Part shown: in pieces, positions 1 to 64,000 of the stretch
Layout of the letters: every line of letters starts with the position of its first letter
Position numbering within the stretch: position 1 is the first letter of the stretch
IMG/VR virus record: IMGVR_UViG_3300033562_000989
Coordinates: 14,399-78,398 of that record
Direction: 5' to 3' (one strand)
Source: a virus
Taxonomy: Duplodnaviria > Caudoviricetes
Length of the DNA stretch: 64,000 nt
The notes under the pieces: model-generated
Told to the model about the DNA's origin: nothing
The model's input: only the letters and a program-made list of their open reading frames with translations
The model's database searches: none
Made by a program: the position numbers and the translations under genes

Positions 1-1
1 T

Positions 2-1918
2 GTACCATTTATTAAAAACTATTTTGGTAATAGAATTCTTTATTCAGATATAGCTACAACAGATGCTTTTAAAAATGGATATAGGGTATTTAATGCTGGT
101 CATTATAGAGATTATACTAAAACTTATGGAAGTATAGTCGATATGAAAGAGTGGTATGGTAATTTATTTGTTACTATGGAGCATGGATGTTTACTTATTC
201 CAGTAAATGAAAGAGCTATAGCAGGAGAAGGACAAGGTGGTAATGTTTACATTAATACTTCAAATGTCCTTCCAGAAAATCCTAAAGTTATTTCTGATTT
301 ATTTGGTAGTACTTGACAAGAATCTGTAGTTAAAACTAAAAGTGGTGTATATGGGATAGATACAGTAGCTAAAAAGATTTGGAAAGCTGCCCCAAATGAA
401 GGAGGAAGTATGTCTTTGGAATGTATATCTGATTTAAAAGTACAAAGATTCCTTAATGAGAATATAGACTTAAAAGAATCTGATAAACTTCCAACTATTG
501 GAGTACGTAATGTAAAATCTCACTATAATAAAAATAAAGGAGATATTATGTTTACTTTTTATAGTGAAACAAAAGAATGGAATTTATGTTATAATGAAAA
601 CTTACAAAAGTTTATTACATATTATTCATGGACTCCTTCACATTCTGCTAATATAAATAATGTGTTCTTTTCATTTAATAAAGAAGTTAGTAAAAATATT
701 TATAATCATAGAAATTACTTTAATAAAACACATATATTAACTGCTTTAAATTCTGGAGGATCTTTAAGAGTAGATGATTATGAGTGAATTTTAACTGGTA
801 TTCAAACTGGAGAAGCAACAATTAGAATAAATAATGTAATTACTGAAAATGGATATTGAACAGTAAGCTTTGAATTAGCATCTTCTCAAAATGTAACTGG
901 TAGTATTAATATAGACGTTTGTGATAATCCTGGTGGTAATGTTACTATGACATCAGATAATCAATGAACCAGAGTTTTTGCGACTGCGAATATATCTAAT
1001 TATAATTCAACTCATCATTTTGTAGATTTAAATCTTCAAGATTTTTTATACTATAAAATTAAAAATATAAAAGTTGAAAAAGGCAGTATAGCTACAAATT
1101 ATTTAGGTGGATATGCAGCAAAACTTTGAAAACATGGACAATCAGGAATATATAATAATCAAGGAAAAATCCTCCCAACTAATTGGTATGGGGAACAACA
1201 TCCTTTTTCCTTTGAATTTGTAGTTACAGAGAATCCATCAGTACAGAAAATTTATAATAATTTAAAACTAATTTCTAATAAAGCTGAACCAAGTTCATTT
1301 GAATTTGAGGTTGTTGGACAAGGATATGAGTGGTTTGATTATAAAGATATAATTGTTTGGATTAGTAATAGAGTTACTTCTTTACATACAGGAAATTTTG
1401 CTAATATAGATTCAGCTTATACTTATATGTTAAGTCATACTCAAGATGAAATTTTAGCATTAGACCCATTATTTCCAACTTTATTTAATAAGCCTGGGGA
1501 TTATATAATACCAAAACTTCCTTATATTCCTAGAACTAGGTATATAAATCCTGTAGATGTAACATATTCAATTGGAAAAGATAATTATGAATTAAATACT
1601 TCTAATACAAGTTTAGTAACAGATAATCTTTTAAGTGAAGATAAAGTACATACTGAACAATTAGGAAATGATTTAAGAAAGTATGGAAGGACTAGAGGTA
1701 ATATGCAATATTTAGAAGATTGTTGAGATATAGAAATTAAACCTATTAATTTTAAATATGCTTACATTAGAAGTTCTGATAATTCATTGCAACTTACAGA
1801 CAATGGAAAAGAAGCAAGAATAAGAGATAAATATGTAAAAATAAAGGTTAAATATTCTGGAAAAGATTTAGCTATTATACAAGGAATAAAAACAACATTT
1901 ACACAAAGTTATAGTTAA
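2..1918 (+). CDS. Muzzle / tail stabilisation protein (crAss-like), 5'-partial, TGA=Trp
   Basis: Frame 2 is open from the window start to TAA 1916-1918 if TGA is read as Trp. It contains crAss-type motifs GSTWQESVVKT..GVYGIDTVAKKIW (TGA 314), LWKHGQSG (TGA 1127), PTNWYGEQHPFSFEFVV and C-terminal IRDKYVKIKVKYSG. Confidence 0.75.
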
Positions 1919-1921
1919 TAT

Positions 1922-3241
1922 ATGGCAGTAAAATTAATAAAAAAACATCAAGATGGAACTAGTGGGATACGGCCACTAGTTTCATCTTGAGAACAGTCTT
2001 TAGAATGATTACAACAAACTAATAACCAATTAGGATCTAGTAATTCAGGTAAATATGATCCTAAAACATTTAATAATAATTTTTTAAAAGCTATAGCACA
2101 ACCATCCATCTCAATTAGCGCAGTTCCTGGACAACCAACTATATTAAAACAATCAACACCTAGTGGACAGATGTCAGGAATAAATATAAAGCCAATTGGA
2201 CAAGCTTTAGCAGAAGATGCTGCAAGAATTAAGAAATTAAAAGATGCAACAGAAGCAGCAAATAAAGCTGCTAATGCTGCTAAATTTGCTAATGGAATAA
2301 ATATAGCTAGCTCTTTAACAGATCCAGCATTAGCTCTTGGAGAAGGTATTGCTACAAGTATGGGGGCTAAATTTGCAGAAAAGGATGCAGTAAGTGGGGC
2401 AATAGATGCAATAGACAGTGTTGGTAGTAGTATAGGTAGTATGTTTGGCCCTGCTGGAACAGCTATTGTTAAGGGAGTTGGTATGGGATTAAAAGTCTTA
2501 GATTTTGCAGATAGAGCAGCAGGTAAAGAAGTTAAAAGTTTTTCAGGAAATACTGGTAGTTTAGCTTATACAGATTTTTCTACACAAGGAAAACAATATA
2601 GATGAACACAAAGGAAGAAGGCTGGGAGAGCAGAAGCAGAGAAAAAAGTACAACAAGGTTTCTATGGAAATGCTATGCAAGTTAAAAAACAACAAGATCA
2701 ATTAAAAGCTGGAGCAGTTGATTTAGCTCAACAAAATCAAATTAGTAATATAAATACTTTGGGAGGAATAGATAATCATAAAAGCCTCCTTGCTAAAAAA
2801 GGAACTAAATTAACTTTAAAAAATATCAAAGCAAAAGCTAATTATAACCACAAAAGAAAACATGTTCCTTTAGATGGTAATACTGGAGAAATTATAAGTG
2901 GTGATGTTACATCTTTTGCTGATGGTGGTAAATTTAATTTAATACCAGAAGGTGAACTACACGCTAGGTTAAATCATTATGACAAATCAATAGCTAAATA
3001 TGTTACAGGTAAAGGAATTGCTGTTGTTACAGAAGAAGCTGGAGGAACTCTAACTCAACATGCAGAAATTGAAAGGAATGAAATAACATTTCATTTAGAA
3101 GTTAGTAAAGAATTAGAAGCATTACATAAAAGATATAATGATGGAGATAAAGATGCAGCATTAGAAGCAGGTAAACTTTTAGTTTTTGAGATTTTAGAGA
3201 ATACAGTTGATAATACAGGTTTAATAGAAACAGTAGCTTAA
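1922..3241 (+). CDS. Putative virion cargo protein, 439 aa, TGA=Trp
   Basis: ATG 1922 to TAA 3241 with only TGA interruptions; joins track ORFs 2171 and 2675. Ala/Gly-rich middle; C-terminal FADGGKFNLIPEGELHARLN...HAEIERNEITF. Confidence 0.7.
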
Positions 3242-3332
3242 AACAATTTGTAAAATAAATCATTTAAATACATCATAGTAAAGTTATTTTAATTTTTTTC
3301 TATTTCATAGTTATTAATTAAAATAATTTTAT

Positions 3333-3340
3333 TATCTTTG
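3333..3340 (+). promoter_or_regulatory. Bacteroidota-type -7 promoter element (TAnnTTTG)
   Basis: TATCTTTG 15 nt upstream of ATG 3356; no clear -33 TTTG. Confidence 0.5.
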
Positions 3341-3355
3341 TACAAAATAAGTATA

Positions 3356-3931
3356 ATGAAAGAATTAAATATAAAGATTGCTGATAAAGAATATAAAGTC
3401 CAAGTAGCTGAAACAGACACAGAACATGAGAATGGGTTGATGAATACTGAATCACTTAAAGATGATGAAGGGATGTTATTTGTTTATAATGAAATACAAT
3501 CTGAAATTTCATTTTGAATGAAAGATACCTTAATCCCATTAGACATCATTTTTATAAATGAAGATATGGAGGTTATATCAGTTAAACAAGGGCAACTACA
3601 GGATGAAACACCAATTACAGAAATTGATGTTGCATTTGTTTTAGAAGTTAATATAAATTCTGGGATTAAACCTGGAGATGAATTAGAGTTCTCAACTAAT
3701 CATACAGTTAAGAATAAAATGAAGATATTAGGTAGTGATGGTGGGACACAAATGGAATTAGAAGGAGGAGAGAGAATTTTTTCAAGACCTAATAGTAAAA
3801 TACTAATTAAGTTTGCTAAAAAAGCAGCAGCTACAGATAAAGATAATGACTACGTTAATTTAGGAAAAAGAGTATTTAAATTTCTTGATATTCAAGAAAG
3901 TAATGAGCCTGAGTACGTGACTAAGAAATAG
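3356..3931 (+). CDS. DUF192-family protein with C-terminal extension, 191 aa, TGA=Trp
   Basis: MKELNIKIADKEYKVQVAET...GLMN...EGMLFVY...SF[TGA]MKDTLIPLDIIFI. The TGA at 3515 falls on the conserved Trp of FWMKxTxIPLDIIF. Ends at TAG. Confidence 0.85.
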
Positions 3932-4009
3932 AATTAAGTATTGGAGTAAAAGAAGTAATTAATCTTAATGGAATTATCGCTATTTCCCTCCAATATTTTT
4001 CACAAATAG

Positions 4010-4153
4010 CGATATAAAAAATTAGCGAAAAAATGTATTCAAAATAATTGTAATTTATTTGAAATAAAATATGATTATAATGAAAATGATTATGAAGAAT
4101 TAGTAAACAATATAAAATTAATAATTAAAAGTAAATCAAATGAAATTCATTAA
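4010..4153 (+). pseudogene. Possible remnant of a PD-(D/E)xK/DUF559-like endonuclease C-terminus
   Basis: Start-less frame after TAG 4007 reads RYKKLAKKCIQNNCNLFEIKYDYNENDYEELVNNIKLII, resembling the 'K..C..NN..L.EI.Y' ending of such nucleases (recalled, not searched). Confidence 0.3.
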
Positions 4154-4391
4154 AAAATTCCAAGAAGGAGGCGCAATGCCTGTAGAAGCACCACAAGAAG
4201 GGCAACCATCACCAGAAGATCAAATCGTACAAGTAGCTCAACAATTACTTTCACAAATTGGCCCAGAAGGATGTATGATGCTAATTCAAATTCTTGGCCA
4301 AATGTTGCAAGGCGCAGCACAACAAGAACAACCACAAGCTCCAGTAATGCAAAGAAAAGGTGGTAGATTAGTTTTAGTTGGTCGCAAATAA
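4140..4391 (+). CDS. Small Gln/Pro-rich virion-region protein, 83 aa
   Basis: Intact ORF starting MKFIKKFQEGG, followed by a terminator. Confidence 0.75.
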   Translation: MKFIKKFQEGGAMPVEAPQEGQPSPEDQIVQVAQQLLSQIGPEGCMMLIQILGQMLQGAAQQEQPQAPVMQRKGGRLVLVGRK

Positions 4392-4398
4392 AACAACC

Positions 4399-4435
4399 TT
4401 AAAGGGGAAGCGGAGGATTCTGTCTTCCCCTTTAA
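4399..4435 (+). terminator. Intrinsic terminator hairpin
   Basis: 12-bp stem ttaaaggggaag / cttcccctttaa directly after stop 4391, followed by T-rich sequence. Confidence 0.75.
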
Positions 4436-4473
4436 TGTTTATATTACTATATAAATTATAAAATAATAAAAAT

Positions 4474-7400
4474 ATGGCGCAAATAAAAAAATTGCAAAAT
4501 GCAGGAACAATTCCCACTCCTAGTGCCCCTAAAGTAGATAGGAGTGAAATAAAAAAAGGAATGTGAGATAAGTTTTATAGTATGTCTGTTAAAGATCAAA
4601 AAAGAGCCTATGATGAATATAAACAAGTAGAAAGTCTTATAGATACAGATGCTTTTGGTTTTAAACCTAATAGGGAATTTTATGTAGATAAAACTAAACT
4701 ACCAGAAAATCTTAAAAATTTAGATTGAAGTGGTCATCAAGGACTTTCATTAGATAAAGGATTCTTAGGAGCACAAGGTTATGTACACGGTAAAATCTTT
4801 GATAGTAAAGAGGATAGAAATGCAGAAAGAAGTAATCGTGGGTTATCTTCTGCTATGGCTGATGTACGAGACCTAATGGAAACTAAAAATGCTTCTTCAC
4901 CTTTAACTTCAGAATCTATAGGATCTAAAAGAGTAATACCATCTCTATCATTCATAGTTGGACAAGATTATAGTGGAAATCTAGATTTAGCATCTAAAAA
5001 AATCCTTGAAAAGACAGAAGAACAAAAAGGAATTTATTTAGCAGATAAATTAGGTAATTTATTAAATTACTATATAGATTCTTATAATAGTAATCAAGCT
5101 TCTGGTGGAAAAGATATTTATGATCCAGAAGATTTAAAAAAAATAAATGAATTAAAAACTATTTACACATCTTTAAAATCAGGTAATGTGACTGATTTTA
5201 AGCAATATAGTGCAATTTTTGATAAATTAGGAATAGATACTAGTGATTATTTTAAAACTCCGGAAACCTTAAAAGCTGCAGAAACTGCTAAAACTGCTGC
5301 AGAAGCATCTGACATTTTAGAGAATAATATTAAAAATTTAGCAAGCATATATGGAGAAGAAGCTGCTAGGAATTTAGCATCTAAAGGATATGAATATATG
5401 CCAGGACATAAATTTAATATTAAAGAAGCAGATGACTTAGTAAGTAAAAATAGAGGCATAGTATTAAAAAGAATTGACCCACTTACTAAAAATCCTATTT
5501 TTGAAGTTTATGATGAAAAACTAAACCCCATAAAAGGATTAAAAGTGGGAAATCAGTTTTCTGAAAATTATTTAACTTCTTGATTTAATGACCCTACAAA
5601 AGGATTCATTTATCAGCATGGAAATATGCCGGATAATGCTTCTTTTATGGAATTATTAAATGAATATAAAATTAAAAATCCAAATATTGAAAGTAATATA
5701 GGAAAACAATTAATTACTAACTTACAACCTGGACTTAAAGTACAAGGATGATCTAATGAAGAAAATGGTAAATATAGTGCAATAAATGACCCTATTTATG
5801 GTAAAAGACGTGATTACACAGCTCATATTGTAGTTACAAATGAAAAAGGGACTAAAAGAGAATATAAAAAAGATCCTAATAAACCTGGATATTACATAGA
5901 CTCTATGGATCATTATTCTAAAAAATTACCTTTTATAATCACTGGGTTTGGAGATGATACAATAAATATACAATCTTTAAACATTCCAGAAAAATTTAAA
6001 AATGTTAGAGAGAATGCTTTATTTGGAGATAATTATGATGACAAAATTCTATCTGGTGAGACTAAGAAAGAACTTGATAACTTAGAAGATTGAGTTGTAA
6101 ATAATCAAGGAGCTTATGCCACAGATATTACTAGTGATACTTATGATAATGTAAATAAAATCATAAGAAGCTGAGTAAATGTGTATAATAGATCTATTCA
6201 AGCAGGAAATCAAGAAAAAAAATTAGAAGCTTTACAAAGACTTAATGAATTAAGTGGGATTATAGATGCTTATAATTCAAAACAGGCTACTGCTAAAAAA
6301 ATTCTATTTAATAAATCAGGGGGAAGTTTAATTAAATTAGAAAATGGAGGGGATTTTTCAAAATTTGCAAAATATAGAAATAGAATAAGCAGCTCCTCAC
6401 AAAGGGAATCCTCACAAACAGATATCTCTGGGTTATTAAGAGGCTCTAGCAATTTAGATAAAGTTATTTTAGGTGCTAATGCTACTTCCTTACTTCCTGG
6501 AATTCCAGGTGTAATTGGAGGTACAATTGCTACAGGAGCAGAACTTATTAGAGATATGGAAGATCCTACTAAATCTGGATGAGAAGTTGGAGGAAATGCT
6601 CTTTTAAATATTGGATTTACAGCTGCTTCCGCTTTTGGTGGAGGATTCTTAAAAGGAGCCCTAAAAGGATTGCAAACTGGAGAAGCACTAGCAAAAACAA
6701 CTTTAAAAGCAGAAAAAATAGCTGAAGCTGCTTTAAAAGCAGAAAAAGTTACTGAAGGAGCAGTAGATGCTAGTAAAGTAGCTAAAAATGTATTTAAAAC
6801 TACTTCTGCTGAGAAAGAAATGAAAGTATCTTTAGATGCTATTAATAAATTTGCTGCTGAAAAAGGATTAAATAATGCTTCTATAAAAGAAATAGCTAAA
6901 GCAGCTGAAAGTTTAGGAGAAGGTGGTAAAGATATAGCTAAACATCTTGCTACAGTTAAAAGTTTTTCTGAAACTTATGCTAAAAACTCATCTTTAATAA
7001 ATATAGCAGTTCCAACCTGAAAAAAAGTTGGAGAAACTGTTGGAAATATAGGGCAATTAGCTGGGGTTGTTAGAGGAGTTATGGCAGTTCCTGGTGCTAT
7101 AAATGCAGGTAAAACTATTATGACAGATCCATCAGAGATGACTATTTCGGATATAAATGATGTTTTAAGTGTAGCATTTGCAGGTAAAATTGGGACTAGA
7201 CATGCAGGTAAATTTATAGGAAAGAAATATGGAACAGTAGTAGCAAGTGAAGAACCTGCTAAAATAACTGCTACAATTAAAGGTAAAGAGGTAGATATAG
7301 AGGATGCTGATATAATAGGTAAGATAGGAAAAGACCCTATAAAAGATAAGGTTAAATTTTGAAGTACCTCTAATAAACAAGCTAAAGAAGCTATTGTAGC

Positions 7401-9543
7401 TAAATTAAATGCAGGAAAGCCTACAACAGAGCATATAACTCTAAAGGATATTAGTAAAGTAGAAACTACAAAAGCTAAAGTGACAGGACTTAATGCTAGA
7501 GAGAAAATAGATATAGATAAAAACCATTTCTTACAAAAATTAGCTATAAATAAAAAATTGGCTACTAGATACGGATTAGTTTCTGCTCCTATGGAAAAAT
7601 CCTCTAATCAAAACACATCTTCTATACCTTCTACAAAGACTGAAAATTCCAAAGAAGTAGTAAAAAGATTTCGTTCAAAAGAAGCATTAAGACAAAGAAA
7701 AAATAGTATTGATTATAAGAATTTAGCTAAAGTTAATGTAAAAACTAAGCCTGTAAAGAAATTTACTGAAGAAAGACATCAAAAAGCACTACAAAAATTA
7801 TCTCAACGACTAAGTAATAAATTAATAAGTCAAGGGGCTTTAGATCCTACTCAACAAAATAAAAATGAGCTGCCTAAATTAAATCCTCTAAAAAAATCTT
7901 CTAAACGAGAATTGTTAGCTTTAACTTGGAGGCCTATAGCTCCAAAAGGTGCTAAAAGTTCAATGACTAAACTTAAAAATTCATTAGATAAAATTACAGA
8001 ACAAGACAAAAGGAATATAATTTATAGTAAAATAGCTAAATTAGAGAATACATACCGATTTAAACAAGGAGGAATAGTTAAATATGAAAATCCAACTACC
8101 CCTCTTAACTATAAGAATGATTATTCTAATATTTTAGATGATAAAACAAATACTTATCAAAATATAATTAGTCATAAAAAAGCAAATACTTATTCAGTTC
8201 CAAAACAACATAGAACTAGTGCTAATTTTTATGGTGGAGTTACTCCAGAATTAATACAAAAAAATTGAGATCCTAATATTTTAAATAATGCTTTTAAAGG
8301 GACTGCTGGATATAAACTTGAAGATACTAAAACTTGAGGTAATAACATTTCAGAAACATTACAAAAATATGTTCAAGGAAATCCAGAACTTTATAATCAA
8401 ATAAAAAATAAAAATAGTCTACAATTTGGACATGATTGGTACTCTGTAGGAATAAATCCGGTTGCTAAAACTAAAGTGGATACTCCTATAATTACACCTA
8501 ATACTGTAGTAAAAGATCCAGAACCAAAACTAGAAACAGGTACAACTAATAGACCTCCTGCTAAAAAACCTTGAGATTGAGGTAAAATAGATGTAAATGA
8601 TTTAGGGAATACTGCTATGTATTTAAACACTCGTATGACTAATAAGAATGTAGCACAAGCACAAATGACTACCCCTGCTTTAAGAAGTCTCCTTCCTAAT
8701 CAAAATATCGTAAATTATAATCCTTATGATAGAAAGGAAACATCTGTAAAAGCAGAAGCTAATACTTTAGGGAATAGAACGGCTGGAAAGTTTTCAGATA
8801 GTAATAAGCAATTATTATTTAACTTAGCCCTTTTTGAAAAAGGAGAGGCTGCTGCAGCAGGTTATAGAGAGAAAGGTACAGAACTTTATAATAAAGGGAT
8901 TCAAGCACAAAATACTTCTAATTATAATACACAAGTTAAAAACATTGGAATTGCTGATTATAACATTGCAGCAATAAAACAAACTAATGATGCAAATGGT
9001 AAAGTAACTGCCGCTATGTTAGCTGGGAATGGAAATGCTTTTAATAATCTTACTAAAGGATTCTTATTAAATAAACAAGTAAGAGATAACAAAAAAGATT
9101 ACACAGCTTTATATGATTTACAAACTGGAGATGAGTACAAAGGATTAAAAACCGCAGCTTCTTTATGAGATCAAACAGCAGAAAATAAAATTCTAGAAGC
9201 TTATAAAACAGAAAAAACTAATATTGGTACTACTCCAGAACTTGAAGATTGGGGAAAGTATAAAGTATTTAAAGCAGGAAAAGAATCTTATCAAAAAAGT
9301 TTAGAAGATTACTACGAAAAAATGAATAACTTAAAACTTAAATATCAATATGGTTTACAAAAGCCTGGGGGTATGTTCTCAGCTAAATCTGGAGGTAAAT
9401 TATCTAAACAAGATAAAATTGATATAGAAAATGTCAAAGCTAATCGTAAACAAGAGCAAGACAGTATTAAAGAATTTTATAAGGCTATTAGTGAAAATAA
9501 TAAACTAGTACAAAAATCTATAAGTGAACTGTTTAAAAAATAA
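4474..9543 (+). CDS. Large virion cargo protein, 1689 aa, TGA=Trp
   Basis: Frame 1 from ATG 4474 to TAA 9543; every gap between the eight track ORFs was read and contains only TGA stops. Repeated xxGG motifs; no Cys. Confidence 0.8.
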
Positions 9544-9551
9544 AATTAATA

Positions 9552-11432
9552 ATGAAATATATAGGAAAATTTGGGGGTGGAGGATTTATTTCTTTCACTC
9601 CTTTTATAGGACAATCTCCACAACCAACAGAAACTTCTACAGAAAGCTCAAAAGAAAAACCTGATGAAGACTCTGGAGTAATGAATGAAAAAATATATAA
9701 AGAACTTATAGGTAAAGGCTTAGTAAGTGATGTGAATGATTTTGCAGCTAAAATGAATGCTTTACAGAATGATTACTTCGGAGCATCAAATTTATTTGGA
9801 TCTAAACCAATGACTAATTATTTATCTCAAATAGCTAAAGTTAATGAACTATATCAAAACAAGCAAGCTTGAGATAATGCAGTCTCTACTTCTGAAAAAA
9901 CAGGAGGTTATGGAGAAGTAGCTATAGGAACTTCTAATGAAGTGTATACTAGAGGAGGAGATGGAAGAATTAAAGCTATTAGCTTAGAAGAATTTAAAGA
10001 AAAGAGAGATAAAACTAAGCTTTTAACAGTATCGGAATTATTAAATGCTAGAAATTTTGAAGGTCAATTAGCTAATCAAAATGGAATATTTAATGTTGCT
10101 AATAATTCTGTAGGTCTTTCTCAAATTAATAAAAAGATTTTAGACATAGTTAATGGGTTAGGTAAAGAATCTAATAATATAGAAAGACATTATGATAAAA
10201 CACAAGCTATGGGAGAAATGGCTAGGCTGATGGGTATTAAAAAACCTACAACAGAAGAAGCAACTGCTCTAAAAACTTTACAAGAAATAGTAAATACTCC
10301 CGGTGAATCTATACAAGTAGTAAATAAAAATACTACACAAAAAAGACATTTAGATACTGCTTTAAAATATATTTGAACTACTTTAGGAAAAAATGAGCAG
10401 CAAAAATTATTTGTATCAAGTGTAATGAACGGGAATGATAATCCACTTGAATTAATAAGTAAATTTTTAGATAGCCAGACTGATGCTGAAATGACTTCTG
10501 AAATATCTGGGAAAGAATTAAAAAACCCCGATGGAAGTACTTCATCGACTTCTGATTCTAAAAATATGAAATCTTTAACTTCATTTCAAATGTTTCATAA
10601 AGATAAATTAACTACATATACAAATGATTTTGCTTTAAATGATCCTAAAACTAATATGCTATTTAAAGGTGTAGTTGGTGGTATTTCTCCTATTTTAACT
10701 CCGGATGGTGAATCTGTAGGAATGACAACTGTTAAAAATATACTTGAAAAAGGGAATTATAATCAATTTTTAAAAAGTAATGCAGTTTATTTTGGAAATC
10801 AAAAAGTAGAACCTGGAAATATGAATAATTTAATTTATAATGGAGAAGATGCTGCTAAAGTTTATATGCCTGTTGGAATAGGAGGTAGTCCAGACTTTGA
10901 AGCTTTGCTAAAATTTAAAGACATTTATGCTGTATATGAAGCTAATAAAAATTCATGAACTACATCACAAGCTAAAGAACACTTTAAAAAATATAAATAT
11001 AATTTAGATTTTGATGAAAGATATGAAAATGGTAAAAAAATCAAAGTAATTAGAGATAATACTTACGTAAAACCATTTTTAGTAATGTATGGATATACAA
11101 ATGATGCTACAGGATTAACTAAAAATAATTCTTGAATTACAGAATTTAATAGTACAGATGAATCTTTAATACCTCAATTGGAAAGTGTATGAACAATAGG
11201 AGAAGGTAAAAAAGCAGTTAATTTAACTCCTAAAAACCGCATTTTTAGTGAAGATTACTATAAAGGTATAATTACAATACCATATAAAGAAAATGCTGCT
11301 GCTATTATAGATAGTATGGTTGGACAAGGTCCTAAAGATAGAGTATCAACTTTATTAGATGTTCAAAGAAATTTAAATTTTTCTTCAAATCAACCATTAA
11401 ACACTAATAATGGTTCTTTATCATTAAAATAA
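9552..11432 (+). CDS. Virion/cargo protein, 626 aa, TGA=Trp
   Basis: Frame 3 from ATG 9552 to TAA 11430-11432 with only TGA interruptions; starts MKYIGKFGGGG. Confidence 0.75.
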
Positions 11433-11441
11433 TAATAAAAC

Positions 11442-14400
11442 ATGGAAATAACTAAACCAAATGATATACTTATAGCTACTATAAATAATCCTCTGGCTAC
11501 AACATATGATTTAACTACTATAGATTTAAATCCTATTAACACAGGACTTTTAAGTAAAGACGCTTATAAAAGTACTAAATATATTCAAGATGCTTTTAAG
11601 ACTACAGATGGAAAATTTGATGAAATAGCTTTTAATGAAACATATAATAAGGCTGCAAATCATTACAGTGAAATGAGTAATGATGCCTATTTAAAAGGAT
11701 TAGACGAAGTTACCTATAGCCCTTTTGACGTTACACGTCCAAAAGATGCTAAAACATTTAAAATTGATGTAGAATTTACTAAAGACTTTAATCCCTTTCA
11801 ACAGCTTTATAATAGAACAAGTGTAGGAAGCGTAGATAATAATCCGCTATCATTAAGAGAAATAGCTCAACAAGGTAAAATATTTGATACAAAAGAGAAA
11901 AAATGAAGTGAAACTACAGTAAATGAATTAGGATTACTAGATAAAATATTTGGGGAAACTTTGGTTTATGCTCAATGAGATGATGAAGGTATACATAAAG
12001 ATGTAGAAACTGGATTAAATACTAAACATTCTAAAGGAGATTGAAAGATAAATGATAACGGTAATATATTTGTAGAAACTTTAGGAGATAGAGAGATGTA
12101 TGGAAAGCAAATAGTAAATCCTAAAGATATATTAACTACAGATGGAAGTTTTGCTAATAATTTAGACCTTTTTGATAATGATAATATAGAGAGTAATGCT
12201 ATTAAAACTACTTTTAGATTAGCTGCAGAAATAGCCCCTTTAGTTATTCCTGGAGTTAATTTATATTATGGAGGTGTAAAAGCAGCTATCGGTTTAGCAG
12301 GCGTACTACCAACATTTTATAAATCTTTAGAAGGCATGTTTTTAGGAGATACTAAAACAGGGCTAACAGATTTAGCAACTAAAACAGAGGGATATTTAGC
12401 TAAGTTTAATCAGAAATCTAATTCTGACGAAGCTCAAGGTAGTTTCTTTAATTATGAACAATTAGGTGGTATGGTTGTAGATACTTTTGGACAATTATAC
12501 GAACAAAGGGCAGTTGCATCTTTATCAAAATATTTTGTTAAATCTAAATCCGCTGCTTTATTAGCTAAAGAAGCTGATTTAGAGTCGGAAATAGGGAAAA
12601 GTTTATTTGCAGCATCTAATTCAGGTAAAATAAATTTACTAAATAAAACTGGACAATTAAGTGACGAAGCGGCTAGTTTAGTCAAAGCAGCTAGAGAAAA
12701 ACTTCCAGAATTACAAAGTTTACAAAAATTACAGTCAGGTATAGCTAAATCATTATCGTTAGGATATATGGCTATGACTTCTACAGCTGATATATATGGA
12801 CATGCATTAGAAGTTGGTTATGATAGACGTACAGCAGGATTCTCTGCATTATTAGCAGCTTCTGGGCAATATGGAATCATGATTAATAATAGAATGGGAG
12901 ATTGGTTTTTAGAAGGAACAACTGGATATAGCTTACAAACTAATAAAACTCTTATGCGTAAAGCTGTTAAAGAGTATATGGGAGATATACAAGATGGTTT
13001 TAAAATATTTGGAAAAGATAAAATGGCTGGTAAATTAGCATTTTCTACTATAGCTAAAAATTTTAAAAATACTATTACCGATACATTTACTAATGGTTCT
13101 GTTGTAGGAGAAGCTATGTGAAAAAATGCTATGGTAGAAGGAGTAGAGGAAGTTACAGAACAAGCTGTTTTAGATTCTACTAAAGCTATAGTTGATGCTA
13201 TGTCTTATTTAGGTCTAACAGAAAAGAAAGGTAATTTTAATGCAATTGAAAAAACTTTTAGTAAAGAAGGAGCACAAGAATACTTAGCTAACTTTATAGG
13301 AGGTATTCTAGGAGGAGCTATGTTTGAATTTAATACTTCAAAAATAGAACCTTTATTTAATAAAAATTTAGTAAATCCTATAACTCAAAAATCAGTTCAG
13401 CAATATGTAGCTAATGGACATACCGACCTTTTAATTGATATGGTCAATAAACAAAGGAGCAGATTAGGTAATAACTATTTAAGTCCTGTTCAAGTTGATG
13501 GTATGTATATAGCAGCTGAAAATAATAAATCCCAAGCTGACTTTATAGCAGATAGTACTATAAGTTTTATAAGAAATCAAGACGGTATAATAAATGGAAA
13601 AAATTGAGGGAAATCTGATGCAGAAATTGTAGAAAAAACAATGATGGATCAAATTGCTATTAAAATGTTCCAAGACTCTAAAGGTGAAAATAAAGTTGGT
13701 ATAGAAGGTCTTTTGATAGATGATTTTAATAATAATAGAGAAGAATTTTTAAGAGTAAATGAGAAAATTAAAGATCTTTCTAAAGATACAGTATTAAATA
13801 AAGATGCAATAGCAGAATTAAAAGAAGAGGCTAAAATATATGAAAATAACATAAATGATATGTTAGCTGGTAAAAAAGCAGAGGAATATTTTAATGAAGC
13901 TAGTTTTTATTTTGAAAAAGAAATTAGTGATAATTTTTTAAATATTGATAGAGACAGTTTTTCTAGGGCTAAATATGGAAAAAGCTATAATAATATAAAA
14001 GATTCTGGAGTAGGAGTTACAAAAGAAAGAGTTGATAAAGAATGAAAAGAAGTTTTGAATTCTACAGATGTTAGAAAAAATATTAAGACTGCTTTTAAGG
14101 TTTATTCTGAGATTGAGAAAATGATTAATCCTTCTATTGCTAAATATACAGAAAAAGGTTATTCAGAAGAACATAAAAAATCTTTACAAAATATATTTAA
14201 AACAGTAGCTACTTTAAATTTATATGATGTCAGTAATCCAGAAACTAAAAAAGAAAATATAAGAACTACTTTAGATTCTGCTAAAAAAGTAGAACAGGCT
14301 ACAGGTAAAAGAATCATTCCTTATGATATTTTATCAACTGATTTTGTTGGCCAGTTTTTTAAAATGAACTTATTATCAGATTTAAAAGGTAATGTTTTAA

Positions 14401-17400
14401 CAGAAGAAGAATTAAATAGACCTATTAAAGTAGAAGGACGAGAAGATACTACTATTAAACAAACTATTAGTAATCTTATAGAAAGTATTTTAGTAAAAAG
14501 CCCAAGTACTTCATTTGTATACGATTTAATAGAAAAAGATGCTAATAAAGAAATATTTGATTATAATAATAGTGTTTTATCAGAAATTGAGCATTTAAAA
14601 ACTACTAGAAACGAAGAAAATACAGAAGAAATTGATAAAGAAATAGCATTATTAGAAAATAGTCAAATGAACATTAAGCTATTAACTTATAATGATACTG
14701 ATATTTATAAAGGACTTAAAAGTAGTTTAGATAAAACCTTAACTGATAAATTCGCGGAATTAAAATTAACTGATGAAGATTTAATAGCTCTAAACTCTGT
14801 TACAAATTTAGAAGAAGTAGAGGCTATTAAATTAGAATCTGAAGATATATTAGATGAAAATACAGGAATTACTACAACAGAGTTAAATAAAGAGTCAGCA
14901 ACATCCATGTTTAAATGGATAGAGTTAGATAAATTACGTGACAAAGATGGTAAATCAATATTGGAAGAAATTTACAATGTTTATTTATTAGATCCAACTA
15001 AAGAAAACTTATCAAAATTACAAAGTAATCTAGAAGATACAGTAAAAGAATTGCAAGGAAAAAATAAGATATATAAACAATTTAAAGAGTTTCAATTAAA
15101 AGAAGAGGATAACTTATCTAAAGAATTAGAAAAATCAATGCCTTCATATTTTAGTCCTAAAGGAAATAATTATGCTTTGCCGGCACTTCTAAAAGAAATA
15201 AAAACTAATGGAAACTTAGATAAAGAAGTTTTCAAACTATTAGAAAGTTCTATAGATGATTTACTTCAGCCTATTAAAAATATGTTCTCAGACAATAATT
15301 TTACTAAATTAGAGTTATTAGATATTTTAGAAAATAGTGATGATTATTTTAATACTTTAAACGATGTATTGAATAGTGAGACTGTAGAAAATGATAGTAA
15401 TGCTGCAGAATGAGAACTAACGGCTAGTAAACTACCTAAATATATAAAAGAATCTATTAAATCAAATATAGGAAGTAAAACTACATTTGAAAGTGCTATT
15501 GATTTTCTTGAAAATATACAAACAATATCAGAATTTAAAAAAAATAATAAAGAAGATGTTAATAATATAAAAGAAGTATCTAAAGTATTAGAAGATGCAG
15601 ATAAATTTATTTCTAATAGTTTATACGATTTTATTGAAAATTTTGAAGTAATTTTGACAGGTCAAAAAGATAAATCAGACAGAAAAAGTAGTATAATGAC
15701 AATTCTTAAAAACGAAGAATTTTCTCTTTTTAAGGCTTCTGACATCACTAATTATTCTGCTCAGGGGATACGTTCAAAAGATATTGATCAGGTCTTAAAT
15801 ACTCTTAATTTGATAAAATCAGTAGTTAAAAGTATGAGTACTACAGAAATTTCTATGGATAGTTCAACTAATGGTTTTTTAGCTATGCGTCAAAATTTTA
15901 TTGAAAGGAATAAATTAAAATCTGATGTATCATCTTTAAAAACAATTACAAGCGATACTGCTAATATGATGTTATTGGATCTAGCTAGAATTGAAAGTAA
16001 ATTAAAATACTTACAAGAATTATCTAAATTTAATTCTGGCAAATTATTTAATGAGTCAGAAGAAATCAGAAATAGAGCTAGTCAACTTTTTCATAAAGGA
16101 TGAGTTGAATTATCTAAGAAATCATTAATGTTTAAAGGAAAACCTGTTATACCAGATCTATCTAATATACTAAGTTCAAATGATTCTAAAGAAAAACAAT
16201 TATTAAATATTAAAGATGTGTTTTTTCATCATCATATAGGTTTAAATGATGATGAAAAAATAGAATTATTAAAAATTATTAAAGAAGGATACCCACATTA
16301 TAATATATATGATGGCTTATACGATAAGAATGGGGAAGATGAGTTCACTAAAGAAATGAAAGAGTTAAGTAATCATGACTTTTTCTGATCTCTAGCTTCG
16401 TCTTTAGTAGTAAATAGTAAAGATATTTACAGAAAAATTTTAAGTAATTTAAAAGGAGAATTTGATAAAGCTCCATTTTATACACAAGAATTAGCTGCAG
16501 AAATGTTATATGCTTCTATTGTAGCTCCTAAAATATTTAGTGAGTTATTAAAAGATGATATTCATACTAGTACTCATTTAACTGATTTTATAACTTTTGT
16601 GCTTGGAAATGCAGGTACAGGAAAAACTACAGTAGAGTATAAATTACTTATGCTTATGTTAAAAGAAAATAATCCTAATTTATCTGTCTGATTTAATGCT
16701 CCTACAACTTCACAAGCTGAAAAGCTGATGAACGATGTTATTACTGGATTAGATATTGATAAATTTACTATAAATACTTTAGACAAATCTGCTTTATTTG
16801 AAAGGTTGGGTTTAACTGAATTATGAAATAAAATAAAAAGTTATAATAGAACTGACGAAGGATTTATTAAATATGACAAAAACATAGATAAATATGTTTT
16901 ATCTTCAATAGAAGATGATCTTAAAGCTATTAAATTAACAGATTTGCCTAATTTAATTTTAATAGATGAAACTACACATTATAATGCTTTAGAGTTAGAA
17001 CTTTTAAATAGTTTATCTAAACATTTATATAATAATGGTAAATATATGAAAATAGTTTCAGCAGGAGATCCTACTCAAAGAGGGGCTAAATTTAATGATA
17101 TAAGTTATAATGTAGATAGAGTTACCGCATTTTATACTCCTATTTTAAATTTAACTGTAAGAGCTTCTAATGACAAAAAAAGAGAAAATAATGATAGTTT
17201 ATCAGCAATAGTTAAAAAAGCAACTAGTATATTTGAAAATGTAAAAGATTCTCCAAAAATATTAAGTTTATTAGATAAAGGAGTGAATTTTAAGTATTAT
17301 TTTGATGCCCAGACAATTAATGGGGATATGTTAACTAATACAGAAGAAATTCAAAGTAGTATTGTAACTACTTTAAAAAATATAATAATTAAAAAACCTA

Positions 17401-20400
17401 CTACTAAAATAGGAATACTTTCAAAAGATGGTAAATTGTCTGAAGATTTAACTAAAAAATTTGAAGTTGCTGGTATAACCTCTACTAATTATGTAGTTTA
17501 TACTCCAGAAAATGTACAAGGTTCAGAATCAGATTATTTTATTTTTAATATTAATGATACATCTGATACCCATGTTATGTCTGCATTAAGAAATTTATAT
17601 ACTTATATGTCAAGAGCTAAACATGGTAGTATTATTTTAGGAAATTCTAAAACTGCTAAAAATAAGGCAGATGATACAGTAATTCCAATTATTAGTACAA
17701 AAGAAGATTATACTGAACCCTTCGAAGCAATGTCTCCAGATATTATTAAAGAAATAAAATTAAGTAAAATAACACAATTAGAAGAATTACTTGATGGAGA
17801 ATTTGATACAAAGTATGATAATTTCAAATTTGACAAGGATAAAGAAGCTAAAATTAGCATTATTGAAGGAGAATCTAGTATAGAAATAGAAGAAGAAGAG
17901 TTAGCAGAGGATGAACAATTTAAAGGGAAACAAAAACCTGAAAAAGGTAAATTTTTACCAGACGAATCTAAACTAATGCTTCATACTTTTTATAATGATT
18001 TAAATGTAAAAATTGAAGATTTAGGTAATGGTAATGTTAAGATTTTTAAAAATATAGACAATTCTTTAAATACAGGACTTGGATTTCTTTTTGAAGAAGG
18101 TGAAAATGAACTAACAATTACTAAAGAAGAATTTGATAAAATAGCTACTCAATTAATAACATTAAAATATAAAGTATTAGGAGATTTAAAAAATAAGAAA
18201 TTAACATCTTCTATATTAATGACCCATGATAAACTTTTTAATGGAGCAAACAAAATTGAGAAAAACATTATCATAAGAAAAACTAAATTTAATGAAGTAT
18301 ATAATAAGCCATATAAAAAAGAATTAGATGATGAGGATAAACATCTAAAATTTAATGATGCATATCCGAATTTATATTTAAAAGTTACAACTAAAAATAA
18401 AACATATTATTTACATTTAGGAACGTTGCCGGCTTTAGAAACTGTTAAAAGTTCATTCGGACCATATAGTGAAACTAATAAATATTATGAAGAATATTTA
18501 AAAGATAGTATAGATGAAGATATAATTATTCCAGATGAAAAAGTAGGGTTCTTTACGAACACTAGACTTTTATATCATAAAGATGATAAAGGTAATAGAA
18601 TTAAAATACAAAATATAAATTCTAAAGAATTAAAAGATTTAAGTAATAAAGGAACATCTTTAGAAAATCTTTTAGAAAAATTTCCAGGATTGACTTTTTT
18701 TGATGGTAAAAATTTTTCAAGTGAACCTACTATTAAATTATATCCAAATACTTTAAAAGAATATATCCAGATTTTTAAAAATGTAGTATTTAATGGAGAA
18801 GTACAAACAGATGAAGTTCTAGAAGCTAGATTTAGGTTGGATAGTGGTAAGCCTTATGTAAGTGTATCTTATGTTCAAAGTAAAAATCAAGTAAGACATA
18901 TAAAATTAATATCTTCTAATAAAAAAATATCTCAATTAAAAGAATTATTTAGAAATCCATTTAATAGAGAAAATTCTGAAAACTTAAGTAAAATTATTAA
19001 AAGTTCTGCAGCAGAAAAACCAATTGCCCTAAAAATAGGAGAAAGTATGTTTAGTGGCTCTCAAGTATTAGATATGCTAATAAATTTAGCTGTTGATAAA
19101 CCAGAATTATTTAAACAATTTTTTAATAAAGGAGAAGAATTTTTAAAAGTTATAAAAGAAACTTTAGAAAAAGATAAAAGTAATAAAACAGACAATGTAG
19201 GAAATTTATTTGAAACTTTATTTAATGAAGATGATTTTACTAAATATAAAAAAGATTTAATAGCAACTATTTTTTATGAGCCAGAAGATGGTAAATTAAG
19301 AGAAGTTTTATCTAATATACGAGAAGAATTAGATAAAAATGCAGATATAGATAAAGAAAAATTAAGAGCAAAGTTGCTACCTAAAGTATCAGGAGGATCT
19401 AATAAATATTGATTTCACAAATTTTGAAATATTATAAGAGTTGCAGTAGAATCTGAAACTGTAATTCTAAAAGACACTCTTTTATTAGAAAAAACAAAAT
19501 CTTTCTCTAAAATTGTTAATGATATGGTAAATTATTGAGGAGAAAATCCAGGAATTTTTTACTATAATTTACCTATAACTGTAGCTACAAAAGGAACTTC
19601 TAATATAAAGCCTTTTGATTTATTTACCAATAAGGAAAACCTTTATACTACTTTAGTGCCAGAAGGTCCAAGAATGTTCTTAGATTTAAAAGAAATATTT
19701 AAAGCTGCAAAAAAGAAAAGTTTACCTCCAACACCTCCAGAAGAAACTGCAGAAGAAACCGCTTTAAGAGAAATGAATGAGAAAAAAGAAAATCTGTCTA
19801 ATGAAATTGTAAATAATGCTACTACTGATCAAGTATATGAATTAGGCTTTACAGGTGAAATTGGAGATAATAGAATTAATTTTAAAACTTGATTATTAGA
19901 GCAATCTGTAGAAACTTTAGAAAAATTCCTAGAAACATTAAATGAAGAAGGGGAAGAAGAAGTAGAAGAAATTGACTTAGAAAAAAATAAAAAAAGAGTT
20001 TCATTTATTTTTAATAATTTCATATTAGAAGATGATGTTAATGGAGGAAAAGCACATCACTCCACTATGTCTAAATTATTTAAAGACAATTCTAGGTTAG
20101 CTTTAAAAATTTTAGAGAATTTAGACCAAGAATTTAAATTGCCTACTATATTATTACCTGGAATGAATGATACTTTAGATAAGCTTGTTGAAAATTTAGG
20201 CACAGAAGAAATACCGATGTATGATATATTAGAACAACTAGGAGAATTATTTAGTAGCGAATATGATATTGAAATAGATAATGATGATTCTGCTGCTGAA
20301 TTGACTTCAATATTTAAAGAATTATTTCCAGAAGAAGAAGTAACTAACTCTCATTTTACAGAATGTGCCGTAGTAAACAATGAGGTAATAGATAACAGCC

Positions 20401-20411
20401 CTCCATTTTAA
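11442..20411 (+). CDS. Giant ejection-type protein with SF1 helicase-like domain, 2989 aa, TGA=Trp
   Basis: Frame 3 is continuous with TGA read-through. Motifs: Walker A GNAGTGKT (16605-16628), LILIDETT, AGDPTQ, VQGSESDY, YTYMSRAK. Confidence 0.8.
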
Positions 20412-20437
20412 TTATAAATAATAAAAAAACAACCAAT

Positions 20438-23400
20438 ATGAGTAATTGCGATATAAATAAGCAAAAACAAATAATAAATACACTGACTATAATGCTTCCT
20501 AAAAATGAATCGACTTTGCTAGAAATAGCAAAGTCGATTTATCCAGGAAAATATAGTTCATTAGAATTACTAAATGAATTTAAAGATAGTAAATATTTTA
20601 CTAAATTAAATAGTTTTTACAATTTTGCTAATATTTCTACAACTTCTCCTAATATATTAATAATAGCTCCTAAAGCTAAAGATACTAAATTAGAAGAAAA
20701 ATATATGACTAATATAGCTACTAATTTTACTTCTCCTACTTTAGGTGACTTATTTGATAGTATGCCATTAGCTGAAAAATATTTTGAACAAAGTATGAAT
20801 GAAAAGCTTTTAAAAGCTGTATTAATAGGTAAACAATCAAGTGACGTGTATGTTACTTCAAAAGCTGATTTAAATAAAAATGTATTAATTTTAAAAAATG
20901 AGTTATTTAATAATATAGTAAAGTTTTTAAGAGTTAGAGGTATTTCTATTGAAGGTTCAACGGATTTATATAATATATCTTCTGGAAAATTTGTAAACTT
21001 TGAGAAATATTCGGAGGTATTAAAAAAATTAGAGACATGGTTTAAAGAAAATAGAACTATGATAGACACTGCTACACAAAGAGAGATACCTTCTTTAAGT
21101 GTTAATTTATCAAGTAATGCTGATAGGACAGTTTTAGATGCTTATAATGCTGCTATAATGCTTTCTAATTTTGACAATGTGATTTTTAAAAAATTTAAAA
21201 ATATACTTAAGTTAGATTTTTCTACTTTTAATGAGTTTGATGGCCCTTTAAAAGGGAATAAATATGAATTTGGAACTAAGGGTTTAGAGACAACTTACTG
21301 GTTAGGAGATGACCAACAATCAGAATCTGCTGAAGTTTTTTTAGATGATTATTCAAAAAGTATTATAGGATTAGTAAGAGTAGTAGATAAAAATAATAAT
21401 TTTACTGGTGAATATTTAGAAGCGAAAGATTTTTATAGTTTAGCTTCATTTATAAATACTTTTGAATTAGAAAATTTTACAGAATTAAATAAAGATGAAG
21501 AATGGCTATCTTTAAATGAAGATCCTGTAGGAACTTTTAAAGTATATCTAAAAAGAATTCTTGAAAATTATGAAAATCACTTTAAAGAGGGAATTTTAGA
21601 AAATAATACAGTAGAATCACAAAAATATGCAGTATTTAAATCTTCTATAAATAAAATTAAAAGTATAAGTGAATTTTTAGAAGAAATTAAAGTTAAAGAA
21701 GCTAATTCTAATGTGCAGCCAATTATTTCAGTATTTACTCAAGTATTAAATAACAGTTTTGGGGCTAATTATTTAGTAAATAATAGCAATACACAGGAAA
21801 CAGAAATAAAAGAAATGCATTCACATAATGCTAATAGAGTTAAATTATTTAATGATTTATATGCATTTCTAAAAGCCAGAGTGAAAAATCCTAAAAACTT
21901 TTATATTGGAGGTACTTCAGAAACAAAACCTAATTTAACTACAGAAAAAGACTTTTTAAATAAACTAGTAAATAATGATGATGTATCAGATTTAAGATTT
22001 TTTATTCATAAAATTACAGGTAAATTTTTAACAGAAGATGGAGTTGAAAGATTAAAAGCTATAAAAGGAAATAAACAAAATAATGGAGAAATGAATTATG
22101 GGTCTCTAGTAGATGATTTACATAGTTATTTAAAAGCTGTCAGATCTCCAATTGAAACAGGAGGTCAATCTGTTTTACAAAAAATTATAGCAAATGAAGA
22201 TAGTGTTTTAAATAATGAGTATAGTGCAGTAGAAAGTAATGCTAACATTATTGAAAATGCTTCTAAAAGTTTACAAACTATTTTCGATATCTACTTAGAA
22301 GATTTTGTTTTAAAACCAATAACAACTATTTCTACTTTATCTGGGGAAAAAATACCTGTATGAAAAACTCCTAATGTAATGTACAATGATGTAGAAAATT
22401 TATTAACACGTAGTAGAGTAGAAAAATCAAAAGAACATGACGACAATGCTTATGAAAATTTATTTGTAAAATATGGTGGTTTAAAAGGGACTTCAACAAA
22501 ATTAGAAGTCATAAATAGAAGTAATAATAAAGCTTCTAGTGCATACAATGTTGCAGAACATTTTATAAGTAGTTTTCAATATGAATTTTTAAATAGTTTT
22601 GATGCTAAAAAAAATATTGATATTGATGGTAGAATACATGTAATGATTGGTAATTATGCAGATAAATCTACTATTGTTGCTAAAATGATAGATAGGCATT
22701 TAAAAGTTAAAATAGACGAAAAAGATAAATTTATAATAGGGCATAACGAAGGAAAAAATGTAGCTACTCAAGCAGAGTTACAAGAATTAGTTAGAAGTCA
22801 AAGTGCTAAATATTATACAGGTTTAGTAAACACAATTTTTGATAAATATAAAGAAATTGGAGTTACAATAATAGATGGAGATATAATTGGCAATATTAAT
22901 AAAATCAATGAATTTTTAGGAATTTTTCAAGATCAAGATGAATTTTTAGTTTTTTTACAAAAACATAATGTAGATATAGTTGAAGAATTAGACTATTCTA
23001 CATATTTAACTTTTAATAATAAAACTAATAAATATGATAAAAGATTAGCATTAAATCAAACAATCGTTGATTACAGTAAAATATACGGATCTAAAGAAGA
23101 ATTTAATAAGTTTGTAAACTTCCAAGAAGATAATTTTGCTGAAAAATTAGAACTATTAAAAGGAAAAAATATTCTAATTGGGTCTGATGGAACTAATGGA
23201 GGTAATTTTGAAAAAATTAGAAATAATTATGAAAATTATTTAAATTCTTTTGGAATTACTGCTAAAGAAATGAAAAATTTTGAACTTCATAATGAAGATA
23301 AAGAATTAGTAGGATTAAAAATTGTAAATGAAGAAGGTGAATTAAATCCATTAGCTAAAAGATGGATGTGGAGTAATGCTTTAATTAGAAATGAATATTT

Positions 23401-26400
23401 ATATATTACAGTGAAACCTGAGTACATGCACCCTCATAAAATGAAACTTAATTTTAGAGGAGATAATGTAGCTGTAGATTATAATCAATTTGAATTAGAA
23501 AGTAGTGGTAGGCTTATCATGCAAGCTAAGCGTAATGTATCTTATACTGGTACAATAGAAAGGCCTAAAAGAAATGATAGGTTAGGAGTTACAGATAATG
23601 TAAATGTATCTATAATAAAAGATTTAAAAACTGATCTTTATAATTTATCAGGAGATACACATAATCAAGAAATTCATGATGGATCTAGCAAAATAAATTA
23701 TTTATACAGTAAAATGGTTGATAATTCGTATCCTGGTAAGAATTATGAAGGCACTAAGAAACAATTAGGTACATTTTCTAATGAATACGGGAGTGCTTTG
23801 AAAAAAGATGCTGAAACAGTATTAGATAATAAAAGTATGCTTTCTAGTAATAAATCTTCTGTAAAATTAAAAAATTTACATAAAAAAATGTTATCTAGTA
23901 GTACTATAAAATTTCCTACATTATCAACTAGTTTATCTTTAAACAATACATTTCTTAGAAATGGAGAGTACATTAGAATAAATAAAATAAGCATATCAGG
24001 AACAAATGTTGCATTAGAAACTTCTACAGTAGATCCAATTACTAAAAAAACTATTAAAAATGTTGGGATTGAAAATTATGAAGGAATAGATAATTTATAT
24101 AAATTATGGGAATTATTAGGAGCAGAATATTCAGTTGATGAAAATTTGAACTTTTCTGAAGGATCAAATGACTTACTATTTAATTTAATAACTCATAAAT
24201 CTTTAGATATAAATGATGTTAAAATGTTAAAATCTTCTATGATACATATAGCATCTAATGCATCTGCATTTAAATCTGGAGCTATAAATTTAAATCCTAG
24301 TACAGTATATACTGACAATAATAAGTTAAAATATACAACATTTGAAAACAGGCACATGGGTCCTCAATTAGATGCTAAGCATCATGCAGATGCTTCAAAA
24401 GTTAAAGAAATTACACAGTTGATTTCAGCATTATCTCAAAATCCAACAACTGCTTATATTGCTGAAGAAATTTATAATGATTTAGCTAGAATAATTGAAG
24501 TAAGTTCATCAAAATATTTAGACAATATTAAAGACCTTACTCCAACAAAAAGACAAGCTTTTTATAAACAATTATCACAACAATTTTCTAAAGCACTAGC
24601 AACTAGTAATGAAACAAATTTAGCTTCTATTATATCATCTACTTTTAAATTTGACGATGTTTTACCTATTAGTAATCAAAATTTCTTTAACCAATTTGTA
24701 AAGACAATGGTTACTAAAATGAATAACGAATTTATTACAAGATATTATACAGGATTAGGAGTTGTATTAAATCCATCACATGGTATAATACAAGTATATG
24801 AAGATGTTAATGGTAATATATATCAACAGGAAGATATTCTTAAAAAAGCCATAATTGATCATAGAAATAATCCAAATAAGCTAAATAAATCTAATGAGCA
24901 AATATTAGAAGATTACATACAAGAAAATTTTAAATCACTCCCAACAACTTGAGATAAAATTAAACTTGGAGATACTGTTTTAGTATCAGAAGAAGTTGAA
25001 GATTATGATCCATTAGACCATAGTTTAATTGCTGATGATATTAATATTAAAGAAAATACTAAAGCTTGAAGAGATGATTCTACAAAAATTAATAAAACTT
25101 ATGAATTTAGTTTTGTTGATAAACCAAAGGAAATATTTGAATTAGTTAAAGATTTAGAGGATGATTATTATTCTATTCATTTTAAAACATCTGGTAAAGA
25201 TAGTTTAACAAATATAGAAAAGGAAAGATTAATTGGAAATATTTATTCATTCTTACCACCTAAAGCTAAAATATCTACTTGAGGTGATATAACAAAAGGT
25301 GGTATATCTGGTTTAAAAAGATTTTTAAATACAGGAATGATTGAATCTGGAGAAACTAGAACAGTTAAGTCTGAAGGAAAATCTATTGAATTACCTATTT
25401 ATAAATTTCCAACTAAAATAGTAGAAAAACCAATTACATTATCCACTCCAGAACTTTATTATAAATATAAAAATTCTACTGCAACTGTATCTAAAATTTA
25501 TAGCAGTCCAAGAGATTTAAATCCTTCTGAAACTAGTTTTGATATTTTAGAAAACTATATTGATGAGAGTGGAGTTATAGTTCCTAAACAAATTACTAAA
25601 AATATGTTTGACTTAGATTCCATAAGGTTACGTTATATGTTTGAAATGGCAGAAGATCAAATTAGTCAAAAAGATGCTATAATTTTAAATAACTTTAAAA
25701 CATATCTTCAAAATACTTTTAATGTAAATCTTAATAACAAAAAAGCTATTTCTAAGTATTTAACAGCTTGAACTAATAGAAACCTTCAATTAATGGATAA
25801 TAATTTTATATTACCAACTGTTAATGAAAATACTGTTTTTAATGATTACTTTGGAAATGATGATTTACTTAGAACTAACTTTAAAGATGTAAAAGCATTT
25901 TATACACAAAAAGCTACTCCTATTTTAAATTATAGATTTAAACCAGCAGAAATAATAATGCCTAATATTCATAAAACAGCTTTTGATGTAGGAGATTCTA
26001 CTATAAGTGAAATAAAAGAATTAGGATCTAGTTATTTTAAAAATAAGCTAGAGAAAAATCTTTATTCACATAAGGATGATAGAGAAGTAGATTTTAAAAT
26101 AAAAGTAGGAAAAAAAGATGTTTATATTAAATTTGTTAGTGAATTTCCTAGCAAAATAGAAAATAATAACATATTTGATAATGAATATAATGAAAAAACA
26201 GATACTTTTATAAAGTATCGTTTAAGTGATACTGGTGAAAGACTGTATATAAAACCACCTAATTCAAAAATATTAGTAGATAGTTCAGGAAATGATACTA
26301 TTTATATAAAAGTAGCTAAAGTAAGTCGTGGAATAGATAAAAATGGTGAAAATACTAATGAAAGAGTTAATTTATATGATCAATCTCTTTCAATTAATCT

Positions 26401-29400
26401 TAAAGATAATATAAAAGCATTAATTAAATCATTTAATGGTGAAATAGACGCGATAATACCTTTAATGAATAATCAAACTTTAAAATTAAAAAAATTAATT
26501 ATAAAAAATGGTATTAAAATGCAAGTTCCTAAAAATTTGGATTATATAGCTTATAATACTTTTGTAAACTTTACCTCTTATAAAGGAAAAGCAGCTTTTG
26601 ATGAAAAATTAGATAGTGATTGATTTGAAACTAATAAAGAACAGATTTTAAATCAATTAGCTAATAAAAAGTATTCTTCTTGGTTAAAACATCATCAAGT
26701 AGTAACTGCTCGTATACCTGCTCAATCTATGCAATCTTTTATGGAAATGTATAATATTGGATATCTTAAAACAAATAATAATGATGCTTATGTATCTATA
26801 TGGCAAATATGGTTGCAAGGATCTAAAACAAAAATTATTAAAATTTAAAATACAAAATTTCAACTTTAAATATATTTTTACCTTATAAACAAAAATATAT
26901 TTAAAATCATATTTTTTATTACGACCAATTTATTATCTTTGTATAATAATTAAAATAATAAAAAATGGCAACAAAATTAGAAGAAAAATTACAAATTATT
27001 GAGTTGAATAAACAAGGTTTAACCAATAAGCAAATTAGTGTAGAAATGCACAAATCTCCAACAACAATTCGAAAAGTATTAAATGAGTATAACTTAGAAT
27101 TTAATAGTGATAGAATTAAGATGATAAATAAAAAAGAAATAACTTATAATGCTGAACAAATAGAAGTATTATTGGGATCTTTATTAGGAGATATGTGCTT
27201 AACAAAAGAAACGGTTAATGCAAGATGTGCAATATCACATGGAGGAAATCAAGAGTTATATTTTGATCATAAATGTTCATTATTTCCAAATTTATTAGGA
27301 AAAATATGTAAAACTCCACGATATGATAAACGGACTGAAAAATACTATAATAAGTATTCTGTAAGAATGTTAGCACATCCTAACTTAACTGCTTTATACA
27401 ACGAATTATATATAAACGGAGTTAAAACAATAACTGTAAATTATTTAAATAAATTAACAGAAAGAAGTTTAGCTTATTGGTTTATGGATGATGGTGCAAA
27501 ACACGGAGTATTAGCTACAATGTGTTTTTCTGATTCAGAATTACAATTAATTCAAGAATTGTTTTTAAATAAATTCAATATAAGAACTAGAATTAATAAC
27601 CAAAAATGTATATGTATTGTTGTAGATGATCTATTGCAATTTGAAAAACTAATTTTTCCTTATTTGATACCAGAAATGTATTATAAATTACATAAATTGG
27701 ATCCAAATTCCGTGAACTGCGGGAAACTCCTTAGAGATTCAAATACTAACTCATAATGGTAACATATATGAGGGCGTTGCTAACTACAACGATATAGTAA
27801 AAAGTTTGAATATTGGACAATCCGCAACCAAGCCACCTATATAGGTGGAAGGCTCAACGACTAGTAAGACCTACGAATGGTAGGCGTAGGACTCAAGCGA
27901 GTCCGAAGTGCGGAACATTGTAATTTTACAATGATGATATAGTCTCGACTTATGAGAAATCATAAGAGTTATAATAAAAGCGATTATAACGTAAGATACG
28001 GATTTTGATATTGATAAAGCTTATGCAATGGCTTATGGGTTTAATAAAGATGGTCAATATGATATTTGAAGTCCTCTTTCTAATTACTCTAATGTAGAAC
28101 AATTAGAAGCTCTTGAAAATTTACCTGTTCCTAGTGGTAATATAGTAGAATTAAATGAAGGAGGTATTGGTACAGATCTTACAAACAATTTTATTAAATT
28201 TTTAGAATACGTTAAAACTAATAATATAATTAATATAGAAGATGCTACAAAAGATATGCCTCCAGATATATTAAATATGTTTGCTGACTCCTTAAGAAAA
28301 ATAAATAACTCTAATCAATTTGATAAAGTTTTTATAGGAATTACAGGAGAATCTGGTTTAGGTAATGAAGAAGAAATAATAGATACTAAAAATTTATTTA
28401 TATCTTTATTAAATTTACATAATGGAGATGAAAGTTATAAAAAGAAAGGTAATAGTATTAAAAATTCGGTAGTTTCTAAAATTAGAAAAATTATATCTTC
28501 TCCTAGTAATCAGATTTTAGCTAATACTCCTGTTAATATTAATCCTTTACATGATGGAGCTGCTAAAGCTCTTGAAATGAAATTAAAAAGAATAGAAGAA
28601 GGATTTAATTTAACTGAATCAGAAGGAACAGGATTTAAGGATTTTAATCAAAAAAAGATTATAGAGTATTTAGAACATTTAACTAATGAAAAAATTATTG
28701 GTAAAGATTATAAAGAATTTAAAAATTTAAAAGGAAAAGATTTAGCTTTAAAAATAAAAGAAATATTATTAAATAGATCTCGAAGAAAAGTTTTAATTTC
28801 AAGTTTTGATATGCTCTCTATGTTTAAACAGCAAGAAGATGCTAGTATAGGTAAGGCTGATGTTGGTATTGGAGCTAATGGCTTAAAAGTATTTTTTGCA
28901 TTAAGTAGTTATTATAATAATTGGTATGATTCAATAGATAGTGCAGAAGAATTAAATAAAACAGATTTCTTTACCAATAATAAAAGCTTTAGAAAAAAGT
29001 TTACAGTTAATGGTGAAACTAGATTAATTCATACACTTGCTAATGTTGGAATAAATAATGAGCAGTTAACTAAAATTTTAAATACCTATGGTTACGATGA
29101 ATTAAGTAGGCAACAATCAGCTTTAAGTACAAATCAAGCTGCTATTTCAATGTCAGCATTTGTTTCAGGAGCAACTGATAACGCTAAAGAACTTGTAATG
29201 GCTAAAATTAATGCTGTAGTAGAACTTGCAGGGATGCATTTATATATGTTTTCTTTAGGGTATAATGAAGATGAAGTAGCAATTTTTATGAACTCAAAAT
29301 TAGGATTATATATTAGTAAAAATCTTAAAACTAGTATGTATGATAATTTAGACAGAATTTATATATCTGATTTAATACAAAAGTATAAAGAAACAATCGT

Positions 29401-31237
29401 AGATGAAGTTGAATTATTAGAAGCTGATACTTTCAAAGATATATATAATGGGGCTCAAGAGTTTAAAATACTAGCTTCTATATTAGGTGTAAATCAAAAA
29501 ACTTCTGCTAATACCATAGAATTAAATAAATTTTTAACTAAATTAGAGAATGCTATGTATATGCAAGAAGATAAAGTTTTAAAGTATGATTTAGGTAAAT
29601 TAAAGTCTCCTGAAAAATGGGATGAAGTAATTAAAGGTTTACATGCCGGAAATAGTGATATAGATTTAAGTATTATTCAAAAAGTAATAGAAGAAAATTC
29701 ATTGTTAAAATTAAAATATGACAAAGGAGGAGAATATGCAACAGAAGTTATTAAGTATGTAAAAGATACTTTAGAAGCTGCTATGGATATTAAAATTAAT
29801 TACTTAGATGAAAATGGAGATATTAAAACTAAAACTGTAGATATAGTTGGAGGGGGATTTGATTTTAGATATTATATGTTTAGTAGCAATTATTCTTATA
29901 GAAAGGCCGCTGCAAACTACTATAATTTATTTAAAAACACAATAAATATCTTTGATTCCATAAATAATATGCCTCATTTTAAGGCTATGATTGATGGAGT
30001 AAATATAATACATGAGACCCTTTCTGTTATAAGTAAAAAGTATAACTTTGCATTTAATTATTCCAGAGATATTATTAAAAAATATGAAGCTGAATTATTA
30101 AAATCAAATAAAGATAATATTAAAAATAGATTTGGTAATAAAAATTTTGGAATAAAACAAGACGAAAAAGTTTTAGGAAGGCTATTTACATTTTATGATA
30201 AATTGGTAGTATTTTCTTGGCTAACTAATTTAAAAACTCCAAAGAAAAATGATTTAACAGTTATTCCTAAAGATATCAGTTTAAATATAACAGAATTATT
30301 AAGACAACATAATAAAATAAATGGGATAACACCTATAAATACTATAACTTTAGACACAAGTAATAAAGCTAAGATTTATTCTCGCAATGATGCTAGTTTA
30401 ATACGAAATTTATCTTTAAATAAAGACCAAAGAGAAATATCTGTTAATGATGATGAAGACTTTATTTTAGATATTAATTCTGATTATAATATAGCTAATT
30501 TTAAAATAGTTATGGAAGAATTGATTTATCCTATTTTATCAGCTTCAAAAAATTCTTCATTAGGGTCTAAATATCTTAATTTAGGGTCTGTTAGAAATTT
30601 ATATGGAAATTTTACTACTCAAATACTATCAACTTATCAATTAAATAGTTTGAATACTCCAGAAAGCGTACAGAAATTTTCTGAATTAACTTCTAATTTT
30701 AATGAAGTAGATCGTGTTATAGAGCCTGAATTAAAAATAAAGAATAATAAAGGCAAAGTTGTAGGTTATCAAGATTTACTTTATCTTTATAATTTAATAG
30801 TAAATAATGAATCTTATGGAGATAAAAGATTAACACCAATATTTGAAGATTATATTAAAAAACCAAATACTTTAGGGCAAGATTATTTAAATTATAGTAC
30901 TTTAGTAGATACTAAACAAGTAAATGTACTAGCTCCATGAGAGGACGTAGATAATATGGAAGGATTAGATGAAGAACAATCTAAAAATTTAAAAAATAAT
31001 TTAAAAATTGGATTAGAAGTAGCTATGTTACATAGTGCATTTCATGTACAAGGAGCTTTAGATATGGGTACTATTAATGATAAACTAATGAAAGTTGTAT
31101 TAAAAAATAGCAACTATGTTATAAATACTGAAATGGATTTAAATGATAATACTTCTACAGTTAAGTTTAACTTATTTAAAGCTATCCTCTCTAATATTAA
31201 TAATAAAAATCTAATAATAAACTTTAGGTGTGATTAA
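20438..31237 (+). CDS. Virion RNA polymerase (crAss-like two-barrel RNAP); exons 20438-26824 and 28001-31237; 3207 aa, TGA=Trp
   Basis: Splicing restores ARIPAQSMQSF...WLQGS|DFDIDK (catalytic DxDxD). Also KEITQLISAL, TGLGVVLNPSHG, KADVGIGANGLK and GATDNAKEL. Confidence 0.9.
26934..26941 (+). promoter_or_regulatory. -7 promoter element inside the intron, upstream of the endonuclease
   Basis: TATCTTTG 23 nt before ATG 26965; lies in a 15-mer identical to 3328-3342. Confidence 0.5.
26965..27756 (+). CDS. Intron-encoded LAGLIDADG homing endonuclease (LAGLIDADG_2-like) with N-terminal HTH
   Basis: LLGSLLGDMCL and SLAYWFMDDG motifs; no internal TGA. Confidence 0.88.
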   Translation: MATKLEEKLQIIELNKQGLTNKQISVEMHKSPTTIRKVLNEYNLEFNSDRIKMINKKEITYNAEQIEVLLGSLLGDMCLTKETVNARCAISHGGNQELYFDHKCSLFPNLLGKICKTPRYDKRTEKYYNKYSVRMLAHPNLTALYNELYINGVKTITVNYLNKLTERSLAYWFMDDGAKHGVLATMCFSDSELQLIQELFLNKFNIRTRINNQKCICIVVDDLLQFEKLIFPYLIPEMYYKLHKLDPNSVNCGKLLRDSNTNS

Positions 31238-31272
31238 ATACTTAAATCATATAAAAAAACATAAATATAAAA

Positions 31273-34200
31273 ATGGCTTGTAATTACTTTATAAAATTAC
31301 CAAATGGCGGAGAAATAAAACTCTCCGCCAATTTGGATATATTAACAGATAAAAAAGATAAAACTGCTATCAATTTAATACAGAAAGATATTAAAAGATA
31401 CTTAGATTTTAAAAAAATATATACAGAAAGCTCTATTAATGATGAAAAATTAAATAATTTAGAAAATTTAATTATTACAGATATTAAAAAATCTTATGGA
31501 TTTTTAAACAACGATGATATTAAGTCTATTATAAATAGAGATGATGTAAATGTTGGAAATATAATAGAAATTTTAAATAAATTAGTTAATGGAGATGAAG
31601 GAATGAATAATATGAAAGATTTTACTTCAATATTAAAATCTACTATTTTTAAAGAAGGAGATGTTGAAGTATTTTATAAATCTAAGAAAAAAGATTCTTT
31701 ATTTGAAAAAATTAATTTAACAACTTTTTATGAAAAAATAAGTAAACCAATTCATACGGAATATTTTAATAATATAAAAGGAGATGGACTTTTAAAAATA
31801 CAAACTCAAAATCAGGTTCATGCAGAACTTTTAAGAGAAATAAATTTTAATAAACATATGAATATAGAATATTCTGCAATAAACTCCTTAATAAACATTT
31901 TAAATAATCTCACAGATAAAAATACTAAGTTTTATAATATATACTTTAATGATCAAAAAGATGGGGAAGATGCAGTTGTTATAAAAGATGGTAATACGGA
32001 TATGATTTTTTATAATGGAGATAATGTTATTTCTTTATTAAATGGAGTTTTTAAATTAGGAGCTTCTAAGGTAAATATAGATCAATTAATTCCTATTTTA
32101 GTAGAATATAATAACAAACTTACTGAAGGAAGTAAAAATAAAATTAATTTAGAAGGCCTTACTTCTGAAAATTTCTTTAAAGGAGATTTTGAAGAAGATA
32201 ACTTTATAGAACCACAATTCAATAAAATATTTAAAACAAATGCATATAAAGAATTTTTACCTCGTATTATAGAATTAGTTTCAGTTTCTAATGATTTAGC
32301 AGAAGCTACTCAAGAAAAGCTCAAAAAATCATTAACTTCTTTATTTTCTTTTATAAATATTTCTAAAATGAATAATAAAGATTCTATCGAATTTAGAAAA
32401 TATAAAGAAGAAAATGAGAAGAATAATAAAATTTATACTGATCTTACAGGTAAAATTTATAAAAAAATCTTAGAAGCTAAAGATTTTTATTTTAATAGAA
32501 GAGAAGTTATAAATAAACCTAGTATAGCTGAAATATATGAGGAAATAAAAGCTAATATACTTTTAAATAGAGATATGATAAAAGTAGAAACAAAACTTCT
32601 TAAAGGAGAAAGAACCCAATATACGTCTTTTTATATAATACCTACTAAAATAGCCTATGGAGATAATACAGTGTTCGTAGAAGGTATTAAAATAGATAAA
32701 AATGGAGATATAATTAAAGCAACTGGGTATATTGTAGATAATAACTTAACTTTTAGAAAATATCAGCCAACAAATGAAATTATTAATACAAAAGATGCTG
32801 AAATGATTCCGGCTGAAGAATCTATAAACCTATTACCAAAAGAAAATGAACTTTATTTAAACAGATTAATTGTTACTAAAGCAGCTAAAAGAGGTAATTA
32901 TGTAAAATATATAGATAATAAAGGAAAGGAAAGAAAGGGAATTATAGCTTTTATTACTCCTGGAAAAATAGTTCTTAATTTAACTGGAAAACCTGGTAGC
33001 CTATTTAATCCGGAGTTACCAATAGATACGGTAACATCAATGACTATTGATAAAGCAACATTTGTAAATGAATTTTCAGAAGATTCTTTTACAGATGCAA
33101 ATTTAGAAGAGAAACAAGATATTTTAAAAAATGAGTTTGAAATTATTAATAACAAGGATAAAAAAACACCTTCTATTGTTGAGGGAGATATTATAATAGT
33201 CAAAGATAAAAAAGGAAGAAGTTTATATAATGAAGTAATAGATTCAACAATTAATAAAGTTTATATACTTATTAAAAATAATTCTGGTAAATATTGAATT
33301 GAAGAAAAAGATAAAAGTGATGCTATAACTGTATATAGAAAAAAGAATAGCTTTAATTATGAATATAATACTGCTGTTGATATAGCTAATTTTAAAAGAG
33401 ACTTTATTAAAAGCCCTAGTAATATATCTAAATATGAATATTCAATACTGGACAATTGATCTGAAATAGGAGATGGAGATTATTTAATCTCTAAAAAAAG
33501 TGGAGAAGATATAGTTTATAAAGTATTTAATAAAAAAAGTAATGAAGTAGTTAGATTAACTTTAAATGGTTCTAAAGGAATTTCTCATGAATACTCAAAT
33601 TTAGGAGATTTTAATTCCTCTGATTATATTCTTGTAACTTCTAGAAATATTTCTACTGTGTCTTCGATAAATATAGCAGAAATTAATAATAAGAAAATTT
33701 TAATAAACTCTACTGAAAATTTAGTAGGCAGAGATGATGTCTTAATTTTAACAGATTACACTGTTTATAATGATAATGAAAATGACAATGTTTTATTGCC
33801 ATCAGGTAATTACGTAGGAGGGCATACTAAATGAGGATCTCAACCATTAAATAGTAACGAAAAAAGTAAACTAAAAGAATTAAAAATAGCCTTAAAAGAA
33901 TCTAATAAAAAACCAGAAAAAATAGATGATTTAAGTTTATATTTAGAAATAATTAAGGGAAAAGATGGTAATAAAGAGTATCATAGAAGATACAATGAAT
34001 CTTTATATAAAGCTGATTTAGAAAAATTTCCTAATAATAGACAAGAAAAATTAAATTTATTAGGAAAGGAATCATTTGTAAGAGTTAAAACTTTAGAAAA
34101 TCAACAAAATCCCACTACTTTTAAAGTTATAGAGAAAATGGGAGATATTTTAAAGTTAGAATATAGTACTTTTTCTAAAAGTGGTAAAATTGTTTCGGTA

Positions 34201-34947
34201 TTTGCTACAATAGATTTGAGTAAAAATTCTGATGATATACTAGATTTTTGAGTAAGAAAAGGTACTGATAAACAAAAAAAATTAGAAAAACTTAATAAAA
34301 CAGATATTACTACTGTAGAAGTTAAAAAAGAAAGGCAACTTGAAAGAATAGAATTGATTAATAATGTTAAAAAAGTATTTAATGAAAAGGTGTTTGGAAT
34401 AACAATAGAGGATAGAAATGATAAAGACAGAAAAGATAAAAAAGCTTGGATTGAAACAGATACAAAAACTAATGAAACTAAAATAATATTAAATACAGCT
34501 ACTACTAAAACTACAAGTACTGATGTTTTACATGAATATTTACATTTATTTTTGATTGCTTTAAAATATAATAGTCCATCTGATTATGAACAATTACTGA
34601 CTAGTAAAATAACACAAACTAAGAATCAAACTATGCATAATATAGAAGAAATTTTTATAGACTTAGTGATAAATGCTTTAAAAGATGATAATTTAGAAAA
34701 ACTAGATAGTTTTGTAGATTTTTCTGATTTAATAAACAAAGCCTTAAAATCATTAGATATAAATACTAATTTTATAGACGGTTTGAGTAGTTTAGATATA
34801 TTAAATAAAAAAATGTTAGAAGTATTTGAAAATCTTAGTGGAGAAGTTAGTAAAACAGATAAAGGTCTTATTATTTTTGAATCTAGTTTTAGAAATTGAT
34901 TAGATGAACAGATAAAAGATAATAAACTAAAAATTATATGTAAATAA
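31273..34947 (+). CDS. Large ejection-type protein with zincin HExxH motif, 1224 aa, TGA=Trp
   Basis: Frame 1 from ATG 31273 to TAA 34945-34947 with only TGA interruptions; VLHEYLHLF at 34525-34551. Confidence 0.8.
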
Positions 34948-34958
34948 TAAAATGATAA

Positions 34959-37900
34959 ATGGCAAATTGTAATTATAAAATAAAAACAGTACAAGGAGAA
35001 AAAAGTACTTTTAGTTTAGAAGAATTAACTCAATTTTACTACAAAAGTAATAACCAACTTACAAATGGCAGCATATTCAGTTCTGAAGAAATAATAGAAA
35101 GCACTGAAAATATAATAAATAAATTACTGAATAATACAGATAACATTAGAAAAAATGATGATTTAAAATCTACTTATGAATTTAGTGGAGAAAAAAATGA
35201 AAAAATGTTTTCTAATTTAGGTATAAATAAGGAGAGATTAAATCCAGAATACGATAAAGAATCTAGAATTATAAATACTATTTTAAATAATTTAGTTGGT
35301 AATGGTATAAGTATTACTGGAATAGAAAAAGCTTTATCTGTATCAGAAATAGTAAATTGGTCTAAATATAGTGAAGATGTTAATAATAAAGTTTTTAAAT
35401 ACAAAAAAGATATAGAAGAAGTTATTTTATTAGAAGAAAAAACTAAAGAATTAGGAAATTCTATACATAGAATTTTAGCTAGATTAATAACTAATAAAGG
35501 GGAATTTTCTTCTTCTATAGAAAATGAATTATTAAAAGAATTAGAAAATAACAAAGATATTTTAGAAGGAGATTTAGATAACTGGGTTAAGCTTTTTGAA
35601 AAACAACTTACAAGAATTTATGAAAATTTATCTAAACAAGGTAAAATACTTAGTGAAGTAGTAGTTGGATCTGAAAAAAATGCTCCTGCCCAAATTAAAG
35701 GAGCTTTAGATATAATAGTTATAAGTCCTGATGGTGCAATACATATCTATGATTTAAAATTATCTAAAAATAAATATGAAGATTGAGACTCTGCTAAAAA
35801 GTTAACTACAGATAATCAATTAGCTCTTTATAGAGCATTAATGGGTCAATATGTAAAAATTAATAATTCTACTATGAGTGTTATTCCTATTGAATTAGGA
35901 ACAATGTTAAATGGCAAATTAAATATAGATTCTGTAAAATTAGGTAATATTGAAATTAGAAGTGGTGAAAGTGCCCTTCAATATAAAAGTGGGTCTATAT
36001 ATACACTAGTTAAAAAACTTATTCCAGAAAAAGTACACATTAGCCATGATCCAGAAAGAAGAATTAAATTTGAAACACATTTAAAACACATTCTTCCTAT
36101 AGATTATGAAATAAGAACTTCAAATAAGAAAAATGATGTAGAAGCTATGGTAGATAAAGCTATGAGAACACAATCATATTCTATATCTAATGAATACGGT
36201 AAAGAATTTGAAGGAGAAACTAGAGTTAAGGATTATGATAAAAAATCAAAAGAAGAAATTAGAGCAGAATTAACTGTTATAATTCAAAAATATATTGAAT
36301 TTGAAGAATCAATTAAAAATAGAAATTTAGTATCTCTTAAAAATCAAATAATAACTAGTATAACTGGAGGAAAACCTGTAGATGTTAAAGATCCTGATCA
36401 AAATATATTATTAGCAAATACATTAAAAGATTATATAACAGGAGAGTATGAAGTTATTGATAACATAGAAGAATTAGATAGTTTTGGGTTTATTTTATTA
36501 CAAAATAAAAGAACTTCTAAGTTTGTTCTTTTAAGTATTACATCTCATAATAAATATGCATCAATAGGAAAATCTAATATGTTATATGAAGAAGCTGAAT
36601 ATTTAAAATCTTTATTATTATTTAATAATTTTAAAGAAGATTTAGATTTAAATAGTACTGGAATAGAAGATATAGTTATTTTAAATTTAGAAGGAAAACA
36701 AGTTGGTAGTAAAACAGTAGATTTTTATTGGGAAAGTTTTAGAAACTTATTAAATAATAAGTCTGTGCCTTATACTTTAGAAAGAAATAAACCTAAACTT
36801 ATACAAACAGCTAGTAATATTTTAAGACAAAATTTAAGAGAAGCTCCAGAAAAAGAAAAAGAAGCCTTAATTAATATTATTGGTAATGAATATACTAGAT
36901 TTGAAGATATAGAAATAGAGAAATTAAAAGAAATTTTAAAATCTATGGCTCAAACTTACCCAGAATTAGTTTCAAATTTATTTACTTCTCCTAAATTAAA
37001 CTTTAAAAATAGAGAAGAGTATGTTTATGCTCTTTTAAATTGTCTTTTATTAAGAAAAACTAGGTTTAATATGTCTGGTGATTTTATGCACTTAAAAGAC
37101 TTTAGTATAGGATTTTCTGATATTAAAAGTTTATTAGCTTCTTTATATTCTGATAAACAAGAAGAATATGATGCAACGGCTAAAAAAATTATGGGATTAC
37201 CAGGAGGATTGAAAATGGTAACTCCGGATAGAGTAGGTTCTCAAGTATTACAAGATATTAATGGTATTATTACTTCAGGACACTCAAGTTATGCTCACAC
37301 TTATAATAAACAAGCAGTAATTTTTAATAGACTTACTACCAAGTTTGCTAAAGATATGAATTACTCTTCATTTGAACAGAATTTTGTTGGAGATCACCAA
37401 AATTTATTTAGAAATATGTGATTTTCTGAAAAAACTGGAAAAATTTCTAATGAGTGAAGGGTAAAAAATCCTTATAAATCAGATGTAGATAATGCTATGA
37501 GTGATACTGAAAGAGAATATTTAAAAAATATATTATCTCAAATTCGTAGACATACAGAAAAAATTACTGATGTAGATTTTAATAAAATAGATTTTAGTAC
37601 TTTAGAAACTATTAGAAATACGGATAAGACAGGTAAAATAATTAAATCTATAGAAGATGGAGATTATTTTTTAATGCCTTTAATTAGATCCCAACAAATA
37701 GATCGAAATAAAGATAGTATTAAAAGTTTAACAATTAGTGGATTAAAAGATCAAATTGTAGATAATTTAAATAATTTAATTGATACTAGAGAATTATCTT
37801 CTGATGACTTAAGAAATATTAAAACTGTACATGAAGGATTAACTGAAATGTATGATGTCTATGATAGAAGGAATAGAAATGCAAAATTTATAGCTGATAG

Positions 37901-39566
37901 TGTAGATGAAAGTGAAAGTTATTGAGAATTAGATTTAGATAGAATTGCTAATAAAGTAGCTTTTAGTAGTATAAGAAAACAGACAATGGATCATATTCTT
38001 CCAATTATCACTTCTGCAATATGGTACATGAAATTACAAGCTGGAAAAGATAATACTGATATAAGAAAAGAATTAGATTACATAGAAAAAAGACTTTCAT
38101 TATCAGTTATGGATGCTCCAATTGTTGCAGACGAAGCTAAAGATATAATATTAACAACTTCTATGGTTAAAAGATTTACTACTGCATTTATGTTAGGTTT
38201 AAGACCAGTACTAACAGCAAAAGAATTTGCAATTGGTTTGTATAAAGGAATATCTCTAGCTGCTACTAAAATTTATGGAAAAAATCAATTTAGTTTAGCA
38301 GATTATACCAAAGCAATGAAAGCATTAATGACTATAGATAATCAGTATACACAAGAATTTAATATGATTGATAAAATTAATCATCATTATAGATTTGCTA
38401 ATATGGATGTTAATGCTATGCCTGAAAAACTTAAAACATTTAGAAGAGGTGCCATGTTAGGATTAGGTCCTTGAATGTATTCTACTAGTACATTTGCAGA
38501 TTACAGTAATAGGCTGTCTTTATTCATAGCTAAAATGTACAATGATGGATCTTATGATGCGCATATTTTAGTAAATGGAGAGCTTATATATGATCCTACA
38601 AAAGATAAAAGATTTGAGTACTATTTTCAAAATAGGGATAAGTATATAAATCAAAAAAATGGAGAATATATGGAAAGTAGTACTGATTTGAAATTTAATA
38701 CTCAAAGAAATGTATATCTATTGACAATGAGACAAATAAATGATGAAAATATACTTTTAGGTAAACAGGAACTTGTAGAAAAAGACTTAATAGAATATGC
38801 TTACTCTGAAAAAGAACGTCAAAGTTATAAATCATTTACTGATTCAGTGTATGGGTATTATGATAAAGATTCTCAGGCTGAATGGCATAGTACTTGGTAT
38901 GGATTAATATTTTTACAGTTTCTACAATTCTGACCTGGTAAAATGAATATGTGGTTTGGTAAACCAGATAGTAAACAAACTAACATAGGAGAAATGTTGC
39001 ATAAAACTATGATAAGCCCAACTACAGGAAAAAAAGTACCAGCTTTCATTGAGGTAGTTAGAGATCCAGAGACAGGAGAGGTAATTGATACTATAGATGT
39101 TGAAGAGGATAATAGCAATCCTGCTATGGTTTGAACAGGAACTCCACAGGAAGGTTTGATTTATGCTATAGGATATACTATACAAGATGTTTTAAGAGGA
39201 AATTGAGATCATATAAAAGATATGGAACTTAGAAATAAACGTGTTATGTTTGCTATGTCTGATACTTTAATAATGATGTTAATTTTTGGAATGATAGGAG
39301 CTTTAATTGATGTTTTTGTAGATGAAAATGGGACAGAAGGGATAAATGGTAATACAGCTCAATTTATGCAAGAAGTTAATAAGAAAGTTCTTACTGAAAC
39401 TAATTTATGGAAAAATACACTAGGAGCTATTAAAACAGAGCCTGCCTTTTTCTCTTTTGGAACAAAAGTAGCTGGAGATATACAAGATGTCTTCACAGGA
39501 GATAAATCTATAGAAAAATTAATTTCTAAAAATATTAAAGCATTTGAACTTTGAGATACATTATAA
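34959..39566 (+). CDS. Large ejection-type protein with PD-(D/E)xK nuclease domain and C-terminal TM segment, 1535 aa, TGA=Trp
   Basis: Frame 3 to TAA 39564-39566. GALDIIVISPDGAIHIYDLK...QLALYR; hydrophobic VMFAMSDTLIMMLIFGMIGALIDVFV near the C-terminus. Confidence 0.8.
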
Positions 39567-39571
39567 TAATC

Positions 39572-39617
39572 AAAAAAAAATCCCCATACACACAATTAAG
39601 TGAGTATGGGGATTTTT
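39572..39617. terminator. Bidirectional intrinsic terminator between convergent genes
   Basis: Stem aaaaatccccatac / gtatggggattttt with an A-run on the left and a T-run on the right. Confidence 0.85.
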
Positions 39618-39630
39618 GTATTAAATTATA

Positions 39631-40374
39631 CTAAGTTAAAGTTTTTATAATTGATTGTAATTTTTGTTTATAATTTTTGTCAGTGGCATACCCAGTCTTA
39701 GCCATTATTTCAGCAGCTTTCATTGGATCATTTATACCTTTTACAGCATTATACCTTTTATTTTTTATTAAAAAATCAGCATAATCATTAAAACCTTCCA
39801 TAGCAGTAGCATATTTCCTAAATTTTTGTTTGACGCTTACTAGCCCATTTGGACCTTGTTCTTTAGTTAATAACTCTTGTGTTGCTCCAGTTCAAGAGCT
39901 ATTTGCTTTTATACCTCCAATATTGTTTCCTGGAGTATGAGCTCCTCATCCAGTTTCTAAGCCTACTTGAGCTATTAAAAGCTTTTTATTTATACCTGTT
40001 TTTTTAGACAATTCTTCGAATTCATCATTATACCTACTTAAAAATTCCTTTTTAGATTTAGTAGCTGGTATATTAGAATATTGTACCTCACTGTTTTTAA
40101 ATGGATTATAAAGTAAAGGGTCATCTTTTTTTCTTTCTTTTAATCAATCAACCAAACTTTTAGATTCAATATTATTAGATTTTGATACTTTTGTTACATC
40201 TTCTATAGGAGTTTTAATTCCTAAATAACTATTAAAAAATGGATTATTATTATTTTCTTGTAAAAGATTAGAACCTTCTGGTAAATTATCAAAATAATTT
40301 AATATATGTTCTGGAGAATTTTCTTTAGAAATAAAAGGTTTAAAATTTATAGGATTTATAGGATTTATAGGCAT
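39631..40374 (-). CDS. GH73 (FlgJ-like) glucosaminidase / peptidoglycan hydrolase, 247 aa, TGA=Trp
   Basis: With three TGAs read as Trp: AQVGLETG[W]GAHTPGNNIGGIKANSS[W]TG...FRKYAT..EGFNDYADFL..NKRY...TGYATDKNY. Ends at TAG 39631-39633. Only the N-terminus appears in the ORF track. Confidence 0.88.
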
Positions 40375-40407
40375 ATTATTATACTTTTTTAAATTTATTA
40401 TATTTTG

Positions 40408-40415
40408 CAAATTTA
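40408..40415 (-). promoter_or_regulatory. Possible -7 element for the GH73 gene
   Basis: TAAATTTG on the - strand, 33 nt upstream of ATG 40374; AT-rich context so chance is possible. Confidence 0.35.
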
Positions 40416-40445
40416 ATAAATTAAATTTATATAAAATGTATAAAT

Positions 40446-40494
40446 AAAAAAAAAATAGGGGAAAGAAAGCAATTAAGCCCTCTTTCCCCTATTT
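40446..40494 (-). terminator. Intrinsic terminator ending the replication operon
   Basis: 14-bp stem aaataggggaaaga / tctttcccctattt followed by a U-run on the - strand, right after the ligase stop. Confidence 0.85.
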
Positions 40495-40500
40495 AAGTTT

Positions 40501-41664
40501 TTACATATCATCACTATACCTTACTGATTTAAAGTGTGGCTGCATTGGTATTCCATCAGTAGAATAACCAAAAAATTTAACAGTTCCATAATTATCAATA
40601 ATGTCATCCATATCTAAAATATATTGAGCTTTTTGCTCTCTAGTCCCAACTGGACAAGCACTAAATACTTTTCCTTCTTTGGTTTCTAAAATAAATGCAA
40701 AGTCTTCTGGACGCAATCCATCTTTATAGTCAATAATTTTAAATTCTTCGTCCTGATACAACTTTACTTTGATCCAATCACTGTTCCGCTTTCCGAAACT
40801 GTAATTTTTATCTGGTTTTCTAGCTACTAATCCTTCAAAACCTTCTTCAACCCATTGATTATGTAATTTATCAATCTCCATCCAACTACTAGTAAAGACG
40901 TGATCAATAATTTTAATTTTTGCATTACCTGAAAATTTTTCTTGTAATTCCATTAAGATTTTCAATCTATCTCTAAATTTCATATCTGGAATAGCTAAAT
41001 CGTAAATCCAATATTCAAGTATTTCACAACGATCTTCCCAAGCAGTTAATCGTGCAATACCACTAATTTCTTGTAAAGGTTTACCATGAACATAAAGTTC
41101 ACCATCAAATCTCATAGTTGGATTAGCTTTTAAATAAGAGAATAATTCTTTTCTAATTAAAGCGGTAGAAGCATTATAGTCTTTGCCTCCACGAGATACA
41201 CTATCTACATCATCTTCATTCCACTCCATTGTGCAACGTACCCCATCAAGCTTTTTCGAGCAAGCCATTTCCTTTTCTAATACTGATATTTTACAATCAT
41301 TAGAAGACTTAGCTAATTGAGGTTTTAATTTACCGTTACTATCTGTTTTTAAAACAGGCACAACTTCATCTAATTCAAGCGGCCCCATTAGTTCAAACTT
41401 CTTATTAGTTAAACTGTCTAGTCTTTTATATCCTTTATCAAGATATTTATTAACTATACTATTAAACTCTGATTCAGCTTGTTGTAATACTGTTCTTTTT
41501 GCTTTTCCTTTTTCAATACATAACCTAACTTGATTAGTCATTTTATTTCCGTATTGACCTGTAGTTCTATTAATGTAAAAAACATTTCCATCTTGCTCTA
41601 AACTGGTTATTACAACTTGTACTTTATCTCTTGCATTTCTTGTTACTAATACTATTTCTGTCAT
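40501..41664 (-). CDS. lig: ATP-dependent DNA ligase
   Basis: KKLDGVRC (motif I), FDGELY, EGFEGLV, WIKVK. Confidence 0.9.
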   Translation of the reverse strand: MTEIVLVTRNARDKVQVVITSLEQDGNVFYINRTTGQYGNKMTNQVRLCIEKGKAKRTVLQQAESEFNSIVNKYLDKGYKRLDSLTNKKFELMGPLELDEVVPVLKTDSNGKLKPQLAKSSNDCKISVLEKEMACSKKLDGVRCTMEWNEDDVDSVSRGGKDYNASTALIRKELFSYLKANPTMRFDGELYVHGKPLQEISGIARLTAWEDRCEILEYWIYDLAIPDMKFRDRLKILMELQEKFSGNAKIKIIDHVFTSSWMEIDKLHNQWVEEGFEGLVARKPDKNYSFGKRNSDWIKVKLYQDEEFKIIDYKDGLRPEDFAFILETKEGKVFSACPVGTREQKAQYILDMDDIIDNYGTVKFFGYSTDGIPMQPHFKSVRYSDDM

Positions 41665-41726
41665 TATTATTCTATTACTTCAAATTTAAAATCATCAACT
41701 AAATAACGATCTTCATCAAGTTCATC

Positions 41727-41927
41727 TTATATATCATCTTTAAAATATTTACCGTTTATTTTCACAAACCTTGCATTTTCAAATTTACTATATGTGGGAC
41801 ATGTTGGTATTTCATCATCTTCATCACAAACCCAAAGAGAAATTTCACCTTCATCAACTATATGATAACGATCTCCAATTGAAACTGGATATCCATCAGT
41901 TGTTGTAAAAACTATATTATTTTCCAT
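41727..41927 (-). CDS. Hypothetical protein, 66 aa
   Basis: Intact ORF in a tightly packed operon. Confidence 0.55.
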   Translation of the reverse strand: MENNIVFTTTDGYPVSIGDRYHIVDEGEISLWVCDEDDEIPTCPTYSKFENARFVKINGKYFKDDI

Positions 41928-42089
41928 TTATTCTATTATTTCTGTTGTCCATTCATCATCTGATAAATCTGAGTTTTCTTTAATATCTTCGAAAATTTCA
42001 TTTTTTAATTCTCTTTCAGTACAATGAAACTCAGGATCAAAAAAATCTAATGAATCAAATACTTTTTCAAATGTTACTTTAATTTTCAT
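41928..42089 (-). CDS. Small acidic hypothetical protein, 53 aa (not in track)
   Basis: MKIKVTFEKVFDSLDFFDPEFHCTERELKNEIFEDIKENSDLSDDEWTTEIIE*. Its ATG overlaps the dUTPase TAA and its stop abuts the next ATG. Confidence 0.6.
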   Translation of the reverse strand: MKIKVTFEKVFDSLDFFDPEFHCTERELKNEIFEDIKENSDLSDDEWTTEIIE

Positions 42090-42574
42090 TATTTTACTCC
42101 ACTATCACCGTAACCTGTTTTTCCTCTATCTGATTCATCAAGTGAAGAAACTTCATCCCATTCAATTAATGATACTTTAGTTAAAACTGCTTGTGCAATT
42201 CTATCACCATGTTGAATTTCAAATACATCATCACTTAAATTCATTAAAATAACTCCCCATTCATTTCTATATCCAGAATCAATAGTACCTGGAGTATTTA
42301 AAACAGTTACTCCATTTTTCAAAGCTAATCCACTTCTTGGTCTAACTTGAATTTCATATCCTGGTGGGAAACTTGTATAAAGTCCTGTTGGAATTAATAC
42401 TCTACCACCACTAAATACTAAAAGAGTTTCTCTTTCTTTATCAAATGCAGCTCCCCACATGAATTCTTCTTTTAATCCATTAGAAAAATTAGCACGAAGA
42501 TCCATTCCTGAATCTCCTTGCTTTGCATATTCTGGAAGTTCATTTGAACTTTTATTTATTACTTTTATTATCAT
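42089..42574 (-). CDS. dut: dUTPase (trimeric)
   Basis: GMDLRA, RPRSGLALK, GTIDSGYR, RIAQAV, RGKTGYGDSG. Confidence 0.95.
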   Translation of the reverse strand: MIIKVINKSSNELPEYAKQGDSGMDLRANFSNGLKEEFMWGAAFDKERETLLVFSGGRVLIPTGLYTSFPPGYEIQVRPRSGLALKNGVTVLNTPGTIDSGYRNEWGVILMNLSDDVFEIQHGDRIAQAVLTKVSLIEWDEVSSLDESDRGKTGYGDSGVK

Positions 42575-42811
42575 TTATATTATTTTAAAATTTTCATTAA
42601 ATTCATCTTCTGAATATAAATCAATTAAGTTATTATTTCCTTTTAATACATAATCTCCTATGTATAAGTTTACCAATCCATCCCAACATTTTAGTATTGC
42701 TTGATGTTCATGAAAGATAATTAATGTTTTATCTTCTATAAATTTATATAATTCAGAGTAATCTCCATTAAATTGTATAAATTCATATTCTATTCTTGAA
42801 ATACATTTCAT
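42575..42811 (-). CDS. Hypothetical protein, 78 aa
   Basis: Intact ORF abutting its neighbours. Confidence 0.6.
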   Translation of the reverse strand: MKCISRIEYEFIQFNGDYSELYKFIEDKTLIIFHEHQAILKCWDGLVNLYIGDYVLKGNNNLIDLYSEDEFNENFKII

Positions 42812-42823
42812 TTTTTTATTTTT

Positions 42824-44185
42824 TTATTGTAATATATATACATTGTTTTTACTTCTAGACAAAGCAACATATTGCAACTGTCTTTTTTCTTGTTCATCTC
42901 TACAAAAATCAATACTTTTCATATCAATAAATGTATTATTAATACTACTTCCTTGACTTCGATGTATTGTAGTAGCATATCCTCCATCAAATGATTTTTT
43001 TCTAATTAGCCTATTATCAAAATATAAATCAATGGGAGTTGTAAAACTATTCATAATGCTATAATATTCTTTCCATTTAAGGCCTGCTAATCTACTCTTT
43101 CGTTCTTTTAAATCTATAGCTTCTAATCTAGTATGTTCTATAGTATAAGTTAAAGTTCTGATTTTTTGTTCTGTAATATATTTACTTAGAATATTTACAG
43201 TTTGTTCACATTTATCAGAAGAATCCCATAAAACTAGTTTATATCCAGGATATAAACCAACATGAGGAATATTAATTAAAATACTTTCTGGCTCTTGCAT
43301 TATAATATAATCCATTGAATTCCAAAAAGAATAATCATCAAAAACTAAATTTTCATAACCAGTTATAAATTGAAATTTATTATATTCTTTTTCCAATCCA
43401 AATAATGCTTCTACCATTTTAATATTAAAGTAAGCTACTCTATCATTAGTATATGATAAGATTTTACTTTCTAAAATATCTAAATTTTCAATAGCTTTAT
43501 TAAAATATGGAATTGATTTCATAAAGAAATCTCTTGGTTGAGAAAAAGTATATATTGAACCTTTTTCACAAATATCTGTTTTAAATCGAGGTATAAACTG
43601 TTCTCTACTAATTGGTAATACTTCACTTAATGCACTTTCATGATTTTGACGAAATATTTGAGTTAAAAAATAATTATCTTCTAATTCAAATACTTTAGAA
43701 GTTTGTATTGAATTTACAGGCTTGATTTGCTTAATATCACCCACAAAAATAATTTTAGTGTTAGCAGATTTACATCTATCTATTAATAATCCAAATAAAT
43801 AATCATTAATCATAGAAGATTCATCACAAATAATGATAGAATCAAATGGAAAATAGTTAGACGCTAATTTAGATAAGAATTGTAAATTTCTGAAATCTAA
43901 ATCTATTATATTTATATTTGGTGATAAAGCTAATAATTTATGAACAGTTATACCCTCCTTACCTGTAAATCTTTCTAATACTGTTTTTGCTTTATGTGTA
44001 GGTGCACATAATGTATAATCTATTTTAAGCTTATCTAATTCATCTATTAAAGCTTTTATTAAGAAGCTTTTTCCTGTTCCAGCATAGCCAGATAAGGAAA
44101 AAGCTACTTTTTTAGTTTTTATAAATTTAAGAATTAAATTTAAAGCTTCTTCTTGTTCAATTCCTAATTTTATTATTTCATTCAT
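42824..44185 (-). CDS. Dda/RecD-like SF1B helicase
   Basis: GYAGTGKS, CAPTHKA, DESSM, FVGDIKQ, YATTIHRSQGS, YVALSRSK. Confidence 0.9.
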   Translation of the reverse strand: MNEIIKLGIEQEEALNLILKFIKTKKVAFSLSGYAGTGKSFLIKALIDELDKLKIDYTLCAPTHKAKTVLERFTGKEGITVHKLLALSPNINIIDLDFRNLQFLSKLASNYFPFDSIIICDESSMINDYLFGLLIDRCKSANTKIIFVGDIKQIKPVNSIQTSKVFELEDNYFLTQIFRQNHESALSEVLPISREQFIPRFKTDICEKGSIYTFSQPRDFFMKSIPYFNKAIENLDILESKILSYTNDRVAYFNIKMVEALFGLEKEYNKFQFITGYENLVFDDYSFWNSMDYIIMQEPESILINIPHVGLYPGYKLVLWDSSDKCEQTVNILSKYITEQKIRTLTYTIEHTRLEAIDLKERKSRLAGLKWKEYYSIMNSFTTPIDLYFDNRLIRKKSFDGGYATTIHRSQGSSINNTFIDMKSIDFCRDEQEKRQLQYVALSRSKNNVYILQ

Positions 44186-44187
44186 TA

Positions 44188-47100
44188 TTAATTACATTTG
44201 CTATTACCGCAACTCTTGCAAATTTTACATCCCGCTTCATAAACGATTGTTTCTTGTCCACAATCACTACACTTCTCCCCATGAGATTTAGTACCATCTT
44301 TAATAAATGGTTTAAAAGAACGCATTACACCACTTTTCCAGTTTGTCATTGATTTATTAGAGAAGTTTAAACCATCAATAATAGTAATCATTTTTTCTGG
44401 AGATACACTTTCACGAAGTAATGCAGACATTAATCTAGCATAATTCCAATATTCTTTATCAAAAATACGAGAAAGCCCACCTAAAGTGTTGGTATAACCA
44501 TAACTATCTACATATCTAAAGTCATATCTTGAAGGTTCATCACCATTTTTAACTTTAATAATTATACCTTCAGTTACTGAGGATGGAATTGGAAAAGTAT
44601 CTAAATCTTTTGGTCCTGTAAAAATTTCATATGGTATATCATTCAATATTCCTACAAATGCAATCCAATCTTTTTTCTCATTTTTAAATTGAACTACTTT
44701 ACATTCTAATTCTAATGGACGTTCTGTAACAACTGATTTTTGTTCTTCCTTATGATTAACTAAAATACCACTACGACTTCCTTCTCTATAAACTGTGACT
44801 CCTTTGAGATTGTGTTTCCAAGCTGATTTATATAGTAAATCAATAGTTTCTTTTGGAGTGTTTTCTGGTAAGTTTATAGTGCTAGATATACTATGTGTAG
44901 TATATTTTTGTAATATAGCTTGAGTTCTAATTCTATCAAAGGGTATAATATAATTTGCTGTATTATTAAACCAAGGTGAATTTGCATACATTGCATCTAG
45001 CTCTTCCATAGTTAAAGTATCAATATGTTTATGATAACCTTGTGTGTAATACCAATCTTTAAAACTACCATGAATTACATTGTGATTTGTAAACCCAACT
45101 CCATTTTGATCAACAAAGTCAGCAGTCTCACCTGGATTACATTTCTTTCTTCTTGTATAATAAAGAGAGAATGTCGGCTCACATCCTGAACTTGTTCCAG
45201 CTAACATACTTATGGTCCCAGTAGGAGCAATTGTAGAGAATGAAACGTTACGTCTACCATATTGTTGCATTTTCTTTATTTGAGATGGGAATTCTTGATT
45301 TAAAAATTTATAGAATTCATTTTTTCCAATATATTCATCCATACCTTTAGATTTAGGTGGATTTGGTATAAAAATATACTCTAAGTCTCTATTATAACTA
45401 GGAAAACTACCATTAATAATAGCTAAATCAATTGTTGCATCTAATTCAGCTTTCATTTTTAATTTCATGATGAAATCAGTAGTTTTTTCATCTCCGTAAG
45501 GTAATCCTAAAGCTGCAAACATATCTGCTAATCCAGTAATTCCAACACCAGTTCTTCTACCTTTTCTACCAATTTCTTGAATTTCCTTCCATAATTGTTG
45601 TTCATCTCCTGTAGTAATATCTATAATTCTTTGAACTGCTTCAATCTCTAAATCAACTAGAATATCTCCAATAATTTGTGCTTCATAGAATACTTTATAT
45701 GCTAGATCTTCATCAATCTCAGCATCTTTAGTATATTTATCTTTTACTAGGTTATATAGATTAGAAGCTATTAATCTACATGAATCCTTTGAACTAAGTG
45801 GAATCTCACCACAAGGATTTGTTGAAATTGCTTTAAATTCTGGATATACACTAGCAGGATCATTATCTAAAATATTATCCCAAAATAGTATTCCGGGTTC
45901 TGCGGTATTCCAAGCACATTGAATTATAGAATCCCAAAGTTCTTTTGCTTTGATTTTTTTAATGTATTGTCCATTATTTGATGGAATTAATTCATTATAT
46001 GGTAAATTTTTTTGTTGGATTTTATTATCTAGTACCCAAACCTCTCCTTGTGTATTAATAGGCCATATAAGAATATAATCTTTATCATTCTCTACAGCTT
46101 GCATAAATTCATCATTCAACTTAACAGATATATTAGCACCTGTAATCTTTGAGAGGTTCTGTTTACTTGTGATGAAATCAGGAGAATCAGGATGGCTTAT
46201 ATCTATACTTATCATTAATGCCCCCATTCGGACTATATCACACCTAAATCTCTAGTATTTAGGCTCGGACGCTCTAGCTGGTTATTAAGGGAATCCATTT
46301 TCCCTCCAGTAGTCTCTACACTTTCCTTGAAATGGTTCAAGGCTTAGCTCGGTATTATTCTCTTACGAGACCTTCACCGAATTCATCCAATTTAAGACGC
46401 AGGGCATAGTTTGAAATACCTTCTTTTGACAATAGATTGACATTTATTGTCATTCCATTATCTAACAAACATTCTTTATTATTTATTTTTAAAATTGTAA
46501 AAGATCCTTTTAAATTTATAGAAGATTTTATATTATATTTAGCAAGAGTTCTTTTATCTACAAATTTAACAATATCTCCTTCGTTAAAAGTATATTTTAA
46601 AATTGTATCTCTTAACCAAATTAAATGATTATCACGCTTTCTTTTCAAAAAGTAATCTTCTGTCGGTAAAATTTGTAGGAAATTAAATACATCTAATTCA
46701 TTTGAAAACTCCATTACATAACAATCTTCTCCTGATTTAGGTTTAATTGCTGTAGAAATATCAAAATTTATCAGTATTTTTTGCAGAGATAGTAATAATG
46801 AGTAAGAAGATGTAAATGATACTTTTTGCCAAAGTCTATCACGATCTTTTCTATATCCCCATGTTATGCATCCCTCAGCATCAAAAAACCCTTGTATTAA
46901 ATTTTTATAAAGAAATTGTTTAACTATTGGTAAACTACGTTCTTTTTTTAATCTTCCTCCAATAAAAGTTTGTACATCTTCTATTTTTAATCTAATTGTT
47001 GAGCTTGGAAATTTTTTCTGAGATTTATTATAAGATAAATCATCAACAATATCACAATCAGTAAAAGATTCGATATATTTTAAAATTTCCCTATCATCAT

Positions 47101-49218
47101 GTTTTATACTAAGTTCTAATATATTATTCTTATCAAAATGCCCATCACCAGTAATAAATCCTATAAAATAGGCTTTTTCAGGAGAATCTATTTTTTCAAA
47201 TAAAAATTTGCAAGGTTTTTGATTAATAACACTTTCTCTTAACTCATATTTTCCAACATAATAATCAACAGTAGATTTAGATACACCTATAATCTCTGCA
47301 ATTTTTTTAAAGGTTTTACCTTCTTCTAAATAATTTTTTAATTCTTGTTTGTTCATATTTTTACTCTTTTATTTTTAATAATTTTCAAAATTTTGTATTT
47401 CATTTATTTACGTCTACCTGCCTGACCGATTGTATTAGTTACTTGACTAAATAGCTCCATAAATGGAACAACTCCTCCAGTAGTTTTTGCTGCATTGTTT
47501 ACATGAGCACTAGAAGGTCTTAAAACAGATACATCAACTCCGCAGTTATGAATATTTACAAATCCAAAATTTCCAGCATAGTAATTATTATTTCCTTCTA
47601 CAGAAATATCAATATAATTAAATTTTTCTAAATTATCTTCTATTATATTACAAAGTTTAGTTCTGGATAGTATTTCAAAATATTTTTTTTCAGTTATTAT
47701 TTCATAATCTCTTAAAAAAGCTAGATGAGCTTTACCACATTCCTTTAATTTTTGCAAATTATATGAATTAGTCTTTGCTAATCTGTATTCTTTACTAGTA
47801 GATGAAAATATTGTTGAATATTTAAAATCTACAATATTTTTAATTTCTAAATCTGTTAATTTTATATTATTTGATTGATGAGATTTAGATTTTATCAACA
47901 TTTTTTCTAATTTTAAATCATGCTTAATAAATTGCGTAATTTCTAGATAAATGTCAGAATCCTTATGAATATGTAAATTATAAATAGGTGATTCATTAGA
48001 TCTTTTAGGAATTTTTACACTAGTTGTAAATGGTTGGCCTATTAAAGATAAATACTGTGCAATTTCATCAATGGCGTTTTTAGCACAAATAGAAATATCT
48101 ATTCTGCCTGAATCTGTAATATATCCATCAGAATCTATTAATCCAGCTATAAAAGGTACCCACAAGTTATAATTTTTTACAAAAGATGGTACTTCCCAAG
48201 TATACGTTTTTTTATTTATTTGATTATCAAAATAAGTATCAAAAAGTAAATTATTGAAAGGATGTGTGCTGTAATATTCCCAGACTTCTGTTTTATAAGC
48301 AGGATTTCTTGATACATAAATAGAAGATTCTTTTATATTTAAAAGTTGTTCGTGTGCTAGTTTGTAGGCCTCAATTACATTTTTATTATCTCCATTTATT
48401 CTAATCCTAGGATCTTTTATTGAATCTGCATTACCATCCCCAAAATGACAACCTAAAAACCATCCAATATAATCTGAATCAGTTTTTTCATACTCAAAAG
48501 TTTTTAAATTAGGAGTCTTATTAGTACTATTTAATAATTTACCATCATTATAATTACTAAAAATGTAATTATCATTTTGTAAATTTAGGATAGGGTGTTT
48601 TTTAGATGTTTTTAATTTTACCCCATTCGAATAGTTCAACTCAATTTGGTCTTCTAAAGAAACATCCGTAAAATATTTATCGTCCACTAATTTCCATTCA
48701 TCTTGTAAAGTTTCTAGGTTAAATGATAATATATAATCACCAACATTTACATCTTTAATTGGAATGTTTCCTTTATCTTTTATTATAACTGGTGTACTCT
48801 CTTCAATACAGCCTCCTCTACGTTTATAAATTTGAGACATATTCTTTGAAGAGTTAAAAATATCTTCAATAGAGTCTTTAGTATCAAGAACGAAACAATT
48901 ACTTAGACTTACTGGTTTTCCTGTTCCTATTCCTGCAAGTACTGAACCACCAGGAATTATATATTTAAAATCTTTAAATAATTTTAGAAACCACTCTTTT
49001 CTATCAGAACAATCTAATCTTTCTTGTCCATAAACACTTAACTCATCATATTCTGTATCTGAGAGTGAACTAGCTTTTGGTGTATTATCTAATCTTGAAA
49101 ATTCAAATGCTACTCTTTCAAAAAACTCATCTAATGTCTCATCTCCTAATTGATACTTACTTTTCCATACTTGCTCTGCAAGTTCATCATTTTTAAAATA
49201 ATTGTTTTTTTCTTTCAT
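44188..49218 (-). CDS. nrdJ: Class II (B12-dependent) ribonucleotide reductase; exons 49218-47410 and 46224-44188; contains an intein; mature about 859 aa
   Basis: PGGSVLAG, SLSNCFV, RGG/CGVD, spliced GRR|GALM, GANISV, EPGILFWD, TNPCGEIP, TIAPTGT and a C-terminal Cys-rich ribbon. Confidence 0.9.
46225..47409 (-). mobile_element. Group I intron (1185 nt) in nrdJ
   Basis: U/G splice junctions restore RRGALM. IGS GCGTCT pairs with 5' exon AGACGT and ATGCCCT pairs with 3' exon GGGGCAT. P3, P4, P6, P7 (GACTA/TAGTC) and P8 are identifiable. Confidence 0.92.
46355..47356 (-). CDS. Intron-encoded double-motif LAGLIDADG homing endonuclease with N-terminal HTH
   Basis: YFIGFITGDGHF and LIQGFFDAEGCI. 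Confidence 0.88.
   Translation of the reverse strand: MNKQELKNYLEEGKTFKKIAEIIGVSKSTVDYYVGKYELRESVINQKPCKFLFEKIDSPEKAYFIGFITGDGHFDKNNILELSIKHDDREILKYIESFTDCDIVDDLSYNKSQKKFPSSTIRLKIEDVQTFIGGRLKKERSLPIVKQFLYKNLIQGFFDAEGCITWGYRKDRDRLWQKVSFTSSYSLLLSLQKILINFDISTAIKPKSGEDCYVMEFSNELDVFNFLQILPTEDYFLKRKRDNHLIWLRDTILKYTFNEGDIVKFVDKRTLAKYNIKSSINLKGSFTILKINNKECLLDNGMTINVNLLSKEGISNYALRLKLDEFGEGLVRE
47545..48810 (-). mobile_element. Intein (422 aa) with LAGLIDADG endonuclease in nrdJ
   Basis: Starts CIEESTPV after RRGG and ends NYYAGNFGFVNIHN before the +1 Cys (CGVD). Internal FLGCHFGDG and FIAGLIDSDG. Confidence 0.93.
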
Positions 49219-49292
49219 TTTTAATTTTTAGTAATTTTTATATTTTTTGCAAAAAATACAAAATTTTGATTTTTCATATTTTTATTATAATG

Positions 49293-49323
49293 CAAAGATA
49301 CAAAAAAATTCTGACATATCAAA
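49293..49323 (-). promoter_or_regulatory. Bacteroidota sigma-A promoter upstream of nrdJ
   Basis: TTTG-N19-TATCTTTG on the - strand. Confidence 0.75.
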
Positions 49324-49340
49324 ATCCCTCAAATAATCAT

Positions 49341-49634
49341 TTAAGAGTTTATCAATTTAGATTGTAATTTAGTATTTAATAGTTCATTAATTAAATCTAA
49401 AGTTAATTCTTTTTTACTTTCAGACCAATATGCAGCATATTCTTCAAGATTTTCATCTTCAAAAACAAGAAATGGAAGTTTTTTAGCACCATGTCTTGTC
49501 ATTATTGGAATAGCGTTCTTTTTTTCTTTATAATGATCATAATTGTATTTTTCAATAAATACTCTGTCTAACTTACCTATTAATTTTAAACAGTTTTTTG
49601 TATCATTATTATATATTACTTTAATTATTCTCAT
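49341..49634 (-). CDS. Hypothetical protein, possible degenerate thioredoxin/glutaredoxin-like fold
   Basis: Lies next to nrdJ; HGAKKLPFLVF pattern but no CxxC. Confidence 0.4.
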   Translation of the reverse strand: MRIIKVIYNNDTKNCLKLIGKLDRVFIEKYNYDHYKEKKNAIPIMTRHGAKKLPFLVFEDENLEEYAAYWSESKKELTLDLINELLNTKLQSKLINS

Positions 49635-49897
49635 TCTTCTCCTTGAATATATTGTTTAATTATTTGACCATTTTTATCAGTTAATATTCTCAATGAAATA
49701 TCTAATTTAATACAAGCTTTTTTTACAGATTCCATTAAATTAAAATGTCCCATTTGTATCATCATTATAATACCTTGTATTTGTTGAGGATTAGTTATAG
49801 GTTTTTCGAATAAATCTGTTACTGCTATAATATATTCAGTTATATCTTGCTGTGAGATTTGACTTCCAGCAATTATTTTTTTTATTACTTCTTTCAC
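49631..49897 (-). CDS. Hypothetical protein, 88 aa (TGA stop overlapping the next ATG)
   Basis: Intact ORF; TGA-GAA-TAA end. Confidence 0.6.
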   Translation of the reverse strand: MKEVIKKIIAGSQISQQDITEYIIAVTDLFEKPITNPQQIQGIIMMIQMGHFNLMESVKKACIKLDISLRILTDKNGQIIKQYIQGEE

Positions 49898-49927
49898 TTT
49901 TGGTTATTATTTTACGTCTGAATATAT

Positions 49928-50001
49928 TTTTAAGACATTCTAATTAACTAATTATATAAAGTTTTATATTTATATTCATTGAAAATTAGAATGTCTTAAA
50001 A
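49928..50001. repeat. Perfect 18-bp inverted repeat with 38-nt spacer
   Basis: ttttaagacattctaatt (49928-49945) / aattagaatgtcttaaaa (49984-50001), intergenic. Confidence 0.9.
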
Positions 50002-50007
50002 TAAAAT

Positions 50008-50184
50008 TTATACTTCTTCTAAAAGTATTTCTTCTATAATGAAATCAGTGTGAGTTAAAGCCCTACTAAGATTATCTAAGGCTTCTTCTCTAATTGATTC
50101 AATATATTGTTCAGTTGCATTTGTTGGAACATCTACATCAAGAGTGATAATAGCTGTAACAATGATTGTTTTTAAATCTTCCAT
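50008..50184 (-). CDS. Small hypothetical protein, 58 aa (not in track)
   Basis: MEDLKTIIVTAIITLDVDVPTN...IIEEILLEEV*; starts 2 nt after the upstream stop. Confidence 0.55.
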   Translation of the reverse strand: MEDLKTIIVTAIITLDVDVPTNATEQYIESIREEALDNLSRALTHTDFIIEEILLEEV

Positions 50185-50186
50185 TT

Positions 50187-50531
50187 TTATAATGTAAAAA
50201 TATAATAATTATTTATCTCATCATAATTTTCACTAATTGAATCTAAACTAAAAAAATTTCTAACTAAATCTTCATTTATTGTTACAAATTTTTTATATTC
50301 AAAGTCACTATAATCTAAAGCTGATTGAATATATCCTATTTCATCTTCACTCATATTGTCAAGATAAGTATCAACTTCTTCACTTGTTAAAATTAAATAA
50401 TCATAATTATCATAACTAAAATAGATATTTGTTTCTTGTGATATATCCAAAGATTGTTCCTTATCTAATTCTAAATATTCAACTAATGCTGCTATTTTAG
50501 GATTAATTTTTTCTTCTAAATTTTTTTCCAT
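50187..50531 (-). CDS. Hypothetical acidic protein, 114 aa
   Basis: Intact ORF in operon. Confidence 0.6.
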   Translation of the reverse strand: MEKNLEEKINPKIAALVEYLELDKEQSLDISQETNIYFSYDNYDYLILTSEEVDTYLDNMSEDEIGYIQSALDYSDFEYKKFVTINEDLVRNFFSLDSISENYDEINNYYIFTL

Positions 50532-50533
50532 AA

Positions 50534-51298
50534 TTAAACTTTTAATAATTTGTTTATAATCATTATCTTTTCAAATTTATTTAAAAGATCTTTATTATCA
50601 TCTGTTAATACTTGTGTAAATGCATTATATACATCAAATAATGAGGGATCTATACCCATTGGTATATAATAATCACTACTTGTATCTACAAATAATTTTT
50701 TATAAGCATCAACTGGAGTAGAAACAGCAATTTTAACTTTACCATAACCATAATCTTCATGTTCTCTTAATGAATAATCTACCCATTCACCAAGATACTG
50801 AGTTTGCATATCACGACTTAAATAAGTATCTTTTAAAGATTTAAGCTTAATGCCAAAATCACTTGTATATTCCATTAAATTTTTAATTGGTTTAAAGTTA
50901 ATTGGCTCTCCTGGTGCTAATTCTTGAATATTAATCCAGTCTGGATTAAATACACACATATTAGTACAAGCTCTATTTAAGTATGAACGATATATCTTAA
51001 CCATAGGTTTTTTAACATCAATTCCATATAAAAATCCAACTACTTCATCATGATTATCAATACAATGTTTTTCTGGTAATACAGCTTCAATTAGTACTCT
51101 ATTAAAGGCTAAGTCAGCTACACTACCTGCATTAGTAGTCATTTGATCTGGAGTTTTAACTTTAATTCTAAAGTCATTTGTAAATGCAGACATCTTTTCA
51201 ATAAAAGGTTCTACATATCGTTTTGTTTCGAAGTATTCCTTCGTTTTTATCATTGTTGATTTACCTTTAAGTAAATCTTGTAAAGTTATATCAGCCAT
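50534..51298 (-). CDS. Conserved crAss-like protein, DUF932-like
   Basis: LNRACTNMCVF motif and overall resemblance, recalled rather than searched. Confidence 0.5.
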   Translation of the reverse strand: MADITLQDLLKGKSTMIKTKEYFETKRYVEPFIEKMSAFTNDFRIKVKTPDQMTTNAGSVADLAFNRVLIEAVLPEKHCIDNHDEVVGFLYGIDVKKPMVKIYRSYLNRACTNMCVFNPDWINIQELAPGEPINFKPIKNLMEYTSDFGIKLKSLKDTYLSRDMQTQYLGEWVDYSLREHEDYGYGKVKIAVSTPVDAYKKLFVDTSSDYYIPMGIDPSLFDVYNAFTQVLTDDNKDLLNKFEKIMIINKLLKV

Positions 51299-51522
51299 TA
51301 ATCTATTATTTTGTTTAAATCATAACTATTTAATATTTCATAAAAGTTTTCTGATAATTTTTCAATTTCATCATATCCTGCTTCTTCTCCATATTTTAAT
51401 CTATTACGAAACATTTGTTTAATATCCCATAAAGCCAAAGACATATCTTCAGCTTTTATATAAGTTTTATGAAGATTAAAATCTTCATCCTTTTCTGTAT
51501 CAAATTCCAGTATTACTTTCAT
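51298..51522 (-). CDS. Hypothetical protein, 74 aa
   Basis: Intact ORF coupled to its neighbours. Confidence 0.6.
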   Translation of the reverse strand: MKVILEFDTEKDEDFNLHKTYIKAEDMSLALWDIKQMFRNRLKYGEEAGYDEIEKLSENFYEILNSYDLNKIID

Positions 51523-51727
51523 CTTCTTTTAATTTTATTACTTCATTAATCATTTTCTGAATTTCTTTTAATTCAACTAAATCTATATTACAATAAGTAT
51601 CATCTTCATCATCACAAGTATGTAATTGAAATTGCATTCTTCCTATATAACAAATACGAAACATAAATTCTCCATATTCATCTTCTGAAATAAATTCAAT
51701 ATTTTCTTTATTTCTAATTGTTTTCAT
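51500..51727 (-). CDS. Hypothetical protein, 75 aa (TGA stop)
   Basis: Intact ORF overlapping both neighbours. Confidence 0.5.
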   Translation of the reverse strand: MKTIRNKENIEFISEDEYGEFMFRICYIGRMQFQLHTCDDEDDTYCNIDLVELKEIQKMINEVIKLKEDESNTGI

Positions 51728-51986
51728 TATCTATATCATAACTAACATTCATATAACCAAAACTATCACAAATATACCCATCACCACCAATTAATTCTTG
51801 TAATAAATCATATCCATAATCATAATCAGCAAATTCCTCAGATTCTTCAATTAATTCTTGCAATTCAATTGCATCTTCTAATGTAATATCTTCTCCAATT
51901 AGTAATCCTACTGTCCTAACAACAGTTTCTTCAGCTCTAATCCAAAGTCTTTGACCTTCTTTTAATTCTTCCATTTTATTTTCCAT
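51714..51986 (-). CDS. Hypothetical acidic protein, 90 aa
   Basis: Intact ORF in operon. Confidence 0.55.
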   Translation of the reverse strand: MENKMEELKEGQRLWIRAEETVVRTVGLLIGEDITLEDAIELQELIEESEEFADYDYGYDLLQELIGGDGYICDSFGYMNVSYDIDNENN

Positions 51987-52233
51987 TTTTATATATGATT
52001 TTTGTTGTTTCAGGATCTTGAATTTCTAAAGTAGCATACCCATCATTATCTTCTATTGAAGTTTCATTCCAAGTATCATAAATTGGTTCGGAATAAACAA
52101 TATCTAAATCATCATAATTTTCAACAGCATCAATTACTTTCTGTTTAGCTTCATCATAAGAATCAGCTTCTATTTCAATGCAATCTCGATACCAAATTGT
52201 ACCGAATTCATCTTTAAAAAATGTATATTTCAT
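51976..52233 (-). CDS. Hypothetical acidic protein, 85 aa
   Basis: Intact ORF in operon. Confidence 0.6.
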   Translation of the reverse strand: MKYTFFKDEFGTIWYRDCIEIEADSYDEAKQKVIDAVENYDDLDIVYSEPIYDTWNETSIEDNDGYATLEIQDPETTKIIYKNGK

Positions 52234-52234
52234 T

Positions 52235-53806
52235 TTAATATAATGTTGTATAAGACATAGTGTCTTTATTTAAAATAATTAACTGTCGTTTACCATGTTT
52301 ATTTAAAGTACATGAAGCATAAGCCCAACCTGATAAACCTTTATTATATCCATGTTGCATTTGACATGATATACCAACTTGATAACATCCTCCTGAAATT
52401 TGAGGTGAGTGTGAATGACCAATAATAGTTTTACTAGATAGTTTAGAAAATGCACCAGCACTACCTTTAGAACCATTTGGACCTTTATGACCATGAAGTG
52501 CTAATTCTACATCACGATGAATGTAAGAATCATCAACTCCAAAAGCTTTTATATTTTTAAATGTATTATTAATTGTATAAGGTATAACTCCATTTTTAGC
52601 TTTGCCGGATAAAGTAAGTTTTAACATATCAACAAAAATAACTGCATTTTTCATATTATCTCTCCAATCACCTTGCCACATAGCTCTATCTAACATATCA
52701 TCATGATTAGATGCAATAACTAAAGTTTCTCTCATATGAGTTTCAAACCATTGAAGTTCTTCTTTCATTTGTTCTAATTCTTTCTTTAAATCATCTTTTC
52801 CTTCAGTCATTAACTGATGTTTTACAACACCATTTTTAGCATTATGTACATTTAATGATTCAGAATCCCAAACATCATGCAATACAGACATTTCAATTCC
52901 TAAATCTAAACATAATTTTCTAAATGCTAAAGTAACACGTTCTTCTTTTTGAGCAAAATGAGAATCTCCCCAAACTAAAGTTTCCACTGTTTCTGTAGTA
53001 ACTCCATTATCATCAACTCTATAAATTAAATCATTAAAATTACCATATATATCAGCAGATACATTCCTAATATGTACAATATCATCATTTTCTATTTCGA
53101 CAATTACAAATCCATAAGCATGATGTTCTGCTTGTTTACCTCCTGCAACTGAATCTGTGAAACTTGGAACAGTTACACTACCAGTTGAATGAAGAAATTT
53201 TTGTTTTTGATTTGGTAAAACAGGTACACTTCTCATTTCAATTTTTGGACTACCAACAATAACTGAAGAAATACCACCAAATAATTCTATACCACTTGTT
53301 GGATTTGGACTTGTGGCTTGTATTTTTAAATCTGCTAAAAGTAAACAATTATTATGTAATTGTTGTCTATTAGCTGTTAAGTATTTATGTGTTTTTTCAT
53401 CCCAAACATCACCTTCTTCTGCCCAAATAGAAGTTGGATTTCTATATCTTGTTGCTATAATACCAATTTCTGCATCAATATATTCAGCATATACTTCAAT
53501 TTTACGAAGAAAATCTTCATTAATTGGAGATGCTGTTTGAGCACTAGTAATTATATATCTTTTTTTCTTTTTTAAAGTATGTAGTTTAGCTGCTGAGAAC
53601 TGAGAAGGAGTTAAAATCATCCCCAATGATTCAATATACTCTGTAACTACTTCTTTTGTTGTATTAAAATGTTCTACTAATATATTTAGTTTATCTTCTA
53701 ATGTTAAAGTATTATTACTACAAATTCTTTTAATATATCTTTGATCTACTTTTGCTAAATCTATCTTAACTTCCTCTGTAGTTACTTCAATATTCTCTTT
53801 ATTCAT
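52235..53806 (-). CDS. Calcineurin-like metallophosphoesterase-domain protein, 523 aa
   Basis: WGDSH, LHDVWD, SNHDDML, LHGHKG, IGHSHSP. Confidence 0.75.
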   Translation of the reverse strand: MNKENIEVTTEEVKIDLAKVDQRYIKRICSNNTLTLEDKLNILVEHFNTTKEVVTEYIESLGMILTPSQFSAAKLHTLKKKKRYIITSAQTASPINEDFLRKIEVYAEYIDAEIGIIATRYRNPTSIWAEEGDVWDEKTHKYLTANRQQLHNNCLLLADLKIQATSPNPTSGIELFGGISSVIVGSPKIEMRSVPVLPNQKQKFLHSTGSVTVPSFTDSVAGGKQAEHHAYGFVIVEIENDDIVHIRNVSADIYGNFNDLIYRVDDNGVTTETVETLVWGDSHFAQKEERVTLAFRKLCLDLGIEMSVLHDVWDSESLNVHNAKNGVVKHQLMTEGKDDLKKELEQMKEELQWFETHMRETLVIASNHDDMLDRAMWQGDWRDNMKNAVIFVDMLKLTLSGKAKNGVIPYTINNTFKNIKAFGVDDSYIHRDVELALHGHKGPNGSKGSAGAFSKLSSKTIIGHSHSPQISGGCYQVGISCQMQHGYNKGLSGWAYASCTLNKHGKRQLIILNKDTMSYTTLY

Positions 53807-53852
53807 TCAATTTTATTTATGGATTATACTCCGTTAGTTATTGGTATTAAAT

Positions 53853-53889
53853 AAAAAAAGGTCAATAGAAATTAATCTATTGACCTTTT
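53853..53889 (-). terminator. Intrinsic terminator
   Basis: Stem aaaaggtcaataga / tctattgacctttt with a U-run on the - strand. Confidence 0.8.
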
Positions 53890-53997
53890 AGTATGGTTAA
53901 CGTCGATATTTGACGAATGATTTAGGTTCATTATACCACTCAAATTTAGTAGAGTTTCGATGTTTAATTCAAAGAGGTAAACAATCCGCTGGTAATC

Positions 53998-54585
53998 TTA
54001 GACTTCTTTGTTGAAAAAGATGAATTTACCTAATTTAGCTGATTCTGATGGAGTGTAATCCACAAAAGCTGCATATTTTTGTCCTTCAACGATTTCTTCA
54101 ACGATTTCAATACCATAAGCACGTTTATTAGCTGTAGTAAGTTTTTTAGCAGCTGCAACAGCTTCACTTTTCTTACTTTCACGACCAACTACTACACCTA
54201 AAACTACTGATTTTGGATCAACAACTTTAATTGTTTCTTCAACACCTTCTTCGTTAACAACTGTAGAAGTTTTAGTTTTAAAACTAGCTTCTTTAATTTG
54301 ATATACACGTTTTGATTTGCGTTTACCATCAGTTACTACATTAATAACAGAATATGGACGAAGACGAGTGTCTTTTGACGATCCATCAACTACAATAAAT
54401 GTTCCAACAGCTTTGTTGGCAGTCATATATTCAGCCATGAATTTATTCAATTCTTTTGTGTTCATAGGTGAACCTTCTTTTTTCCATTTTTGGGTTGCAT
54501 TTTTCAATAATGCAAAGTCTACATCTAATCCTGTTGTTTCGTAAGCTGCTGCTTTAGTAAATCCTTGTGCTTCAATTGTTCTCAT
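53998..54585 (-). CDS. Conserved crAss-like basic protein of unknown function, 195 aa
   Basis: Intact ORF with its own promoter and terminator. Confidence 0.75.
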   Translation of the reverse strand: MRTIEAQGFTKAAAYETTGLDVDFALLKNATQKWKKEGSPMNTKELNKFMAEYMTANKAVGTFIVVDGSSKDTRLRPYSVINVVTDGKRKSKRVYQIKEASFKTKTSTVVNEEGVEETIKVVDPKSVVLGVVVGRESKKSEAVAAAKKLTTANKRAYGIEIVEEIVEGQKYAAFVDYTPSESAKLGKFIFFNKEV

Positions 54586-54691
54586 AATTCCTTAACATTT
54601 TTTTATTTATAAATTTTTATCTTGTAGTTTCTTATCTATATAATTTTTTGTATTTAAAAATACAAAACACATTTTTATCTCTTTTGTTATA

Positions 54692-54723
54692 CAAAGGTAC
54701 AACATTTTTTCCAATCTACCAAA
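54692..54723 (-). promoter_or_regulatory. Bacteroidota sigma-A promoter
   Basis: TTTG-N20-TACCTTTG on the - strand upstream of ATG 54585. Confidence 0.75.
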
Positions 54724-54793
54724 TATTTTAACCTTTATTTTTAAAAGAAATGAATATTTTTTAAAAATAGGATAGAATTAATATTTTAATAAA

Positions 54794-55759
54794 TTAAAAA
54801 CCAATGGCAATTTTGTTGTGAACAAAACTATCATATCGTTGTTTAGCTAGTGGATTTTTAATTTGTTCAACAACTTGGTCAAATCCATTACCTAAAACAT
54901 AAGTTCCAATAAATAATTCTTTTAATTGAGACATAGAAAATTTTGATGATGCTTTTACAAACATTTCTAAATCGGATTCTTCTACACCTTTAAATTTAAA
55001 AAATTCTAATCTAGATGCTTTTGTTGGATAACCAATAACTACTCTCATATCCATTCTACTAGGCCTAATTATTGCATCTGATAAATCTGAAGAATCATTA
55101 GTAGTTGCAATAACTAAATGATGATCAATACTCATTTTACCATCTAAAAAATCTAAAAATTCAGGTTCTATTGAATCATTTACTAATTTATCAATATCTT
55201 CAATTACAGTTATTATATTTCTATCTGGTTCAATCTTTCTTAATGTATTTTTAAAGAAATCATATATTAATGAAAAATCTCTAGCAGAGTTGACTATAAA
55301 TACTAAACCGTCTTTTTTAATTAATTCTTGAATTAATAATGTAATAGTTACACTTTTACCTGTACCTGGACTGCCTTCTAATAAAATTCCTCTTTTATGA
55401 ATCATTTTATACTTTTTAAATTCATCTGCTCTTGCCCAAAACTTTTCAGTTTCATTTAAAATTAATTGTGAAGTTGAATCAGGTAATAAACATAATCCAT
55501 CAGAAGAAATAGCTTGTGGAATACACGTAAGTTGTTCATTAATAATACCTACTTTGTAAATACCTTTTTTCATTTTCTTTACAACTGTTACAGAAATTGC
55601 AGGAGTATAATTACCTTTTGTCTCAATCCAATTACTATAATCTTCATAAATTATAGGTTCATCATCCTCATAAAAATCTTGTAACATATATTCATTAATG
55701 TCAAGATCTGCTTCTTTTATTTCTACTATACTTTTATTCATTATTAAAATGGAAGCCAC
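54794..55759 (-). CDS. AAA+ ATPase
   Basis: GILLEGSPGTGKS, VIEDID, ATTN, IIRPSRMD. Confidence 0.88.
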   Translation of the reverse strand: MASILIMNKSIVEIKEADLDINEYMLQDFYEDDEPIIYEDYSNWIETKGNYTPAISVTVVKKMKKGIYKVGIINEQLTCIPQAISSDGLCLLPDSTSQLILNETEKFWARADEFKKYKMIHKRGILLEGSPGTGKSVTITLLIQELIKKDGLVFIVNSARDFSLIYDFFKNTLRKIEPDRNIITVIEDIDKLVNDSIEPEFLDFLDGKMSIDHHLVIATTNDSSDLSDAIIRPSRMDMRVVIGYPTKASRLEFFKFKGVEESDLEMFVKASSKFSMSQLKELFIGTYVLGNGFDQVVEQIKNPLAKQRYDSFVHNKIAIGF

Positions 55760-56121
55760 TCTTCCAATATATTTTTAATTTTTGTTATTATTTCTGCAGA
55801 AGTTTTTAATCCAAATGAATCAATTTCATTAATTCCAACCATCATATCATCACAAACAATACTTAATCCAATTAAATAATGATCATAACCATTATTAGAA
55901 TTTAATGTTCTACTAATAATTTTTTCTATTACATCTTTTGGAGTAACAGTTTTATTATCTACAGACATTTTTTGACTAACTAAACAAATTAATGATATTA
56001 ATATTAATTTATTATTCATTTTTCCAGAAGTTTGTGTACCGCTAGAAAAGAATGATGAGTATAAAGTTCTTTTATCATCATAATTTGCATCATTAATCAT
56101 CTTTTTTATATCTTCATGCAT
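55744..56121 (-). CDS. Hypothetical protein, 125 aa
   Basis: Intact ORF in operon. Confidence 0.65.
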   Translation of the reverse strand: MHEDIKKMINDANYDDKRTLYSSFFSSGTQTSGKMNNKLILISLICLVSQKMSVDNKTVTPKDVIEKIISRTLNSNNGYDHYLIGLSIVCDDMMVGINEIDSFGLKTSAEIITKIKNILEEWLPF

Positions 56122-56124
56122 ATT

Positions 56125-57222
56125 TTAATTTTCTTTAAATTCAATATCATAACCATGTGTTTCATGGAATGCAACCCTACATATTAACTCTTTAAATTCC
56201 TGCATACCTAATTTTATATATTTCTCAGGAACTTCATATAATTTACTGTTATATTCAGGCAGAGTTTGCACTACAGCCATATTAGCCTTATACGTGTAAC
56301 CTGTATAACCTTGAGTTTGTAAATATATTTGTAAAACTACTAAATAAAAAGCGATTTGGCGATAGTAATGATATTTTTGAAAACTTCCGTCAATCCATTG
56401 TTCTTCATTCTTAACTCCAACCTCATCAAATAATGGGATATTACCTCCCATAAAATAATTGACATTTTTTCCACTTGTCTTTAAATCATTTAAATAAATT
56501 ACTTTTTCAGAGGGATCTATTCTATAATTATCCAATTTTAATTTCATTGGAATAATTATATCTTGACCATCTGGCAATGTAATTAATACATCAATAAATA
56601 AAGCCTCTTCATTAGATATAATGCATGTATCCCAAAAATTTTGCATAAATAAGTTTTGGTAAATCTTATTATTGCTTTTTAAATTTCCTATACAAGCTTT
56701 ACATTCTTCTAATTGTTTCTTATTTAAAACGATTACACTTCGACCAAATTCATCAAAATACAAATCATTCATCATAGCAATATAATAAGGTAAGCCTTTT
56801 TGTATTGCTGTTTTAATAATTTTTTCTGATAATTTACCTTTATAGTAGTCAGCTTTTTCAGAAGCAATTTCTAAAGATTTTTTAATAGTATTTCCTTTTT
56901 TTCTTGCTTTATACATTTCATCAACGAAAACACCAAGTTTTGCAGTTGGCTTTCCTTCATAATTACTTAAAGAGAAATTTTCTGATTGTAAAAATAAAGC
57001 ATGAACTGCACTACCTAAATCAAAAGAAGAATTAAAGCCTGACTTTAATCCTTCTTTGTATTTTTGAGGTGAACCTTCTTGCATTGGATTTATATAAGAT
57101 AATTTAGAATTACTAGAATATTTTTTATATTTATCTGAAAAGTAAACTTCGTCAGATATATCTTCTTTTCTTACAGTTTCAATTAAAAATTGTATTTTAT
57201 ATTTGCTTAAATCCATTACCAA
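56125..57222 (-). CDS. PD-(D/E)xK (RecB/RecE-like) exonuclease
   Basis: GSAVHALFL, KLKLDNY, YLNDLKTSG, YYRQIAFY. Confidence 0.75.
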   Translation of the reverse strand: MVMDLSKYKIQFLIETVRKEDISDEVYFSDKYKKYSSNSKLSYINPMQEGSPQKYKEGLKSGFNSSFDLGSAVHALFLQSENFSLSNYEGKPTAKLGVFVDEMYKARKKGNTIKKSLEIASEKADYYKGKLSEKIIKTAIQKGLPYYIAMMNDLYFDEFGRSVIVLNKKQLEECKACIGNLKSNNKIYQNLFMQNFWDTCIISNEEALFIDVLITLPDGQDIIIPMKLKLDNYRIDPSEKVIYLNDLKTSGKNVNYFMGGNIPLFDEVGVKNEEQWIDGSFQKYHYYRQIAFYLVVLQIYLQTQGYTGYTYKANMAVVQTLPEYNSKLYEVPEKYIKLGMQEFKELICRVAFHETHGYDIEFKEN

Positions 57223-57611
57223 TCAATTTCAATTAAATAATTACCTTCTTCAACTAATCCTTTTTCATATAAATCATTCATAACCATATCAATAGAAGGA
57301 TAGAAATTTCTTTCCCACCATAAATCATTTTGGTTTTCATACTCTTCAGGATATTCGTTATTGATTTCTTCAACTGTAGTATTTAACCAAGTTTTAAAAG
57401 ATACCCCCATTTCATCCCCATTTATTCTATATTCTAATGAATGATTTTCATAATCTTCTGGGTATTGTACTGGAATAGTTATTTCATGAATACCACGTTC
57501 TTTACAACCATCTTGTTGTTGAAACATATAAGGTTTATTATAAGTTTTAACAATTAAATCATCTAAAGAATATACATTAACTACTTTTCTTGTTTTATAA
57601 CTTAAACTCAT
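57216..57611 (-). CDS. Hypothetical protein, 131 aa
   Basis: Intact ORF in operon. Confidence 0.65.
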   Translation of the reverse strand: MSLSYKTRKVVNVYSLDDLIVKTYNKPYMFQQQDGCKERGIHEITIPVQYPEDYENHSLEYRINGDEMGVSFKTWLNTTVEEINNEYPEEYENQNDLWWERNFYPSIDMVMNDLYEKGLVEEGNYLIEIDW

Positions 57612-58089
57612 TATATTTATCTTTAATTTCTTTTAAAGTTAATGAATAAATTCTAAAAGGAGTTTCAAATCCTTGATTATGTGGAGAATCCATTAATAAA
57701 CATGGTACACCACTATTATTCATTTTAATAAAGTTACTTACAGAATCATCTATAAATACATCTACGCGACCTTTAATCATTGTAGCTTTATTTCCTTTTT
57801 GAAAATACATTTGATATACAGGTCTTTCTGGAAAATGATTAGCAGCTAACCAATCTTTTGTCCAACACTTTTTATTTATACGTTTAGTACAATATAAAGA
57901 TGGAACAAAATCAATAGAATTTATTTTTGGCAATGATAACCAAAAATTTTTATTATTTTTTAAACTATTAACATTTTTAGTAATATTTACATCTGTCATA
58001 TCTTTTGGTTTTGTAAATGTAACTTTATACATATTAAAAAATCCTGCTAAGACATCATCTATGTCTAATCCGATTCGTAAATTACTCAT
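57595..58089 (-). CDS. HAD-family 5'(3')-nucleotidase-like protein
   Basis: IGLDIDDVL and VFIDDS. Confidence 0.75.
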   Translation of the reverse strand: MSNLRIGLDIDDVLAGFFNMYKVTFTKPKDMTDVNITKNVNSLKNNKNFWLSLPKINSIDFVPSLYCTKRINKKCWTKDWLAANHFPERPVYQMYFQKGNKATMIKGRVDVFIDDSVSNFIKMNNSGVPCLLMDSPHNQGFETPFRIYSLTLKEIKDKYNEFKL

Positions 58090-58384
58090 TAATTTTATAA
58101 TTTAATTCTACATATTCCCATAGTTCATCTATGGTAGTTAAAAAAGGTTTGTCATCTTTATAAGCTAATAAACCTTCATTCTCTCCTTTTTCGTATAAAT
58201 ACCAGTTAATCCAATCACATCCTTGTTCAGTGTATGAATTAACAAAAACTATATCAAGAAGTCTCCAAAAAAAGTTTACAATTGGAGTTTCTACAATATC
58301 AATATTTAAATTTTTACAAGCATCTATATATTCATTAGATTGCTTCTGTAAATTAACTATTTCTTTAAATAAATCTTTAGTCAT
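58082..58384 (-). CDS. Hypothetical protein, 100 aa
   Basis: Intact ORF in operon. Confidence 0.6.
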   Translation of the reverse strand: MTKDLFKEIVNLQKQSNEYIDACKNLNIDIVETPIVNFFWRLLDIVFVNSYTEQGCDWINWYLYEKGENEGLLAYKDDKPFLTTIDELWEYVELNYKINE

Positions 58385-58616
58385 ATTTTTTATCTGTTAA
58401 TGTTATATTATAATCTATTAATACATTGTTTATACTATATGGACCTATATATTCTGTGAATTTATTTATTTTAAAAAGAGGAGATACAATTCCTATTAAA
58501 TTAAATTGATCACTTCCAAGAATAACTCCTGTAAAATTTTCAGTATAACAATGAGTACACATAACTACTAAAGCATGTGTACTATCTATTTCTTTATATA
58601 TTTTTCCTTTTATCAT
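58377..58616 (-). CDS. Hypothetical protein, 79 aa
   Basis: Intact ORF just downstream of a terminator. Confidence 0.45.
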   Translation of the reverse strand: MIKGKIYKEIDSTHALVVMCTHCYTENFTGVILGSDQFNLIGIVSPLFKINKFTEYIGPYSINNVLIDYNITLTDKKYD

Positions 58617-58623
58617 ATTATAT

Positions 58624-58656
58624 AAAAAAAAGACGTTACAAATTGCAACGTCTTTT
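58624..58656 (-). terminator. Intrinsic terminator
   Basis: Stem aaaagacgtt / aacgtctttt with a U-run on the - strand, immediately after TAA 58659. Confidence 0.75.
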
Positions 58657-58658
58657 AA

Positions 58659-59177
58659 TTATTTGGTTAAAATCATTTGTATACATTCATCTACTTGTTT
58701 GTGATTATGTGGCATGTATAAATCATACTTTAAATTATTATCATTTAAGTATTTTTTAAACAATTTCCACCTCATTGGGAATGACTCATTTTGACGACCT
58801 TTGGTTTCAATAATTCAGCCATTACCTATAAAATCTGGAGTATACTTAACTGATTGTAAATTATTAGACTTTGGATACATTCCTGTTCCTTTTCTTTTAT
58901 CACTTTCGTAACTATCACCAATATATTTAAAACCTTCAACAATAGTAAATGTTTTTTGCCCGTATTCAAATGATAAATCTGTATTGTTTAAAGCTTTATA
59001 ACAATATACTTCTAATTGTGAATCAAATTTAATTCCATCAACCTCTGATTTTATAGAGCTAACTCTTTTTTTACCAGCTGTTTTTTGAGGTACATGTTTT
59101 ACTAATTGTTCCGGAGAACTTGCTCAGAAGGGTAATTGAGGTTCAACTACTTTCTTTTTTCTTTTTGGAAATGCCAT
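58659..59177 (-). CDS. Holliday-junction resolvase / T7 endonuclease I- or DUF1064-like nuclease, 172 aa, TGA=Trp (absent from track)
   Basis: DGIKFDSQLEVYCY...KYTPDFIGNG[TGA]IIETKGRQNESFPMRWKLFK; TGA at codons 18 and 121. Confidence 0.85.
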
Positions 59178-59186
59178 ATTTCTAAT

Positions 59187-60227
59187 TTAAAACACATAAA
59201 AGTGTTTTGTTGTTTTTAATTTGTTATTATTAAAAATTTCATTCAATTCAACTTCACATTCTAAAAAATGTATTAATCCTTTCTTCTTATGAACATCACT
59301 TATATCCTTTGCATATTTTCTTTTTAAAAATACACATTTAATGCCAGAAAATGTTTTTTTATATTTATGTGCACCCCTCACACCGGCTAGATCATTATCA
59401 TATAAAACAATAATATTTTCAAACTTTTTGTGTAATCTATCAAATTGAGAGGGAGATATAATAATATTTTCAGAACAAGGAGCCACAGCTGGTATATTTA
59501 ATTCATATAAAGCCATAACATCTTTTAATGATTTAGTTATAATCAAATTATCTCCTTTTACAGGTAGTTGTTTAGCTCCTTGTAAAAAGGTAGAACTCCA
59601 ATTACTTAAAAATCTATAAGTTCTTTTACTAGGCATATAAATCCTCCATAATTCCATTTCATCTTTTTTACCTCCATAATATCCAAACATTGGAGAAGAA
59701 GCAGAAGAAGATTCAAAATAGAAACCATTTAAAAAAGAAGCTGCGCAAGAAAAAACATGATATTTTTTTAATGTTTTCTTGTTAATACCAAAGGTACTCC
59801 ACCAATCTAATTCTTTTGTAGTATAATCCTTAATTTGAACTTGAATATTACTAGTTGATTGTTTTTCAACAAAAGAAGTTTCAGAAATTTTAATTTCTTT
59901 AGCATGTTTTTCATATCCCCTAGATTCTAAAATTCCAAAATCATTTGCAATAATTTTTAAAGCTATATAATAACTGCAATTATATAAATGCATTACAACA
60001 CTTATAAAATTACCATAAAAAGAGCCATCAAAATCATGAAATATTAAATCATTATTTTTGTTTCTAAAAAAAGATGCAGTTGGTTTTTTATCATTTCTTA
60101 ATGGACTTACTTGCAATCCCTTTTTAACGGGGATTCCAAGATAAGTTTGCATATAAGTTTCTTCTGAATTATATTTTAATAAAAGTTCTTTAGTGATTTT
60201 TTGTTCATTTTTAGGTATATCAAACAT
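59187..60227 (-). CDS. dnaG: DNA primase (TOPRIM, crAss-like)
   Basis: SPLRNDKKPTASF, FHDF, IITKSLKDVM, VLYDNDLAG, KDISD. Confidence 0.8.
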   Translation of the reverse strand: MFDIPKNEQKITKELLLKYNSEETYMQTYLGIPVKKGLQVSPLRNDKKPTASFFRNKNNDLIFHDFDGSFYGNFISVVMHLYNCSYYIALKIIANDFGILESRGYEKHAKEIKISETSFVEKQSTSNIQVQIKDYTTKELDWWSTFGINKKTLKKYHVFSCAASFLNGFYFESSSASSPMFGYYGGKKDEMELWRIYMPSKRTYRFLSNWSSTFLQGAKQLPVKGDNLIITKSLKDVMALYELNIPAVAPCSENIIISPSQFDRLHKKFENIIVLYDNDLAGVRGAHKYKKTFSGIKCVFLKRKYAKDISDVHKKKGLIHFLECEVELNEIFNNNKLKTTKHFYVF

Positions 60228-60245
60228 TAATCACAATTACTTTTT

Positions 60246-60929
60246 TTACAAATTAAATTTAATATCAGAAATTGTTGAGTCAGCTGTTTCCAAACTTACT
60301 ACAGCAGCTACATTTGTAGGAGTTGCAGCAGTAGCTTTATCAATTTGTGTTTTTTCGTAAGCACTAAAGTAAACATTGTCACCAATGAAATTACCTGCAA
60401 CAACAGCTATATATGGAGCTTCTTTAGTTAACATTGAGAAATAAGGAAAACGAGCTTCACCTGTTTTATTATTAATCAATTTAATTTTAACTGGAGTACC
60501 ATTGAATTTTTCAGTAGCAGCAATCATTAATTTACGAAGTTGAATCCAATCAGGTGCAGAAATTTTCTTTTCTTTTGCATCAATTTGTTTTCCTAATTCT
60601 GGGTTAACTGCATCAATAACATGCTTAAATAAAAGCATCATATTTTCTACATTAGATGGAGAAGTTGTTTCAGCTCCAGTTTTAGTATTAGTACCTTTTC
60701 TACGATCAAAATCAGCCGCTTTAGGTTCCCATACTGTTTCAGTATAGTAACCTTTAGAATTACCAAATTTAATATCTAAAACTTTATAAACAGCACTTGC
60801 ATCTTTTACACCTTGGATATCTCTTTCTTCAATTCCTTTAAAAGTTACTTCATGGATTGCATTACCACTTAAAATTGGTAAACTTGTGGATTGAGCAGCT
60901 CCCGCCGTTGTTTCAAAACTAAAATTCAT
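60246..60929 (-). CDS. Putative single-stranded DNA-binding protein
   Basis: Position between the Sak4-like ATPase and primase; beta-rich; no diagnostic motif confirmed. Confidence 0.45.
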   Translation of the reverse strand: MNFSFETTAGAAQSTSLPILSGNAIHEVTFKGIEERDIQGVKDASAVYKVLDIKFGNSKGYYTETVWEPKAADFDRRKGTNTKTGAETTSPSNVENMMLLFKHVIDAVNPELGKQIDAKEKKISAPDWIQLRKLMIAATEKFNGTPVKIKLINNKTGEARFPYFSMLTKEAPYIAVVAGNFIGDNVYFSAYEKTQIDKATAATPTNVAAVVSLETADSTISDIKFNL

Positions 60930-60959
60930 ATTATATTATTTATTTATTTATTTTTATTA

Positions 60960-61508
60960 TTAAAATGTAAAATCTTTCATCTCTGTTAATACAGTTTCTT
61001 CATTACCAGCTACTTCAATAGCTTTAACTTTCTCTACTGCTTTTTTAACAGGTATGTCTTTAGGAACATATTCGATATCTCCTACCATTTGATAAATTCC
61101 TGGTTTATATTCAGCTAGAGTAAATCTTTCTCCAAATTCTGCTAATACTTCATTAGCTTTTCCTCTATAAGCAACTGTTCCACTTTTAGTAACTTTATTA
61201 CCATTTTTACCTTTAAATGCTGCATCAGTTCCAAAGAATGGAGAAATTACATCATTTACTTGTTCGTATCTTACTGATACTCTTATTTCATCATCTACTG
61301 GTTCTAATAATTCTATAAGTTCTGTAGAAAGTACTAATTTACCTTCTTCTCTAACTATTATTAAACCTTCTAATTCTTTTCCTACTTTTTTAGTAGTTGC
61401 TTTCTTTGTTGTTACTATTTTATTAGTAACTTCTCCAACTGAACATAACACATCTGTTACTGTTTCTGTCGTTGGATCAAAATTAAATGTTACATTTACT
61501 TTAACCAT
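60960..61508 (-). CDS. Hypothetical protein, 182 aa
   Basis: Intact ORF coupled to the upstream gene. Confidence 0.65.
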   Translation of the reverse strand: MVKVNVTFNFDPTTETVTDVLCSVGEVTNKIVTTKKATTKKVGKELEGLIIVREEGKLVLSTELIELLEPVDDEIRVSVRYEQVNDVISPFFGTDAAFKGKNGNKVTKSGTVAYRGKANEVLAEFGERFTLAEYKPGIYQMVGDIEYVPKDIPVKKAVEKVKAIEVAGNEETVLTEMKDFTF

Positions 61509-63036
61509 TATTCGTTATATTCATCAATTTTATTAAATACTTCTTGTAAATCATTGTCGATGTAGATATCCTTAAAACAACCCATTGGAGTCTTTCCAGT
61601 AGTTGTACCATCTGTTTGAGTCATAAATCTATAATTCATTTTATCTCCCTCACCTTCAGTGACTTTAGTAAAAAATACATAAGTAAATAAACCTTCAATT
61701 GTAATCATATTATCCAACATTTTTCCAACTGTTTTAATTTTCCAATTAGGATTTATTACATCTCCTGTATTTTCTGCATGAGTTAATACTGCTATTTTTA
61801 AATCATCCCTCATATCTATACCCATTTTAAGTATAGAATAAAAATGTTGAGCTATTTGAGTAAATTTATCATAAGATTTTTCTTCTGCTCGATCCATTGC
61901 TTCGAACATTTATCTTCAATATAAATCGTTAATTTATATCCGTTCTCTTATGAACTGCTGCATGTTACCATGCAGATGAGACTATATCATCATCTTAATA
62001 AGATGTCTGGCGCTTCCACTCACTAGAGTGTACTCTCTTTCGAGATAGTCGTTGCACCTTCCCTTTTATAGGGCTTGGTTCAGGATTGTCCTTTTATAAG
62101 GAGTTTCCCTGAATTCACCAGATTTGCTATTAGTTATCACTAACTATAGGGCCTTTAAAATTTGGATCATAAGATCAATATGAATTTTTATATAACTTTC
62201 CACTTTTTAATGCTCGACTTATACCTTTATCTGCACCTTGAGGTTTTATGCCAAATTCTAAAGCTCAAGCTTCAATATTAGGTTTAATGCCTTTATAAGT
62301 ATTGATAATTTCTAAAGATATATTAAAACGATAAATTATTTTATAACGTTTCTTTAAATTTTCAAGATTTGCATAATATATTTTATTAGCTTCTGATAAT
62401 TTCTTTTTTGTTTCTTCAGTAGGAATATGTGTTATAACATCTTTTTCTTTATTAAAAAGAGGTTGTAATAAATCTAAATAGTATTGTTCTTTTAGATATT
62501 GTTCATCTATATTACAAATGTCTATAATTTCAATAATAAACTTTTCTTCTCCATACTTATTATAAGTATTTTGTAAATGTTCATTTTTATGAACTCCTTT
62601 TCGAAGCTCTGTTCTATGTTTATAGTATCGTTGTTGAATGTTTTTTGAACTTCCTATATAAAATTTGTCATTACAATTAATTTTATATATTCCGCATACA
62701 TTTCTGTATTGTAATAGAGACTCACTAAATTTCATTTCAATTGTGTTTAGCCATTAAATATTGAGCATCTTCAAGTATAACTTGCTTTATATGTGGCATA
62801 GTTTTAGCAATAAGTACTAATACTTGTTTAATCTTGTCTATATTAGAAGTATTATATAAATTACCTACCCACTTTCCTTCTACTTGGACTAATGGAATAT
62901 AATTTTTTCTAAATCCTTTAAAAGGCAAAGATTTGCCGGCAACATTTATAATAAATGTTTGTTTTGGGTCTAAATTTCTTAAGCTTGTTGATTTCCCAGA
63001 CCCACTGGAACCAACCACCGCAATCATTTCTGCCAC
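61508..63036 (-). CDS. Sak4-like / AAA_24 P-loop ATPase; exons 63036-62749 and 61906-61508 (likely GTG start)
   Basis: VVGSSGSGKSTSLRNL; splicing restores EDAQYLMA|FEAMDRA; KIKTVGKMLD, IEGLFTYVFF. Confidence 0.85.
61907..62748 (-). mobile_element. Group I intron (842 nt) in the Sak4-like gene
   Basis: U/G junctions. On the - strand: gaattcagggaaactcc, caatcctgaaccaag, ggtgcaacgactatc, gatatagtctc and P9 ctgcatg-gtaa-catgcag. Confidence 0.92.
62130..62735 (-). CDS. Intron-encoded GIY-YIG homing endonuclease with NUMOD1-like tail, 201 aa with TGA=Trp
   Basis: CGIYKI...FYIGSS...QRYYKH...EQYY. The track ORF stops at TGA 62265 but the frame continues through a second TGA to TAA 62130. Confidence 0.85.
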
Positions 63037-63055
63037 TGTAGTTTTGTTTTTTAAA

Positions 63056-64000
63056 TTAAAGTACAAATTGATGTACTATCTCATCTTCTTGTTGCATATC
63101 TTCTCTTGTAATTAAACTATCTATTGAATTTTTCTTGTAATGTAAATCTAAATACGGTTCATAATCACTAATTTTCTCTGGTTTAGGTAATTCTCTAAAT
63201 AATCCTAATTCACCATGAAAAGTAACTCCAATATTAACATCCGAGTTTCCCCATCTACCTTTTAAAATTTGAGCTAATCTAAATCGTTTCTTAAGTATAT
63301 TTTGAATTGGGTATCCTTCACATTTAGCAATCTTTTCTCTATAAGGGAAAAATAAAGCAATTACTACTTCACTTGCATCTGTTGTTCCAGAACTATCTTT
63401 AAAATCATCAAGTTGAACGAGTTCATAACCTGAATTTTTACGATCCATACCTTTAGCATTTCTGTTTAATTGCTGAATAAACACTCCTGTAATATCACAT
63501 TTATTTCTAAAATAAATCATCATATCAGCAACCGCATCTATTTTTTCTTTTTTAGAACCTGGGCCAGATAATAAACCAACATGATCAAGAATAACTATTT
63601 TGTATCTATCTTCTACATGATCAACATAATTTTCAGTATGCTCGTCAATAGCTTCAAAATAACCAAAATGTTTTAACCAATCTTTACAAGTTACATAAAT
63701 TCCTGCTGGAGTTAATGCTTTATCATAAATTTTAATTTTAGTTTCAATTGATTCTAACCAAGGAATTGATTGATTAATATAAATTTCATTTTCATCAGAA
63801 ATTGGTTGGGTTAAAGAAAGAATATCTTCAAATGTTAATACTACATTAAAAGTATCAAATATATATAAAGATAATAATTTAGCATATAATACGTCTGATG
63901 CCATTTCAAAACTATAATATAATATAGATACAGGTTTTTCACCTGCATTTTTTAATAAATTATAAAGAAATACATCTAAAGCAAAGGATGTTTTTCCGGC
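63056..64000 (-). CDS. dnaB: DnaB-like (SF4) replicative helicase, 5'-partial
   Basis: Frame is open to the window end: AGKTSFAL...YYSFEM, VILDHVGL, QQLNR, KGRWG. Confidence 0.85.
   Translation of the reverse strand, partial: AGKTSFALDVFLYNLLKNAGEKPVSILYYSFEMASDVLYAKLLSLYIFDTFNVVLTFEDILSLTQPISDENEIYINQSIPWLESIETKIKIYDKALTPAGIYVTCKDWLKHFGYFEAIDEHTENYVDHVEDRYKIVILDHVGLLSGPGSKKEKIDAVADMMIYFRNKCDITGVFIQQLNRNAKGMDRKNSGYELVQLDDFKDSSGTTDASEVVIALFFPYREKIAKCEGYPIQNILKKRFRLAQILKGRWGNSDVNIGVTFHGELGLFRELPKPEKISDYEPYLDLHYKKNSIDSLITREDMQQEDEIVHQFVL

Follow-up and report, generated by a model that had tools for sequence, protein, structure and literature searches.

The four giant proteins encoded by a crAss-like gut phage contain only seven cysteines in 8,953 residues; six of them are located at the three gene junctions, and neither outer end of the series carries one. 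This pattern is conserved among relatives and covaries with gene splits and fusions. It suggests, with a probability that we put at roughly 0.7, that the giants are cargo proteins joined head-to-tail in gene order by single disulfide bonds that can be cleaved by reduction. The window that was analysed is a stretch of 64,000 nt (positions 14,399 to 78,398 of the IMG/VR record IMGVR_UViG_3300033562_000989), and all features for which coordinates are given below lie on its plus strand.

The giant ORFs are open only when TGA is read as tryptophan and are broken both under table 11 and under a code in which TAG encodes glutamine. All four use TAA as the stop codon, and TGA and TGG codons are aligned equally often with tryptophans of standard-code relatives (14 of 56 and 12 of 57 non-gap columns, respectively). 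The cargo genes directly follow a crassvirus muzzle gene, the C-terminal part of which (2–1918, five cysteines) matches the Pfam models crAss_MUZ (E = 8.6e-24) and crAss_MUZ_C (E = 5.1e-6) and, by blastp, gp44 of crAss001. Two proteins of 1689 aa (4474–9543) and 626 aa (9552–11432), for which a Pfam search returned no match, take the position of the crAss001 cargo proteins gp45/gp46. Both are free of cysteine, as had been predicted, and the upstream 439-, 1689- and 626-aa proteins together hold none in 2,754 residues. The muzzle part and the 1689- and 626-aa proteins lie outside the proposed chain, which in two relatives (L002 and L003) is preceded by the same two Cys-free genes with junctions that are likewise devoid of cysteine.

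The first link of the proposed chain is a 2989-aa protein (11442–20411) with an SF1-helicase-like P-loop domain at residues ∼1713–2070. The second is a virion-type RNA polymerase (RNAP) that is encoded by two exons (20438–26824 and 28001–31237) and comprises 3207 residues after splicing. At residue 2130 the spliced protein carries DFDID, in keeping with the DFDxD motif of two-barrel RNAPs that is common to crAss001 gp50, phi14:2 gp077 (PDB entry 6VR4) and p-crAssphage gp44; direct sequence similarity to crAss001 gp50 reaches only E = 0.001. The third link is a 1224-aa protein (31273–34947) with a gluzincin-like HExxH domain at its C-terminus (HEYLH at residue 1087, nt 34531–34545). No Pfam model matches this domain, and among 24 homologues the motif residues H, E and H, two glutamates and the terminal cysteine are the sole invariant columns. 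The last link, of 1535 aa (34959–39566), combines a PD-(D/E)XK nuclease (residues 161–298) with one hydrophobic segment (1428–1456). These domain assignments uphold those of the original prediction, and the summed mass of the four giants is 1,024 kDa.

The length of 3207 aa that had been given for the RNAP is correct, but only once an intervening sequence of 1,176 nt at the catalytic DFDID motif (∼26825–28000, approximate boundaries) is removed. The insert contains an ORF of 263 aa in the standard code (26965–27756, eight cysteines) for a LAGLIDADG homing endonuclease (Pfam LAGLIDADG_2, PF03161, E = 5.5e-33). According to the alignment, its removal restores GS followed directly by DFDIDKAY, as in the intron-less RNAP of a relative (L004), and an insert of ∼1 kb occupies the same site in many relatives. 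The intervening sequence is probably a self-splicing intron of a class that is not fixed by Rfam, a search of which with 26000–29000 gave no match to a group I ribozyme core at E ≤ 1.

The sole cysteine of the 2989-aa protein is residue 2975 (TGT, nt 20364–20366), 15 residues from the C-terminal end, and its N-terminus has none. On the other side of this junction the RNAP carries Cys4 (TGC, nt 20447–20449), the only cysteine of exon 1, and its one further cysteine is the penultimate Cys3206 (nt 31229–31231). The 1224-aa protein has just two, Cys3 (nt 31279) and, as its penultimate residue, Cys1223 (nt 34939), and the 1535-aa protein has Cys4 (nt 34968) and an internal Cys695 (nt 37041) but no C-terminal cysteine. 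All of these counts and positions, including the six of seven that face a neighbour and the bare outer ends, had been predicted and are exactly confirmed. The probability of finding at least six of seven cysteines within the 72 junction-facing residues is 1.9e-12, which argues against chance. Cysteine makes up 0.08% of the chain but 1.19% of the products of the window's 17 minus-strand ORFs, none of which has an N-terminal and one of which has a C-terminal cysteine.

The terminal-Cys rule is general among crAss-like relatives. Cysteine positions were compared with protein termini, a check that the original prediction had proposed, in 80 IMG/VR loci and two GenBank records, which use genetic code 11, code 4 or TAG as glutamine and represent 36 lineages with less than 70% identity between their RNAPs. 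At 99 of the 107 tight junctions cysteine is present on both sides; seven have it on neither side and one on a single side, and the seven Cys-less junctions lie outside the chain or at oddities. The N-terminal cysteine is found at positions 3–6, and the C-terminal cysteine lies within the last three residues at 88 of the 99 two-sided junctions. Homologues of the 2989-aa protein carry it 1–9 residues from the C-terminal end; the 15 residues seen at the first junction of the window are the farthest in the data set. In none of the 36 lineages does the first protein possess an N-terminal or the last a C-terminal cysteine. Background ORFs of the same loci (n = 42) have no N-terminal cysteine, five C-terminal ones and none at both ends. 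In an independent sample from a library of 1.84 billion proteins, all 41 representatives that cover the N-terminal end of the last protein have a cysteine at position 3–8, usually as C-x-Y and mostly as the sole cysteine. Within the N-terminal 250 residues of this protein Cys4 is the only invariant column, and the tyrosine at Cys+2 is nearly invariant. One lineage, L018, runs against the rule with an unpaired N-terminal cysteine after a cassette insertion, and several relatives have extra internal cysteines.

Cultured crassviruses follow the same rule. In phi14:2 the proteins gp078–gp077–gp076 (gp67–gp66–gp65 in the papers, the middle one being the crystallized vRNAP of PDB entry 6VR4) contain four cysteines in 5,398 residues, all at junction-facing ends. 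In crAss001 gp47 has a C-terminal cysteine only, gp50 has both and gp49 has an N-terminal cysteine only, although gp47 is encoded on the opposite strand from gp50 and gp49. This arrangement bears on the notion that the cysteines reflect a nucleotide-level or translational feature, such as coupling or re-initiation motifs containing TGT or TGC, if not mere chance. Tight gene packing speaks for it, with gaps of 26, 35 and 11 nt between the chain genes of the window and overlapping stop and start codons in many relatives. Yet the upstream Cys-free cargo junctions are equally tight, and the position of the cysteine varies between 3 and 6 residues from the start and between 1 and 15 from the end. 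A pattern that spans opposite strands in crAss001 effectively refutes and excludes such a cause, and we consider this reading vanishingly improbable.

Both cultured phages resemble the window in having a cargo block after the muzzle and cargo genes, a middle protein with DFDxD and an HExxH zincin. They differ in having three links instead of four and, as judged from the positions of the HExxH motif, in the location of the zincin, which in crAss001 and p-crAssphage lies at the C-terminal end of the first protein and in phi14:2 in the N-terminal part of the last. The sequence identity between the window and the cultured-crassvirus cargo barely reaches what can be detected. The cargo proteins of phi14:2 and crAss001 are virion components according to mass spectrometry (GenBank notes; PMC10172136), and by homology the giants of the window phage are likely to be packaged in the virion as well.

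Gene splits and fusions provide a further handle on how the cysteines pair. L003 has its helicase gene divided into two, the break falling inside what is a single protein in the window and in L002, and both new ends carry a cysteine that the unsplit forms lack at that site. Extra links with cysteine at both termini are found in L039 and L045 (333 aa) and, as short proteins, in L033, L067 and L075. Conversely, the zincin is fused to the C-terminus of the RNAP in six lineages (L060, L065, L082, L083, L076/77 and L080), and none of these fusions has a cysteine within the 540 residues upstream of HExxH; those of L083 and L077 lack internal cysteines altogether. The junction pair is thus lost where neighbours are fused, as had been anticipated. 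The two RNAP halves at the intron split have no cysteine at either new end.

These data can be set against other ways of pairing, in which the middle proteins would close on themselves from N- to C-terminus or the terminal cysteines would form homodimers, with no chain in gene order. Self-closure would likewise balance the numbers of N- and C-terminal cysteines, and the offsets of cognate C- and N-terminal cysteines are uncorrelated, so that no positional co-adaptation favours the chain. On cysteine counts alone, a chain and self-closed middle proteins with the outer two paired give the same totals. We prefer the chain over self-closing middle proteins because each split or fusion then alters only the pair at that junction, whereas the alternative would force other cysteines to re-pair on every such event. 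Moreover, p-crAssphage gp44, in which the RNAP is fused to the last subunit, has no C-terminal cysteine of its own and keeps only Cys3, which faces the penultimate cysteine of gp45 and has it as its sole available partner. Homodimers would leave the Cys-free outer ends of 36 lineages unexplained. Pairing of this other kind is therefore quite unlikely. The almost unbroken two-sided pattern at 107 junctions, the gain of cysteines on splitting, their loss on fusion and the Cys-less intron split strongly support the gene-order pairing that was originally put forward.

Further support comes from the pre-ejectosome of the cyanopodophage A4 (Anabaena phage A-4L), in which cryo-EM shows a disulfide between Cys1715 of the ejection protein gp27 and Cys5 of the ejection protein gp26, gp27 inserting its C-terminal helix into gp26 (PNAS 2025, PMC12002296). 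The sequence signature is identical: gp27 (1717 aa) has a single cysteine three residues from its end and gp26 (1114 aa), encoded by the adjacent gene, has a single Cys5. The junctions of the window show the same arrangement of large, otherwise Cys-poor proteins of adjacent genes, with a cysteine in the C-terminal tail upstream and one at residue 3–6 downstream. A4, a member of the family Saffermanviridae, differs in having no RNAP and one link, compared with a crassvirus chain of two to five, and its authors ascribe to the disulfide the stabilization of a folded pentameric assembly, without a general rule or a thread (PMC12002296). The original prediction knew of no description of such linkage. 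We found none of a terminal-Cys rule or of end-to-end links in the crassvirus literature either; a single link of this kind has, however, been published for A4 (PMC12002296).

In A4 the bond joins the C-terminus of the protein encoded upstream with the N-terminus of its downstream neighbour, which argues against other pairings as well, and on this precedent the crassvirus cargo termini are likely to be joined by the same chemistry. Alternatively, the termini might dock with their thiols sharing a metal ion or merely packing, so that the link is metal-mediated or non-covalent; the original prediction had left room for shared metal sites. The pairing logic requires only that two cysteines meet, and assembly in the reducing cytoplasm, in an anaerobic gut, counts against a disulfide. 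Against it, each side has a single cysteine, the tyrosine at Cys+2 is the only conserved neighbour, with His, Cys, Asp and Glu all lacking there as conserved residues, and the identical signature in A4 corresponds to a disulfide; we judge this alternative unlikely. Docking was also modelled for L075, a standard-code relative, at the junction between the zincin and the last protein. Complex prediction gave a score of 0.46 versus 0.00 for the best control, with a contact agreement between runs of at least 17% and a partner pLDDT of at least 54, which rates as weak support. Of 80 solved complexes, 58 reach the mark applied, as do two of 110 mismatched pairs; at scores of 0.60 or under, only seven of the 80 reach it, together with both passing mismatches. 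These counts hold only roughly here, since custom alignments were used.

Instead of linking the cargo proteins to one another, the terminal cysteines could anchor each of them to the portal, a capsid auxiliary protein, a cofactor or the end of the DNA, or serve as signals for packaging or processing. Many structural disulfides occur in the tail and in capsid accessory proteins of crAss001, and its virions contain other structural intermolecular disulfides, which speaks for the chain as well. The crAss001 map does not resolve the cargo proteins, and the published comparison of reduced and non-reduced mass spectrometry is silent on their ends (PMC10172136). Attachment of this type does not predict strict two-sided presence or absence, nor that cysteines disappear when genes fuse and appear when they split, nor the Cys-free outer ends, and fused forms without internal cysteines (L083) argue against a processing site. 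It seems to us distinctly improbable.

In the head-to-tail model, the four giants would be the cargo that the phage packages and ejects. The C-terminal tail of each would dock onto the N-terminal tail of the next-encoded protein, and the single cysteines of the two sides would become disulfide-bonded to each other when the particle reaches non-reducing surroundings. The resulting covalent chain of ∼1.02 MDa, helicase-like protein–RNAP–zincin–nuclease, would act like the single fused polyprotein encoded by some relatives, and the thiol reductants of the host cytoplasm would cut it back into separate enzymes. It may thereby serve ordered or stoichiometric delivery. A bolder version, in which two to six proteins throughout Crassvirales are disulfide-joined from C- to N-terminus with uniform N-to-C polarity, ejected through the tail as a continuous unfolded thread in fixed order and then separated by host thiol reductants, so that helicase, RNAP, peptidase and nuclease become active enzymes, is tentative, and the odds are somewhat against it.

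Fused RNAP polyproteins of the p-crAssphage gp44 type have the same domains in the same order on one polypeptide (preprint 10.1101/2020.03.07.982082, Drobysheva et al.). There the continuity is a peptide bond with a presumed proteolytic cut, whereas the window has separate genes and a proposed reversible link, by which the cysteine chain would imitate that continuity post-translationally. Schitoviridae (N4) also eject a giant virion RNAP with partners from one operon (gp52, gp51 and vRNAP gp50). Their RNAP belongs to an unrelated type (PMC13434306), and these three proteins show extreme cysteine exclusion (none in 4,294 residues), terminal positions included, which leaves no Cys-based tether.

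No phages are more abundant in the human gut than crassviruses. Recent structural papers explicitly call it an open question how more than 0.7–1 MDa of their protein, with the infection-starting polymerase among it, passes through a narrow tail (PMC10172136; PMC13434306). A cysteine tether offers a concrete model that is testable in cultured crAss001 and phi14:2. It would explain why the cargo genes fuse and split freely, why the proteins are otherwise Cys-free and how cargo order and 1:1 stoichiometry could be guaranteed. The rule is also a simple one for spotting ejected cargo sets in metagenomic phage genomes and for telling true protein boundaries from introns or frameshifts there. If the thread reading is true, gene fusion, gene splitting and disulfide linking would be three evolutionary routes, each able to replace the others, by which the same need for continuity is served.

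The four giant proteins encoded on the plus strand, which we refer to as links 1-4 (the SF1-helicase-like protein, the RNAP, the zincin and the nuclease), contain seven Cys residues in 8,953 aa, and six of these are located in tails turned towards an adjacent giant. No Cys is found at the two outer ends of the series. Re-reading the ORFs reproduced exactly the Cys positions from which the original prediction had derived a head-to-tail chain of the four giants in gene order. It also extended the Cys-free stretch further upstream, noted earlier for the 1689- and 626-aa proteins, to three proteins with no Cys in 2,754 aa. In the minus-strand ORFs of the window Cys makes up 1.19% of the residues and is almost never terminal. 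Chance was rejected as the source of the terminal Cys residues, the probability of such a placement in the giants being about 2e-12.

These proteins become visible only with an altered genetic code. ORF calling in the window with table 11 or with TAG read as Gln gives a row of interrupted frames, while reading TGA as Trp opens long plus-strand ORFs across the region: the 1689-aa (4474-9543) and 626-aa (9552-11432) ORFs, the 2989-aa link 1 (11442-20411), the RNAP as two pieces (20438-26848 and 28028-31237), the 1224-aa link 3 (31273-34947) and the 1535-aa link 4 (34959-39566). All four giants terminate with TAA. The recoding is real, since TGA codons align with Trp residues of standard-code relatives as frequently as TGG codons do. 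The entire structural and cargo block (plus strand, 1-39566) requires it, with up to 15 in-frame TGA codons per gene, and table 11 suffices for nearly all ORFs on the minus strand (39631-64000). The window was found to contain neither a tRNA nor a suppressor tRNA. The source record is a 78 kb IMG/VR fragment that is about 45% complete. Relatives from the same clade variously use the standard code, TGA as Trp or TAG as Gln. A 1.2 kb stretch between the 439-aa and 1689-aa genes (3241-4473) has no long ORF, its sole frame under code 4 being 197 aa with a TTG start (3338-3931).

The window opens with the ORF of a crassvirus muzzle protein (Pfam crAss_MUZ). Link 1 carries an SF1-helicase-like P-loop domain and link 4 a PD-(D/E)XK domain together with a single hydrophobic segment. 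In the HExxH domain of link 3 the catalytic residues and the terminal Cys are the sole invariant columns among 24 homologues. The combined mass of the four giants is 1,024 kDa. No match was obtained for the 1224-aa protein as a query in IMG/VR or GenBank phages, for any giant in PHROGs, or for the RNAP and the last protein with phmmer against the PDB.

An insert of ∼1.2 kb (about 26825-28000) splits the RNAP gene precisely at the catalytic DFDID motif and encodes a LAGLIDADG homing endonuclease, whose ORF is in the standard code and contains eight Cys residues. Removing the insert restores the sequence of an intron-less relative (L004) and yields the 3207 aa originally proposed, with Cys4 and Cys3206 as the only Cys residues. 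An insert of about 1 kb occupies the same site in many distant relatives and is absent from others, which suggests a homing intron; an Rfam search recognized no intron model or ribozyme core in it. The insert creates a false gene boundary with no Cys on either flank and thus serves as an internal control for the rule that Cys residues occur at facing termini.

Next, the rule was examined in relatives. Eighty IMG/VR loci retrieved with an alignment of the C-terminal part of the RNAP, plus two GenBank gut-phage records, fall into 36 lineages at under 70% identity that use three genetic codes, and junctions were counted in one representative of each. Cys is present on both sides of 99 tight junctions, against one with Cys on one side only; the junction Cys residues are conserved and occur two-sidedly, as the original prediction would have it. 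Seven junctions have Cys on neither side and correspond to upstream Cys-free cargo genes, the chain end, locus L018 and the homopolymer-split RNAP of locus L044. In the latter (L044:8900-9000) a break at a T6A4 run leaves RNAP parts of 1858 and 1304 aa that lie 56 nt apart, probably a frameshift or assembly error and no true protein boundary. The one-sided junction also belongs to L018, where a cassette with a YkuD gene is inserted in the zincin-slot gene. Compared with L016:12766-15858, this cassette of ∼3.5 kb (L018:12766-19409) adds 400 new C-terminal residues to that gene and brings a new N-terminus starting MSC as well as a protein of 631 aa that includes a YkuD L,D-transpeptidase domain.

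On the N-terminal side of these junctions the Cys is residue 3 (48 junctions), 4 (39), 5 (7) or 6 (5), and on the C-terminal side the last residue in 33 junctions, the second-last in 44, the third-last in 11 and deeper in 11. Tyr is found at Cys+2 in 43 of the 99. None of 42 background ORFs has an N-terminal Cys. When the first 275 residues of link 4 were searched against 1.84 billion representative proteins, all 41 matches spanning the N-terminus had a Cys at residue 3-8, mostly as the sole Cys. The facing-termini Cys pattern is real and general. A lipobox or signal was rejected, there being no signal peptide and the Cys lying at residue 3-6.

Gene splits and fusions bear on how the Cys residues are paired. 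In L003 the helicase gene is divided, the break falling inside what is one protein in the window and in L002. Each of the two resulting ends has a Cys; the corresponding region of the unsplit proteins is Cys-free. An additional 333-aa link (L039 and L045) and short zincin links of 299-360 aa (L033, L067 and L075) likewise have Cys at both termini. Conversely, the RNAP C-terminus is fused to the zincin domain in six lineages, and the surroundings of the fusion are free of Cys (L083 and L077 lack internal Cys residues altogether). In p-crAssphage, whose RNAP and last subunit form one polypeptide, the sole remaining pair is gp45/gp44. Cys residues are lost where neighbours are fused. An intein or autoprocessing site was rejected because the point of fusion is Cys-free in the fused forms. 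In a chain, each split or fusion would alter no pair other than that of the affected junction. If the proteins closed on themselves or formed homodimers, splits and fusions would force rewiring of other pairs. The offset of the Cys from the C-terminal end correlates neither with the position of the next N-terminal Cys in cognate pairs (rho -0.07) nor with that of the N-terminal Cys in the same protein (rho 0.01), so this test does not discriminate between the topologies.

The HExxH module itself shifts among proteins. It is found at the C-terminus of the first giant (crAss001 and p-crAssphage), towards the N-terminus of the last giant (phi14:2), in a protein of its own (module at 34255-34947 of the window) or at the RNAP C-terminus (six lineages). 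In this comparison, C-terminally placed modules end with the junction Cys. In L033:4461-8579 (TAG as Gln), a second, weaker zincin-profile match (iE 1.2e-6, residues 277-456) occurs in the protein encoded upstream of the RNAP C-part.

Cultured crassviruses follow the same rule. HMMs built from our alignments picked up no crAss001, phi14:2 or p-crAssphage proteins at iE<0.01, and orthology therefore rests on motif, order, size and one weak blastp match. In phi14:2, where the middle protein is the crystallized vRNAP (6VR4), each of the four Cys residues in 5,398 aa is at a facing end. In crAss001, Cys is C-terminal only in gp47, at both termini in gp50 and N-terminal only in gp49. Since gp47 is encoded on the opposite strand and still obeys the rule, a translational-coupling motif is excluded. 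The three proteins are virion cargo according to mass spectrometry; the map does not resolve them, they have to unfold in part to exit, and structural intermolecular disulfides are present in the same virion (PMC10172136). Terminal Cys residues of the cargo are not mentioned in that paper, the phi14:2 vRNAP preprint (10.1101/2020.03.07.982082) or the epsilon-crAss paper, and our literature search found no description of the rule for crassviruses, whose ejection proteins are termed structurally unresolved in a 2026 paper on N4 (PMC13434306).

The best explanation is that consecutive cargo proteins are tethered head to tail through their Cys residues, a disulfide being the most likely bond. A zinc knuckle was rejected because there is a single Cys per side. 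For the standard-code relative L075, complex prediction of the zincin link with the N-terminal end of the last protein yielded a score of 0.46 (best control 0.00), with a contact agreement of at least 17% and a partner pLDDT of at least 54, which we rate as weak support. Of 80 solved complexes, 58 reach the mark used, as do two of 110 mismatched pairs; only seven of the 80, but both passing mismatches, do so at 0.60 or under (approximate counts, own alignments).

The pre-ejectosome of cyanopodophage A4 contains a disulfide between gp27 Cys1715 and gp26 Cys5 (PMC12002296). In the genome of this phage (Anabaena phage A-4L) these are the sole Cys residues of two adjacent giant genes, the same signature as at crassvirus junctions, which thus has one experimental reading, a disulfide. 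Phage N4 differs in that its ejected proteins gp52, gp51 and the 3500-aa vRNAP (EF056009, 34523-47523) are entirely Cys-free (4,294 residues). Cys exclusion may be a general trait of ejected phage proteins, to which the crassvirus giants add terminal pairs as a specific feature. We class the crassvirus rule as a multi-link, order-wide version of the known single link of A4. By this analogy the crassvirus bonds would be disulfides. The tether may act in ordered ejection of the cargo and its reductive release.
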